A stretch of 63,938 nt of DNA, filler included, from Reclinomonas americana ATCC 50394 (lineage: Eukaryota): assembly GCA_048213135.1 (NCBI GenBank). It is 6 parts of 2 records of this genome, joined end to end, with 100 filler letters (N's around TTAATTAATTAA, not from the genome) between each part and the next. Parts side by side here need not be neighbours in the genome. Positions count along the whole stretch, not along the records: positions 5,763 to 32,309 come from PS015394.1; 5 more parts are not named here. One strand, given 5' to 3'. Positions 1 through 63,938 of the stretch are shown piece after piece; positions within the stretch are counted from its first letter, which is position 1, and each line of letters starts with the position of its first letter. Made by a program: the position numbers and the translations under genes. The notes under the pieces were generated by a model. That model was not told the origin of the DNA, ran no database searches, and saw only the letters and a program-made list of their open reading frames with translations.

Positions 1-221
1 GCACGAGCGCACACGCTGTGCATCGATGGCGATCACTGACGTCGGCGCCGACGCCGCAGCGACGAGGGCCTGCGCGCGATCGCTGTCGCTGGCGGACGCG
101 CACGCTGGCCAGCGAGTGAGGCGCAGCTCGCCGGCAAAGTCGGCCGACACCAACACATCGCCGCGACTGAGCCAGGCGAGAGCGCGCACCGAGGCCGCGT
201 GACCGCCGATCACGGCCACAA
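1..221 (-). CDS. WD40-repeat fragment, probably a flipped piece of the adjacent WD40 gene
   Basis: Minus frame is open and reads VAVIGGHAASVRALAWLSRGDVLVSADFAGELRLTRW, a typical WD40 blade. It is cut by the window edge and a gap. Confidence 0.65.
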
Positions 222-591
222 NNNNNNNNNNNNNNNNNNNNNNNNNNNNNNNNNNNNNNNNNNNNNNNNNNNNNNNNNNNNNNNNNNNNNNNNNNNNNNN
301 NNNNNNNNNNNNNNNNNNNNNNNNNNNNNNNNNNNNNNNNNNNNNNNNNNNNNNNNNNNNNNNNNNNNNNNNNNNNNNNNNNNNNNNNNNNNNNNNNNNN
401 NNNNNNNNNNNNNNNNNNNNNNNNNNNNNNNNNNNNNNNNNNNNNNNNNNNNNNNNNNNNNNNNNNNNNNNNNNNNNNNNNNNNNNNNNNNNNNNNNNNN
501 NNNNNNNNNNNNNNNNNNNNNNNNNNNNNNNNNNNNNNNNNNNNNNNNNNNNNNNNNNNNNNNNNNNNNNNNNNNNNNNNNNNNNNNNNNN

Positions 592-1543
592 GCCAATGTC
601 GACATGTTTGCGCTCGGCTGCACAGGTACGGCAGCGATTCCTTCTGTCTGTGTGTGTGTACACTGCACATGTGACTGACTCTCGTCCTCACCAGACGGCA
701 CTGTTTGCGTGATTGGCGTGGCGGACTCGGATCGCTCTCGGATGTACTCCCTCGGGCAGTTGTCTCACGTGCGACCGGTCAGCGATCTGGTGTTTGCGCC
801 CGACGGAGCGTCGCTGCTGGTCGGCACGCGTGGTGGCACCGTGCATGTGTACACGGTGGACAGCGAGACCATGCAGTGGCATGCCAGTGTGGAGATGAGC
901 ACGAGTCTGCTCGGCTCGAGTGTCACCAGCATGTCGTGTGTGTGGCGGCAGCAGCAGCAGCAAATGGTGCTGGTGGCGATGCTGCCGCCGAGTGGATTCA
1001 TGGCCAGTTGGAAGAGGTCGCAGGAGGAGGGCACATGGACGGGTGCCGTGGAGAGTGTTGTGTTGGGCACGACGGTGTGCGCGTTGCATCCGGAGACACC
1101 CGTGCTGCTGACGGTCGCGGCGAGCGGCGATGTGTGTTGGTGGGCCAACGACGACCCGCAAGCACGCAGACCCCAGGAGCGCACCAAGACGGTTCGCGGG
1201 GTCAACCGGTGCGCGTGGAGTGCCGACGGCACGTACGTGGCGGTCGGTGGTGTCTCCGGCGAAGTGGTGATGTGGGTCGACTGGGCAGGTGAGTGAGTCC
1301 GGCTCTTGCGTGGCGAGCCAAGGCCCTGATGACCTTTGCACAGCCGCCCTGGTGGCGGAGATGAAGCGCGTGCAGTACGCGTTTGCCTTGTGCGAAGGCG
1401 GCGACGGCAGTCGGCTACCACTCGGTGCCGCCGTGCTGCATGTTGTGTTTGAGCACTGCCGGCTGCTGGTGAGCCAGGCAGAGCGCAGGAAAAAGGAGCG
1501 AGAAGAGGCGCGTGAAACAATCGACCTGACCGAGGACGACTAA
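592..1543 (+). CDS. Divergent WD40 beta-propeller protein, 3' part, 2 introns
   Basis: Blades VSDLVFAPDGASLLVGTRGGTVHVY and VNRCAWSADGTYVAVGGVSGEVVMW. GT-AG introns at ~626-693 and ~1289-1343. Ends ...RETIDLTEDD-TAA. Confidence 0.75.
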
Positions 1544-1662
1544 TGGGCTGACGGGTAATGAAAAATAACACATGTTCGCTGTTTATCTCTCTCTCTTCTC
1601 TCCCTCTACGCAAAAAAAGAAGAGCACATGCATGCACGACGCACAAAAGCAGGCCACTCTCC

Positions 1663-3569
1663 TCACTTGGCAACGTAGTGCTGAGCACAAAATTCCGCAA
1701 TGCGCCTGCACGCCTCCCGCAGCCGATCGGGCGGCGGACATGTGACCAGACGAATGAAGTTCGGCGAGCGGAAGCAGCTGCCAGGCAGCACAAAAACGCT
1801 CTGTTCACACAGCAATCGCTGCGCAAAGGACACATCGCTCGCCACGTCGGCGTCGAACTTGTCCACGTCCACGCCCACCTGGTCAGCGCAAGTCAGAGAC
1901 AGGGAGGGAATACGAGTGCGAGGAAAAACCAAACAAACACCCGCCAAACCATCATGTACATGGCGCCGCGTGGCCGAATGGGTCTGAGGCCGGGAATATC
2001 GGACAGCCCCTCCATCAGCACACGTGCGTTCTCCTCCAGCGTGCGCAACAGGTCGTCGTAGAATGTCGTCGGAGTGTGATGCAAAATCTCGTCCAGTGCG
2101 CCTTGCACCAGCGACGACGAACCCAAAATCAGCGTCGACAGTCGCAACAGGCCCTCTCGTACCTAACACACAAGCATGCCAGGCAGAGATAATGAGTTGC
2201 CACGGAGGGGAGAAAGAAAGGTGACAAATTTCCGTTCGGAAATCGATCACATGGAAAAACTAATGCGTGCGTGTGTGCGTGAGTGTGCTAGGTGGCTTGT
2301 GTGGTTGGGCGTGGCAGAGAGGTGTGGAAAGAGACAAGAAAGTCTTCTGATAAAAAGAAAAAATCAAAAAAAGATGTGCCCACAGTGTGGATTGAACACA
2401 CGACCTTCGCATTACAAGTGCGACGCACTACCACTGTGCTATATGGGCTCACGCGTACGGAAGACTCACCTGTCGAAGCACGCCGTTGCGGTCGTGAATG
2501 AGGATCCAACCCAGTCGCCAGCCCGGCACCAGGTACTGCTTGGCGAGGCCGCCGACGGCCAACACCGGCACGGTCTCGGTGAGCGACGCCACCGGGATGA
2601 ACTCGGCGCCGTCAAACGCCATATTGGCGTAGATCTCGTCGGAGATCAAGGGCAGTCGCAGGTCCTCGGCCACGCGCAGAATGCTCAGCAGGTGCTCCCG
2701 CGAGTACACGGAGCCGCACGGATTCGACGGGTTGTTGATGAGAATGGCGCGCGTGTTACTATCCGCCAGCGTCCGCATGTGCTCCACATCGCACTCCCAG
2801 TCACGATCCGGCTGTTGCATGACGCGCGCCATGAGTGCCCCCACACGCTAACAACAACCTCCGCATGGACACACACACACACACACACCAGCAGTCGATA
2901 GTGTCGCACTCCGATGCCCTTGCTGTCGCAAATGGTCTGGTACAGCGAGAAGCCGGGCTCCGGAATGAGGATGTTCTCGCCCTCATTCGCCAGGCACGTG
3001 ATGAGCATCTCCAGTGCACCAGAGCACGCCGAGCACAGCACCACATCCTCGTGCGTCAGCGGCGAGGTTGGCGTCGCGTACTTGTCGGCCACGGCCTTTG
3101 TGTGTGCAAAGAAAGTTGAGCATTTTCGTGGGGGGTTGTCATGCACACGGTGTACCTTGCGTGCCGCGGCATAACCACACGAGTGCGGATAGCCATTGTA
3201 CTTGCCCGACTGCACCGAGCGCACAATGGCCTCTGTCACTGTGTCGTCGGTGCGCAGGTTGCCAAAGACAGTCGGGTCGCCTGTGTGTGTGCATCATGAG
3301 CAAAATTTGCCTCCCACACACACTCTGCTGCTGCTCTTTGTCTCTCCCTTGCACACTCGCACACACGCACCAATGGAGAGTGAGATCATGGGCTTGTCGG
3401 GGTGTGGGGTGATGGCCATCTGGTCGACGATGCGCCGAATCGGGTTTGACGTGCGCATGGAGGCGAGCGACGCTGGCACATGCCACTCCTCACCGCGACG
3501 ATGAGCCGTGGGTGCCGAGCTCGAGCCGCTGTCGGCCACGGCCGAGTCGTCATGTGCGTTCGCCGACAT
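1663..3569 (-). CDS. TAT: Tyrosine aminotransferase (class I PLP-dependent), multi-exon
   Basis: Motifs SNPIRRIVD, KPMISLSIGDPTVFGNL, SGKYNGY, INNPSNPCGSVYSREHL, ISDEIY, GGLAKQYLVPGWRLGW (PLP Lys), PRGAMYMM, EQSVFVLPGSCF. Exons are joined by GT-AG introns. Confidence 0.93.
2352..2372 (-). terminator. Oligo-T RNA polymerase III terminator of the tRNA
   Basis: A T7 run and further T5/T6 runs begin 5 nt after the tRNA 3' end on the minus strand. Confidence 0.75.
2377..2448 (-). tRNA. tRNA-Thr(UGU), nested in a TAT intron
   Basis: 72-nt cloverleaf GCCCATATAGCACAGTGGTAGTGCGTCGCACTTGTAATGCGAAGGTCGTGTGTTCAATCCACACTGTGGGCA. Acceptor stem GCCCATA/TGTGGGC, anticodon arm TCGCA-CTTGTAA-TGCGA, TTCAAT T-loop. 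Confidence 0.95.
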
Positions 3570-4087
3570 TCAACAAATATTCAAAGATTCGCGCTCCCGC
3601 CAAAACTGACCACAACGACCTCGCCGGGTGGCAGAGGAAGCGAGTGAACGGAAGTGTCTCCAAAGGTGGGAACGACCTCGACTACAGGTGGATCACCGAC
3701 TGCCGCGGGTTTCTTATCCACCAAGACACGGCATGGCACCACCGACCAGTTCGCCTGCTGGATCGCTTCAGCTGTTGTGCAGCTGCGCCTCGCTGCTGCC
3801 CGGAATTCACAGCGTGCGCTTCTACGACGACAACAGCTGCTGCACCACGCAGACTTCCCCGACCGTGCGATCGCTATGGCGTCTGTACAAGCAGAGCACG
3901 TGGCTGCAGACCACGTCATGCTGAGTCTCATCAACGGCAACGCCCAACACCAAGTGGTGGCACGTCCACCTGCACAAGTACAGCTGGGACGACGTGATGA
4001 CTGTGGCATGCGGCGCCCTGCTATCCTCGACAACAACACGAAACATGCAATACACTGCTGCGCTGTACACTCTGCGCGCGCGTGCAT

Positions 4088-4959
4088 TCAGCCTACCATC
4101 GATCGCTTGCGCCCGCGACTCCTCACATCCTCCAGCTTGCGCTCGACGGCGCGCCGCGCCGCTGCCGACCTCGTCTGCTGCTCCAGCGACACAAAGTACG
4201 ACTCGAGCAGTGGCGCCAGCAGCTGATCGGCGTTGGGGTGTGTACTGGCAAAGGCGCGCTCCAGCACGTACAGATCGACGGCCTTGTCTTCGTCGGTGCC
4301 GGCCTGCACCGAGCTCAAGCCGAAATCCAGCAGCACCAGCGCATCCTCCACCCGCTCACAGTCGTCGCGCACCATCACGTTGGAGGTGGTCAGATCGCCG
4401 TGAATGAAACCGGCGGCATGCAGCGTGGCCAGCACGGTGCCGAGTTGCCGACACAGGGCCTCACAGCGTTCCCTCGCACCTACTGCCACCTCATCCTCCT
4501 CCTCTCCACTCGCGTCCAGCAGCGTGCGCTTGAGTGTGCGGCCGGGAATGCGTTCCATGACAAAGCGCAGAGTCTCGGCGTCGGCGAACAGCAGAGCCGG
4601 CGACTGCACTCCCAGCGAGCGGCATCGCACAAGGCCGCGACACTCCTGCGTCCCATGCATGCATGTGTGAGTGTGTGTGAGAGAGAGTGTGTGTGCGTGT
4701 GAGGGATGATGTGTGTGCGTACCGCTGCGAATCGCCGACTGTTGAGCTTGGCATCGAGATCAGGGTGGCGGTAGGCCTTCGCAAAGCGCTCCTTGACCAT
4801 GCAGGGCACACCGAAAAAGGTGCCCGAGTACAGACGCTGAGACACACACATGCATAGATGAATAACACACACACTTCTCCTCTCCGACTGTCATGGCAAC
4901 GCAACAGCCTCTGCGCCTTGCGCCACGAGTTCTAGTTGTGCCAGCTCGGCGGCACTCAT
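4088..4959 (-). CDS. TP53RK: Bud32/TP53RK (PRPK) atypical kinase, KEOPS subunit; 3 exons
   Basis: QGAEA|RLY, VKERFAKAYRHPDLD, IHGDLTTSNVM, LLDFGLS, EDKAVDLYVLERAF, C-terminal VRSRGRKRSMVG. Confidence 0.95.
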
Positions 4960-4989
4960 CGTGTGACCTTGTATGTGTTCATCTTTCAT

Positions 4990-7116
4990 TCATTCGTCGG
5001 GCTTCCAATCGTCTCGCCAGTCGCCCTTCAGGTAGGAAACACTCCTCCGGCCACTGTCGACGACACACCCATCGCGTCGTCTTCCCTCCCGCGTTTCCCA
5101 GCTGATAAACTCGGCGTGCCGAGTCACCATGGCCTCCAGTACCAGCAGCGGGAGTGAATCGTGTAGGGGTGGGAAGCAGTCGGCAGCCGTCAAGGAACCG
5201 GAGCCTTCCAGCGAACTGTGCGTGCCTGGGCTTGGCGAAAAGATGTAGCTCGTGGTGTGGCCGAGTTGGGACGTTGCAGATGGCACAGGCGAGGGTGTGG
5301 TAATCACTGGCGACAGGAGGCCGGCGAGGCTCTCGCGGGCGCTGAGTGCCACACGGTCCGACCGGCGGCGGCGATTGCGTGGCGTCGTCGGAGCCGCCAG
5401 CTGCGCCCACATGCTCTCGTGCAGCTGCCGTACAATGTACGACACCACACGACCGGTGACGGCCTCCCGGTCGGCACACCACTCTGCAAAAGCAAAAAGA
5501 CGATCCTCAGTTGTCTTTGATCTACGGTCTTCCCCCTCCCCCCCGCCCCCCTGACCCCCGACACAAACATGGACTCACGTGTATCGTGGGCCTCGTACAG
5601 GCGAACCACGCCATTCTTCTGCGCCGCCGCAAAGACGAGGCCGTCGGGCGCGGCAACAACGGNNNNNNNNNNNNNNNNNNNNNNNNNNNNNNNNNNNNNN
5701 NNNNNNTTAATTAATTAANNNNNNNNNNNNNNNNNNNNNNNNNNNNNNNNNNNNNNNNNNNNACAGCAGCGGAGCACGGGCATCGGCAATAATCTGCAGA
5801 CACGACAGCGCGTCGTCGTGGCGCCACAAACGGACTGTGGAGTCGGTCGACGAACTCAGCAGCATGATGCCACCGGCCAGCCACGCCACAGCCGTCACGG
5901 AGCTGGTGTGATTTGCCGTGCTCTCGCGCCTGCTTTGCGTTTGAATGTCGATTACACCAATGCGCCACGAGGCCGAGCTGGCCACAGCCACCGTGCGGCC
6001 GTCGGGGCTCAGTGCACAGCACGAGCAAATGGCCGGCGCATTCCCATCGGCAACCAACTCTGGCTGCTGATCCCCCGTCACACCCTCGATGAATTCGGTG
6101 CTGTCATAGAAACGCCACACTTGATATCGCTGCGAGGTGGCCGACGCCGCAAAGAGCACACAGCCNNNNNNNNNNNNNNNNNNNNNNNNNNNNNNNNNNN
6201 NNNNNNNNNNNNNNNNNNNNNNNNNNNNNNNNNNNNNNNNNNNNNNNNNNNNNNNNNNNNNNNNNNNNNNNNNNNNNNNNNNNNNNNNNNNNNNNNNNNN
6301 NNNNNNNNNNNNNNNNNNNNNNNNNNNNNNNNNNNNNNNNNNNNNNNNNNNNNNNNNNNNNNNNNNNNNNNNNNNNNNNNNNNNNNNNNNNNNNNNNNNN
6401 NNNNNNNNNNNNNNNNNNNNNNNATCTTCCGATAGTGAGAGGATGTGAGCGATGCCCAGTGCTTGGCTGGTCGGCAGCACGTGCAGGTGACGCACGACCG
6501 ACACCAGACTGTCGTCGCTATCCGACAGGTCGTCGGCGTTGCGCAGCTCGTACACCTGAATGTCGGCCCATGGTGGAGCCGTCACGAGACGCACAGACGA
6601 CACCGCCACTGGCCACACACTGCTGGCCTCGGCCAGTGACGAGCTGCCGAGGTACTTGATGGGCGCTGTGCGATACAATCAGACCACATGCACAGTGGGG
6701 TCCGAGGCGCGCGCTCTCTCACCTCCGCCCTGGTTGAAACGCTGCACGCAGTCGCCCGTGCGCACATCGCTCAGCACCACCGAGCCGCACTTGCCGGTGG
6801 TGACCACGGTGGCACTGCGCGGACAAGGGGCGAGTGCACTCACCGGTCGTCTGTACTGCGGCGCAAACGAGAGCAGGCCGGTGGTGACACCAGGCAGTTG
6901 AGCATTCGCACTGGCCAGCATCACGTGCTCCTCTGGGGAGCACACCAGAGCGGCGGGCAGCTCGACAGCGTGCACCTGCCCGGTGCTCGTCCCCACGGCC
7001 AGCATGCGCGGTATTCCGCACGAGTTCAGCGGTGTCTCCACCAGCTGCAGGCATGTCACGTCTTGTGGTGCATCCACGGACAGCGTGATGGTCGCCAGTC
7101 GTCGCGCCGCGGCCAT
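4990..7116 (-). CDS. Divergent WD40 protein spanning two gaps
   Basis: Blades CALSPDGRTVAVASS and HTSSVTAVAWLAGGIMLLSSSTDSTVRLW. Frames join with zero missing bases across 6165-6423 (SLSED|GCVLF) and 5663-5762 (APLL-T|CC-VVAAPDG). Two short introns. Confidence 0.75.
5663..5762. other. Artificial scaffold linker N44-TTAATTAATTAA-N44
   Basis: Exactly 100 nt with stops in all six frames. The same linker occurs five times in the window. Confidence 0.97.
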
Positions 7117-7214
7117 CTGCTCTCTCTTTTCTCTCTTCCGGCGTGTTCACGAAAAATCCTGTCAATGCATTTCGAATCCGGCGAGGACAACAACCAACAT
7201 CGCGAAACGTTTCA

Positions 7215-10012
7215 CTATGCCGCGACTACGGGCGACAAAACTAATGGGTACGCGGCGCGCTTATCGGATTCGTCGATCTCGGGAGCGTGCCTTGTTGTTG
7301 TGTGATCCAGCTGCTCCTCCTGATTGTGGGTGGCGGACGAAGTCGACCACACGCCAATGCGCTCGCCAACCGTGCGCGAGAGGCGAATGCTGAACGATTC
7401 GCGCAGACGGACCAGGTGCGAGCCGGCCGTCACGCCCATCACCACGGCGTCGCCGGTGCCGTCCCACAGCTGATTGAGGGAGAGCCAGTCGGTGACTGAA
7501 GTGGTAAGCGGTCGGCGTGTCGGGCACCGTGCCTCGGCCACCGCGGACATGTTGTGCACCTCGAGCGCCGCCCATCGATCGGCGCGGCGTTCCGGATCCA
7601 CAAACGTGTATTCGCACAGCAATGCCAGCACCGTGCGCAGCATGGCAAACGAGTGGCATGGCGGCTGATCAAAAACAACGGTCAGCGTCTGTGGCGCGCG
7701 CGAAATGCCGCGCCACTGCTCGTCGCTGCAGCGCTGCACCAATGCCAACAAGTCCACCAGTGCGCCACTCTGTGAACACACACACACACACTCGTCGGTT
7801 ACCGGCGCATGCGACAAGCACCAACAGGCACAAGGACCGACCTTGGCCGCCTCCAGATACAGCTGTCGTGCGCGCTGTGGATTGTTGAGGAAGCAATTGA
7901 TGAGGGCGTGGTAGATGCGGCTGTCGGCCGTGATATCCTCGCGCTTCAACATCTCCTCGTAGATTCGCAGTGCCTGCAGATCACGAATGAGGGACAGTTT
8001 TGCGAAACGACCGAGAAAAAATACGCACGCAACTCCCGAGGTGTCGCCATTCCACACCAGCATGTTCATGCCGGCCCAGATAATGGTTCGAATGTGATCC
8101 GTCAGGTGCGCGTCGGCTGGCAGCAAGCGGTGCTGATTCGGTGGCGTGGAACCCGTGAGCCACGACAGAACGCGCGTGGAGCGCGACTGTGCGGGCGAGC
8201 GCGTGAATCGCATGCTGGCGCGTTTGAAAATGTGCATGCTGCGACTGGTCTCGCCGACGCGTGCACACGCATCCATCAGGCTTGCATAGGCCAACGCACT
8301 CGGTCGCTTCAACTGCAGGAAGGCCGCGAATGCGCCATTCAAGTGCAGTACAGCCCCACAGCCGAGAATTCGCGCCTGCACAAAACCATCCATTGTGTTA
8401 GCGCCACATGAGTGGGGGTGTGTGCATGTGCGCTGTGTACACGCACCACCACCAGCGATTCAGGAACATTGTGCACGCCGAGGCGTTGCTGGATGAGTTC
8501 CCACACCATGTCGAGGTGCGTGCGGTCTTGCAACTTGCGGCACGCATTGAGGGCGGCACGATACGGCGAGTCGTCAGCAGGTCGGCCCAGTGCATCGTGC
8601 ATCTGCACCCCGTCCCGTGTCAGGCAATGCGCTCTCTTCACGCGTTATACTTGTCACTCACCAGTCGCATGTATCCGATGATCTCACGGGGCTCCTTGGC
8701 GGCGTGACACGCCTTGATCATCGAGCCAAACGAGACGGTGTTGGGTTCGATCGCGTGTGCCGGCATCATCGTGTGGAACACGTACTTGGCGGCTGTTAGG
8801 TCGCCAGCCTCGGCACACACGTCGAGCAGCACGTTGAATGAGACCAGCTCGGGTGTAACACCAAAGTCCTTCATACCTACAAACGTGGCGAACGTGAGAT
8901 ACATTGCGTCGACGCCCGACAACAACAAGCACACACACACACCCTCCATGAGCTCCATGGCCTCCTTGACGCATCCGCCCTCTCGCAGTCCATTCAGTGC
9001 TTTGATGTGCAGATGCACGTCGAGCTGTACGCCGTCGGCTCGCGCCTCACGCAGCAACTGCGGTACGACGTCCGGTCGTCTGCACTCTCAACAGTCAGTC
9101 ACACCGGTCTCTCTCCTTCACACTCCGCCACACCCCGCAACTTGAGCTTCCGACACATCCAGAACAGCGACTTGTACGTGTATTCGCTCGGCGTGACCCG
9201 CTCCTGCCGCATCTTGCGCAACAGGGCCAGGGCGGTGGCCGGGTCTCGATCGCGATTCCACAGCGCGTCGAGCGCCATGTTGTACGAGGCCACATTTGGT
9301 GTGCAGCCGGCATCGCGCAACTCCCGAAACACCGCCAACACTCCGCTCCAGTTCCCCGACCGCAAATGGGCCGAGGCGGCTGCGTTGAACATGTACGTGG
9401 CGCGCCGCAGGTCCGGCAGCCGGCTGTCCACCTCACCACCATTCTGCGTCCTGCTCTCCGCCGTGCGCTCCATCACCAATCGATACACACTCAACACGTC
9501 GCCGTGTCGCCCCGCCGAGTTCAACCGGTTCATCAGCACGCCACACATCTCCGCAGACACTACCGTCAGCGACGAAGACGACGAGGCACCTGCAAGCGGA
9601 GAAGCGGCGATGAGTGCCCAAAAAGTGACATTCTCTTGCTTCTGTTCAACACTGCGCAACTCTGCCGACCGCTCAGCGCGGCCTTTAGCATCCCCAACGC
9701 GCGATCCACAGGCATGGACTCGACGTCCATCTGCGACGTCTCTTGCTGCTGTTGTGTGTGCGGCGGTTGCGAGCGGTGACGCAGTGATGGGAAGCGAGGC
9801 AACACTGATGATGATGGTGATGCAGGTGACGATGAAGGCGGAGATGATGAGCGGCGAAAGATGGAGGCGCTACTTGACTGCTGCGGTGGTTGTGATGACA
9901 ACTGTGACGAGGATGACATGGAGGAGGAGGAGCGAGCGAGTTGTGCTGATGCACTGCTCAGCCACTGCGGTCGCACGAGCAGTAGTCTTCTCCATGCAAC
10001 ACATGGCAGCAT
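7215..10012 (-). CDS. Pentatricopeptide-repeat (PPR) protein, probably mitochondrial; multi-exon
   Basis: 35-aa PPR motifs CTPNVASYNMALDALW, VTPSEYTYKSL, VTPELVSFNVLLDVCAEAGD, IEPNTVSFGSMIKAC, IYHALINCF. The N-terminus MLPCVAWRRLLLVRPQWLSSAS is R/S/L-rich and lacks acidic residues, like a targeting peptide. Confidence 0.88.
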
Positions 10013-10168
10013 GGTTCCCGAGAGTGGAATCTGCTCCGCTCGTTTGGTATGCAAGATGCGTGGGGACGACGGGACTCGCTGCGAAGATGCGGACACACCA
10101 ATTTCGTCACCCCGCGGATTTTCGCAATCTACATCATTGTACATATCACTCGCAAAAACCCCACCCAA

Positions 10169-10966
10169 TCACTCCGAGATCGTGCCTGGCGGGCCGAGCT
10201 TCGGCAAGTGCGTCATGACCGACTCGGCAATTCCCGTGCACTTGTCGACAATGCACTCGCGGAAATCGTGCGCGTGCGCCCCCACCACGTACTGCGTGAC
10301 AAAACTGTGCGATACAACACGACAAGGTGAGAGATTGAAATTGCGTTCGCCCCGAGAGTGAACGTGAAGACGACGACGACGCACCTGCACGGACGCACAC
10401 GCAGCGAGCCGTCGTTGCACGACCGAGAGAACTGCTCGCCGTCGGGCGACAGGCCGCGGGCGTTGACGAGAACTTCCTTGGCCTGTTGCCGACGCCCACT
10501 CTGCGCCTTCACGCGCCACCGCAGACAGGTGTTGTCGAGCGACCAGCTGACCACTGACTTGCCGTCGTCCACGGCCGTCAGCGCCAGCACCACATCGTCG
10601 TGATCGTGGAATACCGGGCGCACCAAGTCGCCAGTCACCGAACTCCACACGCGAGCGGTTCGATCGTCGGAGCCACTGGCCACTGTCACGCCGTCGGGGA
10701 AGAGCGCAACACAACGCACAGGGGCGGTGTGGCCGGAGAACTGCGAGATTTGGGCACGTGTCTCGAGGCACCACACACGCACGGTCGTATCGGCCGATCC
10801 ACTGACCACAAACCCACTGTAGCCGGTGAAAGCCACACAGGTGACGGCGTCGGTGTGGCCCACAAAGTGCGCAATCTGCTCACCCGTCGGCACCACCCAC
10901 ACCCGCACGGTGCGATCGGTCGACCCACTGGCCAACATCGGTGTGCACATGTCACTCTTCTCGGTG
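10169..10966 (-). CDS. NACHT-pentapeptide-WD40 gene, segment 5 (C-terminus)
   Basis: WD40 repeats such as GHTDAVTCVAFTGYSGFVVSGSADTTVRVW, one intron, end ...ECIVDKCTGIAESVMTHLPKLGPPGTISE*. Joins in frame to the end of 11056-12434. Confidence 0.85.
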
Positions 10967-11055
10967 NNNNNNNNNNNNNNNNNNNNNNNNNNNNNNNNNN
11001 NNNNNNNNNNNNNNNNNNNNNNNNNNNNNNNNNNNNNNNNNNNNNNNNNNNNNNN

Positions 11056-12434
11056 GCGCCATGCGGCGTCTGCTCGGTCGCCTTGTCCTCTGACGGAGCA
11101 CTGTTGGTAACTGGCATGGCTGAGCCGCACAAGGTCATTGTGTGGCGACGTGACACGTTTGAGATTGTTTGCCAGATGGAAGGGCACCGATCGGAGGTAT
11201 CCGGTGTGGCATTTGCGCTGAATGACTCAGTCGTTGTCAGTTGCAGTTACGACTACTCGGTCCGTGTTTGGAGTGGTGAAACTGGTGCGCAGTGCCTCTG
11301 CATTCGTGAACACACCGATTACGTTCGCGGCATGGCAGTGATGCGTGACGGCAAGACTGTGATCTCAGTTGGCGACGACTCGGTGATCCGGGTGTCGTCG
11401 GTCGAGGTCGGCAAGGAACTGCGAACCATCCCGATCGATGACGGATACCTGGAGGCCGTAGCAGTGTCGCCCGACGGCAGTCGATTCGTCGTCGGCGGTC
11501 GTTCGAAGACGGCCTGGGTGTTTGCATCCGACACGTTCGAAAAGCTGTTTACGCTGTCGGACCTGCACTCGGACTGGATCATGGCGCTGACATTTGTCGG
11601 CGACAACAAGCGTGTCATCAGCGCCTCTGACAATGGCGAGGTTCACATGTGGACGGTGAATGAGACAGCCTCCGGCGAGGATGTCATCAAGATCAACTGC
11701 AATCACGAAAGTCGAGGCCTTCGCCGACTGCACTACGACGCGAAGAAGCAGTACCTGGTGTCCGCTGGCAACAGCACACACGTCGTCATTACCGACATCT
11801 CCACCAACGACGAGGTCTCTCGATGCGAAGGCCACTCGGAGAGCGTCCGTGGCCTCTTTGTGATCGCCGACAACTCGTTCCAGCTGTTTTCGGCCAGCAC
11901 GGACGCCACCATTCGGGAGTGGTCGTTTGACCGTGGCAAGTTGACCGGTGTGCAAGAGCCGCAGGCTGGCCGGATCTTCCGTGCCGGCTTGTCTCCGGAC
12001 GGCGATCACGTTGTGGTGGTGGCCGGTCAGAAGTCTGTGTACGTGTGGTCGACGTTTACGGCGACCATGCACGAGTTGGTTGGCCTGGACGACTGGCCTC
12101 GCTGCGCCGCCGTGTCGCCCTACCGCTCACTCATCGCTTGTGGCGGTGACGACAAGACGGTGTGCGTGTGGCCGTGGCCGCCACCACCCGCACAGGACCG
12201 TGCGTACCGCCAGCTGCAGCACTCGGTTCGCCTGCGTGGTCACACGGACACAATTACTGCGGTGGCCTTCGCGCGCCACTCGCGCTGGCTAATGGCCAGT
12301 GGCTCGCGCGACAAGACGATTCGCCTGTGGCTACTGCCGCACACGCACACCAATGAGCTGATGCAAGACGAGGCACGACAAGTGCAGCAGCTGGACGGAC
12401 ATCGTGGCCACATCACCTCGCTCGATTTTTGCGG
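11056..12434 (+). CDS. NACHT-pentapeptide-WD40 gene, segment 4 (WD40 repeats; contig inverted)
   Basis: Uninterrupted ORF of ~10 WD40 repeats with no start or stop of its own. Confidence 0.85.
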
Positions 12435-12711
12435 NNNNNNNNNNNNNNNNNNNNNNNNNNNNNNNNNNNNNNNNNNNNNNNNNNNNNNNNNNNNNNNNNN
12501 NNNNNNNNNNNNNNNNNNNNNNNNNNNNNNNNNNNNNNNNNNNNNNNNNNNNNNNNNNNNNNNNNNNNNNNNNNNNNNNNNNNNNNNNNNNNNNNNNNNN
12601 NNNNNNNNNNNNNNNNNNNNNNNNNNNNNNNNNNNNNNNNNNNNNNNNNNNNNNNNNNNNNNNNNNNNNNNNNNNNNNNNNNNNNNNNNNNNNNNNNNNN
12701 NNNNNNNNNNN

Positions 12712-14497
12712 TGCTGTCGCCTTCTCGCCCGATGGCGAGTTCTTTGCCAGTGCCTCCGACGACCAAACGATGCGCGTGTGGTCGCGCGTCTCTGCCACCC
12801 AGTTGCAAGTTTTCGAGGGCCACACCGACGTCGTCACCTACGTTGCGTTTTCCGCCGACGGTCTGCTGCTGGCGACGGCGTCGATCGACTCCACCGTCCG
12901 TATCTGGTCACGTGAAACCGGCGGCTGCACCCGACTGTACAACTACGAGAACGATTCAGACAGATTTGTTCCGTTCGGGGTCACATTTTCTCCGTGTACA
13001 CGGCAGGTGGCATTCGGTGCACGCGATCATTGTGTGCGTGTGCTGCAAGTCGACGACATGTCCACGGATGAGCCAGTTATCAAATTCGAGGCGCCGACGT
13101 CGGCCGGCGATGCCATGTGCGTCGCGTATGAGCCAAACGGCGGCCGTTTGCTGGCCACTGGGTACGACGACTGCAAGATTCGGCTGTGGTCGCTGGACGA
13201 GTCGGCTACGGAACCTGTTCGCATGTTTGAAGGGCATACAGCGTACATTCGCGGCCTGGACTTTTCGCGAAACGGCACATTGCTCGTGTCGGGAAGCACG
13301 GATTCAACTGTCAGGTTGTGGAATGTGGCGACTGGCGAACAGCTGCACGTGTTTGAGGGACACACAGACGCCGTCACATCGGTCCGTCTCTCCTACGACA
13401 GCACCGTCATCATGTCGTCGTCGACCGATTCCACCGCGCGCATGTGGTCACGCGTCAAGGGCACCCTCCTGGAAGAGCTGCGCGGTCACAACCAACGTCT
13501 GTGGAGTGCGGACTTGTCTCCTGGCGGTAACAGTGTGGTGACAGCGTCGGCCGACAACTCACTCCGTGTGTGGTATCGCTCACCGATTCCGTATTCGAAT
13601 CGCGTCACTGGTCACCTGGATTGCATCACGTGTATCGCAGTTCCTGACGACATGTCGTTTTCAGTCAGTGGTGCAGCCGACGGCGCCGTTTTGGTGCATG
13701 ACTGTGCGTCTGCTCTCTTGAAAGCTGTTGCCACGGACCACAGGCAATCTGTGAACGGCGTTGCTGTGGTGCCCGACGGGCAGTGGTTCGTGAGTTGTTC
13801 TGATGACATGACGGTCCGGCGGTGGTTGCAGGACGGCACAGCGCGGGAGGTGCTGCGTGGACATGAAGCACCGGTGCTCTGCGTGGCTGTATCTCGCGAC
13901 GGCACCATGATTGCCAGTGGTTCGTGGGACAACACTGTTCATGTGTGGATGGTTGAGGTTGGTGAGGAGGAGGAGCCGCTCAAGTTCGTTCTCGACAGCC
14001 ATGATGCCGCTGTGTACGCTGTGGCATTCTCCTTTACCGGCGACTTGCTGGTGACCGGCTCTGCCGACCGCAGCGTTGGCGTGTGGGATACACAGTCCGG
14101 GCGACTGCTGCAGCGGTTCTGTGGTCACACGCAACGGGTTACAAGTGTGGCCATGACCGTAGATGCCGACCATGTGATCAGTGGCGCCCTTGACGATACG
14201 GTGCGTGTGTGGTGCTGCAGTTCACGCAGTCAGGTGCAGCAGTTCTCGGCTGCGCCGTCGGGCGGTGTGCACGCGCTGGCCCTGTGTGACGACGACAACA
14301 CCGTTGTAAGTGGCAGTGGTGACGGCGTTGTCCGGCTGTGGTCGCGCACCACCGGTGTACTCACGCAAGAGTTCACTGGCCACACACAGCCGGTGACCGC
14401 GGTCGCCACTCGATCCGGTCGCTTGATCTCGGTCTCTCGCGACAAGACCATGCGCTCGTCGATTCTGGTCTGCGGTCAGGAGACCAAGCAGATATCC
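12712..14497 (+). CDS. NACHT-pentapeptide-WD40 gene, segment 3 (WD40 repeats; contig inverted)
   Basis: Uninterrupted ORF of ~13 WD40 repeats (GH...W units). Confidence 0.85.
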
Positions 14498-14694
14498 NNN
14501 NNNNNNNNNNNNNNNNNNNNNNNNNNNNNNNNNNNNNNNNNNNNNNNNNNNNNNNNNNNNNNNNNNNNNNNNNNNNNNNNNNNNNNNNNNNNNNNNNNNN
14601 NNNNNNNNNNNNNNNNNNNNNNNNNNNNNNNNNNNNNNNNNNNNNNNNNNNNNNNNNNNNNNNNNNNNNNNNNNNNNNNNNNNNNNNNNNNNNN

Positions 14695-15503
14695 GGAGAC
14701 TGGGTTCGCGCTGTGGCGTACGCGCCTGACGGCTCCTTCTTTGCCAGTGCTTCCGATGACTCCACTGTGCGCCTGTGGAAGCGCGGAACGGCGGAGGCAT
14801 TCATGACTATTCAAGTTGGCGATGGCTACTGCTATTGTGTGAATATCTCTGCGGACAGCTCCATGGTTGTGGTCGGCAGTGGCGAGGGTACGGCGCGAGT
14901 GTATGCGGTTGCCGACGGCAGTCTGCTGCACTCACTGACGGGTTACAAGGACACTGTTCTCGGTGTGGCCTTCGCGCCCAGCATGTCGCACATTGCCTGT
15001 GTGACCAACGAGGGAAAAATTCGGCTGTGGGCGCTGCCGGCGAAGAAATCGACTACACGCGGCAACGTTATCGTCCTCAGCACACCGCGCCAGCTGAGAT
15101 GTGTTGCGTTTTCACACGACGGCAAGTATTTCGTTACTGGTGGCGAAGATGAGATTATTCGATTGTGGGAGACGGACAAGGTGCTCAACAAGAAGACGGA
15201 GCCGGAGTTTGAGTACACCGACCACAAGGGCAGCATCTATGCGCTCTCTTTCTCCCCCGACGGCACCATGATTGCCAGCGGAGGAGACGGCCAGGTGATT
15301 ATGCTGTGGTCGTGCACGGCATCGAAGCGTGAGTTTGTGAGAAACCTCGGTTCTCACGAAGGCACTGTGACGTCCGTGGCGTTTACTGCCGACGGTGGCT
15401 ATCTTGTTAGTGGCTCCGGAGACAATACTGTCCGCGTGTGGCCGTACGAGAAAAAGAGCGAGACTTCTGCTCTGCTCAACAACGGTCATCGCCGCGAGGT
15501 GAA
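14695..15503 (+). CDS. NACHT-pentapeptide-WD40 gene, segment 2 (WD40 repeats; contig inverted)
   Basis: Uninterrupted ORF of ~6 WD40 repeats. It begins GDWVRAVAYAPDG, continuing the GGH that ends at 16374. Confidence 0.85.
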
Positions 15504-16373
15504 NNNNNNNNNNNNNNNNNNNNNNNNNNNNNNNNNNNNNNNNNNNNNNNNNNNNNNNNNNNNNNNNNNNNNNNNNNNNNNNNNNNNNNNNNNNNNNNNN
15601 NNNNNNNNNNNNNNNNNNNNNNNNNNNNNNNNNNNNNNNNNNNNNNNNNNNNNNNNNNNNNNNNNNNNNNNNNNNNNNNNNNNNNNNNNNNNNNNNNNNN
15701 NNNNNNNNNNNNNNNNNNNNNNNNNNNNNNNNNNNNNNNNNNNNNNNNNNNNNNNNNNNNNNNNNNNNNNNNNNNNNNNNNNNNNNNNNNNNNNNNNNNN
15801 NNNNNNNNNNNNNNNNNNNNNNNNNNNNNNNNNNNNNNNNNNNNNNNNNNNNNNNNNNNNNNNNNNNNNNNNNNNNNNNNNNNNNNNNNNNNNNNNNNNN
15901 NNNNNNNNNNNNNNNNNNNNNNNNNNNNNNNNNNNNNNNNNNNNNNNNNNNNNNNNNNNNNNNNNNNNNNNNNNNNNNNNNNNNNNNNNNNNNNNNNNNN
16001 NNNNNNNNNNNNNNNNNNNNNNNNNNNNNNNNNNNNNNNNNNNNNNNNNNNNNNNNNNNNNNNNNNNNNNNNNNNNNNNNNNNNNNNNNNNNNNNNNNNN
16101 NNNNNNNNNNNNNNNNNNNNNNNNNNNNNNNNNNNNNNNNNNNNNNNNNNNNNNNNNNNNNNNNNNNNNNNNNNNNNNNNNNNNNNNNNNNNNNNNNNNN
16201 NNNNNNNNNNNNNNNNNNNNNNNNNNNNNNNNNNNNNNNNNNNNNNNNNNNNNNNNNNNNNNNNNNNNNNNNNNNNNNNNNNNNNNNNNNNNNNNNNNNN
16301 NNNNNNNNNNNNNNNNNNNNNNNNNNNNNNNNNNNNNNNNNNNNNNNNNNNNNNNNNNNNNNNNNNNNNNNNN

Positions 16374-19300
16374 ATGACCGCCGTAACAGCACTCCTCGCG
16401 GCCCGAATCGCGCCACCACAGCCTCACCGTACGGTCGTTACTGCCACTGACAATCAGCTTTCCATCGGGTGACAAGTCGACGCCGGCTACGGTGCCTTCA
16501 TGGCCCGTCAATGGAAACAGTGGCAAGCGTGCATCCAGGAGATCGGCACCGGTGAAGTCCGCATTGGCGCACATGGCGGCACGGAGATTCGTCCTCGATA
16601 AGTCCGCTCGGTGCAACAAAGTTCTGTGCATGACTGCGTAGCGCAGATCGGCACCGCTCACAGCAATGTCGCTCAGGTCCAAGGCCGAAAAGCTGCGTCC
16701 AGCAGCCGACAGCACTGCGAACAAAAACACGTTTGAGTGAGAAACAGTGGGCGCACGCTGGTGAAAGAATGACATGGCAGCGCCACACCGGTCATTGCAT
16801 TGGCACTGGCCGTGCCAAGGAGCGCTCGGCGTGTGGGATCGCGGGTGGCCAACACCACACTCTGCAAGTCACGCGCAAACTGCGATTCATGACCCGTCCT
16901 GGTGTCCCACACCCAGTTGGAGAGGAACATCAGCACGGCAATCTGCGAACGAGTTAAATCGCCTGTCAGAGCAATCGGCAGAGCAAGACTGAGAGCACAC
17001 ACCTCTTCGTCAATCAGCCGTGTTCCAAACATGGTGGTGCTGAGCTGGCGGTCAAAGATCTCCGCCTCGGACTGCAAAGAGAGAACCGTGCGCAGTGTCA
17101 GCGATAGAGCGGCGGCTGTGAAGGGTGGCGCGTGCGCACCGTTGAGACAGTCTGTTCCCTCGAGGCAAATGACACGTTGCTGAAATAGAGATGCCCGCCG
17201 ACGTTATGGCTCCAGTCGGCCACCTCTCGCTGGCAGCGCAAGGCCGCAAAGTATTCCAAGAACGACTTGTGGAAGAAGCGATAGCCACCCTCACGCAGGG
17301 ACCGCAGCAGCGCCTGCACCGCGGGTGAACACCATGAAAAATCGAAACTCTCGCAACGTGGGCGAAATACACGCACCGACTGCCGCAGCACGGTTTCGCG
17401 CTCATCACGCGGTCGACCAAAGTAGGTAATCCACACGGCGTGTGCGCCGAGCATCGCACGACACTGCGTTTTGGTCGCTGGGTCGGTGCTCGACGCCAGA
17501 ATGTTGGCCAGCTCGGTGAGACGGTGTTGTGGCTGTTGGGTGTTGAGGTGTCAGCTCCCCTGCAGCTGAGCAAGAGATCAACGTCGCACTCACCAATCGC
17601 TGAATATCCTGTGCAGGGATCAAGAGCAAATCGTGCGCCATGGACGCACAAAATTCCTCCATCTCCAACAAGACATCCTCGTCGGAGGCAAAAGCCTGCG
17701 TGTGGTGGACGGTGGTGAGCTCTTTGTGTACACGACGCGTCACCGGCATCAAACAAACGCACACTGGCGATTTTCTCGGCGTGATGCTTCTGCTCCCACT
17801 CAAACCACCACTCTGTGAATGCCTGGTACACATCCGCACGAGAGACGGTGCCGCAGATGACTCCCGACTGGCGCTTGTGGAGTTTCGGAAGCACGCGCAC
17901 AATCATACTGAGAGTAATGGGCTGCGACATTGCCAGTCAGTCGTTACAGACTCTCTCTCTCTTTCTCTCTCTCACACACACACGATGCGTACTCACCGTG
18001 CGAGAGAGTTCGTCCAGACCCGGAATCGACTTGATGACGTCCTTGTAATTGATTTTTGCGGCAGAAGTGTCTGCGGCTTGCTGCATTCGCGAAAATCTGC
18101 CACATTGCACGTCGTGAGCGGTGTGTACGAGACAGACCAGTCGATATCACGGCAAACGAAACTGATCGAGGAATGTGTCGACTTGGTCCGCCGTGAACTC
18201 GCGCAGTACGCACTGATCATAGGTGCTGTCGGAGGCGGTAGACTGCTCGTCGTTGGCGAACATGTCGGCGCGGGACAGCTCGCCGACTGACACGCTGAAG
18301 AGTTCTTCGCAGCGACTGCCGAGCTCGTGAATGTACTCGAGGCGGCACGATATCACCAGCGCCAGGTTCGGCCATTGCTCCAGCTGGTGTCGCCTGAACA
18401 GGTTGAGTGGCGTCTTCAGTTCGTCAAATCCGTCCATGATGAGCACGAATCGCCAGCCCCGTTCGTCGACCAGCTTGGCCTGGTATGCGCATGCACATGT
18501 GAGGTCCACGACACAAACGGAAGAGACTATCAACGTGCCTCGTCAATGGAAATGCCACCGGCGCGACGCAGCAAGTACGGCATCAGCGCTCCCTCCTTCT
18601 CCAACACGTTCGATGGGATGGCCGGCAGTCGTGAGAATAGCGGCACCATAAAGTCGTGTTTCAGCCAAATCTGCTCCTCCATGTTGCGCACAAATGTGCT
18701 CTTGCCAGAACCCGAGCGACCAATGACCAGCAGCACCTACCTCACGCGCAGAGAAAGTGAGCGCACTGCAACGTGTTCCACTGTGACATGAACACGGTTA
18801 ACCTGACGGCGCGGATAAGCGGTGAGGAACTGAAGGAGGCGATCTTCGGCCGCCACTGCCGCGCCGAGACCCTCTTGCGACTCGTACTCCTTGATGCTGT
18901 TGTTCGATCGCAACGGGATCTGTATATACCGGCCACTTGGTGAGAGGTGCACAGAAGAAAAGAGAGGGAGAGAACCACTACCACTCAACCGTGTTTTGCG
19001 AAATCAGTCGCGTCAACTCATCGTCCGAGTCGCGCTCCTGCTGGATCTTCTCCAGCGCACACTTTTTGACAAACGCCAGCTTATTCTGCAACGCCACCGG
19101 CAGTCGCTGCACGCGGAAGCCGGCACCCACCGGGTCATTGGCGATAGCCAAGAACGTGCCACCGCCTCCCGCCGTCTGCGGCCGCACACCAGGCGTCGCC
19201 ACCGAAAAGTCCATCATGGCCACACCCGGAGAAGGCGTGACAGCAAAGCTCTCTTCATCACCGACGCCCTCCACTTGCGGCGTACGGTTGCCTGCACCGC

Positions 19301-19622
19301 CGTCCAAGCTCATGAGATCATCCACAAAGGCCGTGCGTGGTCGTCGCAGCAGCTGCACATTGTCGTTGTTGGCGTGCATCTCGTGGCCAGTGGGTGTTGC
19401 GGTTGTCACGAGAATGGCGGCGGTCGCTGCCGCCAAGTGACGGTGCGCGCCGCTCTTTGCGGTACCAGTGTTGGTGGTGGTGGTGGTGGTGGTGGTGGAG
19501 AAGGTGGCAGCAGCAGCAGCAGCTGCTGATGCGGGGGGTGTGGTCACAGGATGCACAGAGGCGCTGCGAGAGGAGCCCGAGCCGCCTCCGCGCACACGCA
19601 CTCGCATGCGCACACCAGACAT
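16374..19622 (-). CDS. NACHT (STAND NTPase)-pentapeptide-WD40 gene, segment 1; about 10 short introns
   Basis: Walker A VLLVIGRSGSGKST, Walker B FVLIMDGFDE, sensor LVISCRLEY, IPGLDELSRT|PITLSMI, winged-helix YRFFHKSFLEYFAA, ASANAMT followed by pentapeptide repeats (ADLRY, ADLSR, ADFTG, ADLLD), then the first WD40. The start codon is inferred. Confidence 0.88.
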
Positions 19623-19775
19623 GATGGGGAGACACAAAAAAGACACAAAGAGAGAAAAGATGTGTGTGTGCGCGTCGGTGATGCAGGAAAAGTGCGCGGG
19701 TAAAATTTGATGACATGTGCGTTATATTGCTGCGCTAGCCGTTGAGCAAAACAATGACCTTTATTTAATCCCTCT

Positions 19776-22700
19776 TCACCTTGCTCTCCGCGCTGGTGAC
19801 GACCCGGAGCTGCTACTTGACGAGGAGGAAGAGGAGGAGGAGGAGCTGTCGTCGCAGTGGTGGTCGCCGGGGGCGGCGGTGAGGGAGATGAGCAGGTTTT
19901 GGTTTTCGACTTGCAAGACAGTGGATGTGGTGCGCGGAATAATCTGTGTCGGAGTTGAGTGATGATGCATGGTGCGTGCGTGCGTGCGTGCGTGTGCCCA
20001 AGTAGACGCACCTCGTGCACCCAGTACGAAATGGAGCGCGGAGACCAGCAGGTGAGTGGCTTCCTTCGGTCCTCCGGCGACGACTCGTCGAGCTCCGTGA
20101 AGACCTCGGCAATGGCCCCGTCGGGACCGCGAACAAAATGCCGGAACAGCTCCTTCTCGCCCGTCTGCAGCCGCATGGTGAAGATGAGGATGTGGAATGC
20201 CGTGTGCAGAACCGGTGGCGTCGGAGTGCCGCCGTCGGCCTTGACTTGCGGCAGCGACATGCTGTAGCGCTCGTTGTTCGGCTGGAACAAGCGGTCCAAA
20301 TGCATGTACAGGCCGTTGAGAGTGCTGGCCAGGTCCTTGTAGTTGACTGGCGCCGCACAGCAGCCGCAGCTGCTGCTGCTTTGCTCTTCCGTGAGCACCT
20401 GGCCGATTGGCAACCCATCAAGTCGCACAAACTGGTACTGCTTCAGCATGGCGACAAGCTGCTGTACACGCTCCGCCTTGCCGCTGACGTCCCAGAACAG
20501 AGAGTCGGCCAGCAACTGGCCGTCGCGGACCTCGAATACACCCTCAAACAGTTCCTCTGCGCACCGCCACCAGACATGAGGAAGATGGCACAGAAGACGT
20601 GAGAGCGGGGCAGACACCGACAACGCACCATCATTGTCCATGCGCATCAGTGATTCGTCAACGTCGGCGTACTGCACACGCAACAAGAGAGTGGATGGCT
20701 TGAGTAAAGAGACTAAAAAAAAAAGAGAGAGTCGCAGCAAGGTCCACACCTTCTCCACCATCATGCCACGCTGTCGCAGCTCGCCGAGACTGAGCCACAC
20801 GGCCGGTTTGTACATCATCATGTCGTCGGCATACTCGAAGAGTTCCATGTCGCCCACGTTGCCAAAGCCGGCAGCGAGAACGCCGGCAGCGCCACCGGCA
20901 TCGCCGCCATTGGCCGACGACTGCAGGGCACCGAGTCGCGCACGCTGCAAGTACTGCTCAAAGCGCGACACTCCCGCCGGCAAATCATCCATCACAGGCT
21001 CCTCCACCCGCACACCAGTGAGCTTGTTGCCAGGCGTCTGGCGACGTGACGGCGAGCTCAGACGTGACACGGCACCGGCGGCATGATCTGCCACCATGTC
21101 TGTCACCGTAACAGGACCAGCCGGACCAATGTCCATTTCGTCTGTGTGCGCGCGTGTGTAATGTGAGCAGAGTGCGCACTCGAGGCCACGACGCCCAACC
21201 TCACGCAACTCGCTCGCATCATGCCAATGGCACCACCGCGACCACTCTTCGCGCCATGCTTGACGCTGCTGAGAGCCGCCTCGTCATCATCGTCATCGTC
21301 GTCGCCGTCGTCGTCAAAGAGCTTGCTGCGCGCGGCCTTGCCACCAGCGACCGCATTTACAGTCCGAGTGACCGCAAAGCGACTCTTGGCACGCGGATTG
21401 TTCACCACGCTCTTGCGCTGGCGCCAATCGACGTCACCCGGGCTGCTTGTGCGCGAGGCGGGACTCGAGTTCTTGTCGGCCGAGCCGCCCATGCCGTCGA
21501 TCACCGACGGATGCACCGTCGAAACGGCCGGCAGCCGCGCAGCATGCTCGTCCTCGGCAGTTGCCTGCTCAACCACATCACCCACAGTCGGTGCCTGCTG
21601 TGCACATACAGGTCAGCACTGCAAACGCATCTCCAACACGAGTACACAAACACACAAACACAGCTGGGTTGCGAACCGTCTGCTGTGGCATCGAGCCGCG
21701 GCGATGTCCATCTCGTGGCACCAGGAACTGGAACGGATCAAACGGCACGCGCAGTTCACGGTTGCGCAGGCGCTTCTCACTGACATGCTCAAAGTACATC
21801 AGGAGCACTTGACGGACATCCTCCTGCGTCAGCATGGAGTGGAACTGTGGCGGCGAGGTGCACGGTTAATAAAAATGAAGCACTCCACACGACCCACTCC
21901 ACTCCTGGCTGGCGTCTCACCTCGGCATGCACAAAGGTCTTGATCGACCGACCATGCGCCTTCACATCGTCGTTGAGCTCCAACGACTGCAGCGGCAAGT
22001 CTCGTGTGTAGCCGTATGGCCAACTCGAGCTGAGCAGCGTGAACAGGCGGTCCAAGAACGGCGCAATGTCGGGCTCGGCGTAGCGCCACACAGTCACCTG
22101 CACGCGTAGCAAGCAAGTCACTTTCTTCAGTGACTACCAGCACACTACTGGAATAGAGCAAGCAAGCACACTCCACCTTGCGCATGGCGGCATCCTCGCC
22201 ACGCCAGGTCTCCGCCTTGGCAATGAGGCCCTCCAGCTCCGACTGCGACACCTCCAGGTCGTCGGGCATGTAGAACAGGCCCTCCTCGCCGTGTAGCCGA
22301 GTGTACACATCCATGACACGGCCATTCATGTGGAAAGTGAGTGCATACTGGGGGAGAGGAATCAGTGAATGGTTGGTTGTGGAGTAGAACAAGAATAATG
22401 CGCATTGACCAACCTGATATAATACAAGGAAACTCGCAAACATGACCACGGCGTCAAGGAAGACGGCTAGCAGCACGCCAATGATGCCGTTGCCCTCGTT
22501 GGTCTGATAGTAGTTGTACAGGCGGAAGAAGTCTCCGGAGTAGTTGCCCGTGACGGCATCGATGGCGACTTGGAACAGAGGATCCAACAGACAGGCTGCG
22601 CCACGAGCGTGAGTGAGCAACGCCCAGACCATGGTGATGGAGGGGCAACCGAGCGGTTACGCAACACACGCCGAGAGCAAACAGGCAGCGCGACAAAAAG

Positions 22701-23790
22701 GTAGAGAAATGCTCTAAAAAATACTGCGCGATCCACGAGATGATGACGGCGGTGATGAACACGCCGAGGAAGAATAGAGTGCCAACTATAGTCGACAGCG
22801 CCTCAAACGCCGGCGTGTACTGCTCTCCTCGATACTCCAGCACAACGTTGAAGCCGCCCCATATCTGGACACGAGTCAGATGAGAGGATTGATGCGTGGG
22901 GGCAGACACGCAAGTACATACCAAGTTGCGGAACGACACATTGACTGAGGTGAGGTAGAGCCACGTGCCGAAACCGTGCGGCAAGTAGCGCACCCAGCAG
23001 AAGAAGACGAAAATGAAGAGGGTGATCCAGAACTCCAGGCGCTGCGGATACGACAGGCCCAGGTCGCGCAGCAGAGACCGCTGTGGAAGGCCAAGAGAGC
23101 AAAGTCAGTGCGCGGCCGCTGACAGAAACAAGAGACGCGAAGGGAATACGCGCCTTGATGTAGTGGACTTTTTCGACGGCAATCTGCGCCTTGTTCCAGC
23201 TGCGCTTTGGCGGCGCCACCGATGTGCGATAGTTGTCGGGGCAGAATCCGGAACTGAAGGCCACCGAGGCCGCAGAGGGCGGTGTATCGTGCGAAGTGTC
23301 CCCCGCTGTGTTCGATGATAAAGAAGAAATGGCGTGATGAATAACAAATGGTATCGCATCGTCAAGGAAGAGGAAGCGCCCATCGTCGACGCAACTTGCA
23401 TGCGGATTGACAGCCGCGTGCTTGCCAGCTTCACCAGCTCCCTCCTTGCCGGCGTCCATGCTCTGCTGTCCCACCAGTTGTCGTCGCACCAGTGGCTGCA
23501 TGTCATCCTTGATCCATCGATCGCGGAAGTCGCTGTAGAGGAGGGAAGAGGGATTCAAAACCATGAAACATTACGTGTGCGCAACAGGCACACAGGCGAC
23601 AAATCGACAACGCACACACTGGCACCGACGCGGTTGACCGGCGAGCGGAAACTCTTGGTGGCGGACAGCGGCTGCGACTGGCGCACCTTGGGGGTTGCAG
23701 GGCGTTCGACAACCGAGGTCAGGCAGCGCGACGTGTCTGGTGGCGACAGAGCCTGTGCAAACATGACAGTGAACACAAAAGCCACATAAA

Positions 23791-23842
<52 letters not shown>

Positions 23843-23917
23843 TGCATCCGCACCTCAGTGTCCAACTGCACACTGCGACGCGCCTCCGACGCACGCAAGC
23901 GGAACGACTGCATCAGA
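19776..23917 (-). CDS. OFCC1/ojoplano-like multi-pass membrane protein; 5' end lost in gap
   Basis: Several hydrophobic helices, then GDFFRLYNYYQTNEGNGIIGVLL...FHMNGRVMDVYTRLHGEEGLFYMPDDLEVSQSEL...KAETWRG and later ELFRHFVRGPDGAIAEVF. I recognise these from memory as OFCC1-family C-terminal motifs. Confidence 0.68.
23796..23840. repeat. (GT/CA)n intronic microsatellite
   Basis: Pure dinucleotide run. Similar runs occur at 24738-24775, 30120-30190 and 34151-34183. Confidence 0.95.
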
Positions 23918-24737
23918 NNNNNNNNNNNNNNNNNNNNNNNNNNNNNNNNNNNNNNNNNNNNNNNNNNNNNNNNNNNNNNNNNNNNNNNNNNNNNNNNNNN
24001 NNNNNNNNNNNNNNNNNNNNNNNNNNNNNNNNNNNNNNNNNNNNNNNNNNNNNNNNNNNNNNNNNNNNNNNNNNNNNNNNNNNNNNNNNNNNNNNNNNNN
24101 NNNNNNNNNNNNNNNNNNNNNNNNNNNNNNNNNNNNNNNNNNNNNNNNNNNNNNNNNNNNNNNNNNNNNNNNNNNNNNNNNNNNNNNNNNNNNNNNNNNN
24201 NNNNNNNNNNNNNNNNNNNNNNNNNNNNNNNNNNNNNNNNNNNNNNNNNNNNNNNNNNNNNNNNNNNNNNNNNNNNNNNNNNNNNNNNNNNNNNNNNNNN
24301 NNNNNNNNNNNNNNNNNNNNNNNNNNNNNNNNNNNNNNNNNNNNNNNNNNNNNNNNNNNNNNNNNNNNNNNNNNNNNNNNNNNNNNNNNNNNNNNNNNNN
24401 NNNNNNNNNNNNNNNNNNNNNNNNNNNNNNNNNNNNNNNNNNNNNNNNNNNNNNNNNNNNNNNNNNNNNNNNNNNNNNNNNNNNNNNNNNNNNNNNNNNN
24501 NNNNNNNNNNNNNNNNNNNNNNNNNNNNNNNNNNNNNNNNNNNNNNNNNNNNNNNNNNNNNNNNNNNNNNNNNNNNNNNNNNNNNNNNNNNNNNNNNNNN
24601 NNNNNNNNNNNNNNNNNNNNNNNNNNNNNNNNNNNNNNNNNNNNNNNNNNNNNNNNNNNNNNNNNNNNNNNNNNNNNNNNNNNNNNNNNNNNNNNNNNNN
24701 NNNNNNNNNNNNNNNNNNNNNNNNNNNNNNNNNNNNN

Positions 24738-24775
<38 letters not shown>

Positions 24776-24778
<3 letters not shown>

Positions 24779-26114
24779 ATCGCAACATGAGACTGCGTGT
24801 GCCAATCGGAGGGCGCCTTCAAGTCGCAACCGTTTATGCTCGTCAAGGCAGCCATGGAGAAGCGAAGCCACCACCCTGTCGGTGCTCAAATCTGTGTCGC
24901 GGCGGCCCGGCGAAGCAGCGGGCACCCTAGCAGCCCAGATGTCATCCAGGGCGCATCTGAGAGCAGCAGCGCAGAGGTCGACATTATAATTCTCCCGTAC
25001 ACGCACTGTAGGGCGATTCAATAAGTCGCCACCTTCGGAAAAAACCATGTGGTGAGGGTTCTTACCGAATCGCAGCGCTTCGGCGACTACGGCTGCGCGA
25101 TTAGAGACATGGCCAACTCGCCACAAAATGTCGTCTCGCAGACGCGTTCTCAGGACATCAAAGCCAACAGGCGGCGTATTCGCAACAGCAGGGGTCACAG
25201 CCCCAAGGCCACCTCGCCAAAACGCGAGATTGACCGGCCTTACTATCGGTAAGATATGCTGTCGGTCAGGCATCGTATCGACATCCGCAACAGCAGGTGT
25301 CACAGCTGTGCGATCAGCCACATGCTGCAACGAGGGGACTTTCAGAAGTGCTCTCCGGAGGATACTCTGCGTCCTATCCGGACCAGCAGCAGCCGTCGCC
25401 GTGTCTTGTTGAAGCTTCGACCCTGCACAAGACACAGATCTGTTGAGAAAGATCGCGGTGGACGGATAGGCAGACATGTGATAGGAAGACAAAGGAGTGC
25501 AAGGCAAGCAGACACTCTTTTGCTGTTCACGTGTCACACTGCTTCAAGGACCATGCAGAGCAGGGTGTACCGACGCAACTCCCAGCGGCGACCCACACGT
25601 TGTAAAGCAGTGATGGAAGCACATCGCGAACGGGAGTGCTTGTCCACCCGAGACGGACCGCGACCCCGGGCGACACAAGCACTTGCGTCGTCTGCTCCAC
25701 CGTGTGCAGAGCGAGCGATGCCTCCTCGACATCGGCCCCCAGCAGTGCAACGTCGGCGCGCAATACCACCTCGCTCACTCGCGACAGAGGACAATGTGCC
25801 AACGCTTGCTTGGCTGTTTCCTGAAGGGAACACGCCAGCGTGGACAGCGACGGCGGAAGACGAGCACATGAGGCCTTGCTGACGTCAACAAGGAGCTTGA
25901 CGATGCCCGGGAAGGTGTCGGCGAACCGAGCAATCCACTGCGCCAGCGAAGCAGAATCTGCACTCTGCACGCTACTGCAGCACGTCCATGGCTGAATGGC
26001 CTCACGCAAACGGAGCTGTGCCAGAGGCAAGTTGCGCTCCATGAGCATGCAAAAGCATTGCGACGTGCGCCACAGGCGGGGAAAGTCGGCGTTCATGTCG
26101 AGGAAGGAGGAGAT
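24776..26114 (-). CDS. F-box protein copy 1, exons 2-3 (3' part lost in gap)
   Basis: ISSFLDMNADFPRLWRTSQCF completes the F-box begun in exon 27629-27694. Clear paralog of 30191-31285. Confidence 0.7.
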
Positions 26115-26538
26115 CTGCGAAGGTGGGTGAATGAGGGAAATAGAGGGTGAGGGAAAGGAAAGAGGGAAAGGAAAGAGAGGGAAAGGGCAAAAGGACAAGA
26201 GGAAAGGAAAGAGAGGATTTTGGGGGAGAGAGACGGAGAGAGGGAGAGGCGAAGGACAAGAGGAAAGGGGGGGAGGCAAAGGCAAGAGAGGAAGATGGGA
26301 GGGAGAGAGAAAGAGAGAGAGACTGAAGGGGGAGAGAGAGAAGCAGAGAGAGAGAGGAAAGGGCAAGAGGGAAAGGGGGAAAAGCAAAAGAAAGAGAGGG
26401 ATGGGAGAAAAGGGAAAGGGCAAAAGAACAAGAGGAAAGGGGAGAGGGAGAGCGAGGGAATGGCCAAGAGAGAAAGGAAAGAGAGGATTTTTGGGAGAGA
26501 GAGAGAGAGAGAGAGAGANNNNNNNNNNNNNNNNNNNN

Positions 26539-27396
26539 GGCGCACAAGGATTCCATGCCAGTGTCCGATATCGCCGACGAGTATCTGTTCTCTCTTGTCG
26601 GCGCGCTGCTGGAGGCTCTTTCGTACGGTGAGTCGAAGAAGAAAAGGGAGAGGTGTTAGATCATTTGATCCCTACCCATCTTTTCTATACCTTGCCCTTG
26701 TAGTGTGACTTTATAGTTGTTCTCTACCCCTTTACCCTTGACCCCTTACCCTTGCTCCGTCGAGAAACCCGTCACCCGGTCACCAGGGTGCTGTGACCGT
26801 CAATGAGGAAATCTGGGTAGGAACAAAAGTTCCAACAGAGGAAGAAGACGAACAAGATGAGACGTGCACTACCTAACAGAATCCGTGCGCGCAGCGTCGG
26901 CACTCACCAACGTCGCGCTCGTCATTGACTACGTCGGCCGACCGCTGCTGGATATTGTGTGTGCCATGACCGAAAAAGGGAGGCTCTCTGGTCGAGGTGT
27001 GTTGCCCGCCCACTGTGCTGGTGTGTCCAGGCGTTTTAATCTTGGCTTGTCTGTTTTGCAGTTCGGTCTCGGATGTGGCTCCTGTTGCGGTGCATTCTCG
27101 ACGGAGCTGGCGGACGGCGGCGGCAAGTCGACGAGTATTTGTTCATGCAGGTGCGCAGTGCGTCGACATCACACAAGCATGTCGACAACCGCGAGTCGTC
27201 GCTGCGTGTGTGGGAGGTCCTCCGCCGCATGTGCGCCGATGAGCTGGATCGCGAGGAGGCGCAACCGGGTGGACTCGATGCTGACGTGCTGCGGGCGATC
27301 CGATATGTCTATGCGCCGCCGTGGCCAGCTGATGAGGGTGACGACTCGCGCTGCGCGCGGCAAGAACTGGCGCGAATGATGGAGGATGAGCTGTAG
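26539..27396 (+). CDS. Probable 3' exons of F-box protein copy 2 (contig inverted)
   Basis: Helical coding fragments AHKDSMPVSDIADEYLFSLVGALLEALSY and ...LRVWEVLRRMCADEL...ELARMMEDEL*. The exact splice path is not resolved. Confidence 0.5.
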
Positions 27397-27628
27397 GAGG
27401 AGAAGGAGTTAAAGGAGAAGGTGTTGGAGAAGGAAGAATACGACGGCGATGATTGAGCTGACTGACGTAAACAAGCTGTGTTTTGAAGGGAGATGCGAGG
27501 AGTTGCTTCATTATCCACAAGACGCCAGTGCATGCACACGCCCTTGAGAAGAACGTTGCGTCCCGAGACCGCGGTCCCGATTTGTCAGCGTTCGCACCTC
27601 TTGTCAACATCTGTGAGCATATTGCGTC

Positions 27629-27694
27629 ATGAGCGGAGCAAGTGCGTCGCAGCTGATATGGAATGGCAACTTGCCGGCGGAGATCATTGGAGTG
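27629..27694 (+). CDS. F-box protein copy 1, exon 1 (contig inverted)
   Basis: MSGASASQLIWNGNLPAEIIGV followed by a GT donor. Paralog of the minus-strand exon at 32958-33023. Confidence 0.72.
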
Positions 27695-28107
27695 GTTCGT
27701 GTGTGTATGTGTGTCTGCGTTGCTCCTGNNNNNNNNNNNNNNNNNNNNNNNNNNNNNNNNNNNNNNNNNNNNNNNNNNNNNNNNNNNNNNNNNNNNNNNN
27801 NNNNNNNNNNNNNNNNNNNNNNNNNNNNNNNNNNNNNNNNNNNNNNNNNNNNNNNNNNNNNNNNNNNNNNNNNNNNNNNNNNNNNNNNNNNNNNNNNNNN
27901 NNNNNNNNNNNNNNNNNNNNNNNNNNNNNNNNNNNNNNNNNNNNNNNNNNNNNNNNNNNNNNNNNNNNNNNNNNNNNNNNNNNNNNNNNNNNNNNNNNNN
28001 NNNNNNNNNNNNNNNNNNNNNNNNNNNNNNNNNNNNNNNNNNNNNNNNNNNNNNNNNNNNNNNNNNNNNNNNNNNNNNNNNNNNNNNNNNNNNNNNNNNN
28101 NNNNNNN

Positions 28108-30137
28108 CAACAGTGGCCAGAAAATCCAGGCGCACTCCCCAACACTGTCGAGCAAGATGGATATCGATTTCGACCCGAAAAGCAAATCTTGTACAACTGC
28201 TGGCATCGACGACGCTGCGCGTGACCCGACGTAACGGGTGAGGCAATTGGGTGCTGAGAACCACGAAATATAGTCCGCTTCTGAGTCGCAAACAACGACG
28301 AGCAAACAGCGCTTGACAATTTGCACCCAGGTGAGCTGATCATCGTCGTCAAGCATGCTTAACACCTCCGGCGTGCTCACGCGCCCCAGCAGGTCCAACA
28401 AAAATGAAAGGCGAGCATTGTGACGATATTGTCCATCGTCATGCCGCTGGCGATCTCCGCGAGGCTCATCGCATTGACGGACGAGAAACCGTGCCAAGCC
28501 ACAAAGCACTTCCGTCACGGCTGGACATTGTTGCAACTTCTCAACTTGCTCGATGAACTGGCACACAAACTCCTTCGGAACCACGGCAGGGTTGTAACCC
28601 AAAGGGCCCGACGGCAGTCGTTCCCCGAGTGCCAGACTGTACTCAGCCGCCAGTTGCACGATATTGAGAGGACCAGTTGTGCAAACGACGGCAACTGGCC
28701 GAGAGAGTTCTGGACACGCTGCAAAACACACAGATGTGTGAGGCACAGAGAAGCAACAGAATGGCTGGCCACAAACAAGTTTCGGCAAGTCGCAACAGTC
28801 AAGCAGAGACCGAAGGGGTCGCAATGCTTCCGGTACAAGCTCTCGACTCTCGTTGCAGCAGTCGCCGATCATATTGCGCAAGGCGCTCGTCACTGATTCC
28901 GGGGCACCAGAGGCTGGGTGCGACTCGAAGTACCATGACACGAACCCAGACATGCACCGAGAGGCGCTGCGGTGCGGTTCATCGCCTGGCGTCACCGCAA
29001 GGACTGTTTCCAGCGTAATATCGACCCAAGCCCGCTGAAGGTCGTCCTCGTCTCCAGTCGCCAACAGTCCGACAACATCGGGCAGACTGGCACGAAACAG
29101 AACATCGAGAAATGGTTTCCGGTCAGCATGAGCACCGACGCGTGCACACTCACGAGTGAGGAACTGCACCACTCCAACGAGAGCGTTAATCATCGTCGCA
29201 GCATCTCCATCGCCAGCCTCATGTCGCGACAGTCGTTTGACAATTGCATCGACCGCCGTCAATGCAAACTGGCTCGCAGCAACTGCGCGGCCCCCGTCAT
29301 CCTCCGGTATGCGCCCCAATGCGTACGCGTGCTCGACAGCAAGTTGCACAATGTTCTTCCCCTCGGCAATGTCAGTGCTGCAGACATCCGGCACCAATGC
29401 TCCGTTAGGAATGCCTGAAGACAGCGGTGGGTGAGACAGAGTGATAATGAAATTATTCTCAGCACAACCCAAACGCAACAAGACACCAGCCTTTGCAGAC
29501 GCCGAAGTCGCGAGATGGCCAACTGACCATTGCAAATGCACATTGGCAGCAGCTTGCGAAGAGCACCTCTCACGCAGTCCGGAGGCGATGCGCTGCCGGA
29601 TGACTCCATGTGACGCATGGCGAAGTCGCACAGCGCTGTTTCGGCTCGCTTGCACAAGTCGAGAGTGTCTTCAAGCGAGTCCATTGTCATAGTGCGCAAC
29701 ATGACGTCCACCCATGCACTCTGTCCCTCCACGCTGCGCCGGTACACAACATCGGGCGAGCTGGCACGCAGCAGAACGCGCAACTGCCCAGAGCGTGGTC
29801 GCTTCTTCTGGAACCGGCTCGCACACAAGCGAGTAAAGACGCGCAGAACACGCAAAGTAATATCTTGCTGCACCACCCCGCGTTGTTGTGAGGCGTAGCT
29901 GGCGGAAAAGGCATCCATTATGCTCTGCACAAGTTGAACGAGCAAGTTGGTGTCTCGCTCTGCATGCAGCCGATGGGGCACGTCGGTCACAAGCACAGCG
30001 TCGATAACGCCCTTCACCACCTTGAATCCCTTCTGCGACTCAAGGATGCTCGCTTTGATGCCACCAAGCCCTGTGTCACGAAATCACACGACAAGGTAAG
30101 AGACTGACTCAATCACACATACTCACACGCACGCACA

Positions 30138-30175
<38 letters not shown>

Positions 30176-33023
30176 ACACAACACACACACGAGATCGCAA
30201 CATGAGACGGCGTATGCCAATCGGAGGGCGCCATGCAACCGCAACCGGTTACGCTCATCAAAACAGTGGACAAGAACTGTCGCCACAACCCTGTCGGTAC
30301 AGGAATCCGTGTAGCGGAAGTCCGGCGTAGCAGCGGGCACCTTAGCAGCCCAGATGTCATCCAGGGCGCAGGTGAGAGCAGCAGCCCGGCTGCTGACACT
30401 ATAATTCTCCCGTGCACGCACTGTGGGGCGTTTCAACAAGTCGTCACCTTCGGACAAAACCATGTGGTGAGGATTCTTACCGATTTGCAGCGCCTCGGCG
30501 ACTACGGCTGTGCGATTAGCCACATGGCCTACTTGCCGCAAAATGTCAACCCTCAGACGCGTTCTCAGGATATCCAAGCCAACAGGTGTCGTTTCTGCAC
30601 CACCAGCGGCCGACGCCACGTGATTTGCTGCCTCTGCAAGTGAAACACATTTGTTGAGCAAAACTGCAAGCAAAAAAGGACGAAAGAGGAGTGCAAGACA
30701 AGCAGTGAGCGCATCAAGGACCATGCAGAGGTCAAGGGCACCAACGCAACTCTCAGCGGCAGTCCATACGTTGCTAAGCAGTGATGAAAGCACGTCGCCG
30801 TCGGGAGCGCTTGCCCACCCGAGACGGACCGTGACCCCAGGCGACACAAGAACATGCCGCGTCTGCTCCACCGTGTGCAGAGCGCGCGATGCCTGCGCGA
30901 AATTCCTCCCCAGCAGCGCAACGTCGGCGCACACCACCAGCTCGCTCAGTCGCGACGGAGGACACTGCGATACTGCGCGCTTGGCTACTTCTTGAAGGGA
31001 ACACGCCAACGTGGACAGCGACGGCGGGAGACGAGCACACGAGGCCTTGCAGACGTGAACAACGAGCTTGGCGATGCCCGGGAAGGTGTCGGCGAAACGA
31101 GCGATCCACTGCGCCAGCGCAGCCGAATCTGCACTTTGCACGCCACTGCAGCACGTCCATTGCTGAGCGGACTCACGCAAATGGAGCTGTGCCAGATGCA
31201 AGTTGCGCTCCATGAGCACGCAAAAGCTGCGTGAGGTGTGCCACAGGCGGGGAAAGTCGGCGTCCATGTCGAGGAAGGAGGAGATCTGCGAAAGGGGTAC
31301 GAGGGGAAAGAGAGGGTGAGGGAAAGGAAAGAGAGGGAAAGGGCAAAAGGACAAGAGGAAAGGGGGAGAGGNNNNNNNNNNNNNNNNNNNNNNNNNNNNN
31401 NNNNNNNNNNNNNNNNNNNNNNNNNNNNNNNNNNNNNNNNNNNNNNNNNNNNNNNNNNNNNNNNNNNNNNNNNNNNNNNNNNNNNNNNNNNNNNNNNNNN
31501 NNNNNNNNNNNNNNNNNNNNNNNNNNNNNNNNNNNNNNNNNNNNNNNNNNNNNNNNNNNNNNNNNNNNNNNNNNNNNNNNNNNNNNNNNNNNNNNNNNNN
31601 NNNNNNNNNNNNNNNNNNNNNNNNNNNNNNNNNNNNNNNNNNNNNNNNNNNNNNNNNNNNNNNNNNNNNNNNNNNNNNNNNNNNNNNNNNNNNNNNNNNN
31701 NNNNNNNNNNNNNNNNNNNNNNNNNNNNNNNNNNNNNNNNNNNNNNNNNNNNNNNNNNNNNNNNNNNNNNNNNNNNNNNNNNNNNNNNNNNNNNNNNNNN
31801 NNNNNNNNNNNNNNNNNNNNNNNNNNNNNNNNNNNNNNNNNNNNNNNNNNNNNNNNNNNNNNNNNNNNNNNNNNNNNNNNNNNNNNNNNNNNNNNNNNNN
31901 NNNNNNNNNNNNNNNNNNNNNNNNNNNNNNNNNNNNNNNNNNNNNNNNNNNNNNNNNNNNNNNNNNNNNNNNNNNNNNNNNNNNNNNNNNNNNNNNNNNN
32001 NNNNNNNNNNNNNNNNNNNNNNNNNNNNNNNNNNNNNNNNNNNNNNNNNNNNNNNNNNNNNNNNNNNNNNNNNNNNNCGAAGGCAAGAGAGGAAGACGGG
32101 AGGGAGAGAAAGAGAGAAGAACGGAGAGAAAGAGAGAAGAGAGAGAGAAAGCAAAGGGCAAGAGGGAAATGGGGAAAGGAAAAGGAATGAGAGGGAGAGA
32201 GAGACGGGGACAGAGTTGCAGCACGAGAGAGGAAAGCAACAAGCGACGAGACATTGGGACAGAAAGAACGAGAGTTGAAGCAGCAGAGGAGAGAGAAGAA
32301 AAAGAGAAANNNNNNNNNNNNNNNNNNNNNNNNNNNNNNNNNNNNNNNNNNNNTTAATTAATTAANNNNNNNNNNNNNNNNNNNNNNNNNNNNNNNNNNN
32401 NNNNNNNNNGAGAAAGAGAGGAAAGAAAAGGGCAAGAGAGAAAGGGGGAAAGGCAAAGGAAAGAGTGGAAGATGGGAGGGAGAGAAAGAGAGAAGACGGG
32501 AGAGAAGGAGAGAAGAAGGGAGGGAGAAACAGAGAGAGAAAGAGAGAGAGAAAAAGGCAAGAGGGAAAGAGAGAAAGGGTGAAAGGCAAAGGAAAGAGAG
32601 GGAGAGAGAGACGGGGACAGAGTTGCAACACGAGAGAGGAAGGCAGCACACACCGAGACAGTGTGACGCAGAGAAAGAGAGAGTCGAAGCAGCAGAGGAG
32701 AAAGAAATATAGAAACAGAGAGAGAGGGGGGAGGGCAAGAGGCAGAGGGGGAGGGAGACGGGGACAGAGTTGCAGCAGGAGAGAGGAAAGCAACAGATTG
32801 TGTGACACAGAGAGGAGAAATAAAGAGACAGACAGAGAGAGAGAGAGGAGGAATGAAGGAGACGAGGCAGGGGAAGAGGGAGAGTTGCAGCAGGAGAGGA
32901 GAGAGGAGAGCGACACCCAACGAGACAGAGAGAGAGCATGCAGACACACACACAAACCACTCCAATGATATCCGCCGGCAAGTTGCCATTCCACATCAGC
33001 TGTGATGCACTTGCTTCACTCAT
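28108..33023 (-). CDS. F-box protein copy 2 with three internal alpha-helical repeats
   Basis: Exon 1 (33023-32958) spliced to the exon starting at 31285 gives NLPADIIGV|ISSFLDMDADFPRLWHTSRSF, matching the F-box consensus LPxEIxxxIxSFL. Long helical exons follow. Confidence 0.72.
32310..32409. other. Artificial scaffold linker
   Basis: N44-TTAATTAATTAA-N44. Confidence 0.97.
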
Positions 33024-34147
33024 AATGCACAGTGCTTCACACACTTACACAAGAGGGAAGAAAGAGATTGATGGGACGTCGACATCGACGGAGGCTTGTA
33101 TTCCACAAACCACGTAAGCAGAGCTGCAGAAGGCACACGAAAACTTGCTGGTGAACACTGGTACGATGCTCCTTGGCTGTACGTGGATCGTGCAGTGAAG
33201 TTTCACGTTTAGGTCGACATCGACTTTCGACGTGCTGCCTCTTCGCCAATCCCCCCCGGGAGCAACGCGCGTCACCAGCCACCTATTTGCCTGCCTGTTA
33301 TACGCGTGCATTGTAGCAGCTGCATTCTTCACGTCGACATCGACATATATCGACGTCGACGCTTTGCAAATCGATCTTCCGACGGTTGCTTGCACAGCTC
33401 AAACACTGGTCATGAGAGAATACGCACGGGCATTACCATCGCCACTGCACTCACCGCGCTCACTTACGTTTATGTCCAATAACTCAATGCATTTGTCCCA
33501 CACAGCGACTCCCACACAAACACCGACTCTGTCTTGCGCAAGAGAGTGAGACAGACGCACGCACAGACAGAGAGAAAGCGCTCACAATCTGTGTCAGTGT
33601 GTGTTGTGCAAAAGAAGAGAGAAAAAAGCGATCGACATTGTGTGTTTTTTTTCGCAGTGTCGTGTGAGAGAACCGGTCATACGTTGATTCGCGAGGGCCC
33701 TCTCTCACTCTCTCATTTGTTCTCTTCTTTGTTGTTGTTGTTCAGTGAGTGTGTGTTAGTGAGTGAGTGTGTGTTGTTGCAATGAGTCGGCCCAGTCGAT
33801 CGCCGACGCGAACCATGTCGAATGTGTCGGTGGAGAGCTTGGCATCGGTGGATCGCTATCGGAGACTGGTGAGTGTAGTGGAGGGTGAGGGGTGAGGAGA
33901 AGGGGAGGAGAAGGGGAGGAAAAGGGGAGGAGAAGGGGAGTAAAGAGGAGAGGAAGAATACAGGACCTGTGGCGGAGTGTGCGTGTGTGGTGAGTGTTAG
34001 TGTGTGTATGTGTGCGTGTGTGTGAGAGAGAGAGCAGAGAGAGAGAGAGAGAGAGAGAGAGAGCAGAGAGCAGAGTGTGTGTGAGAGAGAGAGAGAGAGA
34101 GCGAAGAAAGAGTTTGATTGGAGAGCGGACGAGGGCGATAAGAGCGT

Positions 34148-34187
<40 letters not shown>

Positions 34188-34838
34188 TTGAGAGAGAGGG
34201 AGAGGAGGGAGAGAGTNNNNNNNNNNNNNNNNNNNNNNNNNNNNNNNNNNNNNNNNNNNNNNNNNNNNNNNNNNNNNNNNNNNNNNNNNNNNNNNNNNNN
34301 NNNNNNNNNNNNNNNNNNNNNNNNNNNNNNNNNNNNNNNNNNNNNNNNNNNNNNNNNNNNNNNNNNNNNNNNNNNNNNNNNNNNNNNNNNNNNNNNNNNN
34401 NNNNNNNNNNNNNNNNNNNNNNNNNNNNNNNNNNNNNNNNNNNNNNNNNNNNNNNNNNNNNNNNNNNNNNNNNNNNNNNNNNNNNNNNNNNNNNNNNNNN
34501 NNNNNNNNNNNNNNNNNNNNNNNNNNNNNNNNNNNNNNNNNNNNNNNNNNNNNNNNNNNNNNNNNNNNNNNNNNNNNNNNNNNNNNNNNNNNNNNNNNNN
34601 NNNNNNNNNNNNNNNNNNNNNNNNNNNNNNNNNNNNNNNNNNNNNNNNNNNNNNNNNNNNNNNNNNNNNNNNNNNNNNNNNNNNNNNNNNNNNNNNNNNN
34701 NNNNNNNNNNNNNNNNNNNNNNNNNNNNNNNNNNNNNNNNNNNNNNNNNNNNNNNNNNNNNNNNNNNNNNNNNNNNNNNNNNNNNNNNNNNNNNNNNNNN
34801 NNNNNNACTGCGGAAATATTAGCAGCAAGTTATTTAAT

Positions 34839-37800
34839 TCATGAGTGCGCCTGCTCCAACACGGCGGCAATCGCCTCGTGACCAGTCTCCCGCGCCACTT
34901 GTACCGGCGTGCGACCCTCGCGGTTCACCTGCTGCAACACAAGTGGCAGCAGCGGCGGTGGCGGCGTCGCGTGCTTCTCGTCTTCGTCTGTTCCTCCATT
35001 CGCCGGTTTGTGCTGCTCCTCTTCGTCCACACTCGCCGCCGAGTGCACTAGCACATTGACAGCGTCGGCGTCGCCCAGTCGACACGCCAAGTGCAGCGGG
35101 GCGTCACCGAATGGCGACTCGTCCAGCAGCAACAGCACTTGTCGCGGCTGCACATGGTGAAGAAAGGATTGAGGAAACAGAGGAGAGGACAAGGTGTGTG
35201 AGTCATAAAGCACGACGCAACTGCAAAGCGCACAAGCGAGGCCAGCGTGCGTGTTCGCCGATGCCCGATGCACAGGTGCACCGGTGTGTAGCCGAGTGCC
35301 GTCAACGCCGACATCATGCCCATGAACACGGACCCGTGAGGAGATGCGCCTCCAGCGGTCTTTGCGGCGGCTTCCTCGTCTGGAAGGCAAAGGGGAAAAA
35401 AAGGGCATGTACATGAGTATCACAAAGAAAAGGAGACCACTCTCTGTCCCTTCTACCTCCGACTCACCTTGCTGCAGGGCATACGCACACAGGATATCCG
35501 CGCAATCCGTGTTGCCATACTCGCACGCCACATGCAACGCATTGCGCCGCTCCTCGTCCACAATCAGTGGCGACGCATCGTACGCCACCAGCACGGAGAG
35601 CACCTCTGGATTGCCGTTTTTGCACGCCCAGTGAATCGGTCGCATGCCCGCCACGCCCGCCTCGTTCACCAGATTCGGTCGCTGATCGAGAATCCAGTCC
35701 ACATAGTCGCTGGCACCCATGCTCGCCGCCAGCGACAGCGCCGAGCTGCCATCGTTGCTCACACGACTCGAGTCGGCGCGCGAGCGGAGGAGAATGCGTG
35801 CACACATGCCGTGGCCTCCGGTGATGGCCTCCATTAGGGGGGTGCGACCGCGTGAGTCAGCGGCATTTGGATCCGCTTGATGGGAGAGGAGGACGCTCAT
35901 GCACTCGGCCTGCCATGTGGGAAAGGAGAAGGAGTGAGTTGGTAAAGAAGAGGACTGAGGTACTACAGAGGAAAGTGCAATTGTTTCTTTCTGCCTCAGT
36001 TGCCTTATCTCACAGTGCTCTCTGTTCTCACTGTATACTTGCAAAAAAGGGGTGCAGGGGGATAGCAGATGCCAGCGGGTACTATTCTCGCTGTCCGTCC
36101 TCAGAGATTGCTTGCACAGGGAAGGAGAGGAAGGAGGAGACAAACGCGCAAAATCTTTCTCTCAGTTGCTGCCTCTGTCTGGCTCCCACTTCAGACGGCG
36201 CCACGCCATTCTCGCACGAAAAAGAGAAGACTGAGGTTGCCATCCTCTCTCTGTTCTGTCCTTCAAATGTGGCACTCTAGAGAGGGAAAGAGGAATGGAG
36301 GACGAGGAACATAGAAGTCATTCAAGTCTGTCTTAGCTGTGTCTGTCCATCACAGCGGGATAACATACGGCAGAAGGCATCAGCTGCTCTCTCTCAGTTG
36401 TAGTCTCCGTCATTCTACGGACCGGTCCACGAGTGTGTGCAGAGGAGAGGAGAAGGAGGAGGAAATGAAGAGAAAAAATGATCTTTTGTCTTGGTTGCAA
36501 TGTCTGTCACCGCATCTCACTACGCTCCCAGTTGTCACTGTGCCACTCCAAGTTGCGCGGCAATCAGATGATGGTGGTCACCATCCTCTTTCTGCCTCGG
36601 TTACTGTATCTGGCCTTCAATGTGCCGCTCTAAGTGCGTGCAGAGAGGGGAAGAGAAAAGGAGGAGGAGAAAGTGTAACAATCACGTTCCTCCGCATCAT
36701 TTGCTGTCTATGTCGTTATCCGTGTCAGTTCAGGGGGTAGAGAGAGANNNNNNNNNNNNNNNNNNNNNNNNNNNNNNNNNNNNNNNNNNNNNNNNNNNNN
36801 NNNNNNNNNNNNNNNNNNNNNNNNNNNNNNNNNNNNNNNNNNNNNNNNNNNNNNNNNNNNNNNNNNNNNNNNNNNNNNNNNNNNNNNNNNNNNNNNNNNN
36901 NNNNNNNNNNNNNNNNNNNNNNNNNNNNNNNNNNNNNNNNNNNNNNNNNNNNNNNNNNNNNNNNNNNNNNNNNNNNNNNNNNNNNNNNNNNNNNNNNNNN
37001 NNNNNNNNNNNNNNNNNNNNNNNNNNNNNNNNNNNNNNNNNNNNNNNNNNNNNNNNNNNNNNNNNNNNNNNNNNNNNNNNNNNNNNNNNNNNNNNNNNNN
37101 NNNNNNNNNNNNNNNNNNNNNNNNNNNNNNNNNNNNNNNNNNNNNNNNNNNNNNNNNNNNNNNNNNNNNNNNNNNNNNNNNNNNNNNNNNNNNNNNNNNN
37201 NNNNNNNNNNNNNNNNNNNNNNNNNNNNNNNNNNNNNNNNNNNNNNNNNNNNNNNNNNNNNNNNNNNNNNNNNNNNNNNNNNNNNNNNNNNNNNNNNNNN
37301 NNNNNNNNNNNNNNNNNNNNNNGAGAGAGAGAGAGGGAGGGAAAGAGAGAGAGAGTGAAGGAGAGGAGAAGGAGGAGGGCGGGATACATAGAAAGTATTG
37401 CAACAATCATGTTCCTCCGTATCAGTTGCTGTCAATGTCATTATCCGTGTCGGTTCAGGAGGGAGAGAGAGTGTGTGTGTGAGCAAGGGTGCGTGAATAT
37501 GCGTCTGTCGGTGCAGAGGAGGACGGGGTAACCGGCGCAAGTACACAAATCCACTCTTCTGCCTCAGCCGTGCCGTTCAAAGCGTGTTGGCAAAGAAGAG
37601 AGGAAGACACGGGGCACTAATTTCTTTCCGTCTCAGTTGCTCTCGCTAGCCTCCGCATCTCAGTGCCTCCCTGAACGAAAAGTGTTCTTTGTTCCCCAAC
37701 ACCCTTTCCCTCACTCACCTGCCCATTGGCGGCGCAAATATGCAGCGGCGTCGCACCATCCGCATCCCGCGCTTGCACATCCGTGGACAGCACACCGCGA

Positions 37801-40800
37801 TTCGGAGCCAGTGTGGCAAGCAGCAGCTGACACATTTCCGCGTTGCCGACGCTGCACGCAAAGTGCAGAGGCCTGCGCGTTCCAAAAAAATTAGATGCGC
37901 ACGAATGCGCTAAAGAGATCACGTCACGCAACGTTTGGCCCAGTTCACTGTCACCGACGTTCGGATCGGCGCCCGCTCTTCGCAGTGCCAGCACGCGTTG
38001 CTCATCGCCGTTGGCACAAGCCTGTGAACACAAACGCGTAAGTGCATGCACCTGGCTCCTGCATCTCCAGCTATATAGCGCACCACATGCAACGCCGTGA
38101 GGCCAGTGGGAATCGGCGGCGAGTTTCCAGCCGACGGCGGCGACGTGTGCTCGTCGGATCGCGATGGCGAAGAACCCGCTGTGCAGACGAGTGAGCAACA
38201 GGGCACGCATCTGTAATTGGGAGGCAGCACAACGCAACGACTGGACGACGCTGGCGGTGGCGAGTGCATCTCCATGAGACGCGCAATTGTTTCCGGTGGA
38301 GAAGAACGGTCGGTGTTGCGCGCCTCGCCAAAGATGGTCTCGTAGGCCAGCGCCTGCAAGACGGCCATGTCGGTTTGCGATGGTCTGCAGGAGGTAGTGA
38401 GTCGCTTGCGATGTGAGCAATCACCAAAGGAGACGCATACCTCAGTGGCACCACTTCCACGTCCTCGTCGTCATCATCGTGCTGCTGTTGATGTTGTTGC
38501 ACTGGTGACGGCGAGCCATTCTCTTCGTGCTTGTCGGAGGAGGTCGGCGACAGGTGTATGACTGTTGCCTGCGAGGCGGCAGCAGGTGGTGGTGGTGGTG
38601 AAGACACTGCTGAACGAGGCGCCGCAGCTGCAGACGGTCGGGACTGCAGAGAACGCGAGTGAGGGATTTGGATTCGCGATAAAATGCACGAGTAAACGGC
38701 ACCTGCAACATGCTGACAATCTCCGAGTGTCCCTGCGACATGGCGTAGTCCACGGGCAGCAAGTTGCGCTTGTCGCGGAGCTGCGGGTCGACAGGTCGAC
38801 GCAGCAGCTCCTCCATGCATGTGGTCTGGCCGTAGATTGCCGCCCAGTGGACGCACGAGAAGCCTGTCGGCGGAGGGATACTGAGAGAAGGTGGCAGCAA
38901 CACCATCTGCGGCCCTTCTTCCTACTGAACACTGTTGTTTCTCTGCAATTCTCTCTTGAGTTCCTCGCACTCTGCCATTGTCTCATTATCTCTTGGACTG
39001 CACGACATTGTCTTCCCCAACGCCATTCTCTCTCTCACTCCCTCTCCCTCTCTCGCTCTCCCCCCCTCTCTCTCTCTTGATGCACAGCATTCTCTCCATC
39101 TTGCACCACTTTTGGCACGGATAGCCTCCTTTTCCCCTTCTCCTTCCCTCTTCTCCCTCTTCTCCCCGCACTCACCCCTCTGATCCACTTGATTCAGATC
39201 GGCATCGTGCTGCGCCAGTGTCACCAAACTCGCCAATTCGCCACATGCGGCACACAGCTGCGCGGCGGTCATTGCCGACAGACACTTTTTGTTCGGAGAC
39301 GCACCCGCGTTGCACAGCAGTTCCACCACTCTGCAACACAAATAGACGGGTCAGCGCCGAGGAGAAGAGATAACTGTGCAATTTGGCGATGCAACTCTGG
39401 GAAGCTGCAGAACGAGGCCACCAGCAGCGGCGTCAGGCCTGAATCAGTGGTGGCGTCGACCAGCTGAATCTGCTGTGCTTGTGCTTGTGCAAGGATCAGC
39501 TTGACCATTGGTGCGTTGCCGGTGCGCGCAGCTGGTAGAGAGACAACGGATGAGAATCTCTTTCCAGAGTGGCTCCGACGAGCAACACGCTCACCCTCAT
39601 GCAATAGCGTCCATTTGCTGGCCGTGGTCACATTGACGCGTGCACCGAGCGAGAACAGCAACCGCAACACATCCGTGTCCTCGCAGGAGATGGCGCAATG
39701 CAGGAGCGACCACGATGATGACGGCGTCTCGCCTGCACTCGTCACCACACGCGTCTTTTCCTCCTATTGTGGCGGCAAACAAAGCGTCAGAAGAGCAGCA
39801 CAAATGAGAAGAATGTCACCAGAACTCACCCTGTGACGCGCACGATGGAGCCGAATGAGACGTCGGTCCTCGAGCACCTTGCGTGCGACGGCCACCACAG
39901 ATGGGTTCTCGGCACCCAGCTCGTTGACCAGACGGGCCAGTAGCGCGTAATCCAGTCGTTCGGTGGGGTTCAGCGACGAAGATACCTCAAGAATCGCGCG
40001 AAGACATGCTTGTGCTCCCTGCCGCCGTCCTCCCATGTCAGATCTCGGTATCCATGCATCGCTCGTGAATGTAACGCAACAGGAGAGGACTCGGAGCGGC
40101 GAGCACAGTGCAGCACGTGCGGGTTGAGCGACACAAGGTGCGAGGGGAAGAGCTGCACGAGAACACGATCGGCGCCGGGTTTGGGGCTGCCGGTGGGCGG
40201 CGACATGCGCGAGTTTTGCGTGTTGGCCGACGACACGGATGAGGCGTCGTCCTCGGCGGGCAGCGGGGCCTGGCCAGCATTGCGGAAGGCCTCGGCGAGG
40301 AGGGCGCGGAGGGTGGAGGACTGCGTGAAGGGAAAGGGAGGGAAAGGGAGGGAAAGGGAGGGAAAGGGAGGGAAGGGAGGGGAGGTGAGGGAAGAAGGGA
40401 GGAGAGGGAAGAAGGGAGGAGAGGGGAAAAGGGAGGAGAGGGAAGAAGGGAGGAGAGGGAAGAAGAGAGGAGAGGGAAGAAGGGAGGGTGAGGGAAGAAG
40501 GGAATGAGGGAAGAAGGGAGGAGAGGGAAGAAGGGAGGAGAGAGAGGGGTAGAAGAGAGGGAGAGGAAAAGAAGGGAGGAGAGGGAAGAAGGGAGGAGAG
40601 GGAAGGGAGGATGAGGGGAGAAGGGAGGAGAGGGAAGGGAGGATGAGGGGAGAAGGGAGGAGAGGGGAGAGAGAGGGGGGAGAGAGAGAGGAAGAAAGAA
40701 AGCGAGAGAGTGCAGAAAGCAGGAGAGAGAAGGTGAGACGAATGCGACGAGAAAGGAAGAGAGGAAGAGGAGAACAAAAATAAAAGAAAGATGACCGGAG

Positions 40801-43800
40801 TGGGAAGAGGAGAGCGAGCAGGACGCTATGTTGCGAATAAAAAGCAGGCGAAGAGAATGTGTGTGATAGAGAATAAAAGGGCGAGGAGAAGGAGAACGAT
40901 AGAAGAAGCAGGAAAAGAAAGAAAGGGAAGGAGAGCGAGAAGAACGTGGAGGAGGACATTGCGAGAACGTCAAGGTAGTAAAATGATGACAAGAATCAGA
41001 ACACGAACAGCAGCGACAAGCAATCAAAGAACGTGGAGAATGAGATGGAGAATGAGAGGACGAAGTAGAGGAGATGGGTGACGATGCGAGAGTAGTCAAG
41101 TGCATACGAACATAACAACAACAAGGGATGTGATGTAGGAAACGAGAAGCAAGAGGATGAAAGACGAATGAAGCGTGGGAAAGGACGGATTGCATGAGTG
41201 CTGGAGACGATAAACTAGGAAGAGCCACAAACCTGTTCAAGCTGGACGGCATAATCAATGGGTGACAGTTGATCCATGTCACGCGAAGAGAGAGCGTTAG
41301 ATAATGAGCTGCTGATTGCCGCGTCCTGCACAACAATCATTGGTTGGCGACAAATTTCATGCTGTAGAATCAATGCAAAACGCACCTGCGCCAGCATTGC
41401 GAGCACCGTGCTGCGACCAAACTGCGCGGCGACATGAAGAGGTGACTTGCCGGCCACGCCCTCGGCGACACCCAAAAGGCTGTCCATTGACTGTGCGAGA
41501 CAAAAGAGAAGTGAGGGAAGCGAAAGAGTGAACGAAGAGAGCGAGAGAAAGGCACCACTCACCGACGATGATGCCGGCGACGTCTTTGTCAAACTATTGC
41601 GCCGCTTCCCAGCTGGTCTCTTGCTCTCGCCATTGATGGACGCAATGACGCCACTGAGGGGTGAGGAACTGTGCGACACATGTGTGTGAGTGAGCATGTG
41701 ACACATAGTCTGAACATTTCTCTCACAAGATTCACTGTCACCCACTCCCGCGTTCTCGCTCATTCTCTCTCTCGCTTTTCTTGTCTGGATATCACTCTTC
41801 AAGATAGCTGCAACTGAGGACTTGCTCACACGACTCACTCATGCTCACACGACTCACTCACTTAATTCAGTCTCTCTCCTCCCACTCTGTTGTTGTACAT
41901 CTTACACTCTTCCCCTCTTTCTCATATAAGCATTCACAATCACTGTAACTGAGTGACCTGCTCACACGACTCTCTCACTTATTCAGGCTCTCTTACAGTG
42001 TACCTTGCATTCTTCCCCTCTTTCTCATATAAGCATCCACTATCTCTGCAACAGAGTGGCTCACACTGCGATCGCTCATTCATGCTCTCTCTCTCTCTCT
42101 CTTGTTGTGCAGCACACTCTTCCCCTCTCCCTAATAAAAGCATCTTCTCTCCGTTGCTCACCGGCTCAGTTGATTATTCTATCCTAACTCGCACTCGCAA
42201 CTCACTTATTCTGTCACTTCCTCTCTCTACACATTCAGTCTCCCACGCCCAGTACGTACAACACAATAGTAGAACACAGCAGATCACATCGATTCTCTTT
42301 CTCACTCACTAACACACGCACACCACACACCACAAACCCGACATGCAACGACTCAAACACATACACCAAGCACGTACAACACAACAGCGGAGCACTGCAG
42401 AGCACACTCACTTCTCTCAATCTGCTCACTCAAGCAAACGCCCATTCGCTCCTTCGCCATCTGCTTGCGCCCACCATCCCTCTTCCATATTTCTCTCGCA
42501 CACATACTCACTCTCCCGCTGCCTCCTTCCCTCTTCTCCCTTTCCCTTTCCATTTCCTCCCCCTTCTCCCCCCCCTTGCTCACCTCGTGGCATCCACCGA
42601 CAGCACCGAGTGCACGAGCTCCACCACCAGCTGATCCGGCGTGACGGCCATGGCAACATGCAGCGGCGACATGCCGTACTTGGCGTCCACCACATCCGTG
42701 CGCACCGACGCCCGCAGCAGCGCACTCAACACGGCGTGGTTGCCCGACAGCAGCGCCACATGCAACGGATACAGGCCATCACTGTCGGGAATGTTCGGGT
42801 TGGCGTGGTTCTTCAACAGGACCTCCAGTGCTGGCGTGTGGCCGAGGAGGGCACAGATGAAGACGCCAGTGCATCCAAACGAGTCGCGCGCGTCCACATG
42901 CGCGCCCTGTGTGCGTCACTGTGAGTGAGCCACCTCATCCCAAAGCATGTGAGAGGAAGGGACGCGCCTTGTCGAGCAGCTGTTTGACGGCGTCGGCGGC
43001 ATTCGTCAGACACGCGCAAAGCAATGGAGTGCGCTGCTTCCTGTCCAAGGCCTCCAGATTGGCCTCGGCAGCAAACAGCACATCGATGCAGGCGACACGG
43101 TCATGCATGGCGGCCATGTGCAGCGGTGAGAGGCCTGACTGCGAGTTTGCACCGGATTCTGCAGAAGAGAGTTGAATAGAGAGGTCTCAAGCCGGAGAAA
43201 TAGAGCGCGTACAATCACTTACCGAGACGGGCCCCGGCATCCACCAACACGCGCAAAATGTCGTCGAACCCGGACATGCACGCCACGTGCGCTGCAGTCT
43301 GCTCGCGTACATTCCTGCACCCACCGCCCAGTCAGCGACACAACAGGCGATTCTTTCACGAGCGCAGCGACGCACTTGTGATTGACATTGGCGCCGAGTC
43401 GCACCAAATGGCGAACCATCTCGGTGTTGTGCACAGCGCAAGCCCAAATGAGCGGCGTGTTCTTCTCGAAATCCACCGCATCGATATCGTACAACTCGTG
43501 CTCCTCTGGTCGCGCATTGCGGATGATATCCAAGCACTCGAGGGAGCCGCTGAGTGCGCACAGGTGCATAATGTTGATGCGCTGTTGTTGCGAGGGAGAC
43601 GATGATCCGTCGTTGCCGTCGTCAGCACCTGCGGGATCGAGCGATGAGAAAAGAGGAGGAAGGGAGAGAGCCATCACATACAGACCTCTCACTCGCATCT
43701 TCTCCGGGTCCAGCACGCCCGACAAACGATCACGACAAGCCTCCATGTCGTGTGTGGTCGCCGCTCCGTATCTCAACAGCACCATGACACTCTCGATTTT

Positions 43801-44394
43801 GCCTGAATCATCAGAGGATTGAGAAGTGCACAAGCTGCGTGTCCCCTCTGTCAATACCAACGCACCTGCAACCACCGCCAAGTCAATCGGCGCCCAGCCC
43901 ATCTTGTCGACCTGATTCAGCGCCGCGTCGCACTCCAGCAGCACCTGCACGCATTGCGGGCGGGGGCTGACGGCGGCGAGGTGGAGGGGGGTGAGGCCCA
44001 CGCGGTCGCGTACATTGACAACGGCCTCGTGGTCGAGGAGAATGGCTGCGAGAATGAGGGAGAAGGCGTGGGTGAGGGAAATGGAGGGAGAAGACAGGGG
44101 AAGGTGAGGGAGAAGACTGGGGAAGGGGAGGGGGAGACAGGAGAAGGGGAGAGAGGAGACAGGGGAAGCGGAGACTAGACAGGAAAAGGGGGAAGTGAGG
44201 GGAGACGGAGATGGGCTAGTTGGCGTTGGGGCTTGCCGAATCGCAACCCAATCAAGTCGTCAACGTGAGGAACACTGGAAAACACACGAATGCTCACATT
44301 ACGAGAGTTCTTAAGGGAAAAGCGAGAAAGGGAGCAAGGGAGGTGAGAACAGCAATGAAGTGGGAAACCGGAAACGAACGCAGTCGCCACAAAG

Positions 44395-44441
<47 letters not shown>

Positions 44442-47400
44442 GAAGGAGATCTCTGTTGCGAAGGCGCAGATGATGAGGGGGAAGACAGGCGTGAAAATGA
44501 CCGGTGGAAATAGGGTGAAAGAAAGAGTCGAACGCAGTCGCGGGCGGAGAGAGAGAGACATACGCGCGCGCTCTGTCCTATACACACACGGAGATCCAAC
44601 TGACCAACGATTTCCACAAATCCCAATCCAGCAGCAGTGTGCAGAGGCGTCCGCAAGTGCACGTCGGCCACATTGGACGACGCGCCCATGTCTACCAGTT
44701 TAGAGACGCAGAGATCGTGATTACCGGCGCATGCCAGGTGCAACGCACTGCATGACAAGGAGATGAGCACCCAATATGAAACTAAAGATGGCAGGATGAG
44801 TGACGCAACGTGCGACCGGCATCGTTCTGTACATCCACCATGGCGCCATCGGCCAGCAGTCTCTCCACGCACTCTGAGTGACCACCGGCACACGCCTCGT
44901 GGAGAGCCGTGTACCCGTTTTCACCCGGTTCGTTGATCCGCACGCCGAAACCCAGCAGCACGGAGAGGCAGCCTGCAAAAATGAAAGTGAGAAGGGGGAG
45001 AGGGGGAGAGGGGGAGAGGGGGAGAGGGGGACGAGGAAGTGAGAGTACGCAAGGAAGAATGAGAGGAGCACAAGCACGCGAGACAGGCGCAGGAAAGGGA
45101 GAGCAGGAGAAGTATGCAAGGAAGCTCAAGTGGGAGAGGGCGAAGAGATGACTTCCAACAAACCAGCATGTCCTAGTCGCGCGGCATAGTGCAGCGCCGT
45201 GCACCCTGACTCGTCCTTCCCATCCAGATTATTCAATACTGTACACAGGGCATCCACAGCTGTCGCATGATTGTGGATTACCGCCTCGCGCAGGCACGCA
45301 GAGCCACTCTGACCACGCGTGTCGGCGCCGTAGTCGGCAAGCAGTCGCACGCAGTCGGTGTGACCTAAGATACACAGAAGGTGAACAATCATTCCATCAA
45401 AGAAAGGAGGAGATTCCGCGCACCATGTCGACCCGCCAAGAAGAATGGAGCCGCGCCATACTTGTCCGTCACCTTGGCGCTCGCTCCACGTCGCAATAAT
45501 ATGGCCAACACGTCGGCACGTCCGTGCATGGCGGCGAGGTGCTGCGCGGTGCGCGAGTGTGTTGCTTCGCGGGTGTCGACCACGGCGCCTGTGGGAGGGA
45601 GAATTTTGGAAAGAACAATGAGAAGGCGAAGGCTTTCCTTCTCCCTCTTTCTCTTTCCTTCTCTCTCTTCTTCACTCACTGCTCTCTGATAACTCTTTCC
45701 TCTCTCTCCCCCTCTTTCCCTACTCTTTCCTTCTCTCTCTCTCGCTCTCTCTCTCTCTCCTCCTTTCCTCCCTCCCTCCTCTCTCTCTCCCTCTCCCTCC
45801 CTTTCTATGGGGGAAAAGGTCGCCCTTCTCAATTCTCACTCACCACAATCCATCAGCGCGGACAGCGCCCGCGCCTTGCCCGCGACGCATGCTAGCAGGA
45901 GCGGTGTAAAACCGGACTTGTCGCGCCTCTCGAGAATCAAGTCGCGCCGGAACTGCAGTGCGTTCTGATTCTGCAGCGTCTTGTCGGCGGCAGTCGCCTC
46001 CTTTGAGAAATCTGGCGACAGCGAAAGGGTGAGCTGGGGGAGGAAGGAGATGGAGAGTTGTGGCAGCAACGCAACCCATGGACGCCAGATCGGGCGGATC
46101 CTTTTGGAAGCGCGTCCTAAAGTACTCTACATAAAGCGCCGTGGTCCATCGCGTGCAGCCCTCCTCGACCAGGGTGCGCACCGTTACAGGTTCGTCGGCC
46201 AGTACGGCGAGGTGGAGAGGGGTGAAGCCGTGGGATTGGTCGCCGGCGAAGATCTGAGGGAGGGGTGAGGGGGGTGAGAAGCGGGAAGGGGATAAGAAAG
46301 GGGAAGGGGGTAAGAAGGTGGAAGGGGGTAAAGAAGGAAGATTAGCGCAAAGAAAGAAGCGAGAAAGTGATGCAGGAGAAAGTGAAGCAGGACAAAGGTC
46401 AACGAGTGTAAACACGCCCGACAAAGATAGTGAGAATGAGTTGCAGGACCGAGGAAGACAGAGACGTGGAAGAGTACTCTTGATAGAAGAGATGACAGAG
46501 AGACAGTGAGCTTCTCTTTCTTACTTTCGGCGAGAGAGAGATAGATTGATAACAGTCCCACTCTGTTCCCCCATCTCCCCACCACAAACCTCACTTCGTT
46601 TCCTCAACAACAGGCGGCACATATTGGCATCTCCCGTCGCCGCGGCCATGTGCAACGGCGTAAAGCCCTCGGCGTCGGCCGTGTTGGGTGACGCCTACAA
46701 TCGCCTTGTGTGAGCACCCAACACATCGTGGCAAGCAAGTTCGCCAACCACCGCAACGCACCTCCTTATTCAACAAAAATTCCGATAAATCCATCTGATG
46801 CGACAACACCGCGTAGTGCAACGCGGTGCGATCGCGTGAGTCGCCCGAGTCCACTTGGGCGCCGTTCTCCAATAAAACTTCTGCAATCTGTGGGACAATA
46901 AAGATGAGAAAAGGGAATCCCGAACTCATTCCACCCTTCTCCATTCCTTCCACTTGTTGCTGCAATTGGAGACGTCCCTCTCCCCCTTCTCAACGGCCTC
47001 ATTTCTCCTACATGCTGCTGCTGCTGCAACTTCAATTGGAGGCTGCCCCTTCTAAGCTGTCTCATTCCTTCCAGCTGCTGCTGCTGCCGTAATTGGTGAC
47101 TTCCTTACCCAGCCCGCCCACTCTCCCTTCTCAGCAACCTCATTCCTTCCACCTCAACTGTACTTAGAAAGTTGCCACCCCACTCTTCCCTTCTCCCTTT
47201 CTCTCATGCTGCCGTTGCTGTAACTGGAGATTTCTCCTGTCCAACTCCCCTTCCAGAGTCATTACCTGCTGCTGCTCCTTTGATTAGAGACTACCCCCCT
47301 CTCTCTTCTCAGCGCCCTCATTCCTTACACTTGCTTCTGCCGGTGCTGTAATTGACGACTCACTGCCCACCGCATCCCCCCCTCTCAGATGCCTCTTTCT

Positions 47401-50400
47401 TTCCCCTTTCTGCAACTGGAGACTTCCCCACGCAGCCCACCCCCCTCTCCCCTCTCAGCCATATTCCTGCCGATGTTGCAGAGACTCCCCCCACAAAGCA
47501 AGAAACCCTTCTCCCAACCCGCCACTGTCATTAGAGAACTCCTCCTATCCCCCTCACCTTTCGATTGCCCTTGGCATACGCCCAATGCAGCGGCGTCAAC
47601 TGATTGGCATCCACCTCATCCACTGGCGCGCCGTGACGAAGCAAGGCCATCACCATCTCCGGTGTGCCCGCGTACGCCGCATAGTGCAGTGGCGTGCGCC
47701 CTAAAGAATCTGTACAGACGACCACGGCACCGTAGCGGACCAGCAAATCGATGCACTGGTCGGCCTTGGTTGAGGGGGCTGCGAAATGGTCAGCGAAATC
47801 AACAATCTTGAAAAAAGACGTTGGATAATCGCACCTCTCGCGCGCGGTGACGAGGTCGACCGCATGGAGTGCTGGGGTGAGAATCGCTCGCCGGGGGTGG
47901 GTGGCGAGGAGATGCGACCGGGAGGGCTGGAGGCTCGGCCGAGGGAGGGTGGTGACATAGGGGGAAAGATGGAGGTGGCGGTGGAGGAAGAAAGAGAAGA
48001 GTCGTCGAAGCGGCCGAGGGCGGCGGCGAGGAGGTGGACGGGGAAGCGGCAGAGGTGGTCAATGACCTGCCAAAGAGGGAAGGGGTGAGAGAATAGAAGA
48101 AGGGGGGGAGGGAAGGGGGAGAAGGAGAAGGGGAGAAAAGAGGGGAAGGAGAAGGGGGAAGGAGAAGGGGAAATGGAGAGAGGGGAAAGGAGAAGGGGGA
48201 AAGGAGAAGGGGGAGAAGGAGAAGGCGTAGAAGGAGAAGGGGGAGGAGAACGGGGAAGGAGAACGGGGAGAAGGAGAAGGGAGAAGGAGAAGAAAGGAGA
48301 ACGAGGATGTGAAGGGGGAACGAGAGGGGGTGCAAGAAGAAGGGGGGAAAGAGAAGGGGGAAAGAACAGGGGGAAGGCGCAGGGAGCAAAGTGAGAGAAA
48401 AGACAGAAAAAAAGGAGGCTGAGGACAGTGAACGAAAGAGAGGGAACCAGCGAACAAGGGGGAAAGAAGTGAATGTGGGGGGACTAAACAGACAGGGAGC
48501 GACACTGACTGTCACGGGAACGAATCACAAGTGATGAAGAAGCAAAGAGTGTTGTGCCGTCCCTCTCGTCCACGCAATCACTCTCTTGGCACAATTCCAC
48601 TCACCATCGGATTCGCGCCACCCTCCAACAACGCCGTGATGCATTTCACCGAGCAGCGCCCTGCACACGCGTCGTGCAGTGGCGTGAAGCCGTTCTTTCG
48701 CGGTGCGTTGGGATTGCCGACGTTGAGACCGCTAAATGCTTGCGTGCTCTCGCCGGCCTCCGACAGTGCTCCACCTCCGTTTCCCAACAATAGCCGTACG
48801 ATGGCTGCGTGTCCGTTGCGTGCGGCAATGTGCAGTGCGGTGCATCCCTGAGGAGGAGAGGGTGAGGCATGAGGGAGAAGGGAGAAGAGAGAGAAGAAGG
48901 AGGGAGGGAGAAAGGAAGAAGAACAGAGGAATGAGAGAGGAAAAAACGAGACGGAGTGGAGAAGAAGAGAGAAAACAAGGAAGAAGGGAGAATAATGTAC
49001 GAAAGTATGTGTAACAAACCAGAGCTGAGGAAGAAGAAGAGGGAGAGGATGTGAAGCAGGCAAAGAGAGATCACGAAGAGCAGAGTGAGAGAGAGTGAGA
49101 AAGAAGAGAGGAGAGAGAGAAAAGGAAAAAGAAGTGAGGAGAGAGAAGAAGAGAGGAGGGAGAAAAGGAGAAGGAAGACTTGAGAGAGAGAAAGAGAACA
49201 AGAGGGAGACGATATAATGCAAAATGACTCAGGGCAGATCGAGAAGCAGGGAGAAGAAGAGAGGAGAGGAAGAGACAGAAAAAGAGGAGAGAGAACGAGG
49301 TAGGAAGAAGGCAGAAGCAAGGAAGAAAGAATGTGCAAGGAACCACAGGTGAGAAAGAAGAAGAGGGAGAAGAGATGAAGCAGACGGAAGACCAAGAAGA
49401 GCACGAATGCAGAAGAAGAGAAAAGAAGAGAGGAGCGGAAGAGAGAAACGGAGAAGGGGACAAGAGATGAAGCAGAATACGACAGACCAAGAGGAGCACA
49501 AGCAGAATGAAGAAGAAGAGGAGCAGAACAAGAGCAAGATGGCAGAAGAAAGCAAGCAAAAATTGCAGCGAACGAGAGGTGAGGAGAAGAAGCAGGGACA
49601 AGAGATGAAGCAGAGGACGAAACACCAAGAAGAGCAGAGCGACAAGAAGGAGAGAGAGAGAGGAAGAGGAGAAGGGAGAAGAGACCACGAGGAGAATGAA
49701 CTCGGGAGAAGGACGATTATACTCTTCCGTCGCCCACGTGTCTCTCACACTCACCGTCTTGGCTCGCACTGCATTCACTTGGGCGCCCACATGCACAAGG
49801 TACGCGGCAATGTCCGCACGTCCGTACGCACAGGCCGTCATCAGCGCCGTTTCACCTCTCCCATTCAGCATGTCCACATCCACAATGTGTCGGTCGGCGG
49901 TCAGTTTTTGCACCACCTGTGCGGATAGAGAAGGGTGTAAGCGGGGGAGCAGCAAGGGTAGTCCTCTCCTCTACAAGAACCTCGAGGTGGCCGTGCTGGA
50001 CGGCAAGGTGCAGTGGGGTGCGACCGAGGCGGTCTTTGGCCGACAGCAGCGCGGTGTGCTTGAAGAGGTAGTAGACGCATTTTTGGCCGCCGTGGCGAGC
50101 GAGGATGTGGGCGCAGTTCCAGGTGTTGTTGTGGGAGTGGCCTCTAGAGAGGGGGAGAAGGGGTGGGTGAGGGGCAAGGGGGAGAATAGGGAAAGGGAAT
50201 GAAGAGGAAAGGGAATGTGGAGGGGAGAGCAAGGAGAGGACAACAGACGAGAAGAGAACAAACAGCAGTTCACACGGGAACGAATGCATCGCGAATGCGA
50301 TTGAACAAGGGACGGACATGTGAGATAGGCGTACAGCGAACCAAACAAGCTCACATATTAGAGAGAGAATGTTCAAGAGCGAGCGAGAATACAGGCGACA

Positions 50401-51182
50401 CGCGGCTGAGTGCACGTGAGTCGACGGAAATAAGGCACTCAAGGATGTGAGCGCACTTCCACGTGTCAATGTGGGAGTGACCCAAGTGGAGGGAATAGAT
50501 GTACGAAAGAGATCATCACCGACACAACCAAGGAGAAAGAGAGAAGATGAAGCACAAGAGTGAGTCAACAGACAACAGGAATTCGACGAAGCGCACAAAG
50601 ATGTGTGGGTGGGCGAAGGTGGAGACGAACGGAAGGGTGAGAGGAGAAGAGCGAGAGGAGGAAATGGAAGCATGAGGAGAAACCGAATGGGGTAATGTCA
50701 GCAGAGTCAAAAGCAATCGGTTGAAAGGGTAAAGTGGAGCTGAAACATCGCACTTGTGAGTGATAAAGGAAAGACATGACACACGGGAGAGGGGAGAGGA
50801 GGAGTCGCGAGAGAGAGAGAGAGAGAGAATGGGAGGGAGATTGCAGAATCAAGTGCATTCAGGAACAGGAGCACAGCGCAAAGGGTCTGCGTGCGAGAGT
50901 GGAGCATGGGGAAACAAAGCAGTTACGAGCGACTGAGTGCACGGGAGTCGCCAGAAGAGGGCACACGAGCATTGTTGTAAGAGTGGCCCGATTGCGGGCA
51001 GCGATGCAAGAGCGTGAGATGAATGCACACGACTTCAGAGAACGAGGAGATGAAGCAGACACGAGACGCAACTCGCGATCCTCCTCTTCGGTGGTGGCTG
51101 AGAGGGCGGTGAGCTGCGCGCCGCTGGAGAGGAGGCCGCGGACGGCCTTGTCGTCGTCGCGGGCAAAGGCGGCGCACAGTTG
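34839..51182 (-). CDS. Very large ankyrin-repeat protein (roughly 30 repeats, many exons; could be more than one gene)
   Basis: Repeated G.TPLH.AA..G...V..LL..GA units in short exons (GRTPLHLAVQHGH, GFTPLHDACAG, GLTPLHLAAV, GATPLHICAANGQ, GRTPLMEAITGGH) separated by pyrimidine-rich introns. Ends AVLEQAHS*. Start not identified. Confidence 0.82.
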
Positions 51183-51374
51183 CTGGGGAGAAGGGAAGGG
51201 GAGGGAGGTGAGTGCGAAGGGTGGACAAGGGGGAGACAGAGAGATGGAAAGGAGAGAGAGGGAGAGAGAGAGAGATGAGTATGGTGAGGACGGACAACAA
51301 AGGAGAGGGAAGCGAGAGGAGGAAACGAGTGAAGAAAGAGAGACAAGCTGAGTTGCTGTGTGCACGTGTGAGTG

Positions 51375-51477
<103 letters not shown>

Positions 51478-51479
51478 GA

Positions 51480-51579
51480 NNNNNNNNNNNNNNNNNNNNN
51501 NNNNNNNNNNNNNNNNNNNNNNNTTAATTAATTAANNNNNNNNNNNNNNNNNNNNNNNNNNNNNNNNNNNNNNNNNNNN
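51480..51579. other. Artificial scaffold linker
   Basis: N44-TTAATTAATTAA-N44. Confidence 0.97.
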
Positions 51580-51680
51580 GAGAGAGAGAGAGAAGGAAGG
51601 AGTGCTTGTTTCCCATCTCTCTCCTCTCTGACACACACATTCTTCTGTTCCTCCTCATCCTTCTGTGCTCTTTCCTCTGG

Positions 51681-51713
<33 letters not shown>

Positions 51714-52078
51714 TCACACACACACACACACACACACAAAATCGCTCTCTCGCACATCTGCATATCGAATATCGCAACACACACACACTCAGCGAAAAGG
51801 AGACACTCTCTTTCACACACAAAGCCTCTCGCTTCCTCTCTCTCACACACACACTCTCACACAAAGTGTGTCTTGAGTGCGGCCATCTCAGACACACACT
51901 CACTCACTCACTCTTTGTATCTTTTCTTTGTTTGACTGCGCAACTTCATTGAGGTGTCGCTTGTGCTCTGGTTCTGCGGAGGCGCCACTCAGAGAGGGCG
52001 ATGCAGCGCGTCGCATTGTGTGAGTGTGGACAAATTACTGGGAAAACGGTTGTGGGACGGTGGGACGCATTGATTGAG

Positions 52079-52119
<41 letters not shown>

Positions 52120-52444
52120 AGCTGAGACACAATGCAATTAATGACTCCTTGTGAAGATGTGAAGATGCAGAAAGTGCTGTATTTTTGGCTTCGTTTCCTG
52201 CAAGGCAGTTCACTCGGCTGTCAATTACAATCCACCCCCACGCATCACATGCAGCACTGTTTCAACAGTGAACGATCAGAGTCAACACAATGACGGGAGT
52301 TCACTTGGTTTCTCTCAACAGAAAAGAAAGTGAAAAACGCGAGGAGTGTGATAAGACTCCGATCGTATTTTCACTTTATGAAACCATGATATTCCAACAG
52401 TGGAAATCTGGATTGCACCGGCGCGGAACACGAACTTGATTAAC

Positions 52445-53324
52445 TTACAGGCGCGCGGCGTGTTCGTCCTTATCGCGCAGGGCGACAGCCAGCTGAGCCT
52501 GCAGCTGCTCGTGAGCTTGCAGCAGCTCCGCGACTCGCAGCTCCAGTTGGGCATTCTTCTCCTGCTCCTCAGCCTTGCCTCGTTCAAGCACTGCGTTGGC
52601 TTGCTGCAACTGCGTGACGACGTCTTGGTGTTCTCGTCGCTGCCGATCCCACTCCCGCTGCTGCTCCACTCGCTCCTGCTGCGCTGCGGCAAGATCGCGC
52701 TGGAGTTGCGCAAGGAGTGCGTCCTTGTCGGCGAGCTGGCGTGCGACGGTGGGATCATCAACAGCCGACTGTGATTTACGAGAGTGCGGGGGAGACACGG
52801 AGCGGATGTGAGAAGTGAGTTTCACGAGCAACAAGAAGCAGAGAGAGGCACTCTCCTCCGTCTCACCTGGCGTGCTGGCACTGCATATTCGCCAGGAACG
52901 ACACACAAGGACAAACACAGGTGGTGGAGCGTGAGCACGAGCACAATATGCCAATAGACATAATAGAGATCATACCTGCAGGAGGCGGGGATCGCGGCTG
53001 CTGTTGTTGCTGTTGACGTGGTGATGCTGGTTGCGCAGCGAGGCGATCGAGCAACTCGGCCACTTGCTGCTTCCTGTTGTCACGTGCCCATTGAGCCGCC
53101 GTCTTGCCCTTCTTGTTGACCATGGGAATGAGGTCGGGGAAGCGAGTGGCGAGGAGTCGCACAACGGCTTCGTGGCCATTCGCGGCAACATAATGCAGAG
53201 CAGTGGACTGTGGATTGTAGTCACGGCCATTGGAGACCGCCCGCACCATCTCCGGCGGACATCGTCGCTCATCGGCAAGCAACCACTCCACCACGTGCAG
53301 TCGCCCATCGCCGGCAGCAAGCAT
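52445..53324 (-). CDS. Ankyrin/coiled-coil paralog without kinase domain (body A)
   Basis: Ankyrin and Q-rich coiled-coil exons homologous to the kinase copies. Similarity stops at ALRDKDEHAARL*, and no kinase exons follow in 51580-52444. Confidence 0.78.
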
Positions 53325-54059
53325 NNNNNNNNNNNNNNNNNNNNNNNNNNNNNNNNNNNNNNNNNNNNNNNNNNNNNNNNNNNNNNNNNNNNNNNNNNNN
53401 NNNNNNNNNNNNNNNNNNNNNNNNNNNNNNNNNNNNNNNNNNNNNNNNNNNNNNNNNNNNNNNNNNNNNNNNNNNNNNNNNNNNNNNNNNNNNNNNNNNN
53501 NNNNNNNNNNNNNNNNNNNNNNNNNNNNNNNNNNNNNNNNNNNNNNNNNNNNNNNNNNNNNNNNNNNNNNNNNNNNNNNNNNNNNNNNNNNNNNNNNNNN
53601 NNNNNNNNNNNNNNNNNNNNNNNNNNNNNNNNNNNNNNNNNNNNNNNNNNNNNNNNNNNNNNNNNNNNNNNNNNNNNNNNNNNNNNNNNNNNNNNNNNNN
53701 NNNNNNNNNNNNNNNNNNNNNNNNNNNNNNNNNNNNNNNNNNNNNNNNNNNNNNNNNNNNNNNNNNNNNNNNNNNNNNNNNNNNNNNNNNNNNNNNNNNN
53801 NNNNNNNNNNNNNNNNNNNNNNNNNNNNNNNNNNNNNNNNNNNNNNNNNNNNNNNNNNNNNNNNNNNNNNNNNNNNNNNNNNNNNNNNNNNNNNNNNNNN
53901 NNNNNNNNNNNNNNNNNNNNNNNNNNNNNNNNNNNNNNNNNNNNNNNNNNNNNNNNNNNNNNNNNNNNNNNNNNNNNNNNNNNNNNNNNNNNNNNNNNNN
54001 NNNNNNNNNNNNNNNNNNNNNNNNNNNNNNNNNNNNNNNNNNNNNNNNNNNNNNNNNNN

Positions 54060-55531
54060 TCGCGCAGGCGACCGAGGGTGGCAACCTGCGAGGATGGGAA
54101 GAAGAAGGATGAGGAGGAGAGTGGGAAAAAACAGGAGAGGGAGAGACACAGACCTCACTCTCAAACGACTCCAAAGTCCACGGTGCTTCGGGATCGAGCA
54201 CCTTGATGGCCACGTGCATCTCGCGAAGCAGAGTGATGAACACGGCACCTTGGCCACCCTCGCCGACCTTGAGGCGGGGTGAGAATGAATTGGTGGCTTG
54301 CACGATCTCGGGCCACTCGAAGCGCTGCACGGCGGTGTCGACTATGGAGAGTGGGTAATGGGAAGTGAGAAATGGGGTGAGAATGAAGGATGTTGAACAC
54401 TGAGATGAAGACAGAAAGAGGGCAAGAGACGCAGACCTTGAGTGAGGAGGAGATCCTGTCGCAGCTGGGAGATGAGTTGATCCTTCTCTTGCAGCTGCGC
54501 GGTGAGATCGTCCTTGTCGCGCAGAGCCGCAGTCAGCTGAGCCTGCAGATGGCCATGAGCTTGCTGCCACTCCGTCAGAGTCTGCTGCAACTGGGCGTTC
54601 TTCTGCTGCTCAGTGGCGTGAGCTCGCTGCCATTCCGAGTTAGCTTGCTGCAACAGGGCATTCTTCTGCTGCTCACTGGCATGAGCTCGTTGCCACTCCG
54701 TGTTGGCTTGCTGCATTTGGGCGACCTTGTGCTGCTCATCAACCTTGGCTCGCTCAAGCTCCGCGTTGATTCGCTGCAACTGGGCATTTTTCTGCACCTC
54801 TTCGGCCTTGCCTCCTTCGAACTCTGCATTGGCTTGCTGCATCTGAGCGATGATTTCTTCGAGATCTCGTCGCTGTCGGTCCCATTCCCGCTGCTGCTGT
54901 TGTCGCTCCTGCTGCGCTGCCACCAGATCGCGCTGCAGTTGCGCAAGGAGTGCGTCCTTGTCGGCGAGCTGCCGTGCGACGGTGGGATCATCAACAGCCG
55001 ACTGCATTTTTAACGAGAGACACGGAACGGATGTGAGAAGTGAGTTTCACGAGCAACAGGAAGCAGAGAGTGGCACTCTTCGTCTCACCTGCCGTGCTGG
55101 TGCTGCATATTCGCCAGGAATGACACACAAGGACAAACACAGGTGGTGGAGCGTGAGCACGAGCACAACATGCCAACAAACGTAGAGGTCATACCCGCAG
55201 GAGGCTGGGATCGCGGCTGCTGTTGCTGTTGGTGGCGTGGTGGTGCTGGTTGTGCAGCAAGGCGGTCAAGCAAGTTGGCCACTTGCTGCTTTCTCGTGTC
55301 GCGTGCCCATTGAGCCGCCGTCTTGCCCGGCCTGTTGACCATGGGAATGAGGTCGGGGAAACGAGTGGCGAGGAGTCGCACAACGGCTTCGTGGCCGTTC
55401 TTGGCAGCCCAATGAAGAGCAGTGGACTGGCTGTCATTGGTGACCGCCTGCACCATCTCCGGCGGACATCGTCGCTCATCGGCAAGCAGCCACTCCACCA
55501 CTTGCAGATGCCCATTCATGGCAGCCGTCAA
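54060..55531 (-). CDS. Ankyrin/coiled-coil/IRAK-Pelle-like kinase, body B (ankyrins to kinase subdomain IV)
   Basis: STALHWAAKNGHEAVVRLL, coiled coil, then QRFEWPEIVQATNSFSPRLKVGEGGQGAVF, VAIK, FESEVATLGRLR. Ends in GA, which joins C-CGT at 62472. Confidence 0.85.
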
Positions 55532-55631
55532 NNNNNNNNNNNNNNNNNNNNNNNNNNNNNNNNNNNNNNNNNNNNTTAATTAATTAANNNNNNNNNNNNN
55601 NNNNNNNNNNNNNNNNNNNNNNNNNNNNNNN
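55532..55631. other. Artificial scaffold linker
   Basis: N44-TTAATTAATTAA-N44, interrupting an ankyrin repeat right after GWTPL. Confidence 0.97.
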
Positions 55632-55959
55632 CAGTGGCGTCCAACCATAGTCGTCGACCATTTGTGCGAGTTGTGGCCCGACGCCACTCTCCTCCCACAA
55701 ATACTCCAACACAGAGAGATGGCCATAGGCAGCGGCACAGTATAATGCCGAGCTGCCAACAACATCCATCTCCTCTCTCTTCAGCAGTGTTTGTGCGCCC
55801 TCACGCGCCACCAACTCGCGCAGTGCCTTCACATCGCCATCCTTCGCCATCTCGAATGCCTTCTTCCGAGGAGCACTGCCACCAAAGAGGCAAAAGCAGA
55901 AGCGCGAGTGAGATAGTAAAAGAGAGAACGCCACCTGACAACATCACAGCACACCTCAT
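55632..55959 (-). CDS. N-terminal ankyrin exons of an array member (belongs to body A or B)
   Basis: Inferred micro-exon ATGAG, intron, then APRKKAFEMAKDGDVKALRELV...GSSALYCAAAYGHLSVLEYL...GWTPL. Confidence 0.8.
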
Positions 55960-57327
55960 TTTCTGAGAGAAAACAACAGCAGCAGCTCTCTGTCTCTCTC
56001 TCACACACACACACACTCCCTCTCTCTCTCTCTCTTTGCCTTCTCCTCACACACTAATCCGTATGCCTTCGTTGTTTATTCCGATTGTCCTGCTCCAGCG
56101 GACATACCACAAGACGTTGTGTTGTCGCCATAACTCGCGACGAGCAGAGATCAGTGGAGTGTGGATGGCTACATATCATATAACAAGATCTACCCTCGTT
56201 TTCTAACATGAGATTGTGTCAACTGCAAGCCAGCAACAAGACATTTGCCCCGATCAAGCATCATTCCTCGTTGACCCGCAAGGCCAGTGCATTCCTCTCG
56301 TGACTGNNNNNNNNNNNNNNNNNNNNNNNNNNNNNNNNNNNNNNNNNNNNNNNNNNNNNNNNNNNNNNNNNNNNNNNNNNNNNNNNNNNNNNNNNNNNNN
56401 NNNNNNNNNNNNNNNNNNNNNNNNNNNNNNNNNNNNNNNNNNNNNNNNNNNNNNNNNNNNNNNNNNNNNNNNNNNNNNNNNNNNNNNNNNNNNNNNNNNN
56501 NNNNNNNNNNNNNNNNNNNNNNNNNNNNNNNNNNNNNNNNNNNNNNNNNNNNNNNNNNNNNNNNNNNNNNNNNNNNNNNNNNNNNNNNNNNNNNNNNNNN
56601 NNNNNNNNNNNNNNNNNNNNNNNNNNNNNNNNNNNNNNNNNNNNNNNNNNNNNNNNNNNNNNNNNNNNNNNNNNNNNNNNNNNNNNNNNNNNNNNNNNNN
56701 NNNNNNNNNNNNNNNNNNNNNNNNNNNNNNNNNNNNNNNNNNNNNNNNNNNNNNNNNNNNNNNNNNNNNNNNNNNNNNNNNNNNNNNNNNNNNNNNNNNN
56801 NNNNNNNNNNNNNNNNNNNNNNNNNNNNNNNNNNNNNNNNNNNNNNNNNNNNNNNNNNNNNNNNNNNNNNNNNNNNNNNNNNNNNNNNNNNNNNNNNNNN
56901 NNNNNNNNNNNNNNNNNNNNNNNNNNNNNNNNNNNNNNNNNNNNNNNNNNNNNNNNNNNNNNNNNNNNNNNNNNNNNNNNNNNNNNNNNNNNNNNNNNNN
57001 NNNNNNNNNNNNNNNNNNNNNNNNNNNNNNNNNNNNNNNNNNNNNNNNNNNNNNNNNNNNNNNNNNNNNNNNNNNNNNNNNNNNNNNNNNNNNNNNNNNN
57101 NNNNNNNNNNNNNNNNNNNNNNNNNNNNNNNNNNNNNNNNNNNNNNNNNNNNNNNNNNNNNNNNNNNNNNNNNNNNNNNNNNNNNNNNNNNNNNNNNNNN
57201 NNNNNNNNNNNNNNNNNNNNNNNNNNNNNNNNNNNNNNNNNNNNNNNNNNNNNNNNNNNNNNNNNNNNNNNNNNNNNNNNNNNNNNNNNNNNNNNNNNCC
57301 TTTGACTCATTTTCACTTACATTCATC

Positions 57328-60138
57328 TCAAAGCTCCAGCGTAAACTGCCCACACGCCTCGCGCAGTGCACGCATCATATCAAGCACCTCCTGTGAGGTC
57401 GGCCGATCAGGGCGCATGGTCATGCATCGCATGCCGAGTTCAAACATCGGTTCGGCGATGCGCGGCGTCCACTCTGCTCCACTGTCCACCAGTTCCATGA
57501 CGCGCAACGAGGCTGGCGAGTCGTCCCACTCCACAGACCAATCCACCACTGTGGCGACGGGTTTGCCAGTGACCAGCTGGACGAGAACCACACCCATGCT
57601 GTACACGTCGTGCTTGGGTTGTGGACGACGCACACGCATCGCCATGGGGTCCATATAATCCAGGGTGCCGGCGACGGTTGTTGTCTGTGAGATGGGAGGA
57701 GGTGAGAGGGAGGAAGGAAGAGAGCGAGAGGAAAGGTGAAGCTAGCAGACCTTGCCGTCAACAATCGACCTTGCGATGCCAAAGTCACCGAGACATGGCT
57801 CCAGTCGGTGATCGAGGAGCACATTGGAGGGCTTGATGTCGCGGTGCACCACGTTGTTCTGCGAGGAGAGGTGAGGCGAGGAACAAAGCATGAAAGACAA
57901 CAGTGAAAACAGGAGAAAGTGAGAGAGACTTGGAGAGACACGAACAGCACGAGAGCGGCAAGGAGAGAGGAGAGAAGAAGGGCAAGAACAGATAGCAATG
58001 GCTATTCAGAGAGACAACACGTGAGAGTGGGAGAGACAAAAACAGCGAACGAGCGACGAGGAGAGAAGAGGAAGATCGGGTGACGAGAAGGTGAATGGGA
58101 AATGGAGGATGGTTTCCACATCGCACAAACCTTGTGCAGGAACACCACCGCCTCGGCCAGTCCGAGACCAATCTGCACACGCTGCACGACAGAGAGTGGT
58201 GCACGACCGGCGCGTGGCAGTAGCAACAGATCCTCCAAGTTGGGAACTCTGTGTGCTCTCACAGTGAGATGATGATGGAGAAAGTGAGAAGGAGAAGGAA
58301 GAGATGGAACACGCACTGCAGGGCCTTGTAGACGAGACAGCGCGCCTTGTCATCGCCCACCGAGTAGCCGACAAGTGGCACAATGCGACGATCACGCAGG
58401 CGTCCGAGGGTGGCCACCTGCGAGATGGGAAGAAGGGTGAGGAGAAAGTGAGAGAGGGGAAACAGGAGAGAGGAAAGAGACAGACCTCACTCTCAAACGA
58501 CTCCATCGTCCACGGCGCAGCGGGATCGAGCACCTTGATGGCCACGTGCATCTCGCGAAGGATGGAGATGAAGACGGCGCCCTGGCCACCCTCGCCCACC
58601 TTGAGACGGGGGGAGAATGAGTCAGTGGCATGCACGATCTCGGGCCACTCGAAGCGCTGCACGGCAGTGTCGACTGTGGAGAGTGGGTAATGGGAGGTGA
58701 GAATGGGTGAAAGTGAAGGATGCTGACCACTAATATGAAGAAAGAAAGAGGGGAAGAGAAATACCTTGGGTAAGGAGAAGATCCTGTCGCAGCTGGGAGA
58801 CGAGTTGATCCTTCTCTTGCAGCTGCGTTGCGAGGTCGTCCTTGTCGCGCAAAGCCGCAGTCAGCTGAGCTTGCATTTGGCCATGAGCTAGCTGCCACTC
58901 CACATTGGCTTGTTGCAACTGGGCATTCCTCTGCTGCTCACTGGCATGAGCTCGTTGCCATTCAGTGTTGGCTTGTTGCAATTGAACATTCTTCTGCTGC
59001 TCCTCAGCCTTGGCTCGCTCAAGCTCCGCGTTGGCTTGCTGCAACTGGGCATTCTTTTGTTGCTCTCCGTCCATCCCTCGCTCAAGCACTGCGTTGGCTT
59101 GCTGCAGCTGAGCGACAATGTCTTCGTGCTCTCGTCGCTGTCGATCCCACTCTCGCTGCTGCTGTTGTCGCTCCTGTTGTGCTGCGGCAAGATCGCGCTG
59201 CAGTTGCGCAAGGAGTGCGTCCATGTCGGCGAGCTGGCGTGCGACGGTGGGATCATCGCCAGCCGACTGCTATTTACGACAGTGAGGGAGACACGGAACG
59301 GATGTGAGAAGTAAGTTTCACGAGCAACAGGAAGCAGAGAGTGGCTCTCCGTCTCACCTGGCGTGCTGGTGCTGCATATTCGCCAGGAACGACACACAAG
59401 GACAAACACAGGTAGTGGAGCGTGAGCATGAACACAACATGCCAGCAGACGTAATAGAGGACATACCTGGAGGCGGGGATCGCGCCTGCTGTTGTTGCTG
59501 TTGGCGTGGTGGTGCTGGTTGCACAGCGAGGCGGTCGAGCAAGTCGGCTACTTGCTGCCTGTCACAGTCACGTGCCCACTGAGCCGCCGTCTTGCCATAC
59601 TTGTTGACCATGGGAATGAGGTCGGGGAAGCGAGTGGCGAGGAGTCGCACAACGGCTTCGTGGCCTTGCCATGCAGCCCAATGCAACGCAGTGGACTGTG
59701 GACTGTAGTCACTGTCATTGGTGACCGCCCGCACCATCTCCGACGGACATCGTCGCTCATCGGCAAGCAACCACTCCGCCACTTGCAGATGCCCCCCGCA
59801 GGCAGCCCGCATCAGTGGCGTCCAGCCATTGTCGTCGACCATTTGTGCGAGTTGTGGCCCGATACCACTCTCCTCCCACAAATACTCCAACACAGAGAGA
59901 TGGCCAAGCGCAGCGGCAATGAAAAATGCCGAGCCGCCATCCAATCCCATCTTCTCTCTCTTCAGCAGAGTGTGTGCGCCCTCACGCGCCACCAACTCGC
60001 GCAGTGCCTTCACATCGCCTTCCCTTCCCATCACGAATGCTTTCTTTCGACGAGCACTGCCACCAAAGAGGCAAAAGCAGAAGCGCGAGTGAGAGTGAGT
60101 GAGAGAATGCCACCTGACAACATCATAGCACACCTCAT
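57328..60138 (-). CDS. Complete ankyrin/coiled-coil/IRAK-Pelle(RLK)-like Ser/Thr kinase (copy C)
   Basis: About 4-5 ankyrin repeats, coiled coil, then kinase motifs [83 protein letters not shown]. Confidence 0.9.
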
Positions 60139-60518
60139 TTTCTTTGAGAGAAAACAACAGCAGCAGCTCTCTGTCTCTCTCACACACACACACTCTCTCT
60201 CTCTCTCTCTCTCTTTGCCTTCTCCTCACACACTAATCCGTATGCCTTCGTTGTTTATTCCGATTGTCCTGCTCCAGCGGACATACCACAAGACGTTCGT
60301 TGTGTTGTCGCCATAACTCGCGACGAGCAGAGATCAGTGGAGTGTGGATGGCTACATATCATATAACAAGATCTACCCTCGTTTTCTAACATGAGATTGT
60401 GTCAACTGCAAGCCAGCAACAAATCATTCCACCCGATCAAACATCATTCCTCGTTGACCCGCAAGGCCAGTGCATTCCTCTCGTGACTGCCTTTGACTCA
60501 TTCTCACTTACATTCATC

Positions 60519-62472
<1,954 letters not shown>

Positions 62473-62572
62473 NNNNNNNNNNNNNNNNNNNNNNNNNNNN
62501 NNNNNNNNNNNNNNNNTTAATTAATTAANNNNNNNNNNNNNNNNNNNNNNNNNNNNNNNNNNNNNNNNNNNN
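62473..62572. other. Artificial scaffold linker
   Basis: N44-TTAATTAATTAA-N44. Confidence 0.97.
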
Positions 62573-62780
62573 TCTTCCTCGTCACATACCCTCGTTGTTG
62601 ACATTCTTTGTCTCTCGTGATTTGCTGAAGAATGAGATTGGTGCAGGACCGACGTCTTTGCATTCCTATCCCCACGTTTTCTGTTGCCGCTCCACCATGA
62701 ACTCACGTTCTGCATTCTGTATTCATTCCCTTCATTCAAGTACACTCTATGCCATGACGTCGGAAGGAGACCTTCTCAGG

Positions 62781-63848
62781 TCACGGATCAGCGAGCCTTC
62801 TGTACACCACTACCTCTGCCTCCTCCACAATGAAACAACGCAGCACCATCTCCGGCAGGCAACGCGAATCCACCAGCTCTTCCTCTTCTTCTCCTTCTTC
62901 CTCCTTTCCCTCTTGGATCTCCTGCACGGCGCGCATGGCCACTCGCGCCACGCGAAGCTCCTCCCGCGCAAGGCCACTCGTCGACAGCCACACTCGCACG
63001 GCGCAATCCCACCCGCCACTCACCACGTGCTGCCCGCGGGGAACAACGGCCACCGAGGTCACCGCTTCAGACATCTCCCCCAACCGACGCACCTCCTCCC
63101 CCGCCGCCATCGACCACACTCGCACGGTTTTGTCTTGACTGCCGGTGACGAGGTGCTGATCGTCGGCAGTGACAGCGACAGAGAACACCCAGTCAGTGTG
63201 CCCCTCGAACCGCCGCACCTCGTCCCCGCTCGCCAGTGACCACACTCGCACAGTCATGTCTGAGCTGCCGCTCACCACATGCTGACTGTCGTGAGTGATG
63301 GCAACGGAGAGCACCGCATCCGTGTGCCCCGCCAACCGTCGCACCTTTTCTCCGGTGGCCAGTGACCACACTCGAATCTTGTTATCATGCTCGCCACCGC
63401 CACTCACAATGTGCTCCCCATCTGGGGAGATGTCGACACAGTGCACTGCCTGCGTGTGTCCCTCCAACCGTCGCACTTGCTTTCTGCTCTCGATGGACCA
63501 CACTCGCACTGTCCTGTCCTCACTCCCGCTCACGACATGCTGGCCATCTGGAGCCACCGCGACAGAGAACACCCACGCAGTGTGCTCCTTCCATCGTCGC
63601 ACCTGTTCGCCACTTGAAATATCCCACACGCGCACTGTCTTGTCCACACTGCCACTCACAATGTGTTGGCCATTGGGCGAGACGGCGACAGAGAGAACGG
63701 GACCAGAGTGCCTCTCCAGCCGGCGCACCTCTCTCCCATTGGTAAGTGACCACACTCGCACAGTGCTGTCGGAACCGCCGCTGACTGCATGCAGACTGTC
63801 GGGAGTGATGGCGACAGACCACACTCCACCAATGTGTCCCTCCAGCAC
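62781..63848 (-). CDS. WD40 protein, last exon (7 regular repeats plus helical tail)
   Basis: Regular ~42-aa units VRRLEGHT..V.SVAV.PDGQHVVSGS.DKTVRVWS. Acceptor AG at 63849-63850; the 5' exons lie outside the window. Confidence 0.9.
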   Translation of the reverse strand: MLEGHIGGVWSVAITPDSLHAVSGGSDSTVRVWSLTNGREVRRLERHSGPVLSVAVSPNGQHIVSGSVDKTVRVWDISSGEQVRRWKEHTAWVFSVAVAPDGQHVVSGSEDRTVRVWSIESRKQVRRLEGHTQAVHCVDISPDGEHIVSGGGEHDNKIRVWSLATGEKVRRLAGHTDAVLSVAITHDSQHVVSGSSDMTVRVWSLASGDEVRRFEGHTDWVFSVAVTADDQHLVTGSQDKTVRVWSMAAGEEVRRLGEMSEAVTSVAVVPRGQHVVSGGWDCAVRVWLSTSGLAREELRVARVAMRAVQEIQEGKEEEGEEEEELVDSRCLPEMVLRCFIVEEAEVVVYRRLADP

Positions 63849-63938
63849 CTGCTTGGCGCACAGTGTGAGCAGGTGTGTGCACAGGCCAAGTCTATTTACC
63901 TCTCTCTCTCTCGTCTCTCGTCTCTCTACTGTCATAAC

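What the first reader, a model, noticed from the sequence alone, without database searches (positions are those of the whole stretch)
10169..19622. Giant NLR-like NACHT-pentapeptide-WD40 protein (~2,400 aa, ~35 WD40 repeats) hidden by assembly flips
Seen: after re-orientation, one ORF runs from a low-complexity N-terminus through NACHT, winged helix and pentapeptide repeats into about 1,550 aa of WD40, enough for roughly five 7-bladed propellers. Known, from memory: the YI...LL.G.SG.GKST / AANA.T.L..AG..F...DL layout matches NACHT-pentapeptide-WD40 proteins of Mortierellaceae fungi, their Mycoavidus endosymbionts and ciliates, a patchy distribution. No recognisable N-terminal effector domain is present. 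Inference: an intracellular surveillance receptor, possibly of horizontal ancestry.
Basis: partly seen in the sequence, partly recalled or inferred. Interest (0 to 1): 0.7.

Follow-up and report, generated by a model that had tools for sequence, protein, structure and literature searches.

The report
Spliced NACHT-pentapeptide-WD40 receptor gene, scaffold-scrambled
This is a real, intron-containing eukaryotic gene for an NLR-like switch protein (NACHT ATPase, pentapeptide linker, WD40 propellers) of a family already described in Mortierella-type fungi and their Mycoavidus symbionts; its record-size WD40 array depends on a contig orientation that could not be checked.

Summary
The minus-strand N-terminal half (19622-16374) looks broken but is not. 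Its frame changes are 8 short introns (7 GT-AG, 1 GC-AG), plus one probable 1-base assembly error. Spliced, it gives a low-complexity N-terminus, a NACHT NTPase, a winged-helix/helical region, pentapeptide repeats and the first WD40 blade.

It aligns at 27-29% identity over about 340 residues with NACHT-pentapeptide-WD40 proteins of Mortierella, Modicella and Mycoavidus. In trees it falls in their clade, on a long branch.

I count 35 WD40 units on five gap-bounded pieces. Three pieces (11056-15503) lie on the plus strand, between the two minus-strand ends of the gene. One start, one stop, and open frames at every gap edge make a wrongly oriented scaffold block the simplest reading. No read, transcript or ortholog confirms it.

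Relatives carry 12-15 units, so the giant array is about even odds.

The receptor function is inferred from the architecture. Horizontal origin is neither shown nor excluded. This is a new, divergent member of a published family, of moderate interest.

The parts
18982..19622 (-). Exon 1: ATG at 19620-19622 and about 213 aa of low-complexity Ala/Thr/Gly-rich N-terminus. Homologs start to align only at about residue 188.
   Evidence: Three-frame read. No Pfam, NCBIfam, PADLOC or Atlas match.
18803..18935 (-). Exon 2: pre-NACHT segment. It lies between intron 1 (18981-18936, 46 nt, or 49 nt with another donor) and intron 2 (18802-18737, 66 nt, in frame, holds a TAG).
   Evidence: Junction enumeration; three-frame read.
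18539..18736 (-). Exon 3: NACHT start with Walker A GRSGSGKST (18721-18695). It is followed by a 59-nt GC-AG intron (18538-18480).
   Evidence: Pfam NACHT profile positions 3-30, 16.4 bits. 40-49% identity over 43 aa to P0054, P0064, P0084 and P0111. The GC-AG model scores better than the alternative against all 5 homologs tested.
18151..18479 (-). Exon 4: NACHT core with Walker B FVLIMDGFDE (18449-18420). It is followed by intron 4 (18150-18097, 54 nt, in-frame TGA).
   Evidence: Pfam NACHT profile positions 80-155, 16.9 bits; tblastn alignment to P0064; Atlas NACHT clusters at 0.85-0.89, a lead only.
17997..18096 (-). Exon 5. It is followed by intron 5 (17996-17922, 75 nt, GTGAGT...CAG), which holds a (TG)n(GA)n microsatellite and an in-frame stop.
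   Evidence: The P0064 alignment has a 25-residue gap exactly over this intron; junction enumeration.
17594..17921 (-). Exon 6: end of the NACHT and start of the helical region. There is one frame break near 17690, in a 4-base homopolymer run.
   Evidence: An independent read-contig (run X1) lacks one base at 17690. Homolog alignments run on in the same frame to about 17724. A model with X at the break scores better than a 43-nt intron.
17176..17532 (-). Exon 7: winged-helix region with YRFFHKSFLEYFAA (17283-17242). It is preceded by intron 17593-17533 (61 nt, GTGAGT).
   Evidence: No Pfam family matched this piece alone.
16789..17071 (-). Exon 8: helical spacer ending in ...ASANAMT. It is flanked by intron 17175-17072 (104 nt; shorter alternatives exist) and intron 16788-16715 (74 nt).
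   Evidence: The model aligns collinearly with P0064 over residues 190-790 (model A row).
16374..16714 (-). Exon 9: pentapeptide repeats (about 16712-16545) and WD40 unit 1, plus the 'GH' of unit 2. It runs open into the gap.
   Evidence: Pfam Pentapeptide 37.3 bits and WD40 41.3 bits; NCBIfam pentapeptide families; P0064 pentapeptide region aligned.
15504..16373 (.). 870-N scaffold gap between the minus-strand front half and the plus-strand block.
11056..12434 (+). WD40 contig p1: 459 codons without a stop and 10 units detected (an 11th, degenerate unit is likely). It is open at both gap edges.
12713..14497 (+). WD40 contig p2: 595 codons without a stop and 14 units. It folds as two propellers.
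   Evidence: AlphaFold2 mean pLDDT 87.6, with one low-confidence break at residues 291-298. Best PDB match is 2ymu_A, a 14-repeat double propeller, E 2.4e-45.
14695..15503 (+). WD40 contig p3: 269 codons without a stop and 6 units. It is open at both gap edges.
10169..10965 (-). C-terminal piece: 4 WD40 units plus one degenerate unit, then the tail. The stop is at 10213-10215 if unspliced, or at 10169-10171 after a candidate 80-nt intron (10384-10305).

Best explanation
This is one nuclear, intron-containing gene for an NLR-like STAND NTPase of the NACHT-pentapeptide-WD40 clade.

Shown:
- The minus-strand half (19622-16374) is intact once 8 short introns are removed and one 1-base assembly error is allowed for.
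- It encodes NACHT with complete Walker A and B motifs, a winged-helix/helical region, a short pentapeptide beta-helix and WD40 blades.
- Its nearest relatives are the Mortierellomycota and Mycoavidus proteins.

Inferred, at about even odds:
- The three plus-strand WD40 contigs (11056-15503) are the middle of this same gene, placed in the wrong orientation as one block by the scaffolder.
- The protein would then read N-terminus, NACHT, pentapeptide, p1, p2, p3, C-terminal piece. It would carry at least 35 WD40 units, that is five or more seven-bladed propellers, and at least 2,476 aa.

Inferred by analogy with Apaf-1 and other STAND proteins (recalled knowledge):
- The WD40 propellers hold the NACHT in a closed, ADP-bound state until a ligand binds.
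- Nucleotide exchange then allows oligomerisation.
- The N-termini, here without a recognisable effector domain, are brought together to signal, or they recruit a separate effector.
For: Gene integrity:
- Every frame change has a GT-AG or GC-AG intron of 46-104 nt in the right phase.
- Three introns are multiples of 3 and hold in-frame stops, so frameshift errors cannot explain them.
- Gaps in the P0064 alignment coincide with introns 4 and 5.
- The one break without a clean intron sits in a 4-base homopolymer run, where an independent contig has one base fewer.

Family:
- The spliced model aligns over about 335-357 residues at 27.5-28.6% identity to 5 of 5 tested homologs, with E from 2.5e-31 to 5.6e-28 in a small local database.
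- Of those homologs, P0064, P0084 and P0111 list PF05729 among their precomputed Pfam families. Their clade-mate P0125 scores 72.9 bits on Pfam NACHT.
- The window protein sits in the Mycoavidus/Mortierellomycota clade at 100/99 support. It is sister to the Mortierellomycota group at 87/82.
- Pentapeptide and WD40 pass the Pfam cut-offs.

One gene:
- The five WD40-bearing pieces hold exactly one start and one stop, and each is open at its gap edges.
- There is no stop in the 1,323 codons of the plus block.
- There is no second NACHT in the window.
- As assembled, the block sits between the two halves of a minus-strand gene, in a genome whose introns here are at most 104 nt.
- GC3 is uniform across all pieces, 0.67-0.79.
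Against: - Of 15 clade members checked, 13 have WD40 and all 13 have 12-15 units. An array of 35 or more units would therefore be an outlier.
- The orientation conflict proves the scaffold is wrong at least once, so contig membership is also in doubt.
- By my reading, all eight contig ends fall in the same third of the WD40 unit. Repeat phase at the junctions therefore cannot tell true neighbours from false ones.
- No contig-end overlaps were found.
- The window protein sits on a very long branch (2.4-2.9 changes per site), and the tool flags its placement as unsure.
- NACHT does not reach Pfam's cut-off on any single exon: 16.4 and 16.9 bits against 26.7.
- No evidence of function exists for any member of this clade. 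The paper read calls their role an open question.
Confidence: 0.55

Rival explanations
1. The gene is real but of ordinary size. The minus-strand front (NACHT, pentapeptide, unit 1) and the minus-strand tail (units plus stop) are one gene with about 14 WD40 units, of which about 9 are hidden in a gap. The plus-strand contigs p1-p3 come from one or more paralogous WD40 genes and were inserted here by mis-scaffolding.
For: - 13 of the 13 clade members that have WD40 carry 12-15 units.
- Each of p1, p2 and p3 alone holds at most 14 units.
- The window holds other WD40 genes, at 679-1293 and 62784-63938.
- The scaffold is demonstrably inconsistent here.
- Contig ends cluster in the conserved part of the repeat, which suggests repeat-induced assembly breaks (my reading).
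Against: - DNA-level similarity between repeats is almost absent: one 76-nt match at 75% in the region. Repeat-driven misplacement is therefore not obviously expected.
- p1-p3 together show no start, no stop, no NACHT and no tail.
- Three contigs would have to be misplaced together.
Confidence: 0.3
2. The inversion is real in the genome. A 4.4-kb middle segment of a giant gene was flipped, leaving a disrupted gene (a recent pseudogene).
For: The sequence as deposited shows exactly this arrangement.
Against: - All pieces keep long open frames, 1,323 codons in the block, so any inversion would have to be recent.
- Both breakpoints coincide with assembly gaps, which points to an assembly cause.
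- No read evidence exists either way.
Confidence: 0.07
3. The NACHT half is a decayed pseudogene with frameshifts, not a spliced gene.
For: As raw ORFs the region is cut into at least 9 pieces in three frames.
Against: - Each break has a phase-correct GT-AG or GC-AG intron.
- In-frame stop-bearing segments coincide with gaps in homolog alignments.
- No stop lies inside any exon.
- The single unexplained break matches a homopolymer length difference in an independent contig.
Confidence: 0.04

Closest known systems
NACHT-PPR-WD40 NOD-like receptors of Mortierellomycota and Mycoavidus cysteinexigens (PMC11291939, passages read; examples P0111 Mortierella sp. GBA43, P0121 Modicella reniformis, P0125 Mycoavidus)
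   Same: The order of modules is the same: NACHT, helical region, pentapeptide, then the WD40 array. The NACHT falls in this clade. The alignment is collinear from the pre-NACHT segment to the pentapeptide repeats.
   Different: - Identity in the NACHT is only 27-29%, on a long branch.
- The gene has 8-9 spliceosomal introns.
- The N-terminus is low-complexity, not the long N-terminal regions of P0111 and P0123 (ARM-like in P0123) nor the 50-60 aa N-termini of P0064, P0054 and P0084.
- 35 WD40 units are visible, against 12-15 in the family, if the contigs belong together.
Fungal HET-E / NWD-type NACHT-WD40 proteins (recalled; the examples in the hit list are Mycena, Gymnopilus and Russula proteins)
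   Same: They share NACHT followed by a WD40 array, and the presumed role in non-self or danger sensing.
   Different: - The Dikarya NACHT-WD40 hits barely match, or do not match, the clade profile built around the window's NACHT. Of P0002, P0007, P0012 and P0115, only P0115 appears, at 10.2 bits.
- They have no pentapeptide module.
- The repeats here are not homogenised. Mean unit identity is 21-38% within pieces, against 52% in the neighbouring WD40 gene at 62784-63938. There is almost no DNA-level repeat similarity.
Apaf-1 (mechanistic analogue; structures 3sfz, 3shf and 3j2t appear among the fold matches)
   Same: It is a STAND NTPase with a C-terminal tandem WD40 propeller sensor. The p2 model matches its propellers at E about 1e-29 to 1e-30.
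   Different: Apaf-1 has an NB-ARC NTPase, not a NACHT, and a CARD effector. It has 15 blades in two propellers (recalled) and no pentapeptide module.
2ymu, 'highly repetitive propeller structure' (best fold match)
   Same: It has 14 WD40 units forming two seven-bladed propellers, with 33% identity and E 2.4e-45 to the p2 model.
   Different: It is a stand-alone repeat fragment. Nothing links it to this NACHT clade.

Membership tests
NACHT NTPase (Pfam PF05729, STAND class) | Walker A, G-x4-G-K-[ST] (pattern recalled) | tested here: met
   GRSGSGKST at 18721-18695. It aligns to the P-loop of P0064.
NACHT NTPase (Pfam PF05729, STAND class) | Walker B, hhhhDG-x-DE (pattern recalled) | tested here: met
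   FVLIMDGFDE at 18449-18420. It aligns to ILICDGYDE of P0064.
NACHT NTPase (Pfam PF05729, STAND class) | Score at or above Pfam's gathering cut-off of 26.7 bits | tested here: inconclusive
   The domain is split by introns. Exon 3 scores 16.4 bits (profile 3-30) and exon 4 scores 16.9 bits (profile 80-155), in collinear order. The spliced protein could not be handed to the Pfam tool. Clade relatives do pass: P0125 72.9 bits and P0123 38.5 bits.
NACHT NTPase (Pfam PF05729, STAND class) | Significant full-domain alignment to proteins that pass the family threshold | tested here: met
   The model aligns over about 335-357 residues to 5 of 5 homologs at E from 2.5e-31 to 5.6e-28 in a local database. 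An iterated profile search recovers the clade.
NACHT-pentapeptide-WD40 clade (Mortierellomycota / Mycoavidus type) | NACHT groups with clade members in a tree | tested here: met
   Clade support is 100/99. The window protein is sister to the Mortierellomycota rows at 87/82. Its branch length is 2.4-2.9, and the tool warns that the placement is unsure.
NACHT-pentapeptide-WD40 clade (Mortierellomycota / Mycoavidus type) | Pentapeptide repeats between the NOD module and the WD40 array | tested here: met
   PF00805 scores 37.3 bits against a cut-off of 20.2, directly upstream of WD40 unit 1 in the same exon. It aligns to the pentapeptide stretch of P0064.
NACHT-pentapeptide-WD40 clade (Mortierellomycota / Mycoavidus type) | WD40 array of about 14 units (two propellers) | tested here: inconclusive
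   35 units lie on five pieces, against 12-15 in 13 of 13 members with WD40. The count for this gene depends on unverified contig membership.
HET-E/NWD-type fungal NACHT-WD40 with highly conserved, diversifying repeats | High identity between repeat units (feature recalled) | tested here: not met
   Mean unit identity within pieces is 0.21-0.38. The only DNA repeat match in the region is a single 76-nt match at 75%.

The most novel reading that the evidence does not exclude
All five WD40 pieces belong to one transcript. This NLR-like protein then carries at least 35 blades, and about 47-49 if the scaffold's gap sizes are right, which is five to seven propellers. As far as I recall, that would be the largest sensor array on any STAND NTPase, and 2.5 to 3.5 times the norm of its own family. 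It also sits in a eukaryote whose copy is intron-rich and sister to the fungal copies. The NACHT-pentapeptide-WD40 family would then be older and wider in eukaryotes than the published recent exchange between Mycoavidus and Mortierellomycota.
Probability: 0.4. Interest if true: 0.6.

Novelty: new member of a known kind. Interest (0 to 1): 0.4.

Why it matters
NLR-like STAND receptors are the common hardware of innate immunity and cell-death control in animals, plants, fungi and bacteria. In the papers I found, the NACHT-pentapeptide-WD40 type is discussed only as something shared between Mortierellomycota and their Mycoavidus endosymbionts (PMC11291939, passages read; searches).

This copy is divergent, intron-rich and fully at home in its genome, in an unidentified eukaryote. 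It adds a data point to where the family lives and how old it is in eukaryotes.

If the 35-plus-blade array is real, it raises a concrete question. What does a receptor do with five or more propellers: bind many ligands, or build a scaffold?

If it is not real, the locus is a useful warning. Repeat-rich receptor genes are scrambled in draft scaffolds and can be missed or inflated by annotation.

Tried and rejected
- Whole-genome search was not possible, because no genome is held for this window.
- Word-based homolog search with the Walker B exon, 'longer' setting: none of 213 candidates scored.
- Full HMMER search with exon 4 alone: only 10 hits at E up to 1e-3, the best 9e-6. There are therefore no close orthologs in that library.
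- Sequencing runs: three small DNA runs of one sample, and no RNA holder listed. Only 4 short contigs were laid on the 10 kb. None was near a gap, so they say nothing about orientation.
- Contig-end overlaps in all orientations: none of 6 nt or more.
- Exact 29-nt look-up of the contig end in metagenome contigs: 0 matches.
- Register of the WD40 pieces against homolog arrays: the best alignments are ambiguous. p1 starts at the array start in 4 of 5 closely related homologs; m2 is best at the array end in 2 of 5. I rejected this as evidence.
- Repeat phase at the junctions fits the block flip. But all contig ends lie in the same part of the unit, so I rejected this as discriminating (my reading).
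- GC and GC3 are the same for all pieces and neighbours, so they are not informative.
- Unit-to-unit identity shows no grouping by piece.
- Upstream 530-aa ORF (19547-21136) as a hidden N-terminal effector: no similarity to homolog N-termini, no Pfam family and no homolog found. It remains unresolved.
- Identifying the organism from neighbouring genes gave no usable hits. I did not pursue this further.
- A kinetoplastid origin and a frameshifted pseudogene were early ideas. I dropped both once the introns were seen.

Full report
**What the sequence is.**
The window is a gapped draft scaffold with 25 N runs. Four of them cut the finding, at 10967-11055, 12435-12711, 14498-14694 and 15504-16373. 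No whole genome is held for it. Five 100-nt spacers of the form N44-TTAATTAATTAA-N44 show that it is a concatenation of scaffolds joined with six-frame-stop linkers. The finding lies inside one such segment, 5763-32309.

**The minus-strand half is spliced, not broken.**
Raw ORF lists cut 19622-16374 into at least nine pieces in three frames. A three-frame read and an enumeration of phase-correct introns give a candidate at every break:
- 18981-18936 (46 nt)
- 18802-18737 (66 nt)
- 18538-18480 (59 nt, GC-AG)
- 18150-18097 (54 nt)
- 17996-17922 (75 nt, GTGAGT, with a (TG)n(GA)n microsatellite)
- 17593-17533 (61 nt, GTGAGT)
- 17175-17072 (104 nt; shorter alternatives exist)
- 16788-16715 (74 nt)

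Three of these are multiples of three and carry in-frame stops, so indel errors cannot explain them.

In the tblastn alignment of the homolog P0064, the long gaps fall over the stop-bearing segments of introns 4 and 5.

The remaining break, near 17690, lies in a 4-base homopolymer run. The only independent contig that covers it (run X1, depth 3.6) has one base fewer there. Homolog alignments continue in the upstream frame to about 17724.

A model with the GC-AG intron and an X at that break scores better than the alternative model against all five homologs tested: 111-122 bits against 102-113.

A pseudogene reading is therefore rejected.

**Domains.**
Pfam on the unspliced pieces gives:
- Pentapeptide (PF00805): 37.3 bits, cut-off 20.2.
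- WD40: E of 1.8e-10, 4e-48, 6.3e-111, 9.1e-49 and 3e-28 on the five WD pieces.
- NACHT (PF05729): only weak, collinear hits on two exons, at 16.4 bits (profile 3-30) and 16.9 bits (profile 80-155). Each is below the 26.7 cut-off because the domain is split by introns.

The motifs GRSGSGKST, FVLIMDGFDE and YRFFHKSFLEYFAA are read directly from the sequence. That they are the NACHT hallmarks is recalled knowledge.

The first 213 residues match nothing in Pfam, NCBIfam or PADLOC, and gave no usable hit in the ESM Atlas.

**Relatives.**
- A word-based search with the Walker B exon found nothing.
- A full HMMER scan of 1.84 billion representatives with the 110-aa exon 4 found only 10 proteins at E up to 1e-3, the best at 9e-6.
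- A search with the pentapeptide-plus-first-WD40 exon returned 406 proteins at E up to 1e-5, of which 120 were listed. At least 11 of those list both PF05729 and PF00805.
- Of 18 such proteins run back against the window, 4 hit the NACHT exons (P0054, P0064, P0084, P0111).
- Names from the cluster look-up and the hit list: P0121 is Modicella reniformis, P0125 is Mycoavidus cysteinexigens, and P0111 is Mortierella sp. GBA43. P0054, P0064 and P0084 are unnamed metagenome proteins.
- The spliced model aligns to these over about 335-357 residues at 27.5-28.6% identity. With P0064 it aligns collinearly from the pre-NACHT segment to the pentapeptide repeats.
- P0125 passes Pfam NACHT at 72.9 bits and also carries pentapeptide repeats.

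**Trees.**
- In a first tree of 18 NACHT domains, the window protein falls in a 100/99-supported clade with Mycoavidus, the Mortierellomycota proteins and P0124. This clade is separate from one that holds a Blastocatellia protein and metagenome proteins.
- In a second tree of 26 rows, with bacterial copies added from a genome scan, it is sister to the Mortierellomycota and metagenome group at 87/82. The surrounding set, of Mycoavidus, gammaproteobacterial MAGs, Francisellaceae and Schekmanbacteria, is poorly resolved.
- Its branch is long (2.4-2.9), and the tool warns that such placements are unsure.

**Bacterial distribution.**
The genome scan used a single Walker B pattern of the Mycoavidus type. 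It found 56 loci, 35 of them in Mycoavidus MAGs. It cannot give the family's full range.

**What is in print.**
[quoted passage not shown] PMC9815663 (passages read) notes NLR N-terminal domains shared by Mortierellomycetes and Mycoavidus. I found no paper that places this architecture in another eukaryote. Supplements were not read.

**The WD40 array and the orientation problem.**
A repeat profile built from the window finds 35 units:

| Piece | Coordinates | Strand | Units |
|---|---|---|---|
| Exon 9 | 16374-16714 | minus | 1, plus the start of a second |
| p1 | 11056-12434 | plus | 10 |
| p2 | 12713-14497 | plus | 14 |
| p3 | 14695-15503 | plus | 6 |
| C-terminal piece | 10216-10965 | minus | 4 |

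p2 folds with mean pLDDT 87.6 into two beta-sheet bodies, separated by a low-confidence stretch at residues 291-298. Its best solved match is a 14-repeat double propeller, 2ymu, at E 2.4e-45.

All five pieces run open into their gaps, and together they hold one start and one stop. The plus block has 1,323 codons without a stop. No second NACHT exists in the window.

As assembled, the plus block sits between the two halves of a minus-strand gene.

Several points count against it:
- 13 of the 13 clade members that have WD40 carry 12-15 units.
- The scaffold is certainly wrong somewhere here.

I could not obtain a direct test. Reads were too sparse, contig ends do not overlap, and a metagenome look-up was empty. 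Register against homolog arrays, repeat phase, composition and unit similarity were all uninformative (see Tried and rejected).

I put the single giant gene at about 0.55. The ordinary-size gene with misplaced contigs is at about 0.3. A true genomic inversion is below 0.1.

**Ends of the gene.**
- The start is the ATG at 19620-19622, preceded by a pyrimidine-rich, CA-repeat stretch.
- An orphan 530-aa ORF upstream (19547-21136) overlaps the start in another frame. It has no homolog or domain. Whether it is a separate gene or a hidden N-terminal exon is open.
- At the 3' end, either the frame runs to a stop at 10213-10215, or an 80-nt GTGCGT...CAG intron (10384-10305) leads to a last exon that stops at 10169-10171.

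**Mechanism.**
Nothing here tests function. By analogy with Apaf-1 and other STAND proteins (recalled), the likely working is as follows.
1. The WD40 propellers sense a ligand and relieve autoinhibition of the NACHT.
2. Nucleotide exchange drives oligomerisation.
3. The clustered N-termini signal.

The N-terminus here has no recognisable effector, so signalling may need a partner or a short motif. The repeats are not of the homogenised, fast-diversifying kind seen in some fungal NACHT-WD40 genes: unit identity is 21-38%, and there is almost no DNA-level repeat similarity.

**Horizontal origin.**
The gene has 8-9 spliceosomal introns and the GC3 of its neighbours, so it is not a contaminant or a recent arrival. 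The trees cannot polarise a transfer. The moderate sister relation to the fungal copies (87/82) fits either an old eukaryotic presence or an artefact of the long branch.

**Verdict.**
This is a real, well-supported NLR-like gene and a new, divergent member of a published family. The giant size is plausible but unproven. Interest is moderate, at 0.4. It would be higher if a long read or a cDNA shows the 35-plus-blade array to be one protein.

Noticed in passing
window 5663-5762, 32310-32409, 51480-51579, 55532-55631, 62473-62572: Five identical 100-nt spacers of the form N44-TTAATTAATTAA-N44, which carry a stop in all six frames. These are contig or scaffold linkers, so the window is a concatenation of at least six pieces whose order and orientation may be arbitrary.
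   Followed up: partly
window 62784-63938 (-): A second WD40 gene runs off the window end. It has 7 very regular units with 52% mean identity to each other, much more homogenised than the units of the finding. Its N-terminal part lies outside the window.
   Followed up: partly
window 34842-60232 (-): A long run of ankyrin-repeat ORF pieces lies on the minus strand across several gaps and linkers, with a protein-kinase fragment at 57331-57741. It could be one or several very large ankyrin genes.
   Followed up: no
window 8641-9869 (-): A pentatricopeptide-repeat (PPR) gene lies directly downstream of the finding, on the same strand. A possible start lies within about 100-150 nt of the finding's stop, which points to a compact genome.
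   Followed up: no
window 19547-21136 (-): A 530-aa ORF lies just upstream and overlaps the finding's start codon in another frame. It has no Pfam family, no homolog found, and no likeness to the N-termini of the NLR relatives. Its tail looks like read-through of low-complexity DNA.
   Followed up: partly
window 17690: An independent contig of run X1 (depth 3.6) has one base fewer in a 4-base homopolymer run. This fits homopolymer-length errors in this assembly.
   Followed up: yes
window 2376-2448 (-): tRNA-Thr (anticodon TGT). It is the only Rfam or ARAGORN hit in the window.
   Followed up: no
window 679-1293 (+), 2688-3293 (-), 4091-4759 (-), 5824-6015 (-): Fragments of a WD40 protein, a class I/II aminotransferase, a protein kinase and another short WD40-like stretch. 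All appear as exon-sized pieces, as expected for an intron-bearing genome.
   Followed up: no
P0121 (Modicella reniformis, 2574 aa) and P0125 (Mycoavidus, 1158 aa): P0121 carries two NACHT modules (567-899 and 2196-2533) around one 14-unit WD40 array. P0125 carries NACHT, pentapeptide, then a second NACHT, with no WD40. These are either tandem genes fused by the gene caller or true double modules.
   Followed up: partly
L001-L038 (genome contigs): 35 of the 56 loci found with one Walker B pattern are in Mycoavidus cysteinexigens MAGs, several per genome. The family is therefore strongly expanded in this endosymbiont. One gammaproteobacterial MAG has three copies within about 20 kb.
   Followed up: no

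What the first reader, a model, noticed from the sequence alone, without database searches (positions are those of the whole stretch)
53060..60050. Hypervariability confined to ankyrin binding-surface positions while non-coding DNA is almost identical
Seen: the paralogs differ at beta-turn and helix-1 positions. Examples: TPL-MLAAGDG / LTAAMNG / MRAACGG; ALH-YVAANG / WAAKNG / WAAWQG; VN-KKG / RPG / KYG; WARD-NRK / TRK / CDR; DVVGSSALYCAAAYG vs GLDGGSAFFIAAALG; plus a 4-aa loop indel. The framework (HEAVVRLLATRFPDLIPMVN) is invariant. Intergenic 56050-56238 and 60230-60420 match except for a 4-nt indel, and the kinase exons are near-identical. Known: these are the concave-face residues randomised in DARPins. 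Inference: diversifying selection on ligand specificity, as in R genes and NLRs.
Basis: partly seen in the sequence, partly recalled or inferred. Interest (0 to 1): 0.82.

Follow-up and report, generated by a model that had tools for sequence, protein, structure and literature searches.

The report
Variable ankyrin surfaces in tandem kinase genes
A small tandem family of eukaryotic genes joins an ankyrin-repeat domain, a long helical stalk and an IRAK/receptor-like kinase; the copies differ mostly at the ankyrin binding face, which suggests each recognises a different partner, but the draft assembly is broken at exactly these places.

Summary
The quoted peptides, the invariant framework, the 4-residue loop indel and the identical intergenic block (187 matches, 0 mismatches, one 4-nt indel) are all in the sequence. 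The region is a minus-strand tandem array of genes for a five-unit ankyrin stack, a polyQ linker, a roughly 160-residue helix with 63-nt repeats, and an active-looking IRAK/Pelle/RLK-like kinase.

Three parts of the claim are overstated.
- Variation is enriched at binding positions, not confined to them: 17 of 26 canonical binding positions vary against 24 of 142 others.
- Introns are only 79-91% identical.
- Kinase exons are alike as protein only (dS 0.42, omega 0.03).

A fixed-sites codon model gives omega 4.5 at the binding positions (p 3e-6). It stays at 3.6 (p 1e-4) when branch lengths are shared with the next exon. A test on amino-acid states alone is borderline under the most conservative baseline.

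Only two or three copies exist per segment. Contigs end exactly at paralog branch points, and an EST-derived protein joins halves that the scaffold separates.

Verdict: diversifying selection plus recombination is likely but not proven.

The parts
57328..60031 (-). Gene C, the only complete copy. Exons are 60031-59467 (ANK + polyQ), 59371-59358 (14-nt micro-exon, inferred), 59269-58765 (coiled coil), then 58673-58486, 58417-58317, 58248-58131, 57858-57751 and 57684-57328 (kinase). The product is 651 aa.
   Evidence: The splice model gives an open 1956-nt CDS. Pfam finds Ank_2 at 1.7e-20 and Pkinase on exons 7 and 8. The donors and the micro-exon are conserved in all 3 copies. There is no RNA evidence.
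59468..60031 (-). ANK domain of gene C. It is a five-unit stack (N-cap, three internal repeats with 4- and 10-residue loop insertions, C-cap) followed by a polyQ tail.
   Evidence: AF2 gives pLDDT 83.2 and pTM 0.79, with helix pairs at 35-42/45-54, 72-79/82-89, 115-122/125-134 and 149-155/159-169. Foldseek top hits are N3C DARPins, with TM about 0.8 normalised to the target.
55632..56306 (-). Contig Y. It holds the upstream region (56306-55851) and an ANK N-half (55850-55632, MAKDGD...GWTPL). It is probably a collapsed copy shared by at least two genes.
   Evidence: It is 92.5% identical to 59813-60489. It ends exactly where X and V begin in homologous coordinates. The EST-derived P0018 matches it 73/73.
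54060..55531 (-). Contig X ('gene B'). It holds ANK C-half 55531-55196, micro-exon 55102-55089, coiled coil 55004-54438, kinase exon 4 54341-54154, and the start of exon 5 from 54085.
   Evidence: Alignment to gene C; coordinates.
52447..53324 (-). Contig V part ('gene A'). It holds ANK C-half 53324-52977, micro-exon 52880-52867, and a shortened coiled coil 52771-52447. The coiled coil ends in TAA, which overlaps a GTAAGT donor-like site. No kinase follows in the contig.
   Evidence: Alignment. tblastn finds nothing of the kinase below 52448. One search gives the coordinates.
60519..62472 (-). 'Gene D'. Kinase exons only (contig W 62472-61807 and the start of contig Z 60923-60519), with an 883-N gap between them. 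It may be the kinase of gene B.
   Evidence: Alignment to gene C. W starts at the base homologous to the one that follows X's last base.
60220..60419 (-). Upstream block identical to 56041-56236 (196/196, plus a 4-nt indel). It lies inside a 458-nt upstream region that is 96.2% identical.
   Evidence: longest exact run 125 nt.
58905..59110 (-). 63-nt (21-aa) tandem repeats in the coiled-coil exon, 3.3 copies here. The same array at 54554-54795 has 3.8 copies, and gene A lacks most of it.
   Evidence: TRF, protein alignment, and a single helix 7-167 at pLDDT 93.3.
55532..55631 (.). Spacer 44N+TTAATTAATTAA+44N between contigs X and Y, inside 'gene B's' ANK exon. The same spacer occurs at 51480-51579 and 62473-62572. 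Plain N gaps lie at 53325-54059, 56307-57298 and 60924-61806.

Best explanation
The region is a tandem family, at least three genes on the minus strand, of cytoplasmic signalling proteins. Each has an N-terminal five-unit ankyrin stack, a polyQ linker, a long helical stalk of variable length built from 21-residue repeats, and a C-terminal IRAK/Pelle/RLK-like Ser/Thr kinase with all catalytic motifs.

Shown here:
- The kinase is under strong purifying selection.
- The ankyrin domain evolves about eight times faster at the protein level.
- Its replacements concentrate on the beta-turn and the end of helix 1, the face that ankyrin proteins use to bind partners.
- At those positions replacements outrun synonymous change.

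Inferred:
- Each paralog binds a different ligand through the ankyrin groove and reports it through the conserved kinase.
- The stalk probably serves as an oligomerising or spacing element.
- Diversity is kept by diversifying selection, while recombination or gene conversion among the tandem copies homogenises the intergenic region and the 5' end of the gene, and reassorts N- and C-halves of the ankyrin domain.
For: Architecture:
- Gene model; Pfam ANK and Pkinase.
- GEGGQG, VAIK, HRDIK and DFG motifs are present.
- The nearest natural solved relatives of both kinase lobes are RLK/IRAK kinases: SYMRK, BRI1, IRAK4 and BIK1; LysM-RLK, IRAK1 and CERK1.
- The stalk is one helix, residues 7-167, at pLDDT 93.

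Selection contrast:
- Kinase omega is 0.03 and 0.13.
- Coiled-coil omega is 0.22-0.37.
- ANK omega is 0.49-0.90.

Binding positions (2, 3, 5, 13, 14, 33; these are the positions at which the two DARPins aligned differ):
- 17 of 26 are variable against 24 of 142 others.
- Pairwise dN is 0.36-1.06 against domain dS of 0.13-0.24.
- ML omega_set is 4.5 against 0.53 for the rest, LRT 21.8.
- With branch lengths shared with the coiled-coil exon, omega_set is 3.6, LRT 14.6.
- Amino-acid-state simulation under omega=1 gives P 0.0013 and 0.0002 for the C-half and 0.0065 for the N-half.
- Codons with two or more changes are enriched in ANK (p 0.007-0.045) but not in the kinase C-D or coiled-coil comparisons (p 0.93 and 0.45). 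Kinase exon 4 is borderline (p 0.08).

Recombination or conversion:
- Divergence dips around the 5' end: upstream 96.2% identical with a 196/196 block, ANK dS 0.13-0.25, against coiled-coil and kinase dS of 0.37-0.58.
- Contig Y leads to two different C-halves.
- The EST-derived P0018 joins Y (73/73) to the A-type C-half, 58/62 by my count from the alignment.
Against: - Domain-wide omega never exceeds 1.
- There are only 2 N-halves and 3 C-halves, and the three pairs are not independent.
- With the highest synonymous branch lengths (coiled-coil only), the amino-acid-state test gives P 0.13 (T1) and 0.025 (T2).
- Against coiled-coil dS, pairwise dN at the set is about 0.8 (C-A) to 2.9 (C-B) times dS.
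- 24 of 41 variable residues lie outside the canonical set. Some, such as F36L, F37Y and I38C, look like conservative core changes.
- Multi-nucleotide changes can inflate omega in codon models.
- Contigs end at paralog branch points and gap sizes are inconsistent with the homologous copy, so phase and copy number are unknown.
- No ligand, no expression data beyond one EST-derived protein, and no further family members were found.
Confidence: 0.55

Rival explanations
1. There is relaxed constraint only. The beta-turn and helix-1 surface positions are the least constrained positions of any ankyrin repeat. They have drifted neutrally since an old duplication. Framework codons look identical because of purifying selection plus later gene conversion, and no selection for new specificities is involved.
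For: Domain-wide omega is 0.49-0.90. Against coiled-coil or kinase dS (0.37-0.58), dN at the set is not clearly above neutral for the C-A and B-A pairs. The conservative simulation gives P 0.13 for T1. These are also the high-entropy positions of natural ankyrin repeats, which library designers chose for that reason (PMC4308713, passages read).
Against: Local synonymous divergence is much lower than divergence at the set codons: omega 4.5 and 3.6, p 3e-6 and 1e-4. 5 of 11 gap-free set codons carry three different residues in three copies, against 0.6-1.8 expected under neutrality. Conversion tracts that homogenised framework codons should also have erased variable codons lying 3-15 codons away, unless diversity was selected for.
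Confidence: 0.25
2. The pattern is an assembly artefact or allelic variation. Reads of a collapsed repeat, or of two haplotypes, were split into contigs at points of difference and strung together. The 'paralogs' and the identical non-coding blocks would then partly be products of the assembler.
For: All contig ends abut exactly in homologous coordinates: Z end/Y start, Y end/X and V start, X end/W start, W end/Z start. Yet they are separated by 100-992 N. The scaffold joins Y to X, while P0018 joins Y to the A type. No sequencing runs could be listed to check this.
Against: Contig Z is gap-free across a kinase 3' end, the intergenic region and a whole gene, so a tandem arrangement is real. 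The three C-halves are about equidistant, with 48/41/37 lineage-specific sites, and 12-14% apart. Kinase copies differ at 53 synonymous sites. That is too much for assembler noise. P0018 independently confirms the Y-type and A-type sequences.
Confidence: 0.12
3. Redundant copies are decaying. Some copies, such as the kinase-less gene A, are degenerating, and the ANK differences reflect loss of function.
For: Gene A's coiled coil is shortened and ends in a stop, with no kinase in its contig.
Against: All ANK frames are open. The framework is invariant, with 21 of 21 residues of HEAVVRLLATRFPDLIPMVN conserved in 3 of 3 copies. Non-set ANK codons are under purifying selection, omega 0.29-0.69. 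An A-type transcript exists.
Confidence: 0.05

Closest known systems
Hypervariable ANK (and TPR, WD) repeats of fungal NLR-like STAND proteins, e.g. Podospora anserina Pa_3_8560 (Dyrka et al. 2014, PMC4986451; abstract and passages read)
   Same: The ankyrin framework is kept nearly identical at the DNA level. A handful of positions on the inner helix and beta-hairpin (concave face) are under positive selection. Recombination or concerted evolution is invoked.
   Different: In the fungal case the variation is among repeats within a gene and among alleles, with repeat-number polymorphism, and the repeats sit behind a NACHT/NB-ARC domain. Here it is among tandem paralogs with a fixed five-unit stack, and the partner domain is a kinase. 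Pfam found no family other than ankyrin and kinase in the pieces scanned.
Designed ankyrin repeat proteins (DARPins, N3C format) and the ANK-N5C library (PMC4308713, passages read; PMC8229355, passages read)
   Same: The fold and size match: Foldseek top hits have TM about 0.8 to the target. The natural variable positions coincide with library positions 2, 3, 5, 13, 14, 33. Position 10 is also randomised in ANK-N5C.
   Different: DARPins are synthetic and built from consensus repeats. The natural domain has 4- and 10-residue loop insertions and also varies at positions 1, 9, 11, 15 and 16. The numbers 2, 3, 5, 13, 14, 33 as 'the DARPin set' are recalled. Here they are supported only by comparing the two DARPin sequences aligned.
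RLK/Pelle/IRAK kinases (IRAK1/4, SYMRK, BRI1, CERK1, BIK1)
   Same: These are the nearest natural solved relatives of the N-lobe exon and the C-lobe exon. The kinase is an RD type with HRDIKPSN.
   Different: The match is modest: E about 1e-5 and about 30% identity. There is no death domain, ectodomain or transmembrane segment. Instead the N-terminus carries ANK plus a coiled coil. None of the 32 nearest kinases in 1.84 billion representatives carries ANK repeats at Pfam E<=1e-12.
Plant NLR / LRR resistance-gene clusters
   Same: Both are tandem arrays with diversifying selection on solvent-exposed repeat residues and recombination among paralogs. This is recalled. PMC8226289 was seen only in a search listing.
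   Different: The repeat type is LRR rather than ANK. The signalling domain is NB-ARC rather than a kinase. No sequence relationship exists.
Kinases that carry ankyrin repeats (ILK, RIPK4/ANKK1, DAPK, Giardia Nek expansion)
   Same: They combine ANK and kinase in one polypeptide. The Giardia Neks also carry coiled coils. This is recalled; PMC3218828 was seen only in a search listing.
   Different: They have different kinase families and domain orders. I know of no report of surface hypervariability among tandem paralogs, but this was not searched specifically.

Membership tests
Ankyrin repeat proteins (Pfam clan Ank) | Significant match to the ANK profiles | tested here: met
   Ank_2 at 1.7e-20 (73.8 bits, cut-off 27.3) and Ank at 6.6e-17.
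Ankyrin repeat proteins (Pfam clan Ank) | Stack of helix-turn-helix plus beta-hairpin units | tested here: met
   The AF2 model has pLDDT 83.2 with four helix pairs and an N-cap. All 500 counted Foldseek matches have E<=0.001, and the top ones are DARPins.
Eukaryotic protein kinases, active | Pkinase profile plus G-loop, VAIK Lys, HRD, DFG | tested here: met
   Pkinase on exon 7 (3.7e-9) and exon 8 (3.2e-8). GEGGQG at 388, VAIK at 405, HRDIK at 502 and DFG at 522 in the model protein. Activity itself was not tested.
RLK/Pelle/IRAK family (TKL group) | Kinase domain groups with IRAK/Pelle/RLK rather than other kinases | tested here: inconclusive
   The best natural PDB hits for both lobes are RLK/IRAK, but at E about 1e-5. 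Aurora A follows at 2e-4. No phylogeny was made.
NLR / STAND receptors | Central NACHT or NB-ARC NTPase domain | tested here: not met
   Pfam scans of the ANK exon, the coiled-coil exon and kinase exons 4, 7 and 8 found only ANK and kinase families. Exons 5, 6 and the micro-exon were not scanned. The complete gene model leaves no room for an NTPase domain.
Gene families under diversifying selection at a binding surface | Omega above 1 at an a-priori defined surface class | tested here: met
   Omega_set is 4.5 (LRT 21.8) and 3.6 (LRT 14.6). The conservative amino-acid-state test is borderline, P 0.13 / 0.025.
Gene families under diversifying selection at a binding surface | Site-model test on many sequences (codeml M7/M8 or the like) | not testable with these tools
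   Only 2-3 copies are available. No further copies turned up in protein collections, metagenomes or read archives.
Coiled-coil proteins | Long uninterrupted helix with repeating pattern | tested here: met
   A single helix spans residues 7-167 at pLDDT 93.3. There are 63-nt (21-aa) tandem repeats. Oligomerisation was not tested.

The most novel reading that the evidence does not exclude
This would be a protist innate-immunity-like sensor family that is neither NLR nor LRR receptor. The sensors would be intracellular ankyrin 'paratopes' wired through a length-variable coiled-coil stalk to an IRAK/Pelle-type kinase. A tandem array would diversify them by positive selection and by modular swapping of ankyrin half-domains. 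A kinase-less ANK-stalk copy (gene A) would act as a decoy or regulator.
Probability: 0.15. Interest if true: 0.75.

Novelty: new variant of a known kind. Interest (0 to 1): 0.48.

Why it matters
If real, this would be a natural counterpart of DARPin libraries coupled directly to an IRAK/RLK-like kinase. It would show that the pairing of a variable repeat surface with a conserved signalling domain in tandem arrays, known from plant R genes and fungal NLRs, has also been built on an ankyrin-kinase chassis in a protist. It gives a small, testable set of natural specificity variants (three C-halves, two N-halves). It also gives a case for studying how recombination and selection act together at the scale of single repeats.

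Tried and rejected
- **More family members: none close.**
  - The search for homologous proteins with the ANK exon, 'longer': 17 hits at E<=1e-10 among 2809 candidates, all generic ANK proteins at 30-42% identity.
  - The same query, 'near': 1 hit among 380 candidates, P0018.
  - Kinase exon 8, 'longer': 0 of 538 candidates at E<=1e-5.
  - phmmer of exon 8 against 1.84 billion representatives: 725 hits at E<=0.001, 32 at <=1e-10, 0 at <=1e-30, best 33% identity.
  - Pfam on the top 32 of these 150 listed hits: 0 with ANK at E<=1e-12.
  - Metagenome scans: none; one generic 34% ANK relative, L001.
- **Whole genome:** none is held.
- **Earlier findings of the scan:** nothing on this genome, sequence or topic.
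- **Three-way site patterns among A, B and C:** 48/41/37 singletons per lineage show only a star-like relationship, not recombination.
- **Single-intron splice model between the ANK and coiled-coil exons:** rejected, because the exon phases do not match. The 14-nt micro-exon restores the frame in all 3 copies.
- **Literature:** the search gave nothing usable. One search did not give the numeric DARPin positions.

Full report
**What the window is**

The window is a eukaryotic draft sequence. It has 25 runs of N totalling 8201 bases. Five of them are spacers of the form 44N+TTAATTAATTAA+44N, which separate different records. No whole genome is held for it.

Between about 52.4 and 62.5 kb, blastn of the window against itself shows a direct repeat whose copies are 83-92.5% identical. 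tblastn with the gene model found no further copy elsewhere in the window. The only other hit is a weak 32% ANK match at 35.6-35.9 kb.

**The gene**

One copy, gene C, lies on a gap-free contig (Z, 57299-60923).
- Eight exons with GT-AG introns give an open 1956-nt reading frame of 651 aa.
- Exon 1 (60031-59467) matches the ankyrin profiles, with Ank_2 at 1.7e-20.
- AlphaFold2 folds it with mean pLDDT 83.2 and pTM 0.79 into an N-cap, three internal repeats and a C-cap.
- Foldseek ranks N3C DARPins first, with TM about 0.8 normalised to the target.
- After a polyQ stretch and an inferred 14-nt micro-exon comes a 168-residue exon. The micro-exon restores the reading frame and is conserved, with its splice sites, in all three copies.
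- That exon is predicted as one helix, residues 7-167, at pLDDT 93.3. It contains 63-nt (21-aa) tandem repeats, 3.3 copies in C and 3.8 in B.
- The last five exons encode a protein kinase. Pfam finds Pkinase on exons 7 and 8, and the GEGGQG, VAIK, HRDIK and DFG motifs are present.
- The nearest natural solved relatives of its C-lobe exon are SYMRK, BRI1, IRAK4 and BIK1, at E 5e-6 to 1.4e-5.
- Those of its N-lobe exon are a LysM receptor kinase, IRAK1 and CERK1. The top row in that search is a designed repeat protein and looks spurious.

I therefore read the family as ANK - coiled coil - IRAK/Pelle/RLK-like kinase. Membership of that kinase family is only suggested, because no tree was made.

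**State of the assembly**

The other copies are pieces.
- Contig Y (55632-56306) holds an upstream region and an ANK N-half.
- Contig X (54060-55531) holds an ANK C-half, the coiled coil and the first kinase exon.
- Contig V (51580-53324) holds a third ANK C-half and a shortened coiled coil that ends in a stop, with no kinase behind it.
- Contig W (61807-62472) and the first 405 bases of Z hold a second kinase.

All contig ends abut exactly in homologous coordinates:
- Y ends, and both X and V begin, right after the TPL codons.
- X ends where W begins.
- W ends where Z begins.
- Z ends where Y begins.

Yet these ends are separated by 100-992 N. My inference is that the assembler broke at branch points between near-identical paralogs. 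On that reading the phase of the pieces, the gap sizes and the copy number are unreliable.

The only close database relative is the EST-derived protein P0018, found as 1 hit among 380 candidates. It equals Y over 73 of 73 residues. It then continues with the A-type C-half, 58 of 62 by my count from the alignment, before a frameshifted tail. The scaffold instead places Y next to X. The simplest reading is that Y is a collapsed copy shared by at least two genes.

**Check of the observation**

All quoted peptides, the invariant HEAVVRLLATRFPDLIPMVN and the 12-nt loop indel are present.

The wider wording does not hold in three respects.
- The whole 458-nt upstream region is 96.2% identical, but introns are only 79.1-91.0% identical.
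- Kinase exons are alike as protein only: 7 nonsynonymous against 53 synonymous differences in 217 codons, dS 0.42.
- 24 of the 41 variable ANK residues lie outside the six canonical binding positions.

**Selection analysis**

Nei-Gojobori estimates by region:

| Region | omega | dS |
|---|---|---|
| Kinase, exons 5-8 (C vs D) | 0.03 | 0.42 |
| Kinase, exon 4 (C vs B) | 0.13 | 0.39 |
| Coiled coil | 0.22-0.37 | 0.37-0.58 |
| ANK N-half | 0.90 | 0.13 |
| ANK C-half | 0.49-0.88 | 0.15-0.25 |

I fixed an a-priori class: positions 2, 3, 5, 13, 14 and 33 of each repeat. These are the positions at which the two DARPin binders aligned to the query differ. That they are the DARPin library positions is recalled. 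The register came from that HMMER alignment and from the helices of the model.

Results for this class:
- 17 of 26 class positions vary, against 24 of 142 others (Fisher 1.3e-6).
- They hold 45.4 of 97.2 nonsynonymous differences, and 0 of 100000 random sets reach this.
- An alternative register for repeat 3 gives the same counts.
- Adding position 10, which is randomised in the ANK-N5C library (PMC4308713, passages read), gives 20 of 30 against 21 of 138.
- Pairwise dN in the class is 0.36-1.06 against domain dS of 0.13-0.24.

A fixed-sites codon model written for this purpose (star tree, F3x4, shared synonymous branch lengths) gives:
- omega 4.5 in the class and 0.53 outside it. The LRT against omega=1 is 21.8, p 3e-6, or 23.2 with the other register.
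- With branch lengths shared with the more diverged coiled-coil exon, omega is 3.6, LRT 14.6, p 1.3e-4.

Multi-nucleotide changes can inflate such tests, and codons with two or more changes are indeed enriched in ANK (p 0.007-0.045) but not in the kinase C-D or coiled-coil comparisons. I therefore also simulated neutral evolution and counted amino-acid states only.
- With local branch lengths: P 0.0013 (T1) and 0.0002 (T2) for the C-half, and 0.0065 for the N-half.
- With shared lengths: 0.025 and 0.004.
- With coiled-coil-only lengths: 0.13 and 0.025.

The signal is real against the local neutral baseline. It is borderline against the highest baseline in the gene.

**Homogenisation**

Divergence dips around the gene's 5' end.
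- Kinase dS is 0.42 and kinase introns are 79-85% identical.
- The upstream region is 96.2% identical, with a 196/196 block.
- ANK dS is 0.13-0.25.
- Coiled-coil dS rises again to 0.37-0.58.

Together with Y feeding two different C-halves and the EST joining Y to the A type, this points to recombination or gene conversion among the tandem copies. Conversion tracts that homogenise framework codons should also erase variable codons a few codons away. Their persistence is itself an argument for selection on diversity. This step is inference.

**Mechanism proposed**

- Shown: the architecture, the conserved and apparently active kinase, the fast ANK evolution focused on the groove, and the stalk length variation.
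- Inferred: each paralog binds a different partner in the ankyrin groove and signals through the kinase; the helix spaces or oligomerises the protein; the kinase-less copy A may regulate the others.

No ligand or phenotype is known.

**Comparison with what is known**

The closest described phenomenon is the hypervariable ANK, TPR and WD repeats of fungal NLR-like proteins. There, positive-selection sites map to the concave face and repeats evolve in concert (Dyrka et al. 2014, PMC4986451, abstract and passages read). In the present case the variation is among tandem paralogs, the stack has a fixed size, and the effector is a kinase rather than a NOD domain.

The 32 nearest kinases in 1.84 billion representatives carry no ANK repeats at Pfam E<=1e-12. 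That is weak evidence that the architecture is uncommon.

Plant R-gene clusters are an analogy recalled from general knowledge.

**Verdict**

It rests on two or three copies in an assembly that is broken at the critical points. I rate it as a new variant of a known kind, with moderate interest.

Noticed in passing
window 62781-63935 (-): There is a WD40 gene next to the array with seven very similar repeats (GH..V.SVA..PDG.H.VSGS.D.TVRVWS). The repeats are 66-70% identical to each other at the DNA level, with differences at a few recurring positions. This resembles the internally conserved WD repeats described for fungal NLR-like genes.
   Followed up: partly
window 10213-16868, both strands: There is a cluster of further WD40-rich reading frames. 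The frame at 12713-14497 (+) matches the WD40 profile at 6.3e-111 with 9 stretches. The frame at 16374-16868 (-) combines pentapeptide repeats with WD40.
   Followed up: partly
window about 34800-50700 (-): There are many ankyrin-repeat exons separated by CT-rich, low-complexity introns. They look like one or more large ANK genes unrelated to the array, with 32% identity to gene C's ANK at 35589-35858.
   Followed up: no
window 25527-26660 (-) and 30113-31300 (-): This is a second duplicated gene pair in the window. Two long frames share a near-identical stretch (…SSFLDM.ADFPRLW…SADSA.LAQWIARFADTFPGI…). Neither has a Pfam family in the part scanned.
   Followed up: no
window 5663-5762, 32310-32409, 51480-51579, 55532-55631, 62473-62572: There are five identical spacers (44 N, TTAATTAATTAA, 44 N). 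The window is a chain of separate records, and one join falls inside an ANK exon with no base missing relative to gene C.
   Followed up: yes
window 52444-52451 (-): Gene A's shortened coiled coil ends in TAA, which overlaps a perfect GTAAGT donor-like site. It may be a kinase-less ANK-stalk protein or may splice to an exon not recognised here.
   Followed up: partly
window 4088-4759 (-) and 2685-3293 (-): These are ordinary genes: a small Kdo/Bud32-like kinase frame and a class I/II aminotransferase fragment.
   Followed up: no
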